Shown here: one piece after another, positions 1-64,000 of the stretch | How positions within the stretch are numbered: position 1 is the first letter of the stretch | How the letters are laid out: every line of letters starts with the position of its first letter | DNA from: Scyliorhinus canicula | Taxonomy: Eukaryota | Assembly: GCF_902713615.1 (NCBI RefSeq) | Contig: NC_052146.1 | Coordinates: forward strand, 270,633,350 to 270,697,349 | Length of the DNA: 64,000 nt | Direction of reading: 5' to 3' | Notes under the pieces: generated by a model | Database searches by the model: none | Seen by the model: the letters and a program-made list of their open reading frames with translations, nothing else | Told to the model about the DNA's origin: nothing | Translations under genes and position numbers: made by a program

Positions 1-179
1 GGAAGGGATCTCTCTATTCAAAAAACTAATTAGATTTAATTCTCTCTTGCCAGAGAGCACAAGATGGAGCGAGCACATTTTTCTATAGTTCAGGGTAACA
101 CCAGTCAACTCTAAAATCTACAGAAATTAAAAGGATTACTACTCCCTTAACATTCATAAGGTCTACATCCATGGGCAGT

Positions 180-600
180 GAATGATGCAGGTCAATCACC
201 AGTATCCTGGTAGCAGTCATGATGCCTTCACTCCGCAGCAGTCTGCACCTGCATCTGAGCCACCACAGCAAACCAAAGTGCAGTACTGGGTGAAAAGGGC
301 TATTCACTGACCGTACTGGCTAATGACACTTGCGTGTAACTCATGCAAACTTGGCAGCACAAATAAGATGAAAGTCATGCAGCTAGGATAGACCACTGGT
401 GTGTGGATAAAATGCTTTCACTATCCGGAAGGCACTGCAGGGCCATGCAGTATTTGGCAGAGTGCGTGGCGGGATACATAAGGGTCTGCTGTATGCTGTC
501 TAACCTCATCATCATGAAGGCACTGCCCTTGCCACCAGCTACAGTGAGCAGCTTTGGAAGAGGTTAGATGGGAAGATGAAAAGGAAGGCAGGAGGGAACC
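180..600 (+). pseudogene. Degenerate PIF/Harbinger DDE transposase (HARBI1-like) fragment
   Basis: Translation from ~184 gives MQVNHQYPGSSHDAF (Harbinger 'V.A..PGS.HDAFIL' motif). It is followed by G.KGY..WLMT and VCCML.NL remnants, with frameshifts. Confidence 0.7.
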
Positions 601-779
601 GACAAAGTCCCTTTCTGTTGGGGGCCATCCTTAACCGGATCATCCAACTCTCGTACCAGTAAATGCAACCCAAATTTCCCATTCACCAACAGACCATATA
701 CTGACCATCACAGCATGTGAATGGCCACAATGCAAAAGCCAACAAAAATAAATATCTGACACCAAATAAAAAAGCAAGC

Positions 780-1935
780 CAAGCCATATGACACACAAGC
801 GTGAACCAATAATCCATGTGTATTCCCTTAGTGTCTGTCTTTAATTTCCCTTTGCCTGTTCCAGAGCTCCTACACAGTGCTTATCCCTGTGGCTGCAGCA
901 TGGCTTGTAGAAGGTTGCTGACTTCTGATGAGGAGACAGCAGATGAAATTGGAGGATGATCTGCGAGTAGAAATCCTGGCCTTGGACGCCATCATCTGGG
1001 CATGCCTGACAGCAGCTGGGGCTGAATATTTGACAGGAAACAGGAAGACCATTGGTGGAGTAGCAGTGCTGGGAGGATGGATGATGGCCTGAGAAAGGAC
1101 AGTCAGTCTATGAGTTGTGGTGCCTCTGCCACTCCTCAAGCAGCATCTCAGCATTTGATAGACAGATTGATGGACTCATGTGACACAATCTCAGCTTAGG
1201 CGACATCAGCCTGTAGTTCCACTGCAGCATTCATATGTTGGATGGCTCCTGGTTGTGCCACAGTGGAAGCTGCTCCATCGGCCATCAGGCACTGCACGGT
1301 GGTTTGGCGCACAATTATGACAATGGTCTTTACTGTCATTCTTATGCTGAAAAAGAGGCTCTAGGAGTCTAGGTGCTGCACAGTGCCCTGACATTGCACA
1401 CAGGCTTTTTAGCAGCCCTGAAGCCCCAAGAATTTCATTATGCATACACATTGGCCATCTTTTGTAGCCTGCCCTATTGAGGTTTCCATTGGAGTCCTTC
1501 CACTGCCCCACATTCTTCTCAAACAATGCATGTGGGCATCACTATGAATTTTGTCAATACATAAGACCACTGCACATTGTAATTCAGTGATAAAAAGGTT
1601 GTAATTCTAAAATTGAGCGACACGATACTGTCAGTGATCATGCTTGCTATGGGGTCCGATCATAAGTTAGCTTGAAATGTTCCCACGTTCTATAAAAGGA
1701 GGACAGCCACGCACAACAGTCAGTCCTGCTCATCCTCCCAGCAGGATGCTAGTACTAGTGTCACCAGCTGCTACACTGCTGCTTATATTGGTCGAGTTTA
1801 TTTGTGGCAGCCTGTCACTAAACATGTGTAATAGTTAATGTGCCGTAAAATGGCCAATATGCTGGACTCGATTCCGAAATAATAGCCAGTTCAGATTCAG
1901 TTGAATAGATTTATTCGAATGCAATTTTAAACCCG
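780..1935 (-). mobile_element. Remainder of an old Harbinger element (second, Myb/SANT-associated ORF remnant, convergent with the transposase)
   Basis: Minus-strand ORF 1206-1526 (AGYKRWPMCMHNEILGA) resembles 23491-23835 (AYRRRLMVTQNEMTDAL), which lies in a Myb-like remnant. Convergent ORFs are typical of Harbinger. Ends approximate. Confidence 0.4.
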
Positions 1936-4404
1936 CCCTCACACAATTTCAGTCAGTGCTGCTGAATCTTTCAGCGGCTAGGGCAAATCTCTCTGCTAGT
2001 TTCTGCCAATTCAAATTCTGAGATATCTTCCAATGTTGCATCCAAGATTCTGATTTAACTTTTTCACATGAAGTAACTGCAGAGACTGTGAGGAGCATCT
2101 GATTGGCCTTTTGCCACCTAGACACTAAACCATGTTTATGTCCCACTTTGAATGACTACAGTCAAGAATGAGGATGCGGCAAATCCCTGGGAAACACAAT
2201 GAGCACAGCTTTTATGCTGCATGCAAGGAATGGTCTTGGAAACAGGAAAATTTAGGCACTATGTCACTTGCTAAGGATGCATAACATGACCGTTCTGGCT
2301 GAACATTAGGGGAAATCCAGAAATTATGCAAGAATATTTAGCAATACAAAAAATGTCACGAGGTACAAACTGTTATGTCAAGCCCTTGCACAGGGTGATA
2401 CATTGAACTTTATGATTTATTTTCATTTGACAAACTCAGTCTAGTTTTGGGTCCAAGTAGCAAATATATATATTTTAATTTCTAACATGATAAGTCAAAA
2501 CTGTTTGTACTGCATTTAGTGACACAATAGTTGACATGGGCTGAAATGTACACTCCGCTCACATACAAGTTGGGGGTGAACCCGGCTGTAATTGCCCGCT
2601 CATCCTGCAGCCATTTTACAGCCATAGGGCCTTTAATTGGTTCAAGGTGTGACTCTCCCCACCAGCCCCCCACCAGAGAAGAATTCCTGCCTCGGAGACC
2701 TGCTGGCCAATCAAATAGCTAGCAGTTCTCTTGTCCCAGAAGTGGCACCAGGAGCATCACGGACTGTCCTGAAGGAGAGGAGTCAGAAGCCCAGTCAGGT
2801 CAGGGGTCTCATGGGGACAGGGGTCAGGAGAAAGGTGGTCTGATTGTTAGGATCCTGTCACAATGAAGTGCATGCTCTAGTTGCAAGTGAAAGCAGCTGT
2901 TATTAATTGTGGAAAAATTAGGGCATTGTTGTTCAGTATATAAGAACTGGTTTCCATCTGTGTGGGAGGAAGGGAAAGGTAGTCTGTGGGTGGAATTCTC
3001 TCGAATATCGGCAAAGCTTGAAAGCGGGTGGGAAAAGCAGCGTTGAATTCGCTGGCACCAGTGGAGGCTTTCTTTGCTGTATCATTCAGTGCATACTGAA
3101 AAGTGAAGGAATGGGGCGGGTCCCACAAAATCATGCTGGTGGAATGGGGTCTGATTGAGCCTGTCCTGCCAGCAACTTAGTTTTTTTGAAAATTGGGGCA
3201 CCATTCTGAAAGTCCGCCCCAGTGCACAGAGGTTCACTTGGAACCCCTGCCCGCACCACTCACACCCCCACATAACCCTTCCCCTTGACAATGCCCCTTA
3301 GGCACTGCCCAGGCATGACCCTCTCCACCATGAGTTATGCACTTGCCTGAGGTCCTCTGAGACATCTGTTCACCATCAGCATATATGGGAAGGGGCCGGT
3401 GGAGTGCTCGTATGGGTTGGGGTTGTTAGGATCCTGTGTGTTGGAGTTGGAAGGCAGTTTATTTTTATCGCAGATCAGGGCGCCATCTTTCTCTGTGGAG
3501 CTGGCCTTGCTGGCTCTCCCTGCCCTTCCAGAGTGATGGCGCAAACCAAGTCCCCAGATTTCCTATGCACTGAGTGCCAGAAAATCTGGTCTGAAAACTT
3601 GGCTGTGATTCTGGAGAGAAACACGTCGGTTTTCAGTCATGGCCTGAGAGCAAATATCTTTTTTAACCTTTTTTTTCATTAAAGATTGTCAGTAAAGTCA
3701 TCTTTAAAATAAACCATAAACTAGGACGTACTGAATGAAGACAATTTTTTGGCCTATTGATTCTCGCAATAAAAAAAGTTTCAAGTAGCACACTGAGAAT
3801 AATTAGCAACTCACCTATAAGAGAGACAATAATAGTTCTAACCATAAAATGTGCTCCTTAGACCAAAGGCATATCTATAAGCACAGTATAGTGATGCCTC
3901 TCAAACAGCTTTATTTATGTTCAGGTGATTAAAATAATGAAGTGAAGCCATAATGTGCTGCGTAATGATTAGACTTTTATCCCCACAATAAAACACAGCT
4001 CGTACTTTTCTTGGCTGAATTTGTTGTTTAGGTTTTTCGTGTCAATACGATCCAAGTTGAAAAGGTTGGGAACCACAAACGAGATGCTAAAGAGCTGCAT
4101 GCAGCTCCATAGCTGCAGATGTAATCCCGAGATGAGGCAAATGTTAATGCATTTTACCGTGTTTTTCGATAAAACAAGTTAACTTTAGAAATTTCCAGTT
4201 GTACCAGATTCACAAACAAAGTTAAAGGAGGATGAGTATTAACATAAAAACATTTTCTCCCCCAATATCTAGGCCAACCATTTGATTTTGGAGTTCCCTT
4301 TCTTTCAAATAAATCGTGCTGCGTTCAACTGGATGTTGGTATCTATTGCTAAATATTTGAATCTATTCATTTTAATGCCAAATATTTGTACCCCAATAGC
4401 GCAG

Positions 4405-5132
4405 GAAGTCCTGAGGAACAAAGAGACCTTGGTGTGTTTTTAAATAGATCTCTGAAGGCAGAAGGGCAGATTAATAGGGCGGTGAAAATGGCATATGGTA
4501 CACTTTATCAATCGTGGCATAGATTACAAAAGCAGGGAGGTCATGTTGGAGTTATATAGAACATTGGTGAGGTCGCAGCTGGAGTACTGTGTGCAGTTCT
4601 GGTCGCCATATTATAGGAAAAATGTGATTGCATTGGAGCGGGTGCAGAAGCGTTTCACCAGGACGTTGCTTGGGATGGAACATTTAAGTTGGAGAGGTTG
4701 GATGGGCTTGGTTTGTTTTCACTGGAGCAGAGAAGGCCAAGAGGCGACCTGATCGAGGTGTACAGGATTATGTGGGGCATGGACATGGTGGATAGGGAAC
4801 AGCTGTTCCCTTTAGTTGAAGAATTGGTTACGAGGGGACACAAGTTCAAGTTGAGGGGTGGGAGGTTCAGGGGGGATTTGAGGAAAAACTTTTTTACCCA
4901 GAGGGTGATGACGGTCTGGAACGCACTGCCTGGGAGGGTGGTAGAGGCTGGTTGCCTTAAATCCTTTAAAAAATACCTGGATGAGCACTTGCTACGTCTT
5001 AACATTTGAGGCTATGGGCCAAGTGCTGGCAAATGGGATTAAGATTGGCAGATCAGGTGCCTTTTATGCAGTGGTGCAGAATCAATGGGTCAAAGGGCCT
5101 TTTCTGCACTGTATTTTTATGTGATTCTGTGA
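4405..5132 (+). mobile_element. CR1 LINE 3' fragment (5'-truncated, frameshifted)
   Basis: ORFs 4495-4752 and 4689-5009 contain LYRTLVRSQLEYCVQFWSP and GLFSLEQRR.RGDLIEVY...TRGH...FFTQRV...WNALP. A CR1-type 3' UTR and tail follow. Confidence 0.9.
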
Positions 5133-5154
5133 AGGCATTTTTCTGAAGTATCAG

Positions 5155-5475
5155 AAAATCCATAGAATCCCTACAGTGCAGGAGGCCATTCGGCCCATCA
5201 AGTCTGCACCGACCCTCCAAAAGAGTACTCTACCTACGCCCACTCCCCGCCCTATCCCCGTGACCCCACCTAACCTGCACATCGTTGGACACTAAGGGGC
5301 AATTTGACATGGCTAATCCACCTAACCTGCACATCATTGGACACTGAGGGGCAATTTGACATGGCCAATCTACCTAACCTGCACATATTTGAACTATGGG
5401 AAGAAACCGGAGCACCTGGAGGAAACCCACATGGATACGGGGAGACAGTGCAAACACCACACAGTCTGTGACGCA
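5155..5475 (-). mobile_element. V-SINE (HE1-like) with an internal 52-bp tandem repeat
   Basis: Reverse complement of the V-domain (GGGTTTCCTCC.GGTGCTCCGGTTTC) and a CR1-like tail. CCACCTAACCTGCACA recurs at 5266, 5318 and 5370. Confidence 0.85.
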
Positions 5476-5904
5476 AGCCACACAGACAGTCAGCAACCCT
5501 AAATCTTAAATGAATAATTTCTCAGAACCGTGCTCTTTTGTTAGTTTATCAATGCTTCTATTTTGTTCCATCTTATTTCTCTATAAAAAGGTCAATTCCC
5601 TGCTTGTAAACCAAGAAATATGAAAAGGATAGTACAATTGTTAAAAAAAAAACTTGGCCACGCGTGCACATCATGGTGTAAATTTAGTTTTACTTCATTC
5701 CTGAGTTCCTCAATCTCAACCTTGTGTATTAAGTTTTGCATCACAGCCAATTCACGTATTCCCTATTCCCAAGAATTTTTTCCAAAGACCCACGCTGATG
5801 TTACCATATACTAGGTCACTATAAAATTGACTGTGATGTCCACATATACCTCTTACACCTGTGCTTGCTGGCGTACACTAGTTCCTGGTCCACCAATATT
5901 TAGA

Positions 5905-6165
5905 TATTAAAATTCGAATCCTCATAATCAATCTTGATGCCCCCCCCTCGCTCACTTCCTAGCTTGGAAACCTCGACAGGTCCCACAATATCTAAAATCT
6001 CTGCACCACTTAAATTCTGCGAATTCTTCACCACCTTTGTCCCACCATTGGGGCTCTGCTTTCAACCATTTCGGCCCTAAACTCTGGAATTCCCTACCCA
6101 AGGTTCTCCACAGAACCTTCATCCTTTAAAATCATCAGCTTTTTAACCAAGTTATTTGTCACCCC
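5905..6165 (+). mobile_element. Old L2 LINE 3' end
   Basis: GGCCCTAAACTCTGGAATTCCCTACC (GPKLWNSLP) and TTTAACCAAG..TT.GTCACC, typical of L2 3' ends. Confidence 0.55.
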
Positions 6166-6753
6166 TTCCCACTGATAACATAGGGTTTTACCAAGCTCTT
6201 TCTGCTGTACTATATTTCCAACGTCAACTCAAATGAAATCCCTATTGTAGGGTGTATAATGCCTACAAATGAATATATTACTTGGAAGGGTCCTTCCTGT
6301 TTATTCCCAATTTCCCCTTTCTTTAATTTTGCTGTTATCATTATTGATTCATGGATAATTAAGGGACATGTATCTTTAAATCAAGCAGCACTGAGAAATT
6401 CAGACGTGTTAGGAGAGAACACTCTGCTAATTTGAATTGGAGACCTCAGACCTTTCTGCACCAGGGAGAGAGGTTGGTGGGACTCAGTTGGATTGATTGG
6501 CTGATGGCCAATAATTGGTGAAAAGATCATACTCGGCATGGTAGCAAGTGGTGATTGGATCCTATCCCAGTGGGATGGATCTCAGAGACTTCACGGAATA
6601 GCTGAGTCCGAGACACACAGATACATGAAGCTACTCACTCTCTCTCCTCCATGTTTTTACCAGAAAGGCTGTGAGTGCTGTATTTCTGAAGCTGTAGTGA
6701 GCCTGAATGAATGAATCTACAGGGAAAACTTCATAGGCTCAAACAAAGTCCAG

Positions 6754-7418
6754 AGGCGGAATTCTCTGCAACGGCCGACGTGAAACCCAGAGTGTTTCAC
6801 GACGGCGTCGGAGGCCTCTCCTCACCCCCTATTCTCCCCCCCCCCCCCCCCGGGCTAGGAGCGGCTTTTCGTTAAACTTGGCCGCCTTGACGCTGGCGTC
6901 AAGGCGGCGCGCCGATAATGACGCGGCCAGCGGCGCCTTAGTGACGTCAGCCGCGCAGGTTGGCCGGCGCCAACCCGCGCATGCGCGGTTGCCGTCTTCC
7001 CCTCCGTTGCCCCGCAAGACGTGGCGGATTGATCTTGCGGGGCGGCGGAGGGGAAAGAATGCGTCTCTTAGAGATGCCGGCCCAATGATCAGTGGGCACC
7101 GATCGCAGGCCAGCTCCCTCCTGAGCACAGCCGTGGTGCTCGATGCCCTCTCCATCCTCCACAGCCCCCAAACTTACCTTTCGTGCTATGTTCACGCCAG
7201 CAGCGACCAGGTGTGGTTGCCGCCGGCGTGAACAGGTCAGGAACGGCAGGCCACTCAGCCCATCAGGGCCGGACAATTGCGGGTCGCCGTGAAAAACGGC
7301 GACCCGCAATTCTTCAAAATGCAACACACCATTTTGGGGGGGGGGAGAATCGCGGGGGGTGCCAGAGCAGCCCTCCCGCAATTCTCCCACCTTGCCTGGT
7401 GAGCGGAGAATCGCGCCC
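6754..7418. mobile_element. GC-rich MITE, PIF/Harbinger type (family A)
   Basis: TIRs AGGCGGAATTCTC ... GAGAATCGCGCCC. 3-bp TSD CAG (6751-6753 / 7419-7421). No coding capacity. Confidence 0.85.
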
Positions 7419-7558
7419 CAGGACTTGCTCTATCTCTCCAGAAAGACTGTGAGTGCTGTATTTCTGAAATTACAAAGGCCTGAAGGAGTCTACAGTAAAA
7501 GCCATGGATTGAAATCAAACTTTGAAGAGGAGTCAGGTGCAACTATCTGAAACACAGA

Positions 7559-8273
7559 GGGCGCGATTCTCCGCTCCCCACGCCGGGTGGGAGAATCGCA
7601 GGAGGGCCGGGCGACTCACGACACGCCGTCCTGGCACCCCCCGCTCTCAGAATCGCCGCTCGCCGTTTTTCACGGTGTCCGGCAATTCTCCAGCCCGGAT
7701 AGGCTGAGCGGCCTGACGTTCCCAACCTGTTCACGCCTGGGGCAACCACACCTGGTCGCTGCCATCGTGAACATGGCGCCAAATCTTCGTTTGTGGCTTG
7801 TGGGGGGCGGAGAGGGGAGTGAGCACCACGGCCGTGCTAGGGTGGGGACTGGCCCGCGATCGGTGCCCACCGATCGTCGGGCCGGCGTCTCCAAGCGACA
7901 CACTCTTTCCCCTTCGACACCCCACAAGATCAAGCCGCCACGTCTTGCGGGGCAGCGGAGGGGAAGACGTCAACCGCGCATGCGCAGGTTGGAGCCGGCA
8001 GCCGTTGTGATGTCAGCTGCGCATGCGTGGGCTGGAGCCGGCCAACCTGCGCATGCGCGGCTAACGTCACTTACGCTCCGCTGTCGCGTTATTCTCGGCG
8101 CGCCGCCTTGACGCAAGCGTCAAGGCCCGGCTGCCGAGATTTACGGAGCGCCGCTCCTAGCCCCCTGGCGGGGGGTGAATAGGGTGCGAGGAGAGACCTC
8201 CGAGGCCATCGTGAAACTCGGCCGAGTTCACGATGGCCTTCCCGATGCCGCGCGTGAGCGGAGAATTCCGCCC
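7559..8273. mobile_element. GC-rich MITE family A, opposite orientation to 6754-7418
   Basis: TIRs GGGCGCGATTCTCC ... GGAGAATTCCGCCC. TSD AGA. Body is the reverse complement of the neighbouring copy. Confidence 0.85.
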
Positions 8274-9139
8274 AGACTCTTTTTTCCTTTTACTTTGGGT
8301 TTTTACCCATTTTGTCCCTTCTGTGTTTGTCTGTCGTGTCTGTATGTGGACACAGGGTGGGGGCAAGTAAAAATTAAAGTGGGTAATTAGGAATTAGATG
8401 ACAGTTAACCAGTTGTATTTGCTGCATATGTCATTATAGTTCTTGTTATAAATAGAAAGTAATTGTGTTCACATTTACAAACTGGTGACTGTGATTATTG
8501 GGCAGCCAAGAGCCAAAGTCTTTGGGTATTATTCTGAGATTTATCGATTAATTCACTTATGTTAATTCTGAGTCAGGTGCCGCCAGAATTGACCACGCAC
8601 TAGTCCAGGGTGTCATAACATACTCGAAAAATGAAATGCTATAATTTTGTACATTAGATTTCCGACGACAATAATCAATAACACAGTTTATTCAAACTGT
8701 TCTCTGTGAACAATACATTGGCTTTTTTTTAGACAATAGTGTCATCTTTCAACCAGTTGGCTGTTGGGTTTTTTTGCACTCTAATGACAAAGTGTTCAGC
8801 TTTTGCAATGTAATTGCATAGTCAAGTATATTTGATAACCAGTTGCTATATTTGCAAAAAATAGGTGGCACACCATTCAAAAAGATTAGTTGAAAGAGTA
8901 CAGGAATGTTGATTTTCCTCTCCGGGTCTGTGCTGGCCAACTAACAAGTGCAGTGGACCAGAGTGCATTGTATCCATACATGGAGAATGTTGGGTTATTG
9001 TTTCTGCCCTGGCTCTCTACCAGTCCAGGTTCTACCCCTGGCAGTGCCAACCTACCCTTTGCTTACATACCCACTCTATTGCAGCCATCTGAGAAACTGC
9101 AGCAATATTAAAAAACATTCCACGGAGGACTTTAACATA

Positions 9140-9330
9140 AGATAGGCTGACTTCACCTCAGTATGGAGGTGCCGTCTTTTAGGCAAGTCATTGTTGTTTT
9201 TCTGACGTTCAGAGTGTAAACTGGCTGCTATTGTTCCTTCATTACAACTGTGACCACACGTCAAAGATACTCTATTGGTTGTAAAATGTTTTGGGATGTC
9301 CTCGGGTAGTGAACAGCATATTTCTTTCTA
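9140..9330 (+). mobile_element. Old SINE 3' part with L2-like tail
   Basis: CATTACAACTGTGACCACACGTCAAAG...TTGGTTGTAAAATGTTTTGGGATGTCCT. Related pieces lie on the minus strand near 13270 and 48740. Confidence 0.5.
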
Positions 9331-9884
9331 AAATAAATATATTAAAAGATGACACTGTTGGTCCAAATCTTTTACCAGAGAACAGAAAGAAACCACCTTA
9401 GTTTGACCTTTTCCTGCATAGTTGGTACAGTTGTGGGTAGGAAGCTACTGTTCTAAGGAGTTCCTCTTTTGGAGGCAGTTAACCAAAATCATCTTATTTT
9501 TAAACTCATATATTATAACTTTTAAAAAGGCCTATGGGCACAAGCTGTTGGACAAGGTTGGCTTGTGTGCTGCATACAGCTCGTGACAGAGAAAATTCCT
9601 GTCCAAGATTGCACTACCATCTGAAAAGATGTGCTGACCATGACATTAAGGCTATGACCTTGACATTAATATAAAGGTAAGTGTAGAAACCAGTAAAGTC
9701 AACTTTCTGATATCAATTTAAATGAGGCAGTTACTTTGGAGTCAATGTGCATCCTTATATTGTGATCTGGGATCCATTATTTAAAAAGTCAATGCATAAA
9801 TGGAATCTGTGAATCAAGGTGTGGGCAGCAGGGGTTTGAAAGATCTCGGGGCTGGATACTCCCTTTGAGAGACTAAGTGCTGAT

Positions 9885-10710
9885 GGCGGGACTGAATCAT
9901 GAGAGTTCTACGCTGCCAAAAGCGGTACCAGTCTCAGAGCAATTTAGAACATCCTAAGTGGCTACCACGGGCGCCACATGGACCTCGTGCAATTCCAATG
10001 GACGCTAGCATGTGATTCGCTGGGTTCGGGACTGCCACTGGACGGCCTGACAAGCAGGAACTGCATATAAGCACTCCATTCCCCACACACCTCATCCCAG
10101 ACAGGAGGATGGCACAGGTTGAGCTGGAGGACACCCATCCCTTTGATGGGTCAGCTGGGGTCAGAGGGTACCTAGGGGGGTGGCCTCAGCAGCACGAATG
10201 GCGCTATATTCACAGTGAGCAGTCAGTGGTATGCACATCCGCATGGCTTTCGTGCAGGCTTTGGAAATGGTGGTCCATGCCCGTCTACCCCGACCCCTCA
10301 GCTGACCTTCTGGCCACCCCGCTACACCCCCAGGCCCTGGAAGAAGCCCCCTTGGCCAGCGGCACTACTGTCAGCATACTACAGCGATGTTGGACACTTA
10401 CCCCGTATTCCGCCCTCTCCCTCAGCAGCCACAGTGCCTGTTTCCCAATTTAAAATAAATAAATAAGGGTGTAGCATCACGGGGGCCCCCAGAAATTGCC
10501 GGCTCAGGGCGTTAATGTTGTGCCAAAGGCGTTTACTGTACAATTTGCATGGCCATGCCAGCTTGCGGTGTGGAACATATTCACACTGCTGTCGATGCAC
10601 AGGAGCGTGGCATTCCATATGGCGTCGGCCTTGATGTTCGGCTGACATGCAATTCTCCAGCCGATTGTATTTTGCGATTCTGGCGTCGCTGGACGGAGAA
10701 TCCCGCCCCC
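9885..10710. mobile_element. Older Harbinger-type MITE
   Basis: Right end GGAGAATCCCGCCC matches the MITE TIR class. GC-rich body. Left end eroded. Confidence 0.5.
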
Positions 10711-10929
10711 TCAGGTTTACGGTTGGGGGGGGGGGGGGGAGAGAATATGAAAGGCTAACTAAGAATGCATCAGAATAGTCAAGTGTAGGGGTAATGAACA
10801 CATCAGTGAGGGTTTCAGCAGCGGATAAGCTGAAACAGGGCGGATTCTGGCCATGTCACGGAAGTGGAACTATGCAATCTTAGCAGTGGCCCGTACATGA
10901 GGTCGGGAGCTTGTCTCAGGATCAAATGA

Positions 10930-11740
10930 AAGACCAAGCTGTGTACAGACTTTTGCAATCTCAGACTGTTGCCAGGGAGAGAGAGAGGGAATGGGAGAAA
11001 GAAAAATGTCGCTCTTACCGGGAAGGAATGGTTGAAGGTGGCTGAGAAGCTGTAATGTATATAGTCCACAGATGCTGTACAGGAAGCAGTTCAATGATCA
11101 AAACCAGTCAGGAAAATGAGCACCAAAATAAAAGCAAAATACCGCGGATGCTGAGAATCGGTAATAAAAACAGAAAATGCTGGAAAACTCAGCAACTCTG
11201 GCAGCACTCTGCAGAGGGACAAACAGGATTATCGGTTCGGGTTCAGCATTCTTCTGGAATTGTTCACTTTGTTTCTCTCGTCACAGGAAAATTTGCTGAT
11301 TCAGCCCTCATCTGGCGGTGTAAACTGCTCCATCCATTCCCATTCACCCTGTCTTCCTTCCCATCACTCCACTCAGCAGCAGACATTTCAACAGCGCTCA
11401 TCCTTCACTTGCTGTGTATTGCCTCACCTTCCCATTTATTCATGCACAGCTGCCACTCACCCGAATATAGGTGCAACGGGTTATCTCTGCCTGATAGTCA
11501 CTCTCACCGGGTGCACTGCACCCATCAATAAGTTTCTGACCTTCAGTGCGTCACAGGCCTCGTTCTGCTCGAGTGGACAAAACGCAAGGGGGAAAGGCGG
11601 ACAGAACTGGAGTTGAACTGCCATAAAATGTGTAGCTCCCAGAAGCAAAGATGGGTAGCCCAAGCACAGCTGCATCCCTCTTAATTGGAAGTGGTGAGAT
11701 TGAGAACTCACAGATGACTGGTGGCAAACTGGAAGCAAAT
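10930..11740 (+). pseudogene. Harbinger Myb/SANT-like ORF remnant
   Basis: EWLKVAEKL ... RKQFND.. S GK remnant (Myb_DNA-bind_5-like), fragmented. Confidence 0.45.
11125..11262 (-). mobile_element. Solo Penelope-type pseudo-LTR remnant
   Basis: Minus strand reads eroded CUGAAGA...GAAAC-like core followed by GCTGCCAGAGTTGCTGAGTTTTCCAGCATTTTCTGTTTTTATT. Confidence 0.5.
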
Positions 11741-11742
11741 CA

Positions 11743-11860
11743 TTGTGGAAATTAGAAATAAAAACAAAGTGTTGGAAAAGCTCAGCAGGTCTGACAGAAT
11801 CTGTGGAGATTGAAACAGAGTTGACATTCTGTGTCGAATATAACTCTTCGGTATTCAGAA
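11743..11860 (-). mobile_element. Second solo Penelope-type pseudo-LTR remnant
   Basis: Similar to 11125-11262 (AACTCTGTTTC...CTCCACAGA...GACCTGCTGAG..TTTCCA.CA.TTTGTTTTTATTTC). Confidence 0.5.
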
Positions 11861-11861
11861 G

Positions 11862-12205
11862 GAACTTATGGTGGTATTGTCACTGGGCTAGTAATCCAGA
11901 GACCCAGAGAAATGCTCTGGGGCCACAGGTTCAAATCCCACCATGGCAGATGGTGAAATTTGAATTGAATAAAAGCCTAATGATGACCATTAAACCATTG
12001 TCGAGTGTTGTAAATAAAATCCTTCAGGGAAGGAAATCTGCCGTCCTTACCTGGTCTGGCCTACATGTGAAGACAGACCCACACAGTGATATGGTTGACT
12101 CTCAACTGCCCCCCACTGAAATAGCCTAGCAAGCCACTCGATTCGAGGGCAATTAAAGATGGGTAACAAATGCTGGCTTGGACGCCCATATCCTAAGAAC
12201 GAATA
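11862..12205 (+). mobile_element. tRNA-derived SINE (family B), reference copy for the minisatellite
   Basis: A-box-like GTGGTATTGTCAC, anticodon-arm-like CTGGG-CTAGTAA-TCCAG, B-box GGTTCAAATCC (11928-11938). Body contains GGAAATCTGCCGTCCTTACCTGGTCTGG. Confidence 0.8.
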
Positions 12206-12263
12206 CACTAAAAAAAAAACTCAAAACATTCACACAGAATGAAAACGATCTCTCACACACATT

Positions 12264-12934
12264 GGGCGCGATTCTCCCAAAACGGGAGAAATCGTAAGGC
12301 TGGCGTCAAACCCGGGCGGGTTTGACGCCAGCGCGCCCCTTCCCGACTGGGAACCGATTCTGGTCCCCGGTCGGGGCTAGCAGCCCGACGCCGTAAGCTC
12401 TGGCATCACGGGCTTAACGAATTTCGTTAAGCCCGCTTGCCGGAGTTAGCGCTGGCTGACGCGTCATATGACGTCAGCCGCGCATGCGCGGATTGGAAGA
12501 CTCCAACCCGCGCATGCGCGGATGACGTCATCGCGTATTTGCGCGAAACCCACGCATGCGCGGGCTGGGATGCCCCTCAGCCGCCCCGCGAATGGATACT
12601 GCGGGGCGGCGGAAGGAGAAATAGTGCGCGGGCATCGGGCGTGGTACTGCCGTGCCAATCGGTGCCATGGTTATAAAAGCGAGTTGTTCCCGCCGTTTTT
12701 ACGAACGGCCAGACCAGGTGTGTTTGCCGTTCGTAAAAACAGCGTAAAGGGCTGGGACTTCGGCCCATCTATCAGCTGTGAATCGCTGCCGGCCGTAAAA
12801 AAACGGCGGCAGCGATTCGTGTCGGGAGTTGGGCGGGGGGGGGGGGGGGGGAGAATAGCGGGAGGGCAGGAAAAATGTCGGGAAGGCCCTCCCGCTATTC
12901 TCCGACCCGTCGTGGGGGGCGGAGAATCGCGCCC
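12264..12934. mobile_element. GC-rich Harbinger-type MITE (family B)
   Basis: Perfect 14-bp TIRs GGGCGCGATTCTCC / GGAGAATCGCGCCC. TSD ATT on both sides. Confidence 0.9.
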
Positions 12935-14832
12935 ATTGACTTTCGTTAATCAACAGCTGATCTATAAGAAGACTGAATGGTGTCAGACCATATTGTTACT
13001 TTGCCAGAACTAATTCATATCCCTGATTTTTGTCTGCCAGAGTTTTTATACATAGAAAGAAAGTGATTGGAGATGCATGATGATGGTTCCTCAGAAGATC
13101 TCATTCCTGTCAGAGAATATATAGTCAGCACAGCTATTCACACTTTTGTCGGTGCAGTTGTGGGACTTCAGCTGTTAGGTTTTCTTAGTTCACAGGTGTG
13201 CATGAGCAGACACTGATGGCAGGAACAGGTGCAGTTACATCCACCTGCATCCCAAATCGCTTAACTCCTGAAGTACTTTTGAAGTGTAGTCACTGTTGTA
13301 ATGTGGCGGGGGTAGGAAATCCTCTTCAAGCTATGCTTAGCTGGACAAAGATGCTGAACTCCATGGGTTAGGTGCGTGATATAGATAATTCAGCAACTTA
13401 GTTGGGGCTGACGGACATGATGTATTACTGAATCCTTCAATCACTTCAACAGTGTGTTCAGCAAAAAAAAAAAGACAGGTTGACAGTCTAATGGGACGCC
13501 AAGTCTCAATTTGCACAACTGGCTGCAAATACTGCATATGAGGTCGGTGTTGGAAAGATGGATGGAGGCATTGGTTTTGTGCCGGGCTGACTTGCCAGAA
13601 GGCACTTCATTCCATTCTCCTCAAATGTTGAAATCCCTTGATGACAGAGATTTCTCCATTTGCGTCTGCGCAAGGTTATTTTTCCCCATGTACTAAGAAC
13701 CAACTTGCAAGTTCTGAGGTTGGCTTTCAGATGTCTTGATATCTAAATCTGGAATGTTCTGTGTTGCGGGTTCCCATGCTCAGCTGCCTATACAGTCCTG
13801 TCTTTGGTATATATGGTATCATCCATGTGAACCACATGACTGACACAGCAGAGCTGAGCACTGCTGAACATACTCTCGATTCCAGTTACGCAGCACCTTG
13901 CAGGAGCCTCGATGTTGGGGATTTTGTCCTGCCTGATAATGTTTCAAATAGATCTGAGAGAGCGAAGGTGGAATTCTTCCAGGTGCTTCAAGTGATGCCG
14001 GTAGGTTGTCCAAAACTCGAACCCAGAAAGAAGTGATATTAAAATCCACTGCCTGGTAAACTTTGATCTTTGTTCTGAGATAAATTCCATGCTCTTTGCA
14101 AAGTTTGTGAGTGAGCATATCAAATGCTAAGCTTGTTTTTGCAAGGTGATGGTTGGTGGTGTCATCCAGTGTAGTATTATTCGAGAGGAGTATCCCAAGA
14201 TACCAAAACCTCTATGGAGGGGTGTGTTGTTGACAGTGACTGTGGGGTCTTGGAATACGTGATCAGGAATGGGCTGATACAAGACCTCTGTCTTCTTCAG
14301 GCTTATGGTCAGGCTAAAGTGTTCTGAGGTTAAGGCAAAAGCAATCAACAAGCAGCTGAAAGTCCTCTGGAGTATGTGATACAGAACACAGTTATCAGAG
14401 AACAAGAGTTCACTCAGTAGTTGTTCAGTAACCTTTGTGCAAGCCGTGAGTATTTGCAAACTGAAGAGGTTGCTGTCTGCCCTGAATTGATGTGTTCTTC
14501 TGTGCAAAGATCTTTGAGCACAACCTGGAGGATAGTTGAGAAGTATATGTCGAACAAAGCTGGGGTCATTCATTACACAGCTTTTCAGGGGGTTGGTGAC
14601 ATGAAGGTTATCCAATGACATACCACTCTGCATAACCCTGGTCATCTTGACATTGTGAAACAAGTGAATGACACTGATCGTCATTTCAGAGCAGCCATAT
14701 TAGTACAGAACCTCCCACGGGCCTTTCTGTTTTACTGCGTAAAATGCCTTGGACAGGTTAACGAACACCGTCACAGAGGTCCTTATTCTGTTTGCGGGAC
14801 TATTGCTTGATTTGGTGTGCTACAAGGATCAT

Positions 14833-15560
14833 GGACATGATTTAACGGGACAAAAACAGAGTCCCGTTTTGGGTGTGTTTAGGGGTGTTTATAGGTGTCT
14901 GCAGCGCTGAGAACGACACTGCTATTCAACGAGACATTGCGGGGTTTTCTGCCCTCGGGGAGGAAAGCCCAGACGAGGCCGCACTTAACTTAATTTCCTG
15001 CACTGATGAGCTCAGCTTGCCAGTGCAGGAAGAGTCTTTGTGGATCAGGAAGCACTACCCTCAGTCGCCCCACTGCAGCCTCCGGACCCCACCCCATTGC
15101 ACCCAACCTGCCTCTCAGGGGGTCCTTCAGCCCCCCCCCCCCCTCACCCTCACCTTAAGGGCAAGGCACCCCTGGGCCTGGCTCCTGGTGGCACCAGCAA
15201 CCTGGGCACTGCCAGCCTGACAGTGTCCCCGCCAGCCTGGCAGTGCCACTTGGGTGCCCTGGTAATGCCAGCAGGAGTGCGAAGGTACCAATCTGCCTAG
15301 AGCCCAACCACCCAGGGGCCTCCAATTGCCTCGGTTCCTCCCATTGCCGTTACGCCTGGTCCACGTTTTTATGGACCACGGCTAAGTGGCGCCATGGCAA
15401 GGTCTCTCAGGCAAGGCCGTTAGTTCCTGGGTGTCTGGAGAATATGGTGTAGACACCAGCTGGGCGAGATCCAGATCATGACATCTCGTGAGGCGTTTCA
15501 AGCATCACAAATCCCGGGAGAGACCGCTCGCAAGATTCAGTGGCCTCATCGCGTCACCAA
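14833..15560. mobile_element. Older Harbinger-type MITE (family C), right end truncated
   Basis: Left TIR GGACATGATTTAAC, related to 20859 AGGCGTGATTTAAC. Shared TGGCAGTGCCA-rich body. Confidence 0.55.
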
Positions 15561-15569
15561 GTTTGCCTT

Positions 15570-16104
15570 TTTTTCTTGAAAAATACTTTTATTGGTGTTT
15601 TGACATTTAGTAAAAACATATATAACAGAACAAAACAGCGGCATTGGCAAACACATAAACAAAGAAACTAGGAAACAACACACAACTGTACAAATTGCTG
15701 TCTCCTTGCCTGTGATGAAGGTTCGCCTTCTGTTATTTACATTCGTATTTACAGTCCATGTAAGAACTCTTGACTTTCTTTATGTGTGCACGTGTCATGT
15801 TCCCCTGTTGTGTTCTAAAAGAAAGTTACAATCATCCGCATCCCCAGTTTTCCATTTGTGTGTGTGGGGGGGGGGGGGGGGGGGGCCGCCACAGATGGGC
15901 ACTGCTCCATCTCAACACCCACGACCTTGGACATGGCCTCAAAAAAGGCTGTCCAGAACTCACTGAGTCCGGGGCAGGTCCAGAACATGTGGGTGTGGTT
16001 GGGCAGGCCCCCTGACACTGCTCGCACTTATCGTCCGCCTCCGGGAAGAACCCACTCATGCGTGTCTTAGTAACCTGTGCTCTATGCACCACCTTGAGTT
16101 GCAA
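15570..16104 (-). mobile_element. L1-clade LINE 3' fragment
   Basis: MQLKVVHRAQ...CEQC...NHTHMFWTCP matches the C-terminal Cys-rich region at 27579-28226. A-rich tail (poly-T on + strand). Confidence 0.8.
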
Positions 16105-16405
16105 AGTTTTTCTTTTAATGAATCCTAGGACCTCAAAAGCTGTCTTGTAGGTAGCATCCTTTAATATTTTCCCAGAATCTTCAATGGCAATGTTGTCCTC
16201 CGGGATATCAATAATTCTTAGTTTGTGTTCTTGTCTCTTGGCATGCCTTTAAGAACTGTTACATCAAGCTTCCTCTGCGGGTTGACTCCGTGCTGAAGCA
16301 GCTTAGATTTTATCTTCAAAGACACAATGCTCCTGACAAGCCGACAGCCAGACCAGCATTCTGCACATCCAAGGGAGCGTGCAGAACGCACGTCCTGGAG
16401 ATCTC

Positions 16406-16773
16406 TCCCACCCGGCTTACTCACTTTTCCAACTTCTTCCATCGGACAGGAGATTCAGAAGTCTGAGAACACGGACGAACAGACTCAAAAACAGCTTCTT
16501 CCCCACTGTCACCAGACTCCTAAATGACTCTTTTATGGACTGTCCTCATTAACACTACACCCTGTCTGCTTCATCCGATGCCAATGCTTATGTAGTTACA
16601 TTGTAGATCTTGTGTTGCCCTATTATGTATTCTCATGTATTTTCTTGAATTCTGTTCAATTCCCTTTTCTTCCCATGTACTGAATGATCTGTTGAGCTGC
16701 TTGCAGAAAAAGACTTTTCACTGTACCTCGGTACACGTGACAATAAACAAATCCAATCCAATCCAATCCAATC
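16406..16773 (+). mobile_element. Rex1/Babar LINE 3' end
   Basis: HPAYSLFQLLPSDRRFRSLRTRTNRLKNSFFPTVTRLLN. Tail GTGACAATAAAC(AATCC)n. Splits the RTE, whose frame continues on both sides. Confidence 0.85.
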
Positions 16774-17049
16774 TCCCTGTTGGACAATAACAGAGTCCAA
16801 CATGTCCCAGTGTTTGGATCGGCAGTACAACCATGTTGTTCTGATGTTGTCTGCTTGCTGGAAGTCTGTGTTTCTGATGGTTAAACCAAAATTGCTTCAC
16901 TTACAGAGAAGGAGCTGACTTTGCTGTGCCAATAACACAGAAATATTTTTGTTATTTCTCTCCCTGCATCTAGTGGTGCGCATCTGTTCTCATAGACAGG
17001 TTTTTACTGGAAAGGGTAGCTAGTCTGTCGCCAGAGGCTTACAGCTTGA

Positions 17050-17255
17050 GGGGTGCCGCTCCATATCAAGCATGGCTGACCAGGAAGCTCTCCCATTATC
17101 ATCACCCGCCATTGGCGTATGTTGGAGGGATTTTGTAGGTTAATATTCAACTTATGAACGCATATTTCGTGGTCAACGAGTCCTGAGTGGATTTCAAACC
17201 GGGAGCTTCAGGCTCAAAGGCAGAGACGCTACCCATGCACCAGAAGACCTCCCTG
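17050..17255 (-). mobile_element. Short tRNA-derived SINE inserted in the RTE
   Basis: Minus-strand tRNA-like head with a GGTTTGAAATCC B-box-like motif. AGCTT-containing direct repeats flank it. Confidence 0.45.
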
Positions 17256-20123
17256 AGCTTAAATACCCCTCTGCATATATTACAGGCTAGGCTCACTCAT
17301 CATCAAAAGTAATTAGTTTGCCCTGTTTGGGCATGCCTCTAGCTTGCTGAAGTCATCATAGAATGCTTCTTTGACTTCGCTGGATGTGTCATTGTTGGAG
17401 GAGAGGTGCTAATGAGTGTTGCATGCTGGTTACAGGCAAGCCTTAAATGAAGAGTATGAGTCAATCACTGATTCCTGAAGGAAGTGAGTCAAGCTTGCAT
17501 GGCAGTTCAGGTTGAATAGCAAAGCCATTTGAGATGATCCTTGGACTTGTCAATGCAGTAGAAGGCCAATTTCTTGGTGAGAGCCCTCAGCGAGCCTTAT
17601 TTTGCTCAGGGCGGCTATGTCAAAGTCGAATAGCATTCTGGCTATGCGGGCTATTCTGCACTCTGGGGCACGATTCAGTGACCTCCTCCTCTACATTCGC
17701 TGCGATCTGCAGAGAGCGATTATCATCCTGAGACCATCTTTGTGCTGGGTTATGACTGAAGACTGCAAGTACCTCTACCTGTCCCCATCGGCACTTCCAA
17801 ATTATCGAAGGGCTTGGCACATCTGCTGATTTGGTTGATGACTTGCTGAATAACCTGCACAGTATATTTAAGTGGATAGGGTCTCCTCGTCCAAGGTGGC
17901 TAATACTACACTGGTACACTGCATGCCACATGCCAAGCAGCTGAAAAGATGCAAGTTTAATTTTGGGGTTGAGCTGCTTTTCCTAGAAGTGCTGCTAAGC
18001 AGGCTGAAGGGCCTCATCTACTGTTGCCATTGTCATCCAGTCCGTTGGTACAGTTTGTGATCTTCCCCACTGTCAGCCGGTATATACGTGTCATAGCTAA
18101 CCCATAGCTGGGGGTTTTGAAATCAGAGTTACCCTCTCTTTGGTAGGCTGCCAATGAAGCCTGACAAGCCCTCTGGAGCTGTGTGGATGAGAGGATTCAA
18201 ACACCGGCCTTCATACTGTGCCCACAGTTCTAAACATAATCACAGAATTGTTACGTCACAAAAGGAGGCTATTTGGCTCATTGTATCTGTACCAGGATCA
18301 GCGCATGAAGGCAGGACTTTGATCAGAAGAGGTTATTTGAGACAGTGACCATGTGGAACCTCTTGTGAATGAAGAACATCTTAACGTTCTTTATATCCAG
18401 ATTCTTTCCTAAAATTCTACCCTTGCACTGTACACTTTCCTCGATAAAGGATGAAAAAGTCCAATTTGAACACCGTGGAGGTGACAAAGTGAATTGTAAG
18501 AATTTCAGCCATGAAGAGAGAGACTCTCTCCAAAGAGCTTCAAGCGTTGCTCTCAAATTAGTCCAAGCAGGTCATGGCCATACCCATGCAGTCCAAGCTA
18601 TCAGCCATCTTTGAGAAGAGCTTTCAGTTTCTCATGGGTTTTGCTGAAAGGTCACTGTCTTTTCACTGGTGAATTTTGCGAGTCCCAGGAAACAAGTGCA
18701 GGAAATGTTAAATTAAAAAGATGATAAATCATGTGACAGGCCCCTCATTTACATGGAAATTATGCTTTGATACTGAGAGAAAAAAAAAGGTTGTGATATG
18801 TGGGCCAAGTTTCCCTTCGATTTGCACGGCAACTAACACCTGCTAGATCATGACACTGCTTCTTTTTCTTCTTTCATGTTGGCTTCCCACCCAAGCTAAC
18901 CCACCCACCCATTCCTGAGTGTAAAACGTTGTTCCCCACAACCCCTGCAAGTCTACAAATAAACACAGTTGAAACAAATCGCAAGGTTGAGCACCAGAAG
19001 CGCCACTTGACGTGAGTGCCACCCACTGTTGCTGTGATGTAAAGTCCAGTTTTGTGAAATGGTGCAAGGCACAAACATGATGTGCAGACAACTGCAGTCA
19101 GGTTAGAGTGCGCGCTAACAGGTTGTGGCCACAGGGTAATTTTTCTTTAAAAGACCATGCTGAAGGATTACAAATTAAGTTTCACCGAATACACAAACAA
19201 CGCAAAAGAGAGGAAATATGCTTGACCTCTTGAACCTCTACCGCTGCACTTCTAAAAGGTTCCCTCTTGATGCAATCATTACAAATTTCAACGGGTGCTC
19301 TGCTGTTTTCTACTGTAATCAAAAATAGGAAAAAATAAAACTCAGCAAGCACCAGTTCACACAGCCCCAGTGAGCTTTTACAAAGCTGAGACCAACCCGG
19401 TCAGGTGGACAGGCCAATCGTTTTGCCAACAAAAACATGTTCCTTCATCTCTGTTGAACATGACCAAAACAATGAAAGATTATTTCAGCTGCTGGGTGTT
19501 CAGGAAGTGGAACTGAAAACATTCTAAGTGCAGGAGAAGATGAAATGAAATCCTCGGTCCCAATTTCCCAGTTGTTTCTTGTCCGCCTCTTTATCCCAGT
19601 GCTAAAGAAAGGATGGCGTAATGTCGCTTTACCTCCAACTCTATTGACCCCCTGAGTTGACATGTAGAAAAAGGAAATGTTCCTGCAATGCCATCTTTGC
19701 AGGCCAAACTTATGTCAAAATACGTACAACGTAAATAGGGATTCAGGGCAAGTTGTTAATAAACCGTACTTACCATTAGGTGTGGTGGTGGCAAAGTTAT
19801 ATTAAAAGCAGGAAACATTGGAAATTCACAAGCCCATTGCATCTGAAAGAGGAATGCTAGGAGATTTTGCTGATAAAATATCCCTCATGAACCTGTTCCT
19901 GTTCTCTCAGATACTGACGGTTCTACAGTGTATCTCCAGCACTTTTGGCATTTCAGGTTCGCAAATTATCGTTTTTTCCCCATTGTATAAGCTACATTAA
20001 ATTTAGAAACGGAAACTAACTGCTGTGTTACACTACTCATTGGCTTGTAGAATTATAATTGCTCACCTGAAGACTCCTTTGGTTCACAGGTAGAAATATA
20101 TGTGTCCCTCAGTTGGAGATGAG

Positions 20124-20827
20124 GGGCGGGAATCGCCCGGGGCCGGCGTCAATCCCGCCCCCGCCGTGTCCCAAATTCTCCACACCCCTGAGATTCGGCG
20201 GGGGCTGGAATCGTGCCGTGCCAGTTGGCGGGCCCCCGCGGCGATTCTCTAGCCCACGATGGGCCGAAGTCCCGCCGCTGACAGGCCTCTCCCGCCGGCG
20301 TGCATTAAACCACCTACCTGACCAGCGGGATTGGTGGCACAGGCGGGCTCCGGAGTCCTGGGGAGGGGCGCGAGGCGATCTGACCCCGGGGGGGGGGGGG
20401 GGAGAGGTGCCCCCACGGTGGCCTGGCCCGCGATCGGGACCTTCCGATCGGCGGGCGGGCCTGTGCCGTGGGGGCTCTTTTTCTTCTGCCTTCGCCATGG
20501 TCTTCACCATGGCGGAGGCGGAAGCGACCACCTCCCCTGCGCATGCGCCGGTATGACGTCAGCAGCCGCTGACGCTCTGGCGCATGCGCGGACTTACGCC
20601 GGCAGGCGAAGTCCTTTCGGCCCCGGCTGGTGTGGCGCCAAAGGCCATTCACGCCAGCCAGCGGAGTGGGAACTACTCTGGCGCGGGCCTAGCCCCTCAA
20701 TGTGAGGGCTTGGCCCCTAAAAGTGCGGAGAATTCCGCACCTTTGGGGCAGCTCGACGCCGGAATGGTTCACGCCACTTCGACACGCCGGGACCCCCCGC
20801 CCCGCTGGGTAGGGGAGAATTCCGGCC
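20124..20827. mobile_element. GC-rich Harbinger-type MITE (family D)
   Basis: Right TIR GGAGAATTCCGGCC. TSD GAG. Left end has a short subterminal deletion relative to the 22531 copy. Confidence 0.8.
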
Positions 20828-20858
20828 GAGGTTTCTTAATAGGTGTGATAAAGACATA

Positions 20859-21778
20859 AGGCGTGATTTAACTAAATGGGGGTAAAGTCCCACAGCGAGC
20901 GCGTTTAGCCGCGTGTTTCCTGGCACTCACAGTGTCAAAAAACACAACACAATTAAACGTCACTCGGGTTAGATAGGGGACCTCAGCGGCGAACGTGTGG
21001 CTGAGGACGCACATTGCCCCATTTTCTGCACTGAGGAGCTCTGCTCGTTGAAAATCCACAGTGTAATGTGATTCGAGACGCCATTTTAAATGGAATCCTG
21101 ATCTCTGAAGCCCCCGACATGACCCCTCACCCCCCCCCCCCCCACAAGCCCCAATTCACTATGAAGGGTCCCATGACCCCCCCCCCCCCCCGGCACCTCC
21201 AAAACCTGTGCAGCACATCCCCAGCCTGACCACTGCTATGTGAAAATTGACATCTTGGCAGTGCCAACCTGGTACCATGGCAGAGCTCTTGCTAGCTGGC
21301 AGTGCCACCTGGGCACCTTGGCAGTGCCAGGCTGACACCCATGCGGCACTGCCAGACTGGCACTGCCAGCTAGCAGGGTACTAATAGAGTGCCCAGCTTG
21401 CACTAGCAGTGCCAGGGTACCACCCTGCCCAAAGGGAACCCATCTGGGGGTCTCCGATCCCCTGGGAGACCCCCACAGGTGCCATTCCGTCTGGTCGCCA
21501 ATTGTGGAGACCAGTACTGAATGGCTCTCGCTCAAGGTCTCCGAGATGAACGGGATAGATCCCAATGCCTCGGGAAACTGCATATTACAGTGAGACTAGC
21601 TATCTCGCTCACACATGCAGATTTGCCAAAAGGTGATCCTGCCCACAATGGACGAAATTTACATCGTAATGTTTCGTGAGATCGCGTGAGATTTCGCGAG
21701 GCGCTGCGAGCCGGGTATAGCCCGGGAGCGCTGCAGCGTGTTGCTTTTCGGGTGCAGCGTGGCCGTTCGATCGCGCCC
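20859..21778. mobile_element. Older Harbinger-type MITE (family C)
   Basis: Imperfect TIRs AGGCGTGATTTAAC ... GTTCGATCGCGCCC. Confidence 0.65.
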
Positions 21779-21899
21779 GATAATGCTCATGGATGCATAC
21801 AATGGTAAAACAGTGGTGAGTGAATTGTTTCAACAAGAATTAAAATGATGGATTCAATGTCTGACTTGAAAACACTATGCCCCTGAAATGAGACAGAAT

Positions 21900-24230
21900 C
21901 TGAAAAATGGTGTGGCTTCCACAATGCAGAATGATCCTGCTCGTGCCTATACCACCTAGAGCCATCCTGCACCTCCTAAAGGAGAGGGGCACTGTGGCTG
22001 CAGCAGGCACTTGAAGCCATCCTGAAAGTGATTGGCACAGCGTAAGCTCCAATATTTTCTGGTGCTGCACTGGAGACTTTGGTGAAGAACTCTGTGGGGA
22101 GTCGCGATCACTCTGGATAAACTTGGCAAAGGCAGCAAGACTGGATATTCATGGCAGTAAATACCGGAGTCTGGCCCACACTCCCATCACCTACCAATCA
22201 AAATAGTTTTCAGTCAAGACCCCAACCTGCTTCATCTAATCTTCACTCTGCTACAAACCTCACATTCACTTCTCACAACTTCGCACACATTACCAGCTAA
22301 TCACCACAACAGTCATATCACCCAAATTCATTGCACCAAACTCACTGGCACACTTCTCTCTTTCTTGCAGGACAAGGTGCCACATAACTGGAGGCAGCAA
22401 GGGTTAGCAGTTAGGGACAGCCATATTTGGTTGCCTTTCTCCCCAACTGGGATGGTGTTCACCATCATTATCGAGGTTGTGGCCCGTGGCATGCTCAAAC
22501 CATTGATGATAGTCGCATTCTCACACCTAGGGGCGGAATGCTCCGACCCCCGCAGGGTCGGGGAATCGCCCGGGGCCGGCATAAATCCCGCCCCCACCGT
22601 GGCCGGAATTCTCCGGCACCCGGGAATCGGCGGGAGCGGGAATCAAGCCGCGCCGATCGATGTGCCCCCCGCGGTGATTCTCCAGCCCGCGATGGGCCGA
22701 ACACCCTCCGCTGACAATCCTCTCCCGCCGGCGGGAATTTTGGAGCACCTCTGGTGCCGGCGAGATTGGCGGCGCGAGCGGGCCCCGGGGGGGGGGGGGG
22801 GGGGGGGGGGGGGAGAGGGGGGGGGCGCACGCGGGTCGATCGGACCCCACGGTGGCCTGGCCCGCGATTGGCAGATGGCCTAGTGCCGCATTGGCACTCT
22901 TTTTCTTCTGCTGCCGCCACGGTCTCCACAATGGCGGAGGCGGAAGAGACCCCCCTTACCGCGCATGCGCCGGTGGTGACGTCGGCGACCGCTGTCGGCC
23001 AGCCCCGACTGCGGGCGGCGGGCATCAAAGGCCGTTGGCGCCGGTTTTGGCGCCAGTTGGCGTGGCACCAACCATTCCGGCGCGGGCCTAGCCCGCACCT
23101 TTGGGGAGGCCCGACGCCGGAGTGGTTGGTGCCACTCCGCTACGCCGGGACCCCCCGCCCCGCCGGGAGAATCGCGGCCCTAACCTACCATCTCTCATCC
23201 CACTTAACGCTCAATGTCTTCTGATTTACAAGCCACAGGTAGAAAAGACAAACACCTCTTACTTCACTCCCTCTCCTCACCATCAATATACCCTTGTACC
23301 TTTTTCTTTTCAGATACTTCAGAACTGCACCCTGGTCAGGCAATGGTGGAAGAGTAAAAGATGGAAGAGCAGAAGGATAATTATGAAGGAGAAACGGCAT
23401 TACTTGCTTACACTCAGACACTAACAATGCACACAGCCTAAAGGATGACTTTGAGATAGGATCTGCACGTGGCGAGACAGGACAACAGGAGTGCCAAGTT
23501 GCCAGAAGGTGAAGGTACACATGAGTTTTTGCTGCACAGGACTCAGAGGTGAAGTTCAATGGAATGCCTACAGAAGAAGGCTCATGGTTACACAAAATGA
23601 AATGACTGACGCATTGGCAGACCTGCCAAAAACCCTAAAGTCCATGCCAAGAGTCATGGCGAAGTTCAGCACTAATATGGCACAGGTCTGTGTGCAAAGC
23701 TTGGAGCTCAACCTTTCCAACATAGAAGTGATGGCCAAATATACTTGCGCAAGTGTGGACCCAACCATGATACAAAGCCTCATGGCCATTGTCGCAGTTT
23801 CCATCAGAGCTCAAGGAAAAGCCTGGATGTTCTGACTGAAGTCATACTGGTGAGAGTGAACCAGCCCAGACTGCTGCTCCCATTCTGAGATAGTACAATC
23901 TGAATCCAGGCCCTCAAGGTCCAGAACTGTGCATGCCACTCGGAAAGATCATTTGTCAGCCCTGCAAGTGAAAGTCACCAAACATATTGCAACCGCAGGG
24001 AAACTGCTGTGAAGGAGCATTAGAACTGGCAAAGGCACATAGAAAACAGATAATAAGGGTGATTAGTTGACACGCGTGCAATAAAACATCATTTGACGTA
24101 TAATTTTCATTTGGAATGTTTACTTTCAGGCGAGGCGGCATTTATTTTAGCATTGTGGCCAGGGAAATGCTGTGATGGTCAGTGAAAGGGAAGGTGTAGG
24201 AGGACTGTTGGTGAATGGGGAATGAGGGCT
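21900..24230 (+). pseudogene. Harbinger Myb/SANT-like DNA-binding gene remnant with intron traces
   Basis: APIFSGAALETLV at ~22045. Acceptor CTTTCTTGCAG followed by DKVPHNWRQ at 22371. Second acceptor TTTCTTTCAG at ~23313. Many stops. Split by a MITE. Confidence 0.6.
22531..23180. mobile_element. GC-rich Harbinger-type MITE (family D)
   Basis: TIRs GGGCGGAATGCTCC ... GGAGAATCGCGGCC(C). Imperfect TSD (TAG/TAA or CTA). Long poly-G tract. Colinear with 20124-20827. Confidence 0.85.
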
Positions 24231-24240
24231 ATGGTTATAA

Positions 24241-25400
24241 ATTCATAGAATGGTTACATCACAGAAGGCCATTTGGCCCATCATGTCAGTGATGGCTCCC
24301 TGTATGCGCAACTCCACCAGTCCCACTCCCCTGCCCTTTCCCTTTTGCCCTGCAGTTATTTTTCTCTTCAGTTCATTTCAAATTCCACTTTTAAAGCCAT
24401 GATTGACTCTGCCTCAACCACACTCTCAGACAATGCATTCCACAGCCTAATCACACACAACGTGAAAATCGTTTTCATGTTGCCTTTGGTTTTTTTTTGC
24501 CATCCACCTTAAATTTATGCCCTCTCGTTCTCAACCCTTCCATCAATCCCTGTACCAGCCTCCCCGAACAGGCACCGGAATGTGGCGACTAAGGGCTTTT
24601 CACAGTAACTTCATTGAAGCCTACTTGTGACAATAGGTGATTATTAATGGGAATAGCTTCTGCCATCTTCTCTGTCTAGTCCTCTCATGATTTTGAGCAC
24701 CTCAATCAAACCTCTCAATCTTTTTTCCTCGAAGGAAATCAGCTTCCCCAATCTATTGATGGAACAAGTCCCTCGTCCCTGGAATCATTACCATTTCCTA
24801 CATGCTCTGTAACACCTTCACATTCTTCATGAAGTGCGGTGTTTTGAACTGGACTGAATATGCCGGTTGGCAAGACCTGTTATGCCAGTTAAGACCAGCC
24901 TAGTGCATTATAAAAGTTCACCATAACATTCTTGCTTTTGTACTCTAGGCTTCTATCTATAAAAAACAGGATTCTATATGTCTTAATCACTTTCTCAACC
25001 TGCCCTGCTATCATCAACAACTGGTGCACATACACCCCCATGTCCCTTTGCTCTTGCATCGCCTTCAGAAGTGTATCCTTTATTTTCATATCACTATCCT
25101 CATCACAGTTCACAATACTTCCAAGTTTTATTTAACTGTACATTTTCAAACTGTACCCTGTACACCCAAGTCAAAGTCATTAATATGGAGCAAGAAAATC
25201 CTGGGGAACCCCACTCTCTGCCATCATCCAGTCACAAAGGCAACTGTTCACCACTACTCTAGTTTCCTTTCATTCAGCTAATTCTGTATACATGCTGCAT
25301 CTTGACCTTCAACTTTGATGCATGTCTACTATGTTACACTTTATCAGATACCGCTTGGAAGTCCATGGAAACCAAATCATTCACATGACCCTCATGGGTG
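24241..25400 (-). mobile_element. Old CR1 LINE 3' fragment
   Basis: EQRDMGVYVH...QVEKVIK.YRIL.FI.R.LEYKSK.VM in ORF 24889-25113. CR1 tail at 24241. Confidence 0.75.
24548..24645 (+). mobile_element. 5'-truncated SINE family C
   Basis: CCGGAATGTGGCGACTA.GGGCTTTTCACAGTAACTTCATTGAAGCCTACTTGTGACAATA, matching the copies at 59762 and 63638. Confidence 0.8.
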
Positions 25401-25611
25401 GCAAGGTTCTGGATTCACTGCCCGAAGAGTGTGATGGAGACAGATTCAATCATGACTTTCAAAAGGAAATTGGCTAATCATCTGAAGAGAAAAGACTGCA
25501 AACTAACAGGGAAGATTGGGGAGTAGGACTAGCTGAATAGTCCTTACAGAGTGCCAACATGGAAACAATGGGATGAATGCTGTAACCATTCTATGATTGT
25601 ATGATTTTATG

Positions 25612-28293
25612 AGGGTGAGGATTTCACTTCCGGTGGCGGCCATGGAGTAGGTCGCACATTTGATAGCTCCCGACTGTGACGGACGTTTGGACCCTTTCCC
25701 CCTGTTTTTTTCTGGATTTTATGGGATAACTCGGTGAAGAGTGAGACAGTAAGGAGAAATCGCACTCCGGTGTATGGAGAATTGGACCAGAAATAGCCAT
25801 GTGAGAAGACAAAGTCCAATAAGGAAGACGCGAGCAGAGCTGGTAACGCGGGAAAGCACGGCGGACAGCAAGGGCCGCAGGGCGATGGCACAGTGGTCGA
25901 CGGAGCAGCTGGTGAAGTTTTTCGAAGGCTGCTTCGCCAAGCTGAAGGAGGACACGCTGGACCTGATTAAGACTTCGATTGATCAAGTTGTGCAGAATCA
26001 AGAGACCCACAGGACAGCGGTCCAGGAGGTGGAGAAAAAGGTGACCGAGCACGAGGAGTACATAACCGTGCTGGAGACCAAAATGGAGATGATGAACGAC
26101 CACCAGAAAAAAATGTAGGAGAAGCTGGAGGACTTGGAGAACAGGTCCAGGAGGCAGAATCTTAGAATTGTTGGCATCCCTGAAGGCATGAGGGATCGGA
26201 TGCAAGGACGTTTGTGACGGATATTTTGGAGAAGTTGATGGGGGCTAGGGCGTTCCCTCGGCCCAGGAAGTGGATAGAGCGCACAGAGCCCTCGCAAAGA
26301 AGCCCCGAGCGAACGAGCCGCCGAGGGCGATGGTGGTATGCTTTCACCGTTTCCTGGACAAGGAACGCATTCTGCGGTGGGCCAAGAAGGAACGGAGCAG
26401 CAAATGGGAGAACTGTGAGCTGCGCATTTATCAGGATCTTGGCGCGGATCTGGCCAAGAGGCGAGCTGGGTTTAATCGGGCAAAACGGCCTCTTTAAGAA
26501 GGGGGTGAAGTTCGGGATGTTATACCCAGCCCGTCTGTGGGTCACACATGAGAAACGGGACTTCTACTTTGAAACACCAGACGAAGTATGGACTTTGATT
26601 AAAGAAAGAGGCTGGAGGCAAATTAAAAGACACTGAAGCCTTGGAGAAGTAGTGTGGCTGCGATTTGTTGTGCTGGGTTGTGTAAATATAAGTAGTGCTA
26701 TGTGTAATAAGAGGCTGTTTGGATGGCTTAAGGTAACTTTGTCTTGCAGGAAGCTGGTTAGAGGGGGGATGGGCTTTGGGGTTGGTGCTGCTTTTTAGGT
26801 GATTATTTTTCTAAAGTGGCTGTTTCTTCACTGTTTTTTCTGATGTTTTTTACTGGGCAATGTGATGCTTTTAAAATGTTTGTCCATGTGGGAGGAGAGG
26901 GGAGAGAACAATGGGGACAAATGGGAGGTCGGGAACGGCGACTGCCCGAGGGGGGGGGGGGCTTGAGGAGGCGGAGGCTGGAGGCTGGCCTAAAAAGGGC
27001 TATGGCTAGTCGGCGGGGGTGGGGAGCAGCTGGAAGCCCCCCGATCAGGCTGATTACATGGAACGTCAGAGGGCTGAATGGGCCGGTCAAGAGGGCTCGT
27101 GTATTTATGCATTTGAGGGTTCTGAAGGCAGACGTGGCAATGCTACAAGAGACACACCTGAAGGTTACAGACCAGACGAGATTGAGAAAGGGGTGGGTTG
27201 GCCAAGTATTCCATTTACAGCTGGACTCAAAGACCAGGGAGGTAACGATCTTGATCAGAAAATGAGTGGCATTCGAGGCGGGTAGAATCGTGTCAGACAA
27301 GGGTGGTAGGTACATAATGGTGAGTGGGAAGCTGGAGCTCTGAGAATCTGGGGGCAATGGAGGAGATATAAGAAGATGGAGGGAGCATCGATTTGGACCA
27401 CAATTTATAATAACCACAGGTTTGTGTCGGGTAGGCTAAATGGTGGATTCCGTAGTTGGCAAAGGGCAGGAATTAGGAGGATGGGGGAATCAATTTATAG
27501 ATGGCAGCTTCTCCCAGCTTGAAAGCTTTGGAGGATAAATTTAAATTGCCAGCAGGGAATGGTTTCAGGTATTTGTAGGTGCGAGACTTCTTGAGAAAAC
27601 AGGTGCCAGCCTTTCCGCTGCTGCCGCCACGGGGGATACAGTATAGAGCGGTCGCCAGTATCTGGGTGGGAGAGGGGAAGGAGCTTAAGGACAAGTGGGA
27701 GGACGAGCTAGGAGGAGAGATAGAGGCGGGTCCATGGGTGGATGCCCTAAGCAGGGTTAATACATCCTCATCATGTGCCAGGCTTGGCCTGATACAATTT
27801 AAGGTAGTCCACCGGGCACACATGATAGTGGCTAGGATGAGCAGGTTTTTCGGGGGAGAGGATAGATGTGCGAGGTGCGCGGGAAGCCCAGCAAATCATG
27901 TCCACATGTTTTGGGCATGCCCAAAGCTTAGAAGGTTTTGGCAGGGTTTTGCTAAGGCAATGTCCACGGTGCTAAAAACACGGGTGGTGTCGAGTCCGGA
28001 GATAGCGATCTTGGGAGTGTCAGAAGAGCCGGGAGTTCAGGGGGCGAAAGAGGCCGACGTCTTGGCCTTTGCCTCTCTGGTAGCCTGGAGACGGTTCTTG
28101 TTAATGTGGAGGGATTCAAAGCCCCCGAGTGTAGAGACTTGGGTTAGTGACATGGCTGGGTTTCTCAGTCTCGAGAAAATAAAGTTCGCCTTAAGAGGGT
28201 CAATGGTCAGGTTCACCCGGAGGTGACAGCCTCTCGTCGACTTTCTCGGGGAAAATTGAAAATGTCAGCAGATGCAGTATTCCGGAGGGGGGG
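25612..28293 (+). mobile_element. L1-clade LINE with 5' UTR, disrupted ORF1 and internally deleted ORF2
   Basis: ORF1 25774-26636 (coiled coil, LENRSRRQNLRIVG, IYQDL, LYPARL; stop at 26116 plus frameshifts). APE start LITWNVRGLN...QETH. Jump at ~27340 to the C-terminal region (CARC...HMFWACP). RT domain absent. Confidence 0.9.
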
Positions 28294-28826
28294 ATCTGCA
28301 GCATTCAGCAGACCACCATGACTCGAGATAGTCACTCTGCCGAGTACTACTGGGCTCTTTCAGAATGGTTCAGTCGTGAAGGTTTTGTTTAAGCATCCCA
28401 ATGATCTGCCAAATTACATATTGGATGGTAAAATATCTTTTGGTATGTGCATGCTGCTCACATGTGGATAATATTTGTACATCAGCCATAACCATTATCA
28501 AATCACAGCCTGCGCTGCCTAGTAGCTAGCCTGTGGTTTGTCCTGGTGACTCAAATAGAGGTGGCATAGTGAACTGATGCGAAATGACGGCATGACTGCT
28601 GTCAGGATTCTGGACATTAACGTGCTTTTTATACAATGAACAGTTGCTCACCTGCTGCATGTTGAGGGAATGTAATACATTTGGTTGTGGTACAGGGCAG
28701 AGTTGACTTGTGAAGCCTGCAGAGGTGCAATCATTGGCTCACTCCAACATGGGGAAGCTGGCAATCCTCACAAAGCCACCTGCTTGATCCTTCTGCTTGA
28801 AAGAATGAAATGCATTTGGTTTTCTT

Positions 28827-29051
28827 TTTTTTTTATAAATTTAGATTACCCAATTATTTTTTCCAATTAAGGGGCAATTTAGCGTGGCCAATCCACCTAC
28901 TCTGCACATTTTTGGGTTGTGCGGGCGAAACCCACACAGACACGGGGAGAATATGCAAACTCCACACGGACAGTGACCCAGAGCCGGGATCGAACCTGGG
29001 GCCTCAGCGCCGTGAGGCGGTTGTGCTAACCACTAGGCCACCGTGCTGCCT
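28827..29051 (-). mobile_element. V-SINE
   Basis: tRNA head (GGTTCGATCC), V-domain, A-rich tail. 16-bp TSD TGCATTTGGTTTTCTT (28811-28826 / 29052-29067). Confidence 0.92.
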
Positions 29052-30772
29052 TGCATTTGGTTTTCTTGGAATACAGAGCCACAGTGACCTCCCTTATGCA
29101 GCAGTGGACAGTAAACAGTGAGATGTAGCAAATATCCCTAGCTCCCAGCTTGGAGGGAGCCAGATGCATAGAGGTTTATTGCCAATGCCGTCTTCGCCCT
29201 GCTGTGAGGATGTAGTTGTGCTCGCACTGGCAGCAGATTTCAGTGAGGCAATCTGAATGGAGCAAAGACTTCTGTAATTGTTCCTTTCTGAAATTCAGGC
29301 AGGATGATTTTTCCACGAACACCTTGGTCAGAAATGGACATCAGCTGATGATCCTTCTTCCCCCTCCTCTGACCCCCTTTTCCAGAAGTGTGTCCTTCTC
29401 TGACACCCCTGCTCTTTTCCTGCTATGTTAGTAGTTTGCGCATAATCCTAGGAGTCAGATTAAAGTCCTTTTATGCCATACCACTTACTGTAGCCTTCAG
29501 CAAATTTAGACAACTCTGGAAACCAACAAAACCTCAACCATTACACAAACCACCAATAGAAATCAATCAGTAGCTAACGTACAAGTAGTTAATGATCCTT
29601 TGAAATAGCGTTGGTGGAAGATCCTGCTGCTGAATGCTTGCTTAACCATGCAAGGTGGAGCGTTGAACACTACAATGATATAGTGGTGTTAAATCAGTGT
29701 TACACGTTGATTGAGGTCAGTGTCTGCTGATGCTGCGTGACTGCTAATGGCCTCATTAAAATGGTATCGGGTGCTGCACTATTTTGTTTGAAAAATGGCC
29801 ACCACGGCACTGAAGATTGGGTGCTCCAGAGTCAGCCTTTGCAGCAACTAAACGGAGCAACTGAGTCAGATTGCGAATATGGATGTTTCTTGAACAAGGA
29901 AAATTCAAAGCACGCTCGTCAAATAGGAAAATAGGACCAGCTTATCTCAACTGTCACAACCACCCTGCCATATATTTAGATCAACACAAAGGTTACTGGT
30001 TAATTTCCTATTCTCTGCATATCTTGATAGGCAATTTCTTTCTCTCTGACATTTGGATTTCCTACCTCTGTTCAAAATTATATGCAGTCATTTAATCTGA
30101 ATACCATGTGCTGCTTCCTTTAATAGCTATCCGTTGCTGCATTTAAATTTTTTTGAAGGATAATTTATGATGCCAAAAACAAGGGGATTTGTTGCTTAGA
30201 TGGGACAGCTGCTGTCACTTTGTACATAAACAGTCCCCGCGCTGCTGAATATCGCTAGAAGTAATTAAACTGCACACTGTTTACCAGAAACTCAACCTGG
30301 ACTCTCATGTTTCTTATTTTGAGAAAAGGCAGTTAGTAATCGAGTTGATTATCACTGAAGTAATAAATTACCACAAAAAGGCTGCTCTTCACAAAATAAA
30401 AGGGAACAGATGTCGATCAAATGCAGAGGAAAAGCACAACAACAACAACAACCTACCAGCAGCAAAACATGCATCAAAAATTTACAAATGATTACTGAGC
30501 TAATTGAAGATGAGTGCAGATCATGCAGCTATTAGTGCACTGTCCCTTCTCGGTAATGATCTGGTTTTGAGTGCAGCACACACTGACAGGATGAACATTT
30601 CTTTTTACATCCCTGTTGATTATAAGCATCGTACATGAAATGTGCAGTGCAGTCTCAACCCAGGTGGTCAGTGGCATGAATAAACAGTCTACAATATCCA
30701 CAATTCTGTTCGAATTGACACAAAACTGTCAATCGTCAACCACAGTAGCAGTTTGCATTAACGCTGTAACTT

Positions 30773-31090
30773 GGGCAGCACGGTAGCACAAGTGGATAGC
30801 ACTGTGGCTTCACATCGAGAGGGTCCCAGGTTCGATTCCCTGCTGGGTCACTGTGCGGAGTCTGCACGTTCTCCTCGTGTCTGCGTGGGTTTCCTCCGGG
30901 TGCTCTGGTTTCCTCCCACAGTCCAAAGACATGCAGGTTAGGTGGATTGGCCATGCTAAATTGCCCTTCATGACCAATAAGGATAGGAGGGGTCATTGGG
31001 TTGCAGGGGTAGGGTGGAAGTGAGGACTTAAGTGGGTCGGTGCAGACTCGATGGGCCGAATGGCCTCCTTCTGCACATATGTTCTATGTT
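30773..31090 (+). mobile_element. Full-length V-SINE (HE1-like)
   Basis: GGGCAGCACGGTAGCA..GTGG A-box, GGTTCGATTCC B-box, V-domain, CR1-like tail ending GTTCTATGTT. Confidence 0.92.
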
Positions 31091-31094
31091 TAAC

Positions 31095-31272
31095 ACAGGG
31101 AAACCTACCGAGGAGCTTTAATGAAATCACCCTCATTCTTTTAAACTCCAGTGAATGTATGCACAGTCTCCTCAATCTCTTCACACAGGGCAATCCCACC
31201 ATCCCCAGGATCAGTCTGCTGAACCTTTGCTGCACTCACTCAATGGCAGGTATATCCCTCCTTATAGAGACC
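31095..31272 (-). mobile_element. Old CR1 fragment (another piece at ~34306-34400)
   Basis: QQRFSRLILGM...RLRRLCIHSLEFKRMR. QPWLTREVKDCIRSK on the minus strand at 34306-34352. Confidence 0.7.
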
Positions 31273-32050
31273 ACTTGTGCTGGTGGACAAGGATAAGAGT
31301 GGTCCTAGGGTGAATGTGCTAAATTGGGGGAAGGCTAATTATAACAATATTAGGCGGGAACTGAAGAACCTAGATTGGGGGCGGATGTTTGAGGGTAAAT
31401 CAATATCTGACATGTGGGAGGCTTTCAAATATCAGTTGAAAGGAATTCAGGACCGGCATGTTCCTGTGAGGAAGAAGGATAAATATGGAAAATGTTGGGA
31501 ACCTTGGATAACGAGAGATATTGTAGGCCTCGTCAAAAAGAAAAAGGGAGCATTTGTCAGGGTTGGAAGGCTGGGAACAGACGAAGCCTGTGTGGAATAT
31601 AACGAAAGTAGGAAGGAACTTAAGCAAGGAGTCAGGAGGGCTAAAAGTGGTCACGAAAAGTCACTGGCAAACAGAGTTAAGGAAAATCCCAAGGCTTTTT
31701 ACACGTACATTAAAAGCAAGAGGGTAGCCAGGGAAAGGGTTGGCCCACTGAAGGACAGGGGAGGGAATCAATGTGTGGAGCCAGAGGGAATGGGCGAGGT
31801 ACTAAATGAATACTCTGCATCAGTATTCACCAATTAGAAGGAATTGGTGGATGTTGAGTCTGGAGAAGGGTGCGTAGATAGCCTGGGTCACATTGAGATC
31901 CAAAATGAAGAGGTGTTGGGCGTCTTGAAAAATATTAAGGTGGATAAGTCCTCAGGGCCTGATGGGATCTACCCCAGAATACTGAAGGAGGCAAGAGAGA
32001 AACTTGCTGAGGCCTTGACAGAAATCTTTGGATCCTCACTGTCTTCAGGT
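31273..32050 (+). mobile_element. CR1 ORF2 internal fragment
   Basis: LNWGKANY...PWIT...KENPKAFYTYIKSKR...GPDGIYPRILKE. Stops and frameshift present. Confidence 0.9.
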
Positions 32051-32309
32051 GATTCATAGATTCATAGAATTTACAGTGCAGAAGGAGGCCATTCGGCCCA
32101 TCGAGTCTGCACCGGCTCCTGGAAAGAGCACCCTACCCAAGGTTAACTGGGTAACTGTCTGAGCGGAGTCTGCACATCCTCCCCGTGTGTGCGTGGGTTT
32201 CCTCCGGGTCTTCCGGTTTCCTCCCACAGTCCAAAGATGTGCGGGTTAGGTGGATTGGCCATGATAAATTGCCCTTAGTGTTGGGTGGGGTTACTGGGTT
32301 ATGGGGATA

Positions 32310-34198
32310 AAACATAAGAACATAAGAACTAGGAGCAGGAGTAGGCCATCTGGCCCCTCGAGCCTGCTCCGCCATTCAATTAGATCATGGCTGATCTTTT
32401 GTGGACTCAGCTCCACTTTCCGGCCCGAACACCATAACCCTTAATCCCTTTATTCTTCAAAAAACTATCTATCTTTACCTTAAAAACATGTAATGAAGGA
32501 GCCTCAACTGCTTCACTGGGCAAGGAATTCCATAGATTCACAACCCTTTGGGTGAAGAAGTTCCTCCTAAACTCAGTCCTAAATCTACTTCCCCTTATTT
32601 TGAGGCTATGCCCCCTAGTTCTGCTGTCACCCGCCAGTGGAAACAACCTGCCCGCATCTATCCTATCTATTCCCTTCATAATTTTAAATGTTTCTATAAG
32701 ATCCCCCCTCATCCTTCTAAATTCCAACGAGTACAGTCCCAGTCTACTCAACCTCTCCTCATAATCCAACCCCTTCAGCTCTGGGATTAACCTAGTGAAT
32801 CTCCTGTGCACACCCTCCAGTGCCAGTACGTCCTTTCTCAAGTAAGGAGACCAGAACTGAACACAATACTCCAGGTGTGGCCGCACTAACACCTTATACA
32901 ATTGCAACATAACCTCCCTAGTCTTAAACTCCATCCCTCTAGCAATGAAGGACAAAATTCCATTTGCCTTCTTAATCACCTGTTGCACTTGTAAACCAAC
33001 CTTCTGTGACTCATGCACTAGCACACCCAAGTCTCTCTGAACAGCGGCATGCTTTAATATTTTATCGTTTAAATAATAATCCCGTTTGCTGTTATTCCTA
33101 CCAAAATGGATAACCTTACATTTGTCAACATTGTATTCCATCTGCCAGACCCGAGCCCATTCACTTAACCTATCCAAATCCCTCTGCAGACTTCCAGTAT
33201 CCTCTGCACTTTTCGCTTTACCACTCATCTTAGTGTCATCTGCAAACTTGGACACATTGCCCTTGGTCCCCAACTCCAAATCATCTATGTAAATTGTGAA
33301 CAATTGTGGGCCCAACACGGATCCCTGAGGGACACCACTAGCTACTGATTGCCAACCAGAGAAACACCCATTTATCCCAACTCTTTGCTTTCTATTAATT
33401 AACCAATCCTCTATCCATGCTACTACTTTACCCTTAATGCCATGCATCTTTATCTTATGCAGCAACCTTTTGTGTGGCACCTTGTCAAAGGCTTTCTGGA
33501 AATCCAGATATACCACATCCATCGGCTCCCCGTTATCTACTGCACTGGTAATGTCCTCAAAAAATTCCACTAAATTAGTTAGGCATGACATGCCTTTAAC
33601 GAACCCATGCTGCGTCTGCCCAATGGGACAATTTCTATCCAGATGCCTCGCAATTTCTTCCTTGATGATAGATTCCAGCATCTTCCCTATTACCGAAGTT
33701 AAACTCACTGGCCTATAATTTCCTGCTTTCTGCCTACCTCCTTTTTTAAACAGTGGCGTCACGTTTGCTAATTTCCAATCCACCGGGACCACCCCAGAGT
33801 CTAGTGAATTTCGGTAAATTATCACTAGTGCATCTGCAATTTCCCTAGCCATCTCTTTTAGCACTCTGGGATGCATTCCATCAGGGCCAGGAGACTTGTC
33901 TACCTTTAGCCCCATTAGCTTGCCCATCACTCCCTCCTTAGTGATAACAATCCTCTCAAGGTCCTCACCTGTCATAGCCTCATTTCTATCAGTCGCTGGC
34001 ATGTTATTTGTGTCTTCCACTGTGAAGACCGACCCAAAAAACTTGTTCAGTTCCTCAGCCATTTCCTCATTTCCCATTATTAAAACTCCCTTCTCATCCT
34101 CTAAAGGACCAATATTTACCTTAGCCACTCTTTTTTGTCTTATATATTTGTAAAAACTTTTACTGTCTGTTTTTATATTCTGAGCAAGTTTACTCTCA
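32310..34198 (-). mobile_element. Young 5'-truncated CR1 LINE
   Basis: Uninterrupted ORF2 3' portion, 3' UTR and (TTCTTATG)n tail (AACATAAGAACATAAGAA on + strand). No obvious TSD. Confidence 0.95.
32407..34128 (-). CDS. CR1 ORF2 reverse transcriptase, C-terminal 573 aa (no endonuclease domain; 5'-truncated)
   Basis: NYRPVSLTS, QHGF, YLDFQKAFDKV, GVPQGSVLGP, FADD, LVRPHLEYCVQFW motifs. No internal stops. Confidence 0.85.
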   Translation of the reverse strand: MAKVNIGPLEDEKGVLIMGNEEMAEELNKFFGSVFTVEDTNNMPATDRNEAMTGEDLERIVITKEGVMGKLMGLKVDKSPGPDGMHPRVLKEMAREIADALVIIYRNSLDSGVVPVDWKLANVTPLFKKGGRQKAGNYRPVSLTSVIGKMLESIIKEEIARHLDRNCPIGQTQHGFVKGMSCLTNLVEFFEDITSAVDNGEPMDVVYLDFQKAFDKVPHKRLLHKIKMHGIKGKVVAWIEDWLINRKQRVGINGCFSGWQSVASGVPQGSVLGPQLFTIYIDDLELGTKGNVSKFADDTKMSGKAKSAEDTGSLQRDLDRLSEWARVWQMEYNVDKCKVIHFGRNNSKRDYYLNDKILKHAAVQRDLGVLVHESQKVGLQVQQVIKKANGILSFIARGMEFKTREVMLQLYKVLVRPHLEYCVQFWSPYLRKDVLALEGVHRRFTRLIPELKGLDYEERLSRLGLYSLEFRRMRGDLIETFKIMKGIDRIDAGRLFPLAGDSRTRGHSLKIRGSRFRTEFRRNFFTQRVVNLWNSLPSEAVEAPSLHVFKVKIDSFLKNKGIKGYGVRAGKWS

Positions 34199-35214
34199 GG
34201 GTGGAGTTGTTGACCTCGGGTAGGGTGCTCTTTCCAAGAGCCGGTGCAGACTCGATGGGCTGAATGGCCTCCTTCTGCACTGTAAATTCTATGATTCTAT
34301 GATTCCTTTGATCTAATACAATCTTTAACTTCTCTTGTTAGCCATGGTTGGATCGCTTTTGCTGCTGCGATTTTGTTCCTCAAAAGGAATGTAAATGGTT
34401 TAAACCAGGAGAAGCTACAAGCTAAATACAACTGAGAAAAGGAGAAAGCATTGGGGTGAAACTCAATTTTAGGAAGAGAATCTTGACTCAGTGGAAAATA
34501 AGATCAGGCAGGGAGGACAATTTGTGACCATCCATTTTGCATACCTACCCACGTTAAATTTCCTCCCTCCCCACTATATACATCAATAATCTCCTGCTTT
34601 GTGCAAAATAAATTATAGAATAAGATGGAACGGACTGGATGACTATTATATCTACATTTTTATGTTTTGTGGTTTTTAAAGAAAAGCAATGCTGATATTT
34701 GAGAAATATTAATTTTCTTGAACATCACAATGGGTTTTCAAGGATGATGCAGGGTGGATGAAGACAGTACTTACAATTAATGATTGCTCCTATTAGAAGC
34801 CTTATATCACCATACACAGCAGATAATATGAAGCTGCATCCAAATAATTATGTAAATTCAGTGGTAGGGAAAAAGTAAAGTTTATCAGCTTTTGGTTCAC
34901 TGAAAACTTATTTGAAAAGCTATTGCGTTTGGAAAGGAATTATGAGATTACATTTGATCAAAGGGGCTAAATTAGATAGCCTGTGAAAACAGGCATGAGG
35001 ATCACAGTGTGTGGCTTTGATGTAATGCAGGCAGTACATACTGTGTGCAGCCAGCGCCAACCACATGGATCAGCAGGGGGCCCAAACTCGTAAATTGCTT
35101 GCACTACATAAAACCATCCTGCACTACTTAAAGTTCGCCTGTAGCTCTTAAAATAAGATGCATTATGTCAAATGCTAGGAGTCCTTTGTGCACGGAATCT
35201 GAACTGGGAAAGAG

Positions 35215-35465
35215 AGAAAAATGACAGAATGTAGGGGAGAGTGGGCAGCTAGGTGTTCTGACATATTGGAGGTCTTGGTGGAAGAGATGGAAAGAGGGAG
35301 AGATGTCCTATATCCACAGGGCGCAGAAGGCCCTCCAAACCTACAGTGAAAGGTCAGTGGCAGTAGATTTCTGTGGAGGTCAATGACAGGAGTGCAGCAC
35401 TAATAATCTGGATGCAGTATCGTAAAAAGCTAAAGGACCTCACATGAATGGTCAAGGTCAAGGGA
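35215..35465 (+). pseudogene. Harbinger Myb/SANT-like exon remnant (within an old element of about 34960-37100)
   Basis: LEVLVEEMERGRDVLYP...QWQ*ISVEVN.RS....WMQYRKKLKDLT, Myb_DNA-bind_5-like. Stops present. Confidence 0.7.
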
Positions 35466-37559
35466 TACGTCTTCAAATGCTCCGTCTTACCAACTGCACT
35501 ACATCTGAAGACAATGCATTAATCACCACACCCCCATCACTCATAAACCAATAATCTCTATCAATCAGGCCTCATACCGAATATTAATAGCTCCATCTTT
35601 CCCGCTCATCACTCATATGCTGCCTCTGCCTTGCTGTTGCCTGTCATCCAGCCCAGGCATATGCTTGTTATGTCAAAGACCTTCTAATCAGAGAGCTGCT
35701 AGAGTTCATCCTCAAGGACCATCTACAGTCTCCGCCAATGAAAGTCAGCAGCTTTTCACCAGTAATGTTGCCTCTGGGGTAGCACTGCATCTTTTGATTT
35801 CTCTGTCAAAGAAGGCGGCGGCGGCAGGGTCATTGAATATTTTTCTGGCGTATGTAGACAGATTCTCGTTAAGCTAGGAAATGAAAGGTTATCAGGGGTA
35901 GATGGAAATGTAAAATTGGAAACACAAACAGATCAGCCAAGAACTTACTGAATGGCAGAGAGGCTGGAGAGGTCAAATGGTCTACTTCTGCTGCTCTTTC
36001 GTATATACATATACTGGTGACCGGACGTTTGACCGAAGATGCGCATCGAGAACCTTGTGGAAGTCCTGACACACAGACCTCGATGGGACTTGCCCAGGAA
36101 GGTTCAACTTCCAATGCACAATTCCCCTGTTGCCCAAGACCATCCACAAATGTCTCCAACTCTGAACTAGAATTGATACTTACCTGTGTAGTTAACAGAT
36201 AAGACAGATTAAAACCTAGTCTAGCTCATGGGTAATTACGCATTCAAACTCCAATCAGCCCTCTCACCCTCCAATCACACTCACTTGAGTACCTCCCTGA
36301 CCCAACCCGACTAGCAACCCCACCCCCCCCCCCCCTCCCCCCACCGACCTGACCCAACCAAACCCCTCACCCGACCTGACAACCATGGACCACCCAACTC
36401 GCCGCCAACTTTGCTCCAATCCTACTCAACCACCTATCTTACCCACCCTACCCACTTACCCCCACCCACCTCACCTACTTATCCCTACCCATCCACCCAT
36501 TTGCCCAAATCATCCACTTACTTACGTCATCCACATGCTCCCCTATCCTCACTCACCTATCCTCTACACACCTCAATTATCTACCCACCTATCCACTTAC
36601 CTTCCTCACCTACATACCCAAACACCCACTTATCCCCTACCCAGTTACTCACCTTACCACCTACCACCCTGCCCGCATACCAACCTACCCATTCACTCGC
36701 TCACCCCGTCACTCATTCTACTCTCCTGTTCACTATTATTCAAACTGGAGTTTTAAACCTACCTTACAGTAACTAGTGCCATCAAAAGGGGGCATGCCCT
36801 GTCTTCCCTGGACTCTACTCCCCTCCAAAGGATTTCCCCAGGAGATGCTGTGCTGTGGATTTCTGTGAAAGTTAGGTTTGGAAAACCCCGGTAGAAGTGC
36901 AAAGCAGTGGCGAATCAGAGGATTTAACATTCATTGTCACTACTCAGAAGATCCATGCCATTAAGTGCTTGCTACTATCTTTACCAAAAGGTTTCTTGTT
37001 TGCATGTGTCGCAAGTTATGCTGCAGGCATCGCTTACCGATCCCTAAGAGCACTCTAAGCACCAACAGGGCTGGTGCTGTGGTGCCTAATTTCTTGCCAC
37101 AACTGTTCTACATGTATTGAAGTCATGCACCATTCCTATGTACAAAACACCTCAACGTATTCCTGGCATTTTTGACCGAAGCATAACATTTTCTCCTGAT
37201 TAACCAGCGTTTTATTTTTAAATTTTCTCTCTATTTCTCCTGGCTCATGCTGAGGCACAGGTCTACATGTGCAAGAACCCCGCATCTCACCTGTGTGGAC
37301 ACTCTCCATCATACGATCTTAAATAACAATTTCAGCAGAGTATTTAATCCTGATGGCCTCACATCCAAGTGGCAATCATGTTCTTAATGGGCATGGGTAA
37401 ATCCTCACTATCCAGCAAAGACCACTGGACGCAATCAGGAGCAAGGTCGATGGCCAATTCTTCACCTCTTTAACCCAGCTTTTATGGCTCAACTCAGTAA
37501 AGTCTATTACCAACTCCTGCCTTTTGAAATGGCACGTTCCATTTAATTAATTTTACATA

Positions 37560-38700
37560 ACTATTTGGAGCATGATTGGGAAATTTGTAGATGACACAAA
37601 GATTGACCGAGTAGTGACAGTGCAGGGGATATCTATAATCTTCAAAACGATATAGATGGATTGGAGAAGTGGGCGATAAAGTGGCAGATGGAATTTAATT
37701 CAGCGAAGTGTGAGGTCATGGATTTAGGGAGGTCAAACAGTTGTTGGGAGTACACAATAAATGTTAATATAAGAGGGGTAGATGAAGTGAGAGATCTTGG
37801 TGTACAGGTACACAGGTCCCTAAAGGCAGCAGTTCAAGTAGACAAGACTGTTAAGAAAGCATATGGAATGCTCTCCTTCATTGGCAGAGGTATAGAATCT
37901 AAAAGTAAGGATATAATGTTGGATTTGTACAAAACACTCGTGAGGCCACAACTGGAATATTGTGTGCAGTTCTGGTTGCACATTACAGGAAGGACATTAT
38001 TGCTCTGGAGAGAGCGTAGAGGAGGTTTTCAAGAATATTGGCAGGGTTAGAAACGTGTGGTTACGAGGAGAGATTGTATACTTGGGGTTATTTTCCTTGA
38101 AACAAAGAAGGCTGAGGTGACTTAATTGAGGCGTACAAAATTATGAGGGAAGAGATAGGGTGGACAGAATAAAATTGTTTCCTGTGGTGGAGAATAGTAG
38201 AACCAGGGGACATAGATACAAGATAAGTGGCAGAAAGTGTAGAGGGGACATGAGGAAGAATGTTTTTATGCAGAGGGCAATGGGAGTCTGGAATTTGCTG
38301 TCCGAGTTGGTGGTGGAGGCAGAAACCCTAAACTCTTTTAAAAGGTACCTGGATCTCCACCTTAAGTGCTGTAAGCTACAGGGCTATGGACCGGATGCAG
38401 AAAGGTGGGATTAGAAAGGGCACCTAGTGGCTAGCACTGGGACTGCGGCCCTGAGGACCCGGGTTCAAATCCTGGCCCTGGGTCACTGTCCGTGTAGAGT
38501 TTGCACATTCTCTCCATGTCCCCCACAACCGAAAGATGTGCAGGCTAGGTAGATTTGGCCACGCTAAATTGCTCCTTAATTGGAAAAAAATAAATAAATA
38601 ATTGGGTACTTAAGGGCACCTGGGTGTACTTGGGCTGACATGGACAAGATGGACTGAATGGCCTCCTTCTGAGCAAAATATTTTCTATGATTCTATTTTG
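37560..38700 (+). mobile_element. CR1 LINE 3' fragment with a V-SINE (about 38425-38610) in its 3' UTR
   Basis: KFVDDTK, WQMEFN..KCEVM, LYKTLVRPQLEYCVQFW, TRGHRYK. SINE B-box GGTTCAAATCC at ~38462. Confidence 0.88.
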
Positions 38701-41143
38701 ATATCTATGTTCCATTTTAGGTTATTTTTCTTCCACCATTAGTCGAGAATGGACAGATGACGATGCCCAAAAGGGCAGTTCTGCAAAAATTTGAATTCTA
38801 AATTTACAGACATCCTGAAGCAAACAGCATAACATTTGTACAGCATGCAAGAAACAATACTTTTCACTGTATACTAATACATGTGACAATAATAAATCAA
38901 ATCAAATCAAAAATCAAAACATTTCTTGACAAACAAGTCACATACATAGCAGGATTTGACGGTCCGGGTACATAACTGCTTATCCATGTTGTTGCTCTAC
39001 AGTCACAATTCAACCAGGACCACGGGTCAGAAGAAAATAAATACTGTGGTTACATAACCTACACTTTGTCAAAAAAAAATCTTGTTTATCTGTAGCAACC
39101 ACAGCAAATTATCACTGTGTGTTAGTTAATCCCCCCATTTTGAATTGCAGCTGATTTGCGAGATATTTTCTCTGCAATGCAAGCATGTCTATAAGAAGTA
39201 CAAACATGTTCCAAAATGGTTGCATAATGTTATTTACATTTCAGAGCTGTAATTACCATGCTAAAATTTGGCAAGGATTCCCAATCAGAGATAAAGGAAG
39301 AAATGCTGTGAAGTGGCTTGGCTTGTTAACAGTCGGACCTGCAAAACCCATAAGAATACTTTTTCTGTCACTTAATATGTTTTCATCTCTGGGCCTTGGA
39401 TGTGTGAGCTTAATGTTCTGCATTGCTGGGTTCTTGATTTTTAAAAACAATTGATGGGTCAAATGTCACAGGAGCATTGAGTGAAATCAGGAAGAATTAC
39501 GGTTTTCTATTTCAACCTGAAAATGTGCGCACTGCCTGTGGGTTCTGTCCCGTTTCTGGTCGCTGTTTTTCACTCAATGGTTTCGGATCCCACTGATGCA
39601 AACCTAGCAAGTATGAAATGGAAGTGACCTTTCTATCCACAAGCAAACAGTTGTCTGATGGCAATCTAATGGGCTACTGGTAGATAGTTGATCATTTACT
39701 TTTACATGTGAAACTATAGTTGCTTCAGTCCCTGAAATCAGATTTTGGGGTACTATCGCACAGATATTTAATGCATTTATTTGAAATTGCTCTCTCTACT
39801 ATTTCGATAGCTCAACCAAAGTAGACGGTATTTTCAGATAGGTGCATTAAGCATATGAAACATAGTACATGAGTAATCTGTGACACAGAGTGCAGCATGC
39901 TTGAGAGAAACAGTTGATTTAGAGTGCTGGATTTTCACAAGGTCGCAATGACTCCAGGGACCTTCAGAAATGGCAGGCATGTCCTGACCGAGGTTCCTGC
40001 CTCTATCCCATTTCCGGCAATTTTTGCCAGCCGGATAGGTAAACTCCCAAACTGGCTGGCCCTTTTGTAGGGGTTGGCATCTCAAACCGCCTCCTCCCTC
40101 CCCAGCACCACCTCCCAAGATTTCTGTGCAGTTTCCCGAGGACCCATAAGTGTTGTGAGCCATAGTCTGGGTTTGGGTACCTTTTGGCAGGCAGTTTATA
40201 AGTTTTACCCATGTCCCCTCATAACCACCATGCCCATATGCCTGCCCTTTGCAATCCATGCACCTTCGTGCCTTGATGTGCCCTCCATGCGCACCCCCAC
40301 CCCCGCATTCTCCATCCCCACTCACCCAGAATGAACTATGTACAGAACCAATGAATCACTTAATAAAAGTGGCAAGTCTTAATGAGGCCACCTGGAGAAA
40401 CCGATGTCACCCCATCTATTTATGTTGATACAGTTGCCAGATGGCCTAATTTTGAATACTTCCCTGAGCTCCAAGACCGACGAATGGAATTGGCTCAGCA
40501 GGGCTTGTTGAAAGGAAATGTTAGGTTTGATTATTTGCCAACTTTATGAGGTTATGGTAATATTCTTGTATTATTATAATATTCTATAATACCTAGTATG
40601 CCTTTCTTGAATTAGTTTTCTCAATGTATATATGTTTATTTGGATAAGATTAAAAAGTGTAAAGTTCGGTAAAGCCTATGCTAGTGAGACTATGAATGGC
40701 TGTGTCTGATTGATGCTTTTATAATGTTGTATGAGCAGTAGTTCTTTCAGAAGGATATTTCCAAATCTTGTGGTTTTTCTCATGAGCTTTTCAATATTCC
40801 GCAGGCCGAACACTGTCTAATGTATTTGCATAAAATGCCATCTTCATTTCGGCCAAGTGAAGATGGCACTGTATAACATCAGGGTGTGGTTCAGCATAGT
40901 GTACCCAGCTAAATTGAGGGTGACCTACAACTCCAAAGACCTTTATTTCGAGACGGTGGAAGTGGCAGAGGTATTTGTGAAGGCAGAAGGACTGGGGCAG
41001 AAGTGAGAAATGGGACTGAGGATGGGTCTTGGACTGAGGGTAGGGGGGTGGAGGAGTGTATATAGCTCTATTTTTCACTGCATGTTGTTGTTATATGTGC
41101 TAAATGAGTTGAAGTTGCTGATCTGGACAAGGCAAGAGTTGAC

Positions 41144-42097
41144 GGGCGTGATTCTCCGCTCCCCACGCCGGGTGGGAGAATCGCGGAGGGCCAGGCGACT
41201 CACGACACGCACCCCTGGCGCCCCCCGCGATTCTCCCACACCCTGCTCGGAAGAATCGGCGCTCGCCATTTTTCACGGCGACCGGATATTCTCCGACCCG
41301 GATGGGCTGAGCGGCCTGGCGTTCGCGACGGGTTCACGAGGGTGGCAACCACACCTGGTCGCTGCTGTCGTGAACATTGGCGCCAAACGCTGGTTTGACG
41401 CTTGTGGGGGGCAGAGAGGGGAGTGAGCACCTCGGCCGTGCTCGGGAGGGGACTGGCCTGCGATCGGTGCCCACCGATCGCCGGGCCGGCGTCTCAAGGG
41501 GACGGACGCTTTCCCCTCCGCCGCCCCGCAAGATCAAGCCGCCACGTCTTGTGGGGCGGTGGAGGGGAAGACGGTAACCGCGCATGTGCGGGTTGGCGCC
41601 GGCCAACCTGCGCATACACGGCTGACGTCATTGGGCGCGCCGGCTGCGTCATTCTCGGCGCGTCAGGCCTTGACGCCAGCGACGTCACGACAGCTGACGG
41701 CTGAAACCCGTGCATGCGCGGTTGACGTCTTCCTCTCCGCTGCCCCGCAAGACGTGGCGGCTTGATCTTGCGGGGCGGCAGAGGGGAAAGAGTCCGTCCC
41801 CTTGAGACGCCGGCCCGACGATCGGTGGGCACCGATCGCGGGCCAGTCCCCTCCCGAGCACGGTAGTGGTGCTCACTCCCCTCTCTGCCCCCCACAAGCC
41901 ACAAAACAGCTGCTGGCGCCATGTTCATGCCGGCAGCGACCAGGTGTGGTTTCCGCCAGCGTGAACCTGTCAGGAACGGCGACCCGCGATTCTCCGAGCG
42001 GCGTGTCGCGTTTTGGGGGGGTGGGGGAATCGCGGGCGGTGCCAGAGCGGCCCTCCCGCGATTCTCCCACACGGCGTAGGAGCGGAGTATCGCGTCC
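41144..42097. mobile_element. Palindromic head-to-head fusion of two family-A MITE halves
   Basis: Both ends are the same terminus (GGGCG.GAT.CTCCGCTCC..ACGCCG.GTGGGAGAATCGCG). Orientation flips near 41680. Flanks GAC/AAG do not form a TSD. Confidence 0.85.
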
Positions 42098-42228
42098 AAG
42101 GAGAGGGGGGAAATATATATATATAAAGAAAGACAAGAAATAAATAAAAGGTTAAAGACAGTTAAAATGAAAACAAAAGTGTTGAGGTGAGATAGATCGA
42201 ATCATCTGAAGTTGTTTGTCAAAGTCGG

Positions 42229-45200
42229 ATCCACAGACCAGGGGTAGTAATCCAGAGACCCGGAGTAGTAACCCAGAGACCCAGGGTAGTAATCCAGAGA
42301 CCCGGGGTAGTAATCCACAGACCCAGGGTAGTAATCCACAGACCCGGGGTAGTAATCCAGAGACCCGGGGTAGTAATCCACAGACCCGGGGTAGTAATCC
42401 ACAGACCCGGGGTAGTAATCCACAGACCCGGGGTAGTAATCCAGAGACCGGGGATAGTAATCCAGAGACCTGGGGTAGTAATCCAGAGACCCGGGGTAGT
42501 AATCCACACACCCGGGGTAGTAATCCAGAGACCCGGGGTAGTAATCCAGAGACCCGGGGTAGAAATCCAGAGACCGGGCGTAGTAATCCAGAGACCCAGG
42601 GTAGTAATCCACAGACCCTGGGTAGTAATCCACAGACCCGGGGTAGTAATCCACAGACCCGGGGTAGTAATCCACAGACCCGGGGTAGTAATCCACAGAC
42701 CTGGGGTAGTAATCCACAGACCCGGGGTAGTAATCCACAGACCCGGGGTAGTAATCCAGAGACCGGGGATAGTATTCCAGAGACCTGGGGTAGTAATCCA
42801 GAGACCCGGGGTAGTAATCCACAGACCCGGGGTAGTAATCCAGAGACCCGGGGTAGTAATCCAGAGACCCGGGGTAGAAATCCAGAGACCGGGGGTAGTA
42901 ATCCAGAGACCCAGGGTAGTAATCCACAGACCCTGGGTAGTAATCCACAGACCCGGGGTAGTAATCCACAGACCCGGGGTAGTAATCCACAGACCCGGGG
43001 TAGTAATCCACAGACCCGGGGTAGTAATCCACAGACCCGGGGTAGCAATCCACAGACCCGGGGTAGTAATCCACAGACCCAGGGTAGTAATCCACAGACC
43101 CGGGGTAGTAATCCAGAGACCCGGGGTAGTAATCCAGAGACCTGGGGTAGTAATCCACAGACCCGGGGTAGTAATCCAGAGACCGGGGATAGTAATCCAG
43201 AGACCCGGGGTAGTAATCCAGAGACCCGGGGTAGTAATCCAGAGACCGGGGATAGTAATCCAGAGACCTGGGGTAGTAATCCAGAGACCCTGGGTAGTAA
43301 TCCACAGACCCGGGGTAGTAATCCACAGACCCGGGGTAGTAATCCAGAGACCCGGGGTAGTAATCCAGAGACCGGGGGTAGTAATCCAGAGACCCAGGGT
43401 AGTAATCCACAGACCCTGGGTAGTAATCCACAGACCCGGAGTAGGAATCCACAGACCCGGGGTAGTAATCCAGAGACCCGGGGTAGTAATCCAGAGATCC
43501 GGGGTAGTAATCCAGAGACCCGGGGTAGTAATCCAGAGACCGGGGATAGTAATCCAGAGACCCGGAGTAGTATCCACAGACCCGGGATAGTAGTCCAGAG
43601 ACCCGGGGTAGTAATCCAGAGACCTGGGGTAGTAATCCAGAGACCCGGGATAGTAGTCCAGAGACCCGGGGTAGTAATCCACAGACCCGGGGTAGTAATC
43701 CAGAGACCCGGGATAGTAATCCAGAGACCCGGGGTAGTAATCCAGAGACCCGGAATAGTAATCCACAGACCCGGGGTAGTAATCCAGAGACCCGGAGTAG
43801 TAATCCACAGTCCCGGGATAGTAATCCAGAGACCCGGGATAGTAATCCAGAGACCCGGGGTAGTAATCCAGAGACCCGGGGTAGTAATCCAGAGACCCGG
43901 GGTAGTAATCCAGAGACCCGGGGTAGTAATCCAGAGACCCGGGGTAGTAATCCAGAGACCCGGGGTAGTAATCCAGAGACCCGGGGCAGTAATCCACAGA
44001 CCCAGGGTAGTAATCCAGAGACCCGGGGTAGTAAACCAGAGACCCAGGGTAGTAATCCAGAGACCCGGGGTAGTAATCCAGAGATCCGGGGTAGTAATCC
44101 ACAGACCCGGGGTAGTAATCCAGAGACCGGGGTAGTAATCCAGAGACCCGGGGTAGTAATCCAGAGACCCGGGGTAGTAATCCACAGACCCGGGGTAGTA
44201 ATCCACAGACCCGGGGTAGTAATCCACAGACCCGGGGTAGTAATCCACAGACCCGGGGTAGCAATCCACAGACCCGGGGTAGTAATCCACAGACCCGGGG
44301 TAGTAATCCACAGACCCGGGGTAGTAATCCAGAGACCCGGGGTAGTAATCCAGAGACCTGGGGTAGTAATCCACAGACCCGGGGTAGTAATCCAGAGACC
44401 GGGGATAGTAATCCAGAGACCCGGGGTAGTAATCCAGAGACCCGGGGTAGTAATCCAGAGACCGGGGATAGTAATCCAGAGACCTGGGGTAGTAATCCAG
44501 AGACCCTGGGTAGTAATCCACAGACCCGGGGTAGTAATCCACAGACCCGGGGTAGTAATCCAGAGACCCGGGGTAGTAATCCAGAGACCGGGGTAGTAAT
44601 CCAGAGACCCAGGGTAGTAATCCACAGACCCTGGGTAGTAATCCACAGACCCGAAGTAGGAATCCACAGACCCGGGGTAGTAATCCAGAGACCCGGGGTA
44701 GTAATCCAGAGATCCGGGGTAGTAATCCAGAGACCCGGGGTAGTAATCCAGAGACCGGGGATAGTAATCCAGAGACCCGGAGTAGTATCCACAGACCCGG
44801 GATAGTAGTCCAGAGACCCGGGGTAGTAATCCAGAGACCTGGGGTAGTAATCCAGAGACCCGGGATAGTAGTCCAGAGACCCGGGGTAGTAATCCACAGA
44901 CCCGGGGTAGTAATCCAGAGACCCGGGATAGTAATCCAGAGACCCGGGGTAGTAATCCAGAGACCCGGAATAGTAATCCACAGACCCGGGGTAGTAATCC
45001 AGAGACCCGGAGTAGTAATCCACAGTCCCGGGATAGTAATCCAGAGACCCGGGATAGTAATCCAGAGACCCGGGGTAGTAATCCAGAGACCCGGGGTAGT
45101 AATCCAGAGACCCGGGGTAGTAATCCAGAGACCCGGGATAGTAATCCAGAGACCCGGGGTAGTAATCCAGAGACCCGGGGTAGTAATCCAGAGACCCGGG

Positions 45201-48200
45201 GCAGTAATCCACAGACCCAGGGTAGTAATCCAGAGACCCGGGGTAGTAAACCAGAGACCCAGGGTAGTAATCCAGAGACCCGGGGTAGTAATCCAGAGAT
45301 CCGGGGTAGTAATCCACAGACCCGGGGTAGTAATCCAGAGACCGGGGTAGTAATCCAGAGACCCGGGGTAGTAATCCAGAGACCCGGGGTAGTAATCCAG
45401 AGACCCGGGGTAGTAATCCAGAGACCCGGGGTAGTAATCCACAGACCCGGGGTAGAAATCCAGAGACCCGGGGTAGTAATCCAGAGACCCGGGGTGGTAA
45501 TACAGAGACCCAGGGTAGTAATCCACAGACCCGGGGTAGTAATCCAGAGACCCAGGGTAGTAATCCACAGACCCGGGGTAGTAATCCACAGACCTGGGGT
45601 AGTAATCCAGAGACCCGGGATAGTAATCCAGAGACCCGGAGTACAAATCCAGAGACCCGGGGTAGTAATCCACAGAACCGGGGTAGTAATCCAGAGACCC
45701 GGAGTACAAATCCAGAGACCCGGGATAGTAATCCAGAGACCTGGGGTAGTAATCCAGAGACCTGGGGTAGTAATCCAGAGACCTGGGGTAGTAATCCAGA
45801 GACCCGGGGTAGTAATCCACAGACCCGGGGTAGTAATCCACAGACCTGGGGTAGTAATCCAGAGACCTGGGATAGTAATCCAGAGACCCGGGGTAGTAAT
45901 CCACAGACCCGGGGTAGTAATCCACAGACCCGGGGTAGTAATCCACAGACCCGGGGTAGTAATCCACAGACCTGGGGTAGTAATCCAGAGACCCGGGATA
46001 GTAATCCAGAGACCCGGAGTACAAATCCAGAGACCCGGGATAGTAATCCAGAGACCCGGGGTAGTAATCCAGAGACCCGGAGTAGTAATCCACAGACCCG
46101 GGGTAGTAATCCACAGACCCGGGGTAGTAATCCAGAAACCCGGAGTACAAATCCAGAGACCCGGGATAGTAATCCACAGACCCGGGGTAGTAATCCAGAG
46201 ACCCAGGGTAGTAATCCACAGACCCGGAGTACAAATCCAGAGACCCGGGATAGTAATCCAGAGACCCGGGATAGTAATCCAGAGACCCGGAGTACAAATC
46301 CAGAGACCCGGGATAGTAATCCAGAGACCTGGGGTAGTAATCCAGAAACCCGGAGTACAAATCCAGAGACCCGGGATAGTAATCCAGAGACCTGGGGTAG
46401 TAATCCAGAGAACCGGGGTAGTAATCCAGAGACCCGGGGTAGTAATCCAGAGTCCCGGGGTAGTAATCCACAGACCCGGGGATAGTAATCCAGAGACCCG
46501 GGGTAGTAATCCAGAGACCCGGGGTAGTAATCCAGAGTCCCGGGGTAGTAATCCACAGACCCGGGATAGTAATCCAGAGACCCGGGGTAGTAATCCAGAG
46601 ACCCGGGATAGTAATCCAGAGACCCGGGGTAGTAATCCAGAGTCCCGGGGTAGTAATCCACAGACCCGGGATAATAATCCAGAGACCCGGGGTAGTAATC
46701 CAGAGTCCCGGGGTAGTAATCCACAGACCCGGGATAGTAATCCAGAGTCCCGGGGTAGTAATCCACAGACCCGGGATAGTAATCCAGAGACCCGGGGTAG
46801 TAATCCAGAGACCCGGGGTAGTAATCCAGAGACCTGGGGTAGTAATCCAGAGACCCGGAGTACAAATCCAGAGACCCGGGATAATAATCCAGAGACCCGG
46901 GGTAGTAAGTCAGAGACCCGGAGTACAAATCCAGAGACCCGGGGTAGTAATCCACAGACCCGGGGTAGTAATCCAGAGACCCGGAGTACAAATCCACAGA
47001 CCCGGGATAGTAATCCAGAGACCTGGGGTAGTAATCCAGAGACCTGGGGTAGTAATCCAGAGACCTGGAGTAGTAATCCAGAGAACCGGGGTAGTAATCC
47101 AGAGACCCGGGGTAGTAATCCAGAATCCCGGGGTAGTAATCCACAGTCCCGGGGATAGTAATCCAGAGACCCGGGGTAGTAATCCAGAGACCCGGGGTAG
47201 TAATCCAGAGTCCCGGGGTAGTAATCCACAGACCCGGGATAGTAATCCAGAGACCCGGGGTAGTAATCCAGAGACCCGGGATAGTAATCCAGAGAACCGG
47301 GGTAGTAATCCAGAGTCCCGGGGTAGTAATCCACAGACCCGGGATAGTAATCCAGAGACCCGGGGTAGTAATCCAGAGTCCCGGGGTAGTAATCCACAGA
47401 CCCGGGATAGTAATCCAGAGTCCCGGGGTAGTAATCCACAGACCCGGGACAGTAATCCAGAGACCCGGGGTAGTAATCCAGAGACCCGGGGTAGTAATCC
47501 AGAGACCTGGGGTAGTAATCCAGAGACCCGGAGTACAAATCCAGAGACCCGGGATAATAATCCAGAGACCCGGGGTAGTAATCCAGAGACCCGGAGTACA
47601 AATCCAGAGACCCGGGGTAGTAATCCACAGACCCGGGGTAGTAATCCAGAGACCCGGAGTACAAATCCACAGACCCGGGATAGTAATCCAGAGACCTGGG
47701 GTAGTAATCCAGAGACCTGGGGTAGTAATCCAGAGACCTGGAGTAGTAATCCAGAGACCGGGGGTAGTAATCCAGAGACCCGGAGTACAAATCCACAGAC
47801 CCGGGATAGTAATCCAGAGACCTGGGGTAGTAATCCAGAGACCTGGGGTAGTAATCCAGAGACCTGGAGTAGTAATCCAGAGACTCAGGGTAGTAATCCA
47901 CAGACCCGGGGTAGTAATCCAGAGACCCGGGGTAGTAATCCAGAGACCAGGGGTAGTAAACCAGAGACCTGGAGTAGTAATCCAGAGACCCGGGGTAGTA
48001 ATCCAGAGACCCAGGGTAGTAATCCAGAGACCCGGGGTAGCAATCCAGAGACCCAGGGTAGTAATCCTGAGACCCTGGGTAGTAATCCAGAGACCCGGGG
48101 TAGTAAACCAGAGACCCGGGGCAGCAATCCAGAGACCCAGGGCAGTAATCCAGTGACCCGGGGTAGTAAACCAGAGACCCGGGGCAGTAATCCAGAGACC

Positions 48201-48500
48201 CGGGGTAGTAATCCACAGACCCGGGGTAGTAATCCAGAGACCCGGGGTAGTAATCCACAGACCCGGGGTAGTAATCCACAGACCCGGAGTAGTAATCCAG
48301 AGACCCGGGGTAGTAATCCAGAGACCCGGGGTAGTAATCCACAGACCCAGGGTAGTAATCCACAGACCCAGGGTAGTAATCCAGAGACCCGGGGTAGTAA
48401 TCCAGAGACCCGGGGTAGTTATCCAGAGACCTGGGGTAGTAATCCAGAGACCCGGGGTAGTAATCCACAGACCCGGGGTAGTAATCCACAGACCCGGGGT
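42229..48500 (+). repeat. 21-bp minisatellite, ~300 units, consensus GGGGTAGTAATCCA(G/C)AGACCC
   Basis: Directly visible tandem array of ~6.27 kb. Occasional 20- and 22-bp units. Variant units cluster regionally. Confidence 0.99.
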
Positions 48501-48730
48501 AATGCCCTGCAGTCCCAGGTTCAAATTCCTACACTGCAGATGGAATTAAAAGTCGAGTGATGACCATGAAACCACTGTCGATTGTCATAAACACCCATCT
48601 GGTTCCCTAATGTCCTATAGAGAAGGAAATCTGCCATCCTTACTTGGTCTGGCTGACATGTGACTCTACACCCACAGCAATGTGCTTGACTTCAACTGTC
48701 CCCTCAAGGCTATTTAGGAATGGGGATAAA
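48501..48730 (+). mobile_element. 3' part of SINE family B, contiguous with the minisatellite
   Basis: AATGCCCTG...GGTTCAAATTCC (48518-48529)...TGATGACCATGAAACC...GGAAATCTGCCATCCTTAC.TGGTCTGG, colinear with 11911-12170. Confidence 0.88.
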
Positions 48731-48892
48731 TACTTGCATTTGTAATGCAACTTTCACATCTTGGGGAAGTCCAGAAGTTTACAGCCAATGAAGTACTTTT
48801 GAAGTGTTGTTCTAATGTGGGAAACATAGCTCAAATCATAGCACAAGCACTTCACAATAGAACACTGAGCTGCTGTGTTTCTGGGCTGCCTG

Positions 48893-49208
48893 ATTGGATT
48901 GGATTGGATTTGTTTATTGTCACGTGTACCGAGGTAAAGTGAAAAGTATTTTTCTGCGAGCAGTTCAATAGATCATTAAGTACATGGGAAGAAAAGGGAA
49001 CAAAAGAAAATACATAATAGGGCAACACAAGGTATACAATGTAACTACATAAGCACCGGCATCGGATGAAGCATACAGGGTTCAGTGTAATGAGATCAGT
49101 CCATAAGAGGGTCATTTAGGAGTCTGGTAACAGCGGAGAAGAAGCTGTTTTTGAAGAAGCTGTTAGTACGTGTTCTCAGACTTCTGTGTCTCCTGCCCGA
49201 TGGAAGAA
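48893..49208 (-). mobile_element. Rex1/Babar LINE 3' end
   Basis: Reverse complement of 16430-16773, including the (GGATT)n tail. Confidence 0.88.
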
Positions 49209-49727
49209 TCCCAATTCAATATATGTCAAAGAGTGACTTGAAGCCCATGGAATGTGGTACAGTAGATGTGTCTGCATTAATTAGTAAATATAGGTGAAAT
49301 GTAGGAATTAAATTGTATTTCATCTCATGCTAGGCCACATGGAAGTCACAGTGCATGCGGTTTGCCGCACTGATTCTCTTTTGGTTGAACCTGATTAAAT
49401 CAATCGAGAAACTGATCACAGTGAACCAATCAGAAAAGCTCTTACATGAGGCCTTGGAATGATAGATAAATCAATGGATCGAAAGCGATCTATCAGGCAA
49501 TAAATGAATTCACCTCCTCTCTCAAGGTAATTGTGTATATCTTAGACACTAGCCAATGTCAAGCAACATTCTCCAACCAAGAAGGTTGGCAGGAAACCTG
49601 CTAGCGGCCTCTTGGAAAACACAATAGGTATTCCTCCCTAAAGAAATGATGTGGAGATGCCGGCGTTGGACTGGGGTGAGCACAGTAAGAAGTCTTACAA
49701 CACCAGGTTAAAGTCCAACAGGTTTGT

Positions 49728-49770
49728 TTCAAACACGAGCTTTCGGAGCACGGCTCCTTCTTCAGGTGAA
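49728..49770 (-). ncRNA. Minimal type I hammerhead ribozyme in the Penelope pLTR
   Basis: Reverse complement of the 53855-53897 motif. Confidence 0.8.
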
Positions 49771-49913
49771 TGGAAAGGCTTGTTCCAGAAATGTTTATAT
49801 AGACACAGTCAGAGATGCCCCGGAATGCGAGCACCTGCAGGCAATCAAATCATCAAAGATGCAGAGAGAGAGGTAACTCCAGGTTAAAGAGGTGTGAATT
49901 GTCCCAAGCCAGT

Positions 49914-51705
49914 TCAGTCGGTAGGCCTCTGCAAGTCCAGGCTTGTTGGTGGGGGCCGAATGTAATGCGACATGAATCCCAGATCCCGGTTGAGTCCGCA
50001 TTCATGCGTGCGGAACTTAGCTATAAGTTTTTGCTCAGCAATTTTGCGTTGTCGCGTCTCCTGAAGGCCTCCTTGTAGAATGCTGACCCGGAGATCAGAG
50101 GCTGAATGTCCTTGACTGCTGAAGTGTTCCCCAACTGGAAGGGAACAGTCCTGCCTGTTGATAGTCGCACGATGCCCGTTTATTCGTTGTCGCAGTGTCT
50201 GCATGGTCTCGCCAATGTACCACGCTTCGGGACATCCTTTCCTGCAGCGTATGAGGTAGACTACATTGGTCGAGTCGCACGAGTATGCGCCGCGTACCTG
50301 GTGGGTGGTGTTTCCACGTGTAATGGTGGTGTCCATGTCGATGATCTGGCATGTCTTGCAGAGATTACCCTGGCAGGGTTTTGTGGTGTTGTGGTTGCTG
50401 TTCTGAAGGCTGGGTAATTTGCTGCAAACAATGGTTTGTTTGAGGTTGCGCGGTTGTTTGAAGGCCAGTAGTGGGGGTGTGGGGATGACCTTGGCAAGAT
50501 GTCCATCCTCGCTGATGATGTGTTGGAGGCTGCGAAGAAGATGTCGTAGTTTCTCCGCCCCAGGAAAGTACTGGACGACGAAGGGTACTCTGTCAGTGGT
50601 GTCCCGTGTTTGTCTTCTGAGGAGGTCGGTGCGGTTTTTTGCTGTGGCGCGGTGGAACTGTCGATCAATGAGTCGAGCGCCATATCCCGTTCGTACGAGG
50701 GCATCTTTCAGCATCTGTAGGTGTCTGTTGCGCTCCTCCTTGTCTGAGCAGATCCTGTGTATACGGAGGGCTTGTCCATAGGGGATGGCTTCTTTAATGT
50801 GTTTCGGGTGAAAGCTGGAGAAGTGGAGCATCGTGAGATTATCTGTGGGCTTGCGGTAAAGCGAGGTGCTGAGGTGACCGTCCTTGATGGAGACGAGTGT
50901 GTCCAAGAATGGAACTGAATTTGGAGAATAGTCCATGGTGAGTTTGATGGTGGGATGGAACTTATTGATGTCATCGTGTAGTCGTTTCAGTGATGTCTCG
51001 CCGTGGGTCCAAAGGAAAAAAATGTCATCGATGTATCTGGTGTATAGCATCGGTTGAAAGTCCTGTGTGGTGAGGAAGTCCTGTTCAAACTTGTGCATGA
51101 AGATGTTGGCATATTGAGGTGCAAATTTGGTCCCCATGGCTGTTCCGTGCGTCTGGATGAAGAATTTGTTGTCGAAGGTGAAGACGTTGTGGTCTAGAAT
51201 GAAACGGATGAGTTGCAGAATTGCGTCTGGAGATTGGCAGCTGTCGGTGTTGAGGACTGAGGCTGTTGCAGCAATGCCGTCGTCATGGGGGATGCTGGTG
51301 TAGAGTGCCGAGACATCCATTGTGACGAGGAATGTTCCTGGTTCAACTGGTCCATGGGTGCTGAGTTTCTGTAGGAAGTCCGTCGTGTCGCGACAGAAGC
51401 TGGGTGTACCTTGTACGATGGGTTTCAAGATGCCCTCGATGTGGCCAGAGAGGTTCTCACACAGGGTCCCATTGCCTGAAACGATAGGACGGCCTGGTGT
51501 GTTGGCCTTGTGTATTTTCGGGAGGCAGTAGAGATCTCCAATGCGGGGATTACGTGGGATGAGAGCACGTAGGGTGTTCTGAAGGTCTGGATCTAAGGTC
51601 TTGATCAGTCTGCTGAGTTGGCGGATGTGTTCCTTGGTTGGATCTGCGGGTAACTGCCTGTAGTGTTCCTGGTTGTCGAGTTGTCGGTATACTTCTTTGC
51701 AGTAG
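49914..51705 (-). CDS. Penelope RT plus GIY-YIG endonuclease, 5'-truncated, uninterrupted
   Basis: MDVSALYTSIP, GTAMGTKFAPQYANIFM, RYIDDIF, FLD, LYRKPT, CxxxxCxxC, NVVYLIRC...WYIGET, R..H, GLN. The ORF track calls 504 aa from 51428; the frame continues upstream toward the junction. Confidence 0.9.
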
Positions 51706-53711
51706 GACCCCTCCGGAAGGCCGCTGCCCTAGACTCGACATGTATGCTCAAGCTGTCAGAAGTCGTGTCAATGCCAGATTCATCACTCGCAATCACAAGG
51801 CAGCCTCAAACGTCACCCAAGCACAACGCAACGCCATCCGCACTCTCAAGACCAACCGCAACATCGTCATCAAACCAGCAGACAAAGGAGGGGCCACCGT
51901 CATACTGAACAGAACAGACTACTGCAAAGAAGTATACCGACAACTCGACAACCAGGAACACTACAGGCAGTTACCCGCAGATCCAACCAAGGAACACATC
52001 CGCCAACTCAGCAGACTGATCAAGACCTTAGATCCAGACCTTCAGAACACCCTACGTGCTCTCATCCCACGTAATCCCCGCATTGGAGATCTCTACTGCC
52101 TCCCGAAAATACACAAGGCCAACACACCAGGCCATCCTATCGTTTCAGGCAATGGGACCCTGTGTGAGAACCTCTCTGGCCACATCGAGGGCATCTTGAA
52201 ACCCATCGTACAAGGTACACCCAGCTTCTGTCGCGACACGACGGACTTCCTACAGAAACTCAGCACCCATGGACCAGTTGAACCAGGAACATTCCTCGTC
52301 ACAATGGATGTCTCGGCACTCTACACCAGCATCCCCCATGACGACGGCATTGCTGCAACAGCCTCAGTCCTCAACACCGACAGCTGCCAATCTCCAGACG
52401 CAATTCTGCAACTCATCCGTTTCATTCTAGACCACAACGTCTTCACCTTCGACAACAAATTCTTCATCCAGACGCACGGAACAGCCATGGGGACCAAATT
52501 TGCACCTCAATATGCCAACATCTTCATGCACAAGTTTGAACAGGACTTCCTCACCACACAGGACTTTCAACCGATGCTATACACCAGATACATCGATGAC
52601 ATTTTTTTTCCTTTGGACCCACGGCGAGACATCACTGAAACGACTACACGATGACATCAATAAGTTCCATCCCACCATCAAACTCACCATGGACTATTCT
52701 CCAAATTCAGTTCCATTCTTGGACACACTCGTCTCCATCAAGGACGGTCACCTCAGCACCTCGCTTTACCGCAAGCCCACAGATAATCTCACGATGCTCC
52801 ACTTCTCCAGCTTTCACCCGAAACACATTAAAGAAGCCATCCCCTATGGACAAGCCCTCCGTATACACAGGATCTGCTCAGACAAGGAGGAGCGCAACAG
52901 ACACCTACAGATGCTGAAAGATGCCCTCGTACGAACGGGATATGGCGCTCGACTCATTGATCGACAGTTCCACCGCGCCACAGCAAAAAACCGCACCGAC
53001 CTCCTCAGAAGACAAACACGGGACACCACTGACAGAGTACCCTTCGTCGTCCAGTACTTTCCTGGGGCGGAGAAACTACGACATCTTCTTCGCAGCCTCC
53101 AACACATCATCAGCGAGGATGGACATCTTGCCAAGGTCATCCCCACACCCCCACTACTGGCCTTCAAACAACCGCGCAACCTCAAACAAACCATTGTTTG
53201 CAGCAAATTACCCAGCCTTCAGAACAGCAACCACAACACCACAAAACCCTGCCAGGGTAATCTCTGCAAGACATGCCAGATCATCGACATGGACACCACC
53301 ATTACACGTGGAAACACCACCCACCAGGTACGCGGCGCATACTCGTGCGACTCGACCAATGTAGTCTACCTCATACGCTGCAGGAAAGGATGTCCCGAAG
53401 CGTGGTACATTGGCGAGACCATGCAGACACTGCGACAACGAATAAACGGGCATCGTGCGACTATCAACAGGCAGGACTGTTCCCTTCCAGTTGGGGAACA
53501 CTTCAGCAGTCAAGGACATTCAGCCTCTGATCTCCGGGTCAGCATTCTACAAGGAGGCCTTCAGGAGACGCGACAACGCAAAATTGCTGAGCAAAAACTT
53601 ATAGCTAAGTTCCGCACGCATGAATGCGGACTCAACCGGGATCTGGGATTCATGTCGCATTACATTCGGCCCCCACCAACAAGCCTGGACTTGCAGAGGC
53701 CTACCGACTGA
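51705..53711 (+). pseudogene. Penelope RT plus GIY-YIG, second copy with a +1 frameshift
   Basis: Same protein split over ORFs 51638-52654 and 52500-53711. T8 at 52602-52609 versus 7 in the other arm. Adds N-terminal TPPEG...IVIKPADKGGATVIL. Confidence 0.9.
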
Positions 53712-53854
53712 ACTGGCTTGGGACAATTCACACCTCTTTAACCTGGAGTTACCTCTCTCTCTGCATCTTTGATGATTTGATTGCCTGCAGGTGCTCGCAT
53801 TCCGGGGCATCTCTGACTGTGTCTATATAAACATTTCTGGAACAAGCCTTTCCA

Positions 53855-53897
53855 TTCACCTGAAGAAGGAGCCGTGCTCCGAAAGCTCGTGTTTGAA
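53855..53897 (+). ncRNA. Minimal type I hammerhead ribozyme in the Penelope pLTR
   Basis: CAC-CUGAAGA-A-GGAGC(CGU)GCUCC-GAAA-GCUC-GUG: CUGANGA and GAAA cores, 5-bp stem II, palindromic AGCU in place of stem III, CAC/GUG stem I. Confidence 0.8.
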
Positions 53898-55609
53898 ACA
53901 AACCTGTTGGACTTTAACCTGGTGTTGTAAGACTTCTTACTGTGCTCCCTAAAGAAAAGTCACATTGCTACCTGGAAACAGAGCTGCCAAGGTGATGGAT
54001 AAACTACCCCATGTGGGGAATTGTGTGCATAAACCTGTGCCTTTCCTGCCAGTGCACCATCCAGCAGCCCCATCGGCAAAGTGGAATTGAATTGTCACTC
54101 ACTTTTCCCCTTGGATTATCTCAAGGATTTTCACTTTCTCATTACTTCTCTAATACATGTGTTTTCCCAGCCGGTCTGAATGAGCAATGTGCGAAAATCA
54201 CAGGAAGCTGCAGTTGTAGTTCAAAAGGTCACTCATTTATGTTATAATGATGTATTGCAAAATAATATAAATCTTGAGCATTTCTTTCGAGAAAAAGACA
54301 TCCCCACCCTGTTGTGAAATCGTTTGACAGTCAATTTCTGGGGTCAGCAAGTGGAAAGTGTTGATAGATGGATTCCACTATATAGATAGAAAAATATATA
54401 CACATGTATATGCACACCACATAGACGTATATGTATATATAAAACTGCACCAGCAATGCAGACAGCTCAGGTAGCTATTATCAAAGGCATCTGTAACTGT
54501 TATCAGCAATGTTATAAAGTTCAGTCCTAGGTCATGTCCCCTTGAATGCCTCAATGTTATTTTAAACTTGGGAGTACAAAACTTATCACTCATTTGCGAC
54601 AGAACATGTTGCTGAGAAAGTTTTTTTTCTTTTTTTTGATGTTTATACATAACTTATCAACGTACAGAATGATAAGATCTGAGGGGGAAAAAAGCTTTTC
54701 ACAATACAGGTCTCCCGAAAGGAACACAGGAATGAAATTCTCCACCCATTGTGTGAGGATATGTTTGGAAAATGAAGGAACATCATTAACATTCATCCGT
54801 AATCAGAATCCATATCAGGGGACGTGCAAAATGCTGAAAGACTTCGGAAAGAAAATGCTTGCTCTAAAGATGTAATTATTTTCTGTGGCATACAATCACA
54901 TTGCTGACATCTTCTTATCTATTATCTATCAAATGGTTGTATTACTAGTTACCCAGTACCACAAATGTTCATTTTCAGTCAGAGACGTCTCACCCTGTTC
55001 AACTTGTTCCACCAAATATGGACGACACACTGCTTCAGTTATGAACAACTGCAGGCCAAAGCCATGCACATTATTTGGAGCCCTAATAAAATGGGTCTGC
55101 AGCATTTAATAGACCTCAAATGGGGTAAAGTAATGGGGTGAAGCACAGACTATTTAATAATGAATGACCACCTGTACCCTTCTCTCAGTCACTCAGAAGA
55201 AACAATTAGAGTCCAGAGCAATTAGTCCCTTACTATTCAGACTTAGATTCTGTTACAATTTAATGCGTTTTATTGTTTTGTGATCATTTGCAACTTTCAA
55301 AAATCACCTGTACAGGGATGTGAAATCCCAACTGCTGAAGGTAAAGATGATTTTTTTTGACACCTCATTTGTTTACTTTAAGGGCTCCTCAAACAGACTT
55401 GACTGTCTGCAGTATTCACTTTGTAATAGCTCAATGGTAAATGAATACCCTGCAGAATAGAATCACTTTTGTTCTTATTCTGGTGTGTTCCCAGTATAAT
55501 TTTAATGCAGATTCCACTCCATGATTTCTGCACGTGTGGTGTAAGAATCACTTCTCTTTGTTCTTCTGCTCGTATAATATGCTCCGAATAGCAGTATACT
55601 GACGGCATC

Positions 55610-56010
55610 CAACAACAATAAACACAACTTACATCTTTGTTCGTATAGCACCTTTACCATAATGAAATGTCCCAAGGAGATTCATAAGAGCATTACACCA
55701 CCAAGCCACAGGAGATATTTGGCCGGATAACCTTGGTCAAAGAGGAAAGTTCTAAAGAAGTGCCTTAAACAGTACAAGCGAGATCAAGAGGGGTAGGGAG
55801 GGTAGTCCAGCACTTGGAACCATTGCAACTGAAGGCATGGCCACCATGATGGAGCAATTGTGACTGGAAATGCAGAAGTGGCCAGAATTAGATGACTGCG
55901 TTTATTTGGAGAATTGTGCGGTTGAAGGAAATTACAGAGATAGGGAGAGGCAAGGTCATGGAGGGATTGGGAAACAGGGATGAGAATTTGAAAATCAAGG
56001 CATTGCATGG
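55610..56010 (-). mobile_element. Old L2 LINE 3' end
   Basis: QCLDFQILI.V.QSLHDLASPYLCNFLQP in ORF 55784-56008, plus L2-like tail. Confidence 0.7.
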
Positions 56011-56204
56011 GAATATTGAACAGGAAAGTGTTCTGAGAAGACCAAGACTAGAAGTTCCATTTGAAGTAGATTTACTATGATCAGCAGTGCAGTGTGAGAT
56101 GCCACCAGAGCAATGGATTCATGAAAATACTTGCACTTCTACTGTACCTAATAAAATGTTTGAGGAATTACTTTTGGAACACATTTGTTATAAAGGTAAA
56201 AGTA

Positions 56205-56545
56205 GGGCAGCATGGTAGCATGGTGGTTAGCATAAATGCTTCACAGCTCCAGGGTCCCAGGTTCGATTCCCGGCTGGGTCACTGTCTGTGCGGAGTCTGC
56301 ACGTCCTCCCCGTGTGTGCGTGGGTTTCCTCCGGGTGCTCCGGTTTCCTCCCACAGTCCAAAGATGTGCGGGTTAGGTGGATTGGCCAGGCTAAATTGCC
56401 CTTAGTGTCCTAAAAATAAGGTTAATGGGGGTTGTTGGGTTACTGGTATAGGGTGGATACGTGGGCTTGAGTAGGGTGATCATTGCTCGGCACAACATCG
56501 AGGGCCGAAGGGCCTGTTCTGTGCTGTACTGTTCTATGTTCTATG
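56205..56545 (+). mobile_element. Full-length V-SINE
   Basis: A/B boxes, V-domain, (GTTCTAT)n tail. Confidence 0.92.
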
Positions 56546-56759
56546 CACTCACAATATACCACAAACATCTGTTAAATGAATGGCCAATTCATCAACTTCT
56601 GGATGATGGAAGATTATTGGCTGGAATACCTATAGAACTCTCTGATATGGGTAGAGTACCTACAGGCATGGGTGGGGATATTTTTTTATCACACTGCTGG
56701 ACATAAATTTAACTTTTGCAAGTGACTGCCAGCTGCTTGCAGGCATAGGCTCCCTGCAT

Positions 56760-57140
56760 TCTCATGGTACTAGACTTCCACAAGGTGTCTGTCACTGGCA
56801 GCCACCTCCTGCCTCCCCCAGCCAGGTATCGTTCTCTGCCAACTTGTCACGTTGTGCGTGCTCTTCTGCAAGGAGAGAAAACAGGGAGGTGGGAGTCACC
56901 ATCATGGCTTGCTTACAGAGGGGTGAAGGTGACCATTTGTGGAAGGCGACTGGGAGGCATGGGTGTGAGAGGGGTGGCAAACTTCCCAAGCATTGCCTCA
57001 ATTCCTGTGGGAGCAGCTGGGTAAAAAAAACTCAACTGCTGGTGACCTCCTCCGCAGCACTCCATTACGCAGAGATGCTACCTCCTCAAGTAGATGTGAC
57101 AAAATCTATGAGACACTTCAGCGATGTGCTATCTTCATGA
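56760..57140 (-). pseudogene. Harbinger Myb/SANT-like remnant
   Basis: WSAAEEVTSS and, after a TTGCAG acceptor, EEHAQRDKLAEN...EAGGG (compare 'K.AHN...TGGG'). Confidence 0.4.
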
Positions 57141-59761
57141 GCGATTAAGGAAACTGACTGAAGGAAATGCCACTGAATGTTAGACACCCACATGAGAAAT
57201 GAAGGAGGCTAGGCTTGTTTAAAGATGCTTCTAATAAACGTGGACCGTTGCTTCTTATAAAGGTTCCCCATAGCTGCTGTGTCTCACGCACTGGCAACCC
57301 TTATCACGCTTTCACATGAGCAATCAAAAATCTCACTACCAATCTCTGGAATAAAAAATATGTTTCACAAAAATCCCAGATAAGAAGCATCCATGTTATG
57401 GAGACTGCCTGTTGTTTCATATTTTTTAAAATGTTGTTTCACAGGAGCTCTTATTGTAAAAAGTGGTAAGAGATGTCAAATTTTAAATTTTGTTAAATTA
57501 ATTTTTTTGGCTTGAAACTTTAAAAATCAGTCTGCTGCAAAAAACTGATTCATATCTTTGTTTAAATAATGACTGTTGGTATGGTTCAGGAGGTGGGTCT
57601 GACTGGAAGGGGTTACCCAGAACTAAACTGAGTTAAAATGAGATACGTGGAATGCCGTTGCTTACTGAAAAACGCTTATCGTAACTGTCATTACATTTTG
57701 TCATTCTGTCATATGACAGAACAACTGGTAACAACTTCTTACAGAGGAGATTGATAGGAAACAGTAGACGCCTTGACCCGTGACATGTCTTTGCAGCATC
57801 TTAACCATTGCATACTGAAATAACACTGGTGTAGGGGTGAGTGTTGGAGGCTGCAATAATCTTGGCAACCAGAAAACATTCATAAGGTGCTTGAGCTTTG
57901 TTCCTGTGGTTTATGACATAATTGAATCAGCTATAAAACCTTTGAATGCCGACAGCTCTATTGTATTTAATCCAGTTGGCAGGACAGTGGTTATTTTAAA
58001 AACACAAAAAATAACTGGGATATGTCTAAACCAACATGGTCGCAATGTACCTGTGGTATATTGCAGCTGGTTCTCTGTTGTCCTCTGAATTGGGAAGGCA
58101 AAAATAAATTTGCTCAATGATGGCTGCCCGCTGCTGGGTATGTGTTAGTTTTATGCAGGCAATATGCAACAGAAAGTTGATGATTGGGATAGGGTGACTC
58201 TCTTTTACATTTCATTTGAAAAATTAAGAACTGATGAACATTTGGTCACACTTTTTATAACTCCTAAATTTGATTTTGAAGACATTTCCTGTATTTCTCC
58301 TATTCTTATGTTTCTTGCAGCCTTGGTGCTTACTGCACATGCACTGCCTTCCTGGAGTTGGACCTGAGCCAGGAAGGGGCCTGAGGGGTGTTTGAGGATG
58401 GACATGTCTCAGTTTGGTGGGTGGGGAAGGGGGGTAACGGCACAGCCCAAGGTTCGGTGGAAGGTTCAAGCCCAAGGCTTGGTCAGGGAGTGAAGGACTG
58501 AAGTGCAGTTGGGGGACAAGAGCTCAGGTCTCATGGCGAGCGTCCAGGTTACTCCATACCGTCCCCTCCTCCCCCCTTACAGGTTTCATCACCCCTTCCT
58601 TGTCTCAACAACCCCACAGTTTCACCGACAACGACTGCCCAAGCTCGCCAACAATCCCTGACCCCCTGCTTTCTGCCTTTCTAGCCAACATCTTGACAAC
58701 AATGTCTACATTCCTGTCCTCAGCCCTTGGCTGACCCATCCCATTAATTAACCTTACTAGCACCCCTGTTCCGGTTGGTAGCTACACCAGGCCTCCCTCC
58801 ACCTTGATTGCTGGTCCTAGCACTCCACAACCTGCGAAGCGTCCCTTAATTTACTTCCTTGGAGTTGGCCACCCTGCTATTCATGTCATAATGAGGTACA
58901 GCTTAATAAATCAGCACAGTGCATAATTGAAGAAATGGCACTGAGGTTCCAAGTTACAGCCATGCACCGTGAAGGCCCTGGTAAATCTAAAGCTAGTTCA
59001 GGAGTCTACAAATAAAATCGTCAAAGGCTCATCTGATAAGATATGGATACTGAAGTTATGGAACAGGAAGATCAAGACCTGCACTGAGATGGGAGGAAAA
59101 GGGCTGAAGATAAAATTCCACTGTCCACATTTGAAATGAAAGTTGGGAGGTTCACAACTTGCTTTCGTCGTTGGAATTGACTGAAGAAAATATGGTAAAA
59201 CTGGGCAGGGTTATTTACAGTAAAGATCAGTAAGAGTACGTGTGTCTGTCGTTGGAAAAGTGCTAAGGGAGTACAATGTGATCTTTGAGCAAGGAGGACC
59301 AACTGATAAAAGTGGCCATCACACAGCAACAGTCAAGATAAAGGAAACTATACAGCTGACATTTTGCAAAAGGAGGCCAGTACCTTATGCACAATTAGAA
59401 GCAGTCAGTCAAGAGCTGAATCGATTAGCAAGTACAGGGCAAAGAAGAAGCTGAAGAGTGGTGAATGGCCACACCCATTGTGTTGTTCAAAAAGCAGAAG
59501 GGTCCATTTGGATTTGTGCAGATTATAAATGACTGGTGATTGAGAATGATACTGCCTTACCTGTGAAGATTTGTTTTCTAATTTGGCCAATAAAAAGGTG
59601 TTCAGCAAGATTGATTTGTTGAATGCATTTTTGCAATCAGAATTAACTGACAAGAGCAAAAGCCTGATTTCTATTCATACACAAAGGGTATCACCAGTAT
59701 GAAAGATTACCATTTGGTATGACTGCTGCTCCCACAGGGTTCTAGAGCATTATAGATCATG

Positions 59762-59934
59762 AATGAAAATGAAAATCACTTATTGTCACGAGTAGGCTTC
59801 AATGAAGTTACTGTGAAAAGCCCCTAGTCGCCACATTCCGGCACCTGCCCGGGGAGGCTGATACGGGAATCGAACCGTGCTGCTGTCCTGCTTGGTCTGC
59901 TTTTTTAAAAAGCCAGCGATTTAGCCCAGTGAGC
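59762..59934 (-). mobile_element. SINE family C
   Basis: B-box GGTTCGATTCC on the minus strand. TSD TAGATCATG (59753-59761 / 59935-59943). Confidence 0.9.
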
Positions 59935-60438
59935 TAGATCATGTACTAATTGTGATGAAAGGAATGGCCTGCTTCTTAAATAGCTTTCTAATTTGTGGTA
60001 ATATTGAGAAATAGCACATTGTAAAGTTGGACAAAGTCTTGGATTGAATTTAAGAATATGGCATCAAAGCTAAAGGCTTCATGGTGTCAAGTATGGGTCA
60101 TCAAATAGATAGTGAAAATATCGAGCCAATGCAAGAGATGGTGGGGTGGGGGGATTTTGATAGCAAAGGGAAAGAGAACAAAGATGAATTTAAAACATTC
60201 ATAGGAATTGTTGTGTATTATTCGAAGTTCATCCTCAGCTTAGCTAATACACTTGCTCCATTAAATTAACCGCTCAAAGATGGAATAGGTTAAGACTGGT
60301 CTGTGGAGCGCCAGAAGGTATTTGAAGAAGCAAAGAAAATACTGATTAGCGTTACAGATGGGGAGAGGTGTGGGACAAATTCCATCCCTCACTCCTTTAT
60401 CAAAAGAATGGATAAACATTTACTTTCATTTACTTTAA

Positions 60439-60797
60439 GGGCAGCACGGTAGCATAGTGGTTAGCACAATTGCTTCACAGCTCCAGGGTCCCAGGTTCGA
60501 TTCCGGCTTGGGTCACTGTCTGTGCGGAGTCTGCACATCCTCCCCGTGTGTGCGTGGGTTTCCTCCGGGTGTTCCGGTTTCCTCCCACAGTCCAAAGATG
60601 TGCAGGTTAGGTGGATTGGCCATGATAAATTGCCCTTAGTGTCCAAAATTGCCCTTAGTGTTGGGTGGGGTTACTGGGTTAGGGGGATAGGGTGGAGGTG
60701 TTGACCTTGGGTAGTGTGCTCTTTCCAAGAGCCAGTGCAGACTCGATGGGCCGAATGGCCTCCTTCTGCACTGTGAATTCTATGATAATCTATGATA
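60439..60797 (+). mobile_element. Full-length V-SINE
   Basis: A/B boxes, V-domain, CR1-like tail. Confidence 0.92.
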
Positions 60798-61004
60798 ATT
60801 TCACAATACCCAATATACAACCACAACAAATGCTCACTCAGCAAACACACTGATACACACAAACAAGAAAAGATGGTATCTAGAGATGTAACATGCACCT
60901 AGATTATTAACAGAGTAACAATAAACCGGTCACTTGTTTATAGTCCTTAAGATGGCTGTTGAAAATGTTACAGGCCTGAAGGATTCTCTCAGTTTATGGA
61001 GGTT

Positions 61005-62650
61005 GGAACGCACACTTCGCAGACCTGTCCTCCACCCCAAAAAATCTGCTCAGCCGGGCCACTGTCATGTGAGCCCGGTGAACAACCTCAAATTGGATCA
61101 GGCTGAGGCTGGCACATGTTGCGGTCGCATTGACCCTTCCTAACCCGTCTGCCCAAAGGCCCTCCTCTATCTCCCCCGCCCCCCCCCCCAGCTCCTCCTC
61201 CCACTTTCACTTGAGCTCCTCGGTTTGCGTCCCCTCCAAACCCATAAGCTCTCTATATATAGAACATAGAACATAGAACAGTACAGCACAGAACAGGCCC
61301 TTCGACCCTCGATGTTGTGCCGAACAATGATCACCCCACTTAAACCCACGTAACCCGTATACCCGTAACCCAACAATCCCCCCATGTCCGAGACGCTCCA
61401 CTCCCCTATCCATCCTCTAGGGACCACCCTGTCCTGAATCCCCCTTAACGGCAGGAGTGGGAAGGTTGGTATCTGCCTCTGCAAAAAGTCCCGTACCTGT
61501 AAATATCGGAGTTAATTTCCCCCCGCCAATGCAAACTTTTCCTCCAGCGCCCTCGTATTGGGAAGCTGCCTTCCAAGAACAAGTCCCCCATCCTCTCAAT
61601 CACTGCGCTCTGCCAAATACGGAACCCCCCTGTCCATCCTCCCCGGGGCAAACCTATGATTGTCGCAGATTGGGACAACACCGATGCCCCCTCTGCTCCC
61701 ACATGCCTCCTCCACTGCACCCAGACTCTCAGAGCCACCACCACCACCGGACTGGTAGAGTACCGTGCCGGCGGGAACGGCAGGGGCGCCGTCACCAGTG
61801 CCACTAAACTTGTGCCCTTACACAAAGCCGCCATCATGCGCACCCATGCCGGCTCTCTCCCCCCCCCCCCCACCCCCCCCACCCACCCACCAACCACCTC
61901 CTCACCATGGCTATGTTAGCCGCCCAGTAGTAATTACTGAAATTTGGCAGCGCCAGTTCAGCATCTCCCCGATTCCGCTCGAGCATTGCCCTTTTCACCC
62001 GCGGTGGCTTACCCCCACCCCACAGAAAGCCCAGAATAATCTTATTAATCCGCTTAAAAAAGGACAGCGGGATGAAGATGGGAGGCACTGGAAAACGAGA
62101 AGAAACCTCGGGCGGACAGTCATTTTACCGACTGCACCCTACCCGCCAGAGACAATGGGAACGCGTCCCATCACCGGAAATCCTCCTTCATCTGGTCCAC
62201 CAACCGGGCCAGGTTCAATTTGTGTAACCTGTCCCAATCCCTCACCACCTAAATACCTGATGCACGATCAATTGCACAAAGACGAGAGTTGAATACAACT
62301 GAGGCTTTATTACACTAAGATGTGTGGCCTCCTACAGCAGCTGGCGAAATGGCTACTGTACGGGGAGCACATATATTTATACTCCGCCTACTGGGCGGAA
62401 CCAGCAGGCAGGAACTATCCCCATACCTGTAGTACAGGGCCTTACCACACCTCTCCTAATATATACAACAGTGGTGATTGCCACAATACCCAAGTACCTA
62501 AAACTGTCCCCTACCACTCTAAACGGCAGTTCCCCTAGTCACCTCTCCTGACCTCTTGCCTGAACCACAAACAACTCGCTCTTCCCCATATAAAGCTTGT
62601 ACCCCGAAAACCGGCCAAATTCCCCTGGGATTCCCATAATTGGAACTTCC
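61005..62650 (-). mobile_element. L1-clade ORF2 3' fragment, interrupted by a SINE tail (61260-61385) and a solo LTR
   Basis: FSGYKL, FRYLGI, PIFIPLSFFK....GFLWGG.KPPRV...LALPNFSNYYWA. Confidence 0.85.
62258..62485 (-). mobile_element. Solo LTR (228 bp)
   Basis: TG...CA ends. Exact 5-bp TSD ATACC (62253-62257 / 62486-62490). TATAAATA and AATAAA on the minus strand. The L1 frame rejoins when it is removed. Confidence 0.88.
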
Positions 62651-63180
62651 TTCTTAATAACACAGTTGGTGTACCTACCCCGTGTTGACTGCAGTAGTTG
62701 AAGAAGGTGGCTCCCCACTACCTTTGCAAGGGAAGTAAGGGATGGACAATGACATTCACATCTTGTGAAAGTATTTTTAAAAATTATAGTATTGATGTAT
62801 TCTATTGTCCATACAATGGTTGGAGCTGATGGCACACAGTGGGAAAACGCTTGATATGCCATTAACATTCCTATGAATCCCATCTTCATGAGGCTGGCAG
62901 ATCTGGCAGCCATTTCCATTTTAAGGTTCTTCCATTGAAATGGTGAAGAATAGTCAATTAGCACCTGATAAAACAATTTACATTTTAAGTAGTTTCCCAG
63001 AGTTATGTTGCCATGTCTGTCTTGATCAGTCCAAAAAGACAAAAGGAATCCTTTCCTGGGGCAATTTTATGAAGGTACAATGTCAAAATCCATGTTACTG
63101 TTTTCTTTTAAAAATAAAGTGTCCATTTCTCAATAGGCCTTATGGGCATATTGTGACTGTCACACCAGCAATACTATTTT

Positions 63181-63407
63181 TTTAATTTTAGTTTTTGGAG
63201 TACCCAATTCATTTTTTCCAATTAAGGGGCAATTTAGCATGGCCAATCCACCTACCGTGCACATTTTTGGGTCTGGGGGCAAAACCCACGCAAACACGGG
63301 GAGGATGTGCAAACTCCACACAGACAGTGACCCAGAGCCGGGATCAAACCTGGGACCTCAGCGCCATGGGGCCACAGTGCTAACCCACTGCGCCACTGTG
63401 TTGCCCT
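63181..63407 (-). mobile_element. V-SINE
   Basis: Like 28827-29051. TSD CAGCAAT(A/G)CTATTTTT. Confidence 0.9.
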
Positions 63408-63637
63408 CAGCAATGCTATTTTTGATCCACTATGATCCCAAGAAGCAATTGGATTTGGTGTGTGCTGCCTCGCTACAGGGTTAAGAATGGTGTTATCTCA
63501 CATAATAGAAGATGGCATGGGGAAGCTTGCAGCATATGCTTCACGTATTTTAATTACATCAGAGCAAAATTACTCACAAGTTGATAAAGAGGCATTAGCG
63601 AACAAATTTATTGTCACTGGGTTCCACAGATACATGT

Positions 63638-63983
63638 AATGAAATGAAAATCGCTTATTGTCACGAGTAGGCTTCAATGAAGTTACTGTGAAAAGCCCCT
63701 AGTCGCCACATTCCGGCGCCTGTCCGGGGAGGCTGGTACGGGAATCGAACCGTGCTGCTGGCCTGCTTGGTCTGCTTTAAAAGCCAGCGATTTAGCTGAG
63801 TGAGCTAAACCAGCCCCTTGTTTATTGTCACAAGTAGGCTTCAATGAAGTTACTGTGAAAAGCCCCTAGTCGCCACATTCCAGCGCCTGTTTGGGGAGTC
63901 CGGTACGGGAATTGAACCTGCGCTGCTGACATTGTTCTGCATTACAAGCCAGCTGTTTAGCCCATGGTACTAAAGCAGCCCCT
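63638..63983 (-). mobile_element. Two tandem SINE family C copies (63638-63817, 63819-63983)
   Basis: Each has a GGGGCTG.TTTAG head, a B-box, and TTCACAGTAACTTCATTGAAGCCTACT.GTGACAATAA. Confidence 0.88.
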
Positions 63984-64000
63984 GTAGCCCCTGTACGGTC

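What the first reader, a model, noticed from the sequence alone, without database searches (positions are those of the whole stretch)
42229..48730. 6.3-kb minisatellite grown out of the anticodon arm of a tRNA-derived SINE
Seen: the unit can be written TAGTAATCCAGAGACCC(G/A)GGG. TAGTAATCCAGAGACCCAG occurs once in the intact SINE at 11889. The last unit runs straight into AATGC.CTG...GGTTCAAAT(T)CC, with the same 17-nt AATGC-to-B-box spacing as the 11862 copy, and the SINE body follows to ~48730. The amplified piece covers the loop and 3' stem of CTGG(G/A)-CTAGTAA-TCCAG, an anticodon-arm mimic with AGT (Thr-like). Inference: slippage at a TA microhomology seeded a ~300-fold expansion between the A and B boxes, and the A-box side is missing. 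If the same unit has expanded independently in other copies, this SINE family seeds satellites genome-wide, either by in-situ expansion or by reverse-transcriptase stuttering during insertion.
Basis: partly seen in the sequence, partly recalled or inferred. Interest (0 to 1): 0.72.

Follow-up and report, generated by a model that had tools for sequence, protein, structure and literature searches.

The report
Shark SINE-derived 21-base minisatellite
A 21-base piece from the tRNA-like front of a common shark jumping element (a SINE) has been copied about 300 times in a row, and the rest of the element still hangs on one end. This is a clean example of a known way that repeat arrays arise, and nothing here shows that it has a function.

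Summary
A 21-bp x 299 tandem array lies at 42229-48501 (TRF score 10169). Its unit matches 11889-11909 of the only other copy of this SINE in the window. The last unit runs in register into about 205 bp of SINE (48500-~48705), with the same 17-nt spacing to the B box.

- The unit is SINE-derived. It spans the anticodon-like loop, the 3' stem and also the 5' strand of the long extra-arm hairpin.
- The head side is absent: the 5' flank is no more similar to the SINE head than shuffles are.
- No target-site duplication, poly(A) or SINE 3' tail is left, so an origin during insertion cannot be shown.
- Three nearly identical multi-unit block duplications show growth at the DNA level in place.
- The 2-nt TA microhomology fits slippage but does not discriminate.
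- Summed contig depth suggests tens to about 200 unit equivalents, against roughly 10^4 SINE bodies. That does not support a genome-wide satellite.
- A related species also holds tandem units.

The closest known kinds are the SINE-derived satellites of squamates and the Alu/B1-derived minisatellites of mammals. This is a new member of a known kind. This scan had already noted SINE-born minisatellites elsewhere in this catshark genome, one apparently from the same SINE segment. Interest is low to moderate.

The parts
42229..48501 (+). 21-bp minisatellite of about 299 units, consensus TAGTAATCCAGAGACCCGGGG. There are 56 unit variants. The two main types differ at unit position 11 (G 203, C 88).
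   Evidence: TRF; pattern search, 294 matches against 0 expected; unit segmentation and variant counts
42229..42244 (+). 5' edge. The array starts in mid-unit (a partial unit lacking TAGTA) directly against unrelated AT-rich DNA. No SINE head or A box lies upstream.
   Evidence: Sequence; local alignment of the 200-bp flank to the SINE head scores 12 against a shuffle mean of 11.9
48479..48499 (+). Last full unit. It doubles as the resident SINE's own copy of the segment.
   Evidence: Sequence; alignment A1
48500..48705 (+). Remainder of the SINE, in register: extra-arm loop TAATG, B-box-like GGTTCAAATTCC at 48518-48529, and the body. It is 78-83% identical to the 11862 copy. The 3' tail and poly(A) are absent.
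   Evidence: blastn; MAFFT A1; spacing check and failed 3' extension
11862..12229 (+). Reference copy of the same SINE, with a poly(A) end and a single unit equivalent at 11889-11909. B-box-like motif at 11928-11938.
   Evidence: Sequence; pattern hit; fold. ARAGORN and Rfam do not call a tRNA here.
42914..45463 (+). Block duplication inside the array. About 1.34 kb (58 units) is repeated at an offset of 1216/1215 bp, with about 14 mismatches.
   Evidence: Unit-string map and lag analysis
46377..47788 (+). Block duplication inside the array. 738 bp (32 units) is repeated at an offset of 673 bp, with 11 mismatches.
42305..43080 (+). Block duplication inside the array. 460 bp (15 units) is repeated at an offset of 315 bp, with 9 mismatches.

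Best explanation
This is a SINE-derived minisatellite. A copy of an abundant shark SINE with a tRNA-like head sat at this site. A 21-nt piece of that head was duplicated in tandem: the anticodon-like loop, the 3' stem and the 5' strand of the extra-arm hairpin. The piece is bounded on both sides by the dinucleotide TA. The short tandem then grew at the DNA level to about 300 units, through replication slippage and unequal sister-chromatid or homologue exchange, in steps that included blocks of 15, 32 and 58 units. The SINE part 3' of the duplicated piece stayed attached as a long terminal unit. The part 5' of it (the A-box side) was lost, by deletion or during the exchanges. Shown: the homology, the register, the missing head and the block duplications. 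Inferred: how the first duplication arose, how the head was lost, and that the array is neutral and has no function.
For: The unit equals 11889-11909 of the other SINE copy apart from two A/G differences. The last unit runs in register into the SINE with identical 17-nt spacing to the B box, and about 205 bp of body follow. Three blocks are repeated at 98-99.5% identity inside an array whose units otherwise match at about 91%, which is the signature of unequal exchange in place. The commonest minor variants are C>T and G>A at the unit's CpG (31 and 20 units), as expected for ageing methylated DNA and not for a selected sequence. The anatomy, an array plus one longer terminal unit continuing into the SINE, is the main pattern described for SINE-derived satellites in squamates, with up to about 1000 units (PMC10702118). 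TE-derived mini- and satellites are common: 23% of them in human (PMC3389668).
Against: In-place growth from a complete SINE needs a second event to remove the head, and no trace of that event is left. The first unit is partial, which would also fit a 5'-truncated retrocopy. The microhomology is only 2 nt. The array length and both junctions rest on the assembly: no read or contig was shown to bridge them. The near-identical blocks could in part be assembly artefacts.
Confidence: 0.72

Rival explanations
1. Origin linked to retrotransposition. Either the partner LINE's reverse transcriptase jumped back repeatedly on the SINE RNA during insertion, or a transcript of an already expanded SINE-array master was copied in and 5'-truncated within the array (SVA-like). 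Later DNA-level duplications added to it.
For: The array lies on the side that is copied last in target-primed reverse transcription. It ends in mid-unit against unrelated DNA, as a 5' truncation would. The head is missing without any visible deletion scar.
Against: There is no target-site duplication. There is no poly(A) or LINE-derived 3' tail: SINE homology stops at about 48705. At least 2.5 kb of the array is explained by three DNA-level block duplications. A 6-kb polymerase III transcript without an A box is implausible (established knowledge of type 2 promoters). Unit dosage is no higher than this one array would give (rough).
Confidence: 0.12
2. The block was not born here. It is a fragment of an array from another locus, with its attached SINE body, moved here by segmental duplication or ectopic recombination in a repeat-rich region.
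For: Both flanks are mosaics of transposon fragments. An unchecked note reports a 1.7-kb array from the same SINE part on another piece of the genome (s1-243680). A second species holds tandem units.
Against: Total unit dosage in two individuals is at or below what this one array would give (rough). Single-copy-depth contigs of the related species lie on the flank just after the SINE (bin 48710-48751, and 49179-49629 at about 94% identity). That fits an old, orthologous locus.
Confidence: 0.08
3. The array is real, but its length and internal block structure are inflated or scrambled by the assembler.
For: The blocks are 98-99.5% identical. Short-read contigs cannot span the array, and no long reads were available for the single reads call.
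Against: The duplicated blocks differ by scattered substitutions and one 1-bp offset change (1216 against 1215), which is not what a simple collapse or expansion artefact gives. Summed depth of tens to about 200 times single copy, highest in X1, is of the order expected for a few hundred units.
Confidence: 0.08

Closest known systems
SINE-derived satellites (sSats) of squamate reptiles (Vassetzky, Kosushkin, Ryskov 2023, PMC10702118)
   Same: A tandem array built from an internal piece of a tRNA-related SINE, here overlapping the head. One longer terminal unit continues into the rest of the SINE. There are hundreds of units (up to about 1000 in squamates). Unit similarity is about 90%, higher than between SINE copies. 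Locus-specific subvariants are interspersed.
   Different: The unit here is 21 nt, against 67-215 nt in squamates, so by size it is a minisatellite. The host is a cartilaginous fish and the SINE family is unrelated. Many loci per genome and a subtelomeric preference could not be tested, and the rough dosage argues for few loci.
[quoted passage not shown]
   Same: A short internal SINE segment is amplified in place into a minisatellite. Growth is by local duplication of units. Initiation is attributed to slippage between short direct repeats or to unknown mechanisms.
   Different: Most human cases have very few units. The parent SINEs derive from 7SL RNA, not tRNA. This array is unusually long, at 6.3 kb.
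VNTR composite retrotransposons (SVA, LAVA)
   Same: A SINE-related part is joined to an internal VNTR that varies by block duplication (PMC4432496, listed).
   Different: Those are mobile units with target-site duplications, poly(A) and many copies. None of these features is present or shown here.
Amphibian tRNA-related tandem families (Xenopus satellite 1/OAX, newt PolIII/TAN, Hy/PolIII)
   Same: Tandem repeats that carry tRNA-like sequence.
   Different: Their units are 200-750 nt and hold a whole tRNA-like promoter. Their link to a SINE is doubted. Here the unit is a promoter-less fragment, and the parent SINE is attached.

Membership tests
Minisatellite | Head-to-tail array with a unit of about 10-100 bp and a length of 0.5 kb to tens of kb | tested here: met
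   Period 21, 298.9 copies, 6273 bp
SINE-derived satellite (sSat sensu PMC10702118) | The repeat unit is homologous to a portion of a SINE | tested here: met
   The unit matches 11889-11909 of the SINE copy: 17/17 core, 19/21 overall
SINE-derived satellite (sSat sensu PMC10702118) | A longer terminal unit continues in register into the SINE, up to its terminus | tested here: inconclusive
   In-register continuation for about 205 bp is shown. The SINE 3' terminus and poly(A) are not reached, and homology ends at about 48705.
SINE-derived satellite (sSat sensu PMC10702118) | The same unit forms arrays at several or many loci of the genome | not testable with these tools
   No genome-wide search was available. 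Leads only: the unchecked note s1-243680, tandem units in a second species, and low total dosage.
SINE-derived satellite (sSat sensu PMC10702118) | Preference for subtelomeric regions | not testable with these tools
   The chromosomal position of the window is unknown
tRNA-derived SINE (parent element) | Internal polymerase III B box | tested here: met
   GGTTCAAATCC at 11928-11938 and GGTTCAAATTCC at 48518-48529. The comparison with the B-box consensus is from established knowledge.
tRNA-derived SINE (parent element) | A box and a recognisable tRNA cloverleaf | tested here: not met
   ARAGORN finds no tRNA in the window. Rfam gives no tRNA match with E up to 1 at 11700-12400. The fold shows an acceptor-like stem and an extra-arm hairpin, but z is only -1.66. 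The one head available looks shortened in the D-arm region, so this reflects a decayed copy and says little about the family.
tRNA-derived SINE (parent element) | High copy number, dispersed | tested here: met
   Summed contig depth over 48542-48709 is 4-13 x 10^4, against single-copy contigs at 6-7, in two individuals and a related species (rough)
VNTR composite retrotransposon (SVA-like) | Target-site duplication and a poly(A) end around the whole composite | tested here: not met
   The best flank-to-flank match is no better than shuffles, 59 of 500 reaching it. There is no poly(A) after the SINE remnant.

The most novel reading that the evidence does not exclude
The anticodon-loop to extra-arm segment of this shark SINE may be a recurrent hot spot for minisatellite birth. 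The same 21-nt unit would then have expanded independently, or been spread, at several loci and in at least two catshark species. That would extend SINE-derived satellites from squamates to cartilaginous fishes, and the palindromic CCCGGG core would be a candidate cause.
Probability: 0.2. Interest if true: 0.45.

Novelty: new member of a known kind. Interest (0 to 1): 0.25.

Why it matters
The array shows its origin unusually plainly: the parent SINE is still attached in register, so the birth point of a 6-kb minisatellite can be read to the base. The authors who described SINE-derived satellites in squamates left open whether they occur outside that group, and this is a shark example of the same anatomy. 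It adds a data point to how satellites are born. It does not add a new mechanism, and nothing suggests a function.

Tried and rejected
1. Metagenome scan for the unit, to collect more SINE copies for a consensus. It gave 4 hits, all chance matches inside bacterial genes with no SINE context.
2. Search for a decayed SINE head upstream of the array. The score equals the shuffle mean.
3. Search for a target-site duplication between the 5' flank and 48700-48900. Not above chance.
4. Extending the SINE remnant to 48737. Not above shuffles.
5. tRNA detection in the intact copy by ARAGORN and Rfam. No call. The below-threshold SNORA5 hit on the minus strand (27.8 bits against a gathering score of 30) is taken as chance.
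6. Coding reading. ORFs of 2095-2101 aa cross the array. By my own reading of the unit, five of its six frames simply lack stop codons, and seven units of 20 or 22 nt shift the frame. Rejected.
7. Structure-driven reading. Folds of array segments are no more stable than shuffles, z -0.07 to -1.1.
8. Transcription. A run guessed to be RNA has exact contigs on 48722-48917 and depth 8-11 on the array, but the run type is a guess and DNA carry-over is possible. No conclusion.
9. The search of earlier findings by sequence gave nothing.
10. Three literature searches for shark or catshark SINE-derived tandem repeats found no prior description. The library is partial.
11. One repeat finder failed on a parameter limit and was replaced by a script.
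Full report
**Observation.** Tandem Repeats Finder reports one dominant array in the window: 42229-48501, period 21, 298.9 copies, 91% matches, no indels at its resolution, score 10169.
- The 17-nt core of the unit occurs 294 times within two mismatches, against 0 expected from shuffles.
- The only match outside the array is at 11889-11905.
- My segmentation gives 298 units: 291 of 21 nt, five of 20 and two of 22. There are 56 sequence variants. The two commonest differ only at unit position 11 (G in 203 units, C in 88).

**Link to the SINE.** blastn finds just two copies of the element in the 64 kb. One is a nearly complete copy at 11862-12229 that ends in a poly(A). The other is the stretch that follows the array.
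- The last unit is 48479-48499.
- From 48500 the sequence reads TAATGC, and 17 nt after AATGC comes the B-box-like GGTTCAAAT.
- This is the same spacing as in the 11862 copy.
- About 205 bp of SINE body then align at 78-83% identity.
- Beyond about 48705 the similarity is no better than that of shuffled sequence.

**What the unit is.** In the 11862 copy the unit equivalent is 11889-11909. The predicted fold of that head shows two features:
- an acceptor-like stem;
- a 7-bp hairpin, 11903-11909 paired with 11915-11921, which is an extra-arm mimic.

In a 7-nt loop the middle triplet is AGT (Thr-like). That last step is inference from tRNA numbering.

The amplified piece is therefore the loop from its second base, the 3' stem, three linker bases and the 5' strand of the extra-arm hairpin. 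ARAGORN and Rfam do not recognise a tRNA in this decayed copy. 'tRNA-derived' thus rests on the B box, the stems and general knowledge of such SINEs.

**The edges.** The array begins in mid-unit at 42229, against AT-rich DNA.
- The 200 bp upstream resemble the SINE head no more than shuffles do (score 12 against a mean of 11.9). The A-box side is truly absent.
- No target-site duplication links the 5' flank to the DNA after the SINE remnant.
- The segment is bounded by TA on both sides: TAGTAA at its start, TAATGC after its end. That fits slippage or microhomology-mediated duplication, but two bases are weak evidence.
- A human survey could assign only 6% of TE-derived tandem repeats to the two accepted initiation mechanisms (PMC3389668).

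**How it grew.** Writing each unit variant as a letter shows long strings that recur. Three blocks are repeated:

| Block | Offset | Units | Mismatches |
|---|---|---|---|
| 42914-44248 | 1216/1215 bp | 58 | about 14 in 1343 |
| 46377-47115 | 673 bp | 32 | 11 in 738 |
| 42305-42765 | 315 bp | 15 | 9 in 460 |

- These blocks are 98-99.5% identical, while units in general match at about 91%.
- That is the mark of recent unequal exchange or large slippage events at the DNA level.
- Together they account for about 2.5 kb of the array.
- The commonest minor variants are C>T (31 units) and G>A (20 units) at the unit's single CpG. This is the usual decay of methylated DNA.
- Folds of array segments are no more stable than shuffles.
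- The giant ORFs across the array are trivial. By my own reading of the unit, five of its six frames contain no stop codon, and the 20- and 22-nt units shift the frame.

**Reads and other genomes.** The run search found holders in two coded organisms, A (eight studies) and B. Earlier notes of this scan call the genome a catshark.

I laid contigs of two A individuals, one B run and one run guessed to be RNA on 48374-49630 at 90% likeness.
- Organism B is a close relative. A 401-nt contig lies on 49284-49629 with 19 differences, and single-copy-depth contigs lie just after the SINE remnant.
- B also holds the tandem form: a 105-nt contig lies on five consecutive units with 10 differences.
- Summed contig depth over the unit bins is 760-1400 in X1, 100-570 in X5 and 100-1100 in X11.
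- Unique contigs are at 6-7, 4.5-7 and 9 respectively.
- That gives tens to about 200 unit equivalents, no more than this one array would supply.
- The SINE body bins sum to 4-13 x 10^4 in X1, which is thousands to tens of thousands of copies.
- The tool warns that these sums are not copy numbers, so only the order of magnitude is used.

The result gives no sign that the unit forms a large genome-wide satellite, although the parent SINE is very abundant. None of the pieces listed bridges the array-to-SINE junction, and no long reads were available, so the length and junctions rest on the assembly. The exact contigs of the possible RNA run on 48722-48917 cannot be read as transcription.

**Mechanism.** The best-supported account is a DNA-level birth and growth in place, with later loss of the head. 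Shown: homology, register, missing head, block duplications. Inferred: the first duplication, how the head was lost, and neutrality.

- A retrotransposition-linked origin is not excluded, because the array lies on the late-copied side and ends in mid-unit. This could be reverse-transcriptase jumping or a 5'-truncated copy of an expanded master.
- None of its hallmarks is present, however, and a 6-kb polymerase III product without an A box is implausible.
- Arrival by segmental duplication, and inflation of the length by the assembler, are minor rivals.

**Comparison with what is known.** TE-derived minisatellites are common.
- At least 23% of human mini- and satellites derive from TEs (PMC3389668).
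- Alu-derived minisatellites and a mouse VNTR family expanded from B1 are listed in a review (PMC9659126).
- The closest match in anatomy is the SINE-derived satellites of squamates. These are arrays of an internal SINE piece with one longer terminal unit continuing into the SINE. They reach up to about 1000 units and about 90% unit similarity, with interspersed locus-specific subvariants (PMC10702118).
- Those authors left open whether such satellites exist outside squamates.
- The differences here are the short 21-nt unit, the host, and the lack of evidence for many loci.
- Three literature searches found no description of this in sharks, but the library is partial.

**Earlier notes of this scan.** SINE-born minisatellites have been noted several times on other DNA of this genome:
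- a 33-bp unit from a DeuSINE at four loci (s1-236530);
- 29-bp SINE-head arrays before IgM genes (s1-286338, s1-243509);
- a cluster of retroelement-seeded arrays (s1-203739);
- a SINE-minisatellite-SINE block (s1-240135);
- an unchecked 1.7-kb 'minisatellite built from the anticodon arm of a tRNA-Thr-like SINE head' (s1-243680), which may be a second locus of this very unit.

I could not test any of these.

**Verdict.** The feature is real and cleanly resolved. It is a SINE-derived minisatellite, a new member of a known kind, most likely neutral. Interest is 0.25.

Noticed in passing
window 5266-5400 (element on the minus strand, about 5170-5480): A copy of a different shark SINE carries a 52-bp internal tandem repeat of 2.6 copies at 89% match. 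This is a small-scale example of the same process, the 'library of short tandems' stage.
   Followed up: partly
window 41140-42100: A 65% GC block lies directly upstream of the array. It has internal inverted symmetry and ends that carry CGCGATTCTCC in both orientations. The motif occurs 18 times in the window in paired clusters (7344-7600, 12267-12931, 41147-42094), against 0.35 expected. This looks like a foldback or MITE-type DNA element family.
   Followed up: partly
window 22787-22825: A run of 39 G at 89% purity.
   Followed up: no
window 32407-34128 (-), 49914-51428 (-), 51638-52654 (+): ORFs with reverse-transcriptase domains (RVT_1, E 4e-33, 1e-9 and 2e-8). The array sits in retroelement-rich DNA, and no host gene was seen among the long ORFs.
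   Followed up: partly
window 48722-48917: A run whose type is only guessed to be RNA holds exact contigs on the unique DNA just 3' of the SINE remnant, at depth 17-34. This may be transcription through the locus or DNA carry-over.
   Followed up: no
window 36441-36594: Two short C/A-rich imperfect tandems, with periods of 23 and 14.
   Followed up: no
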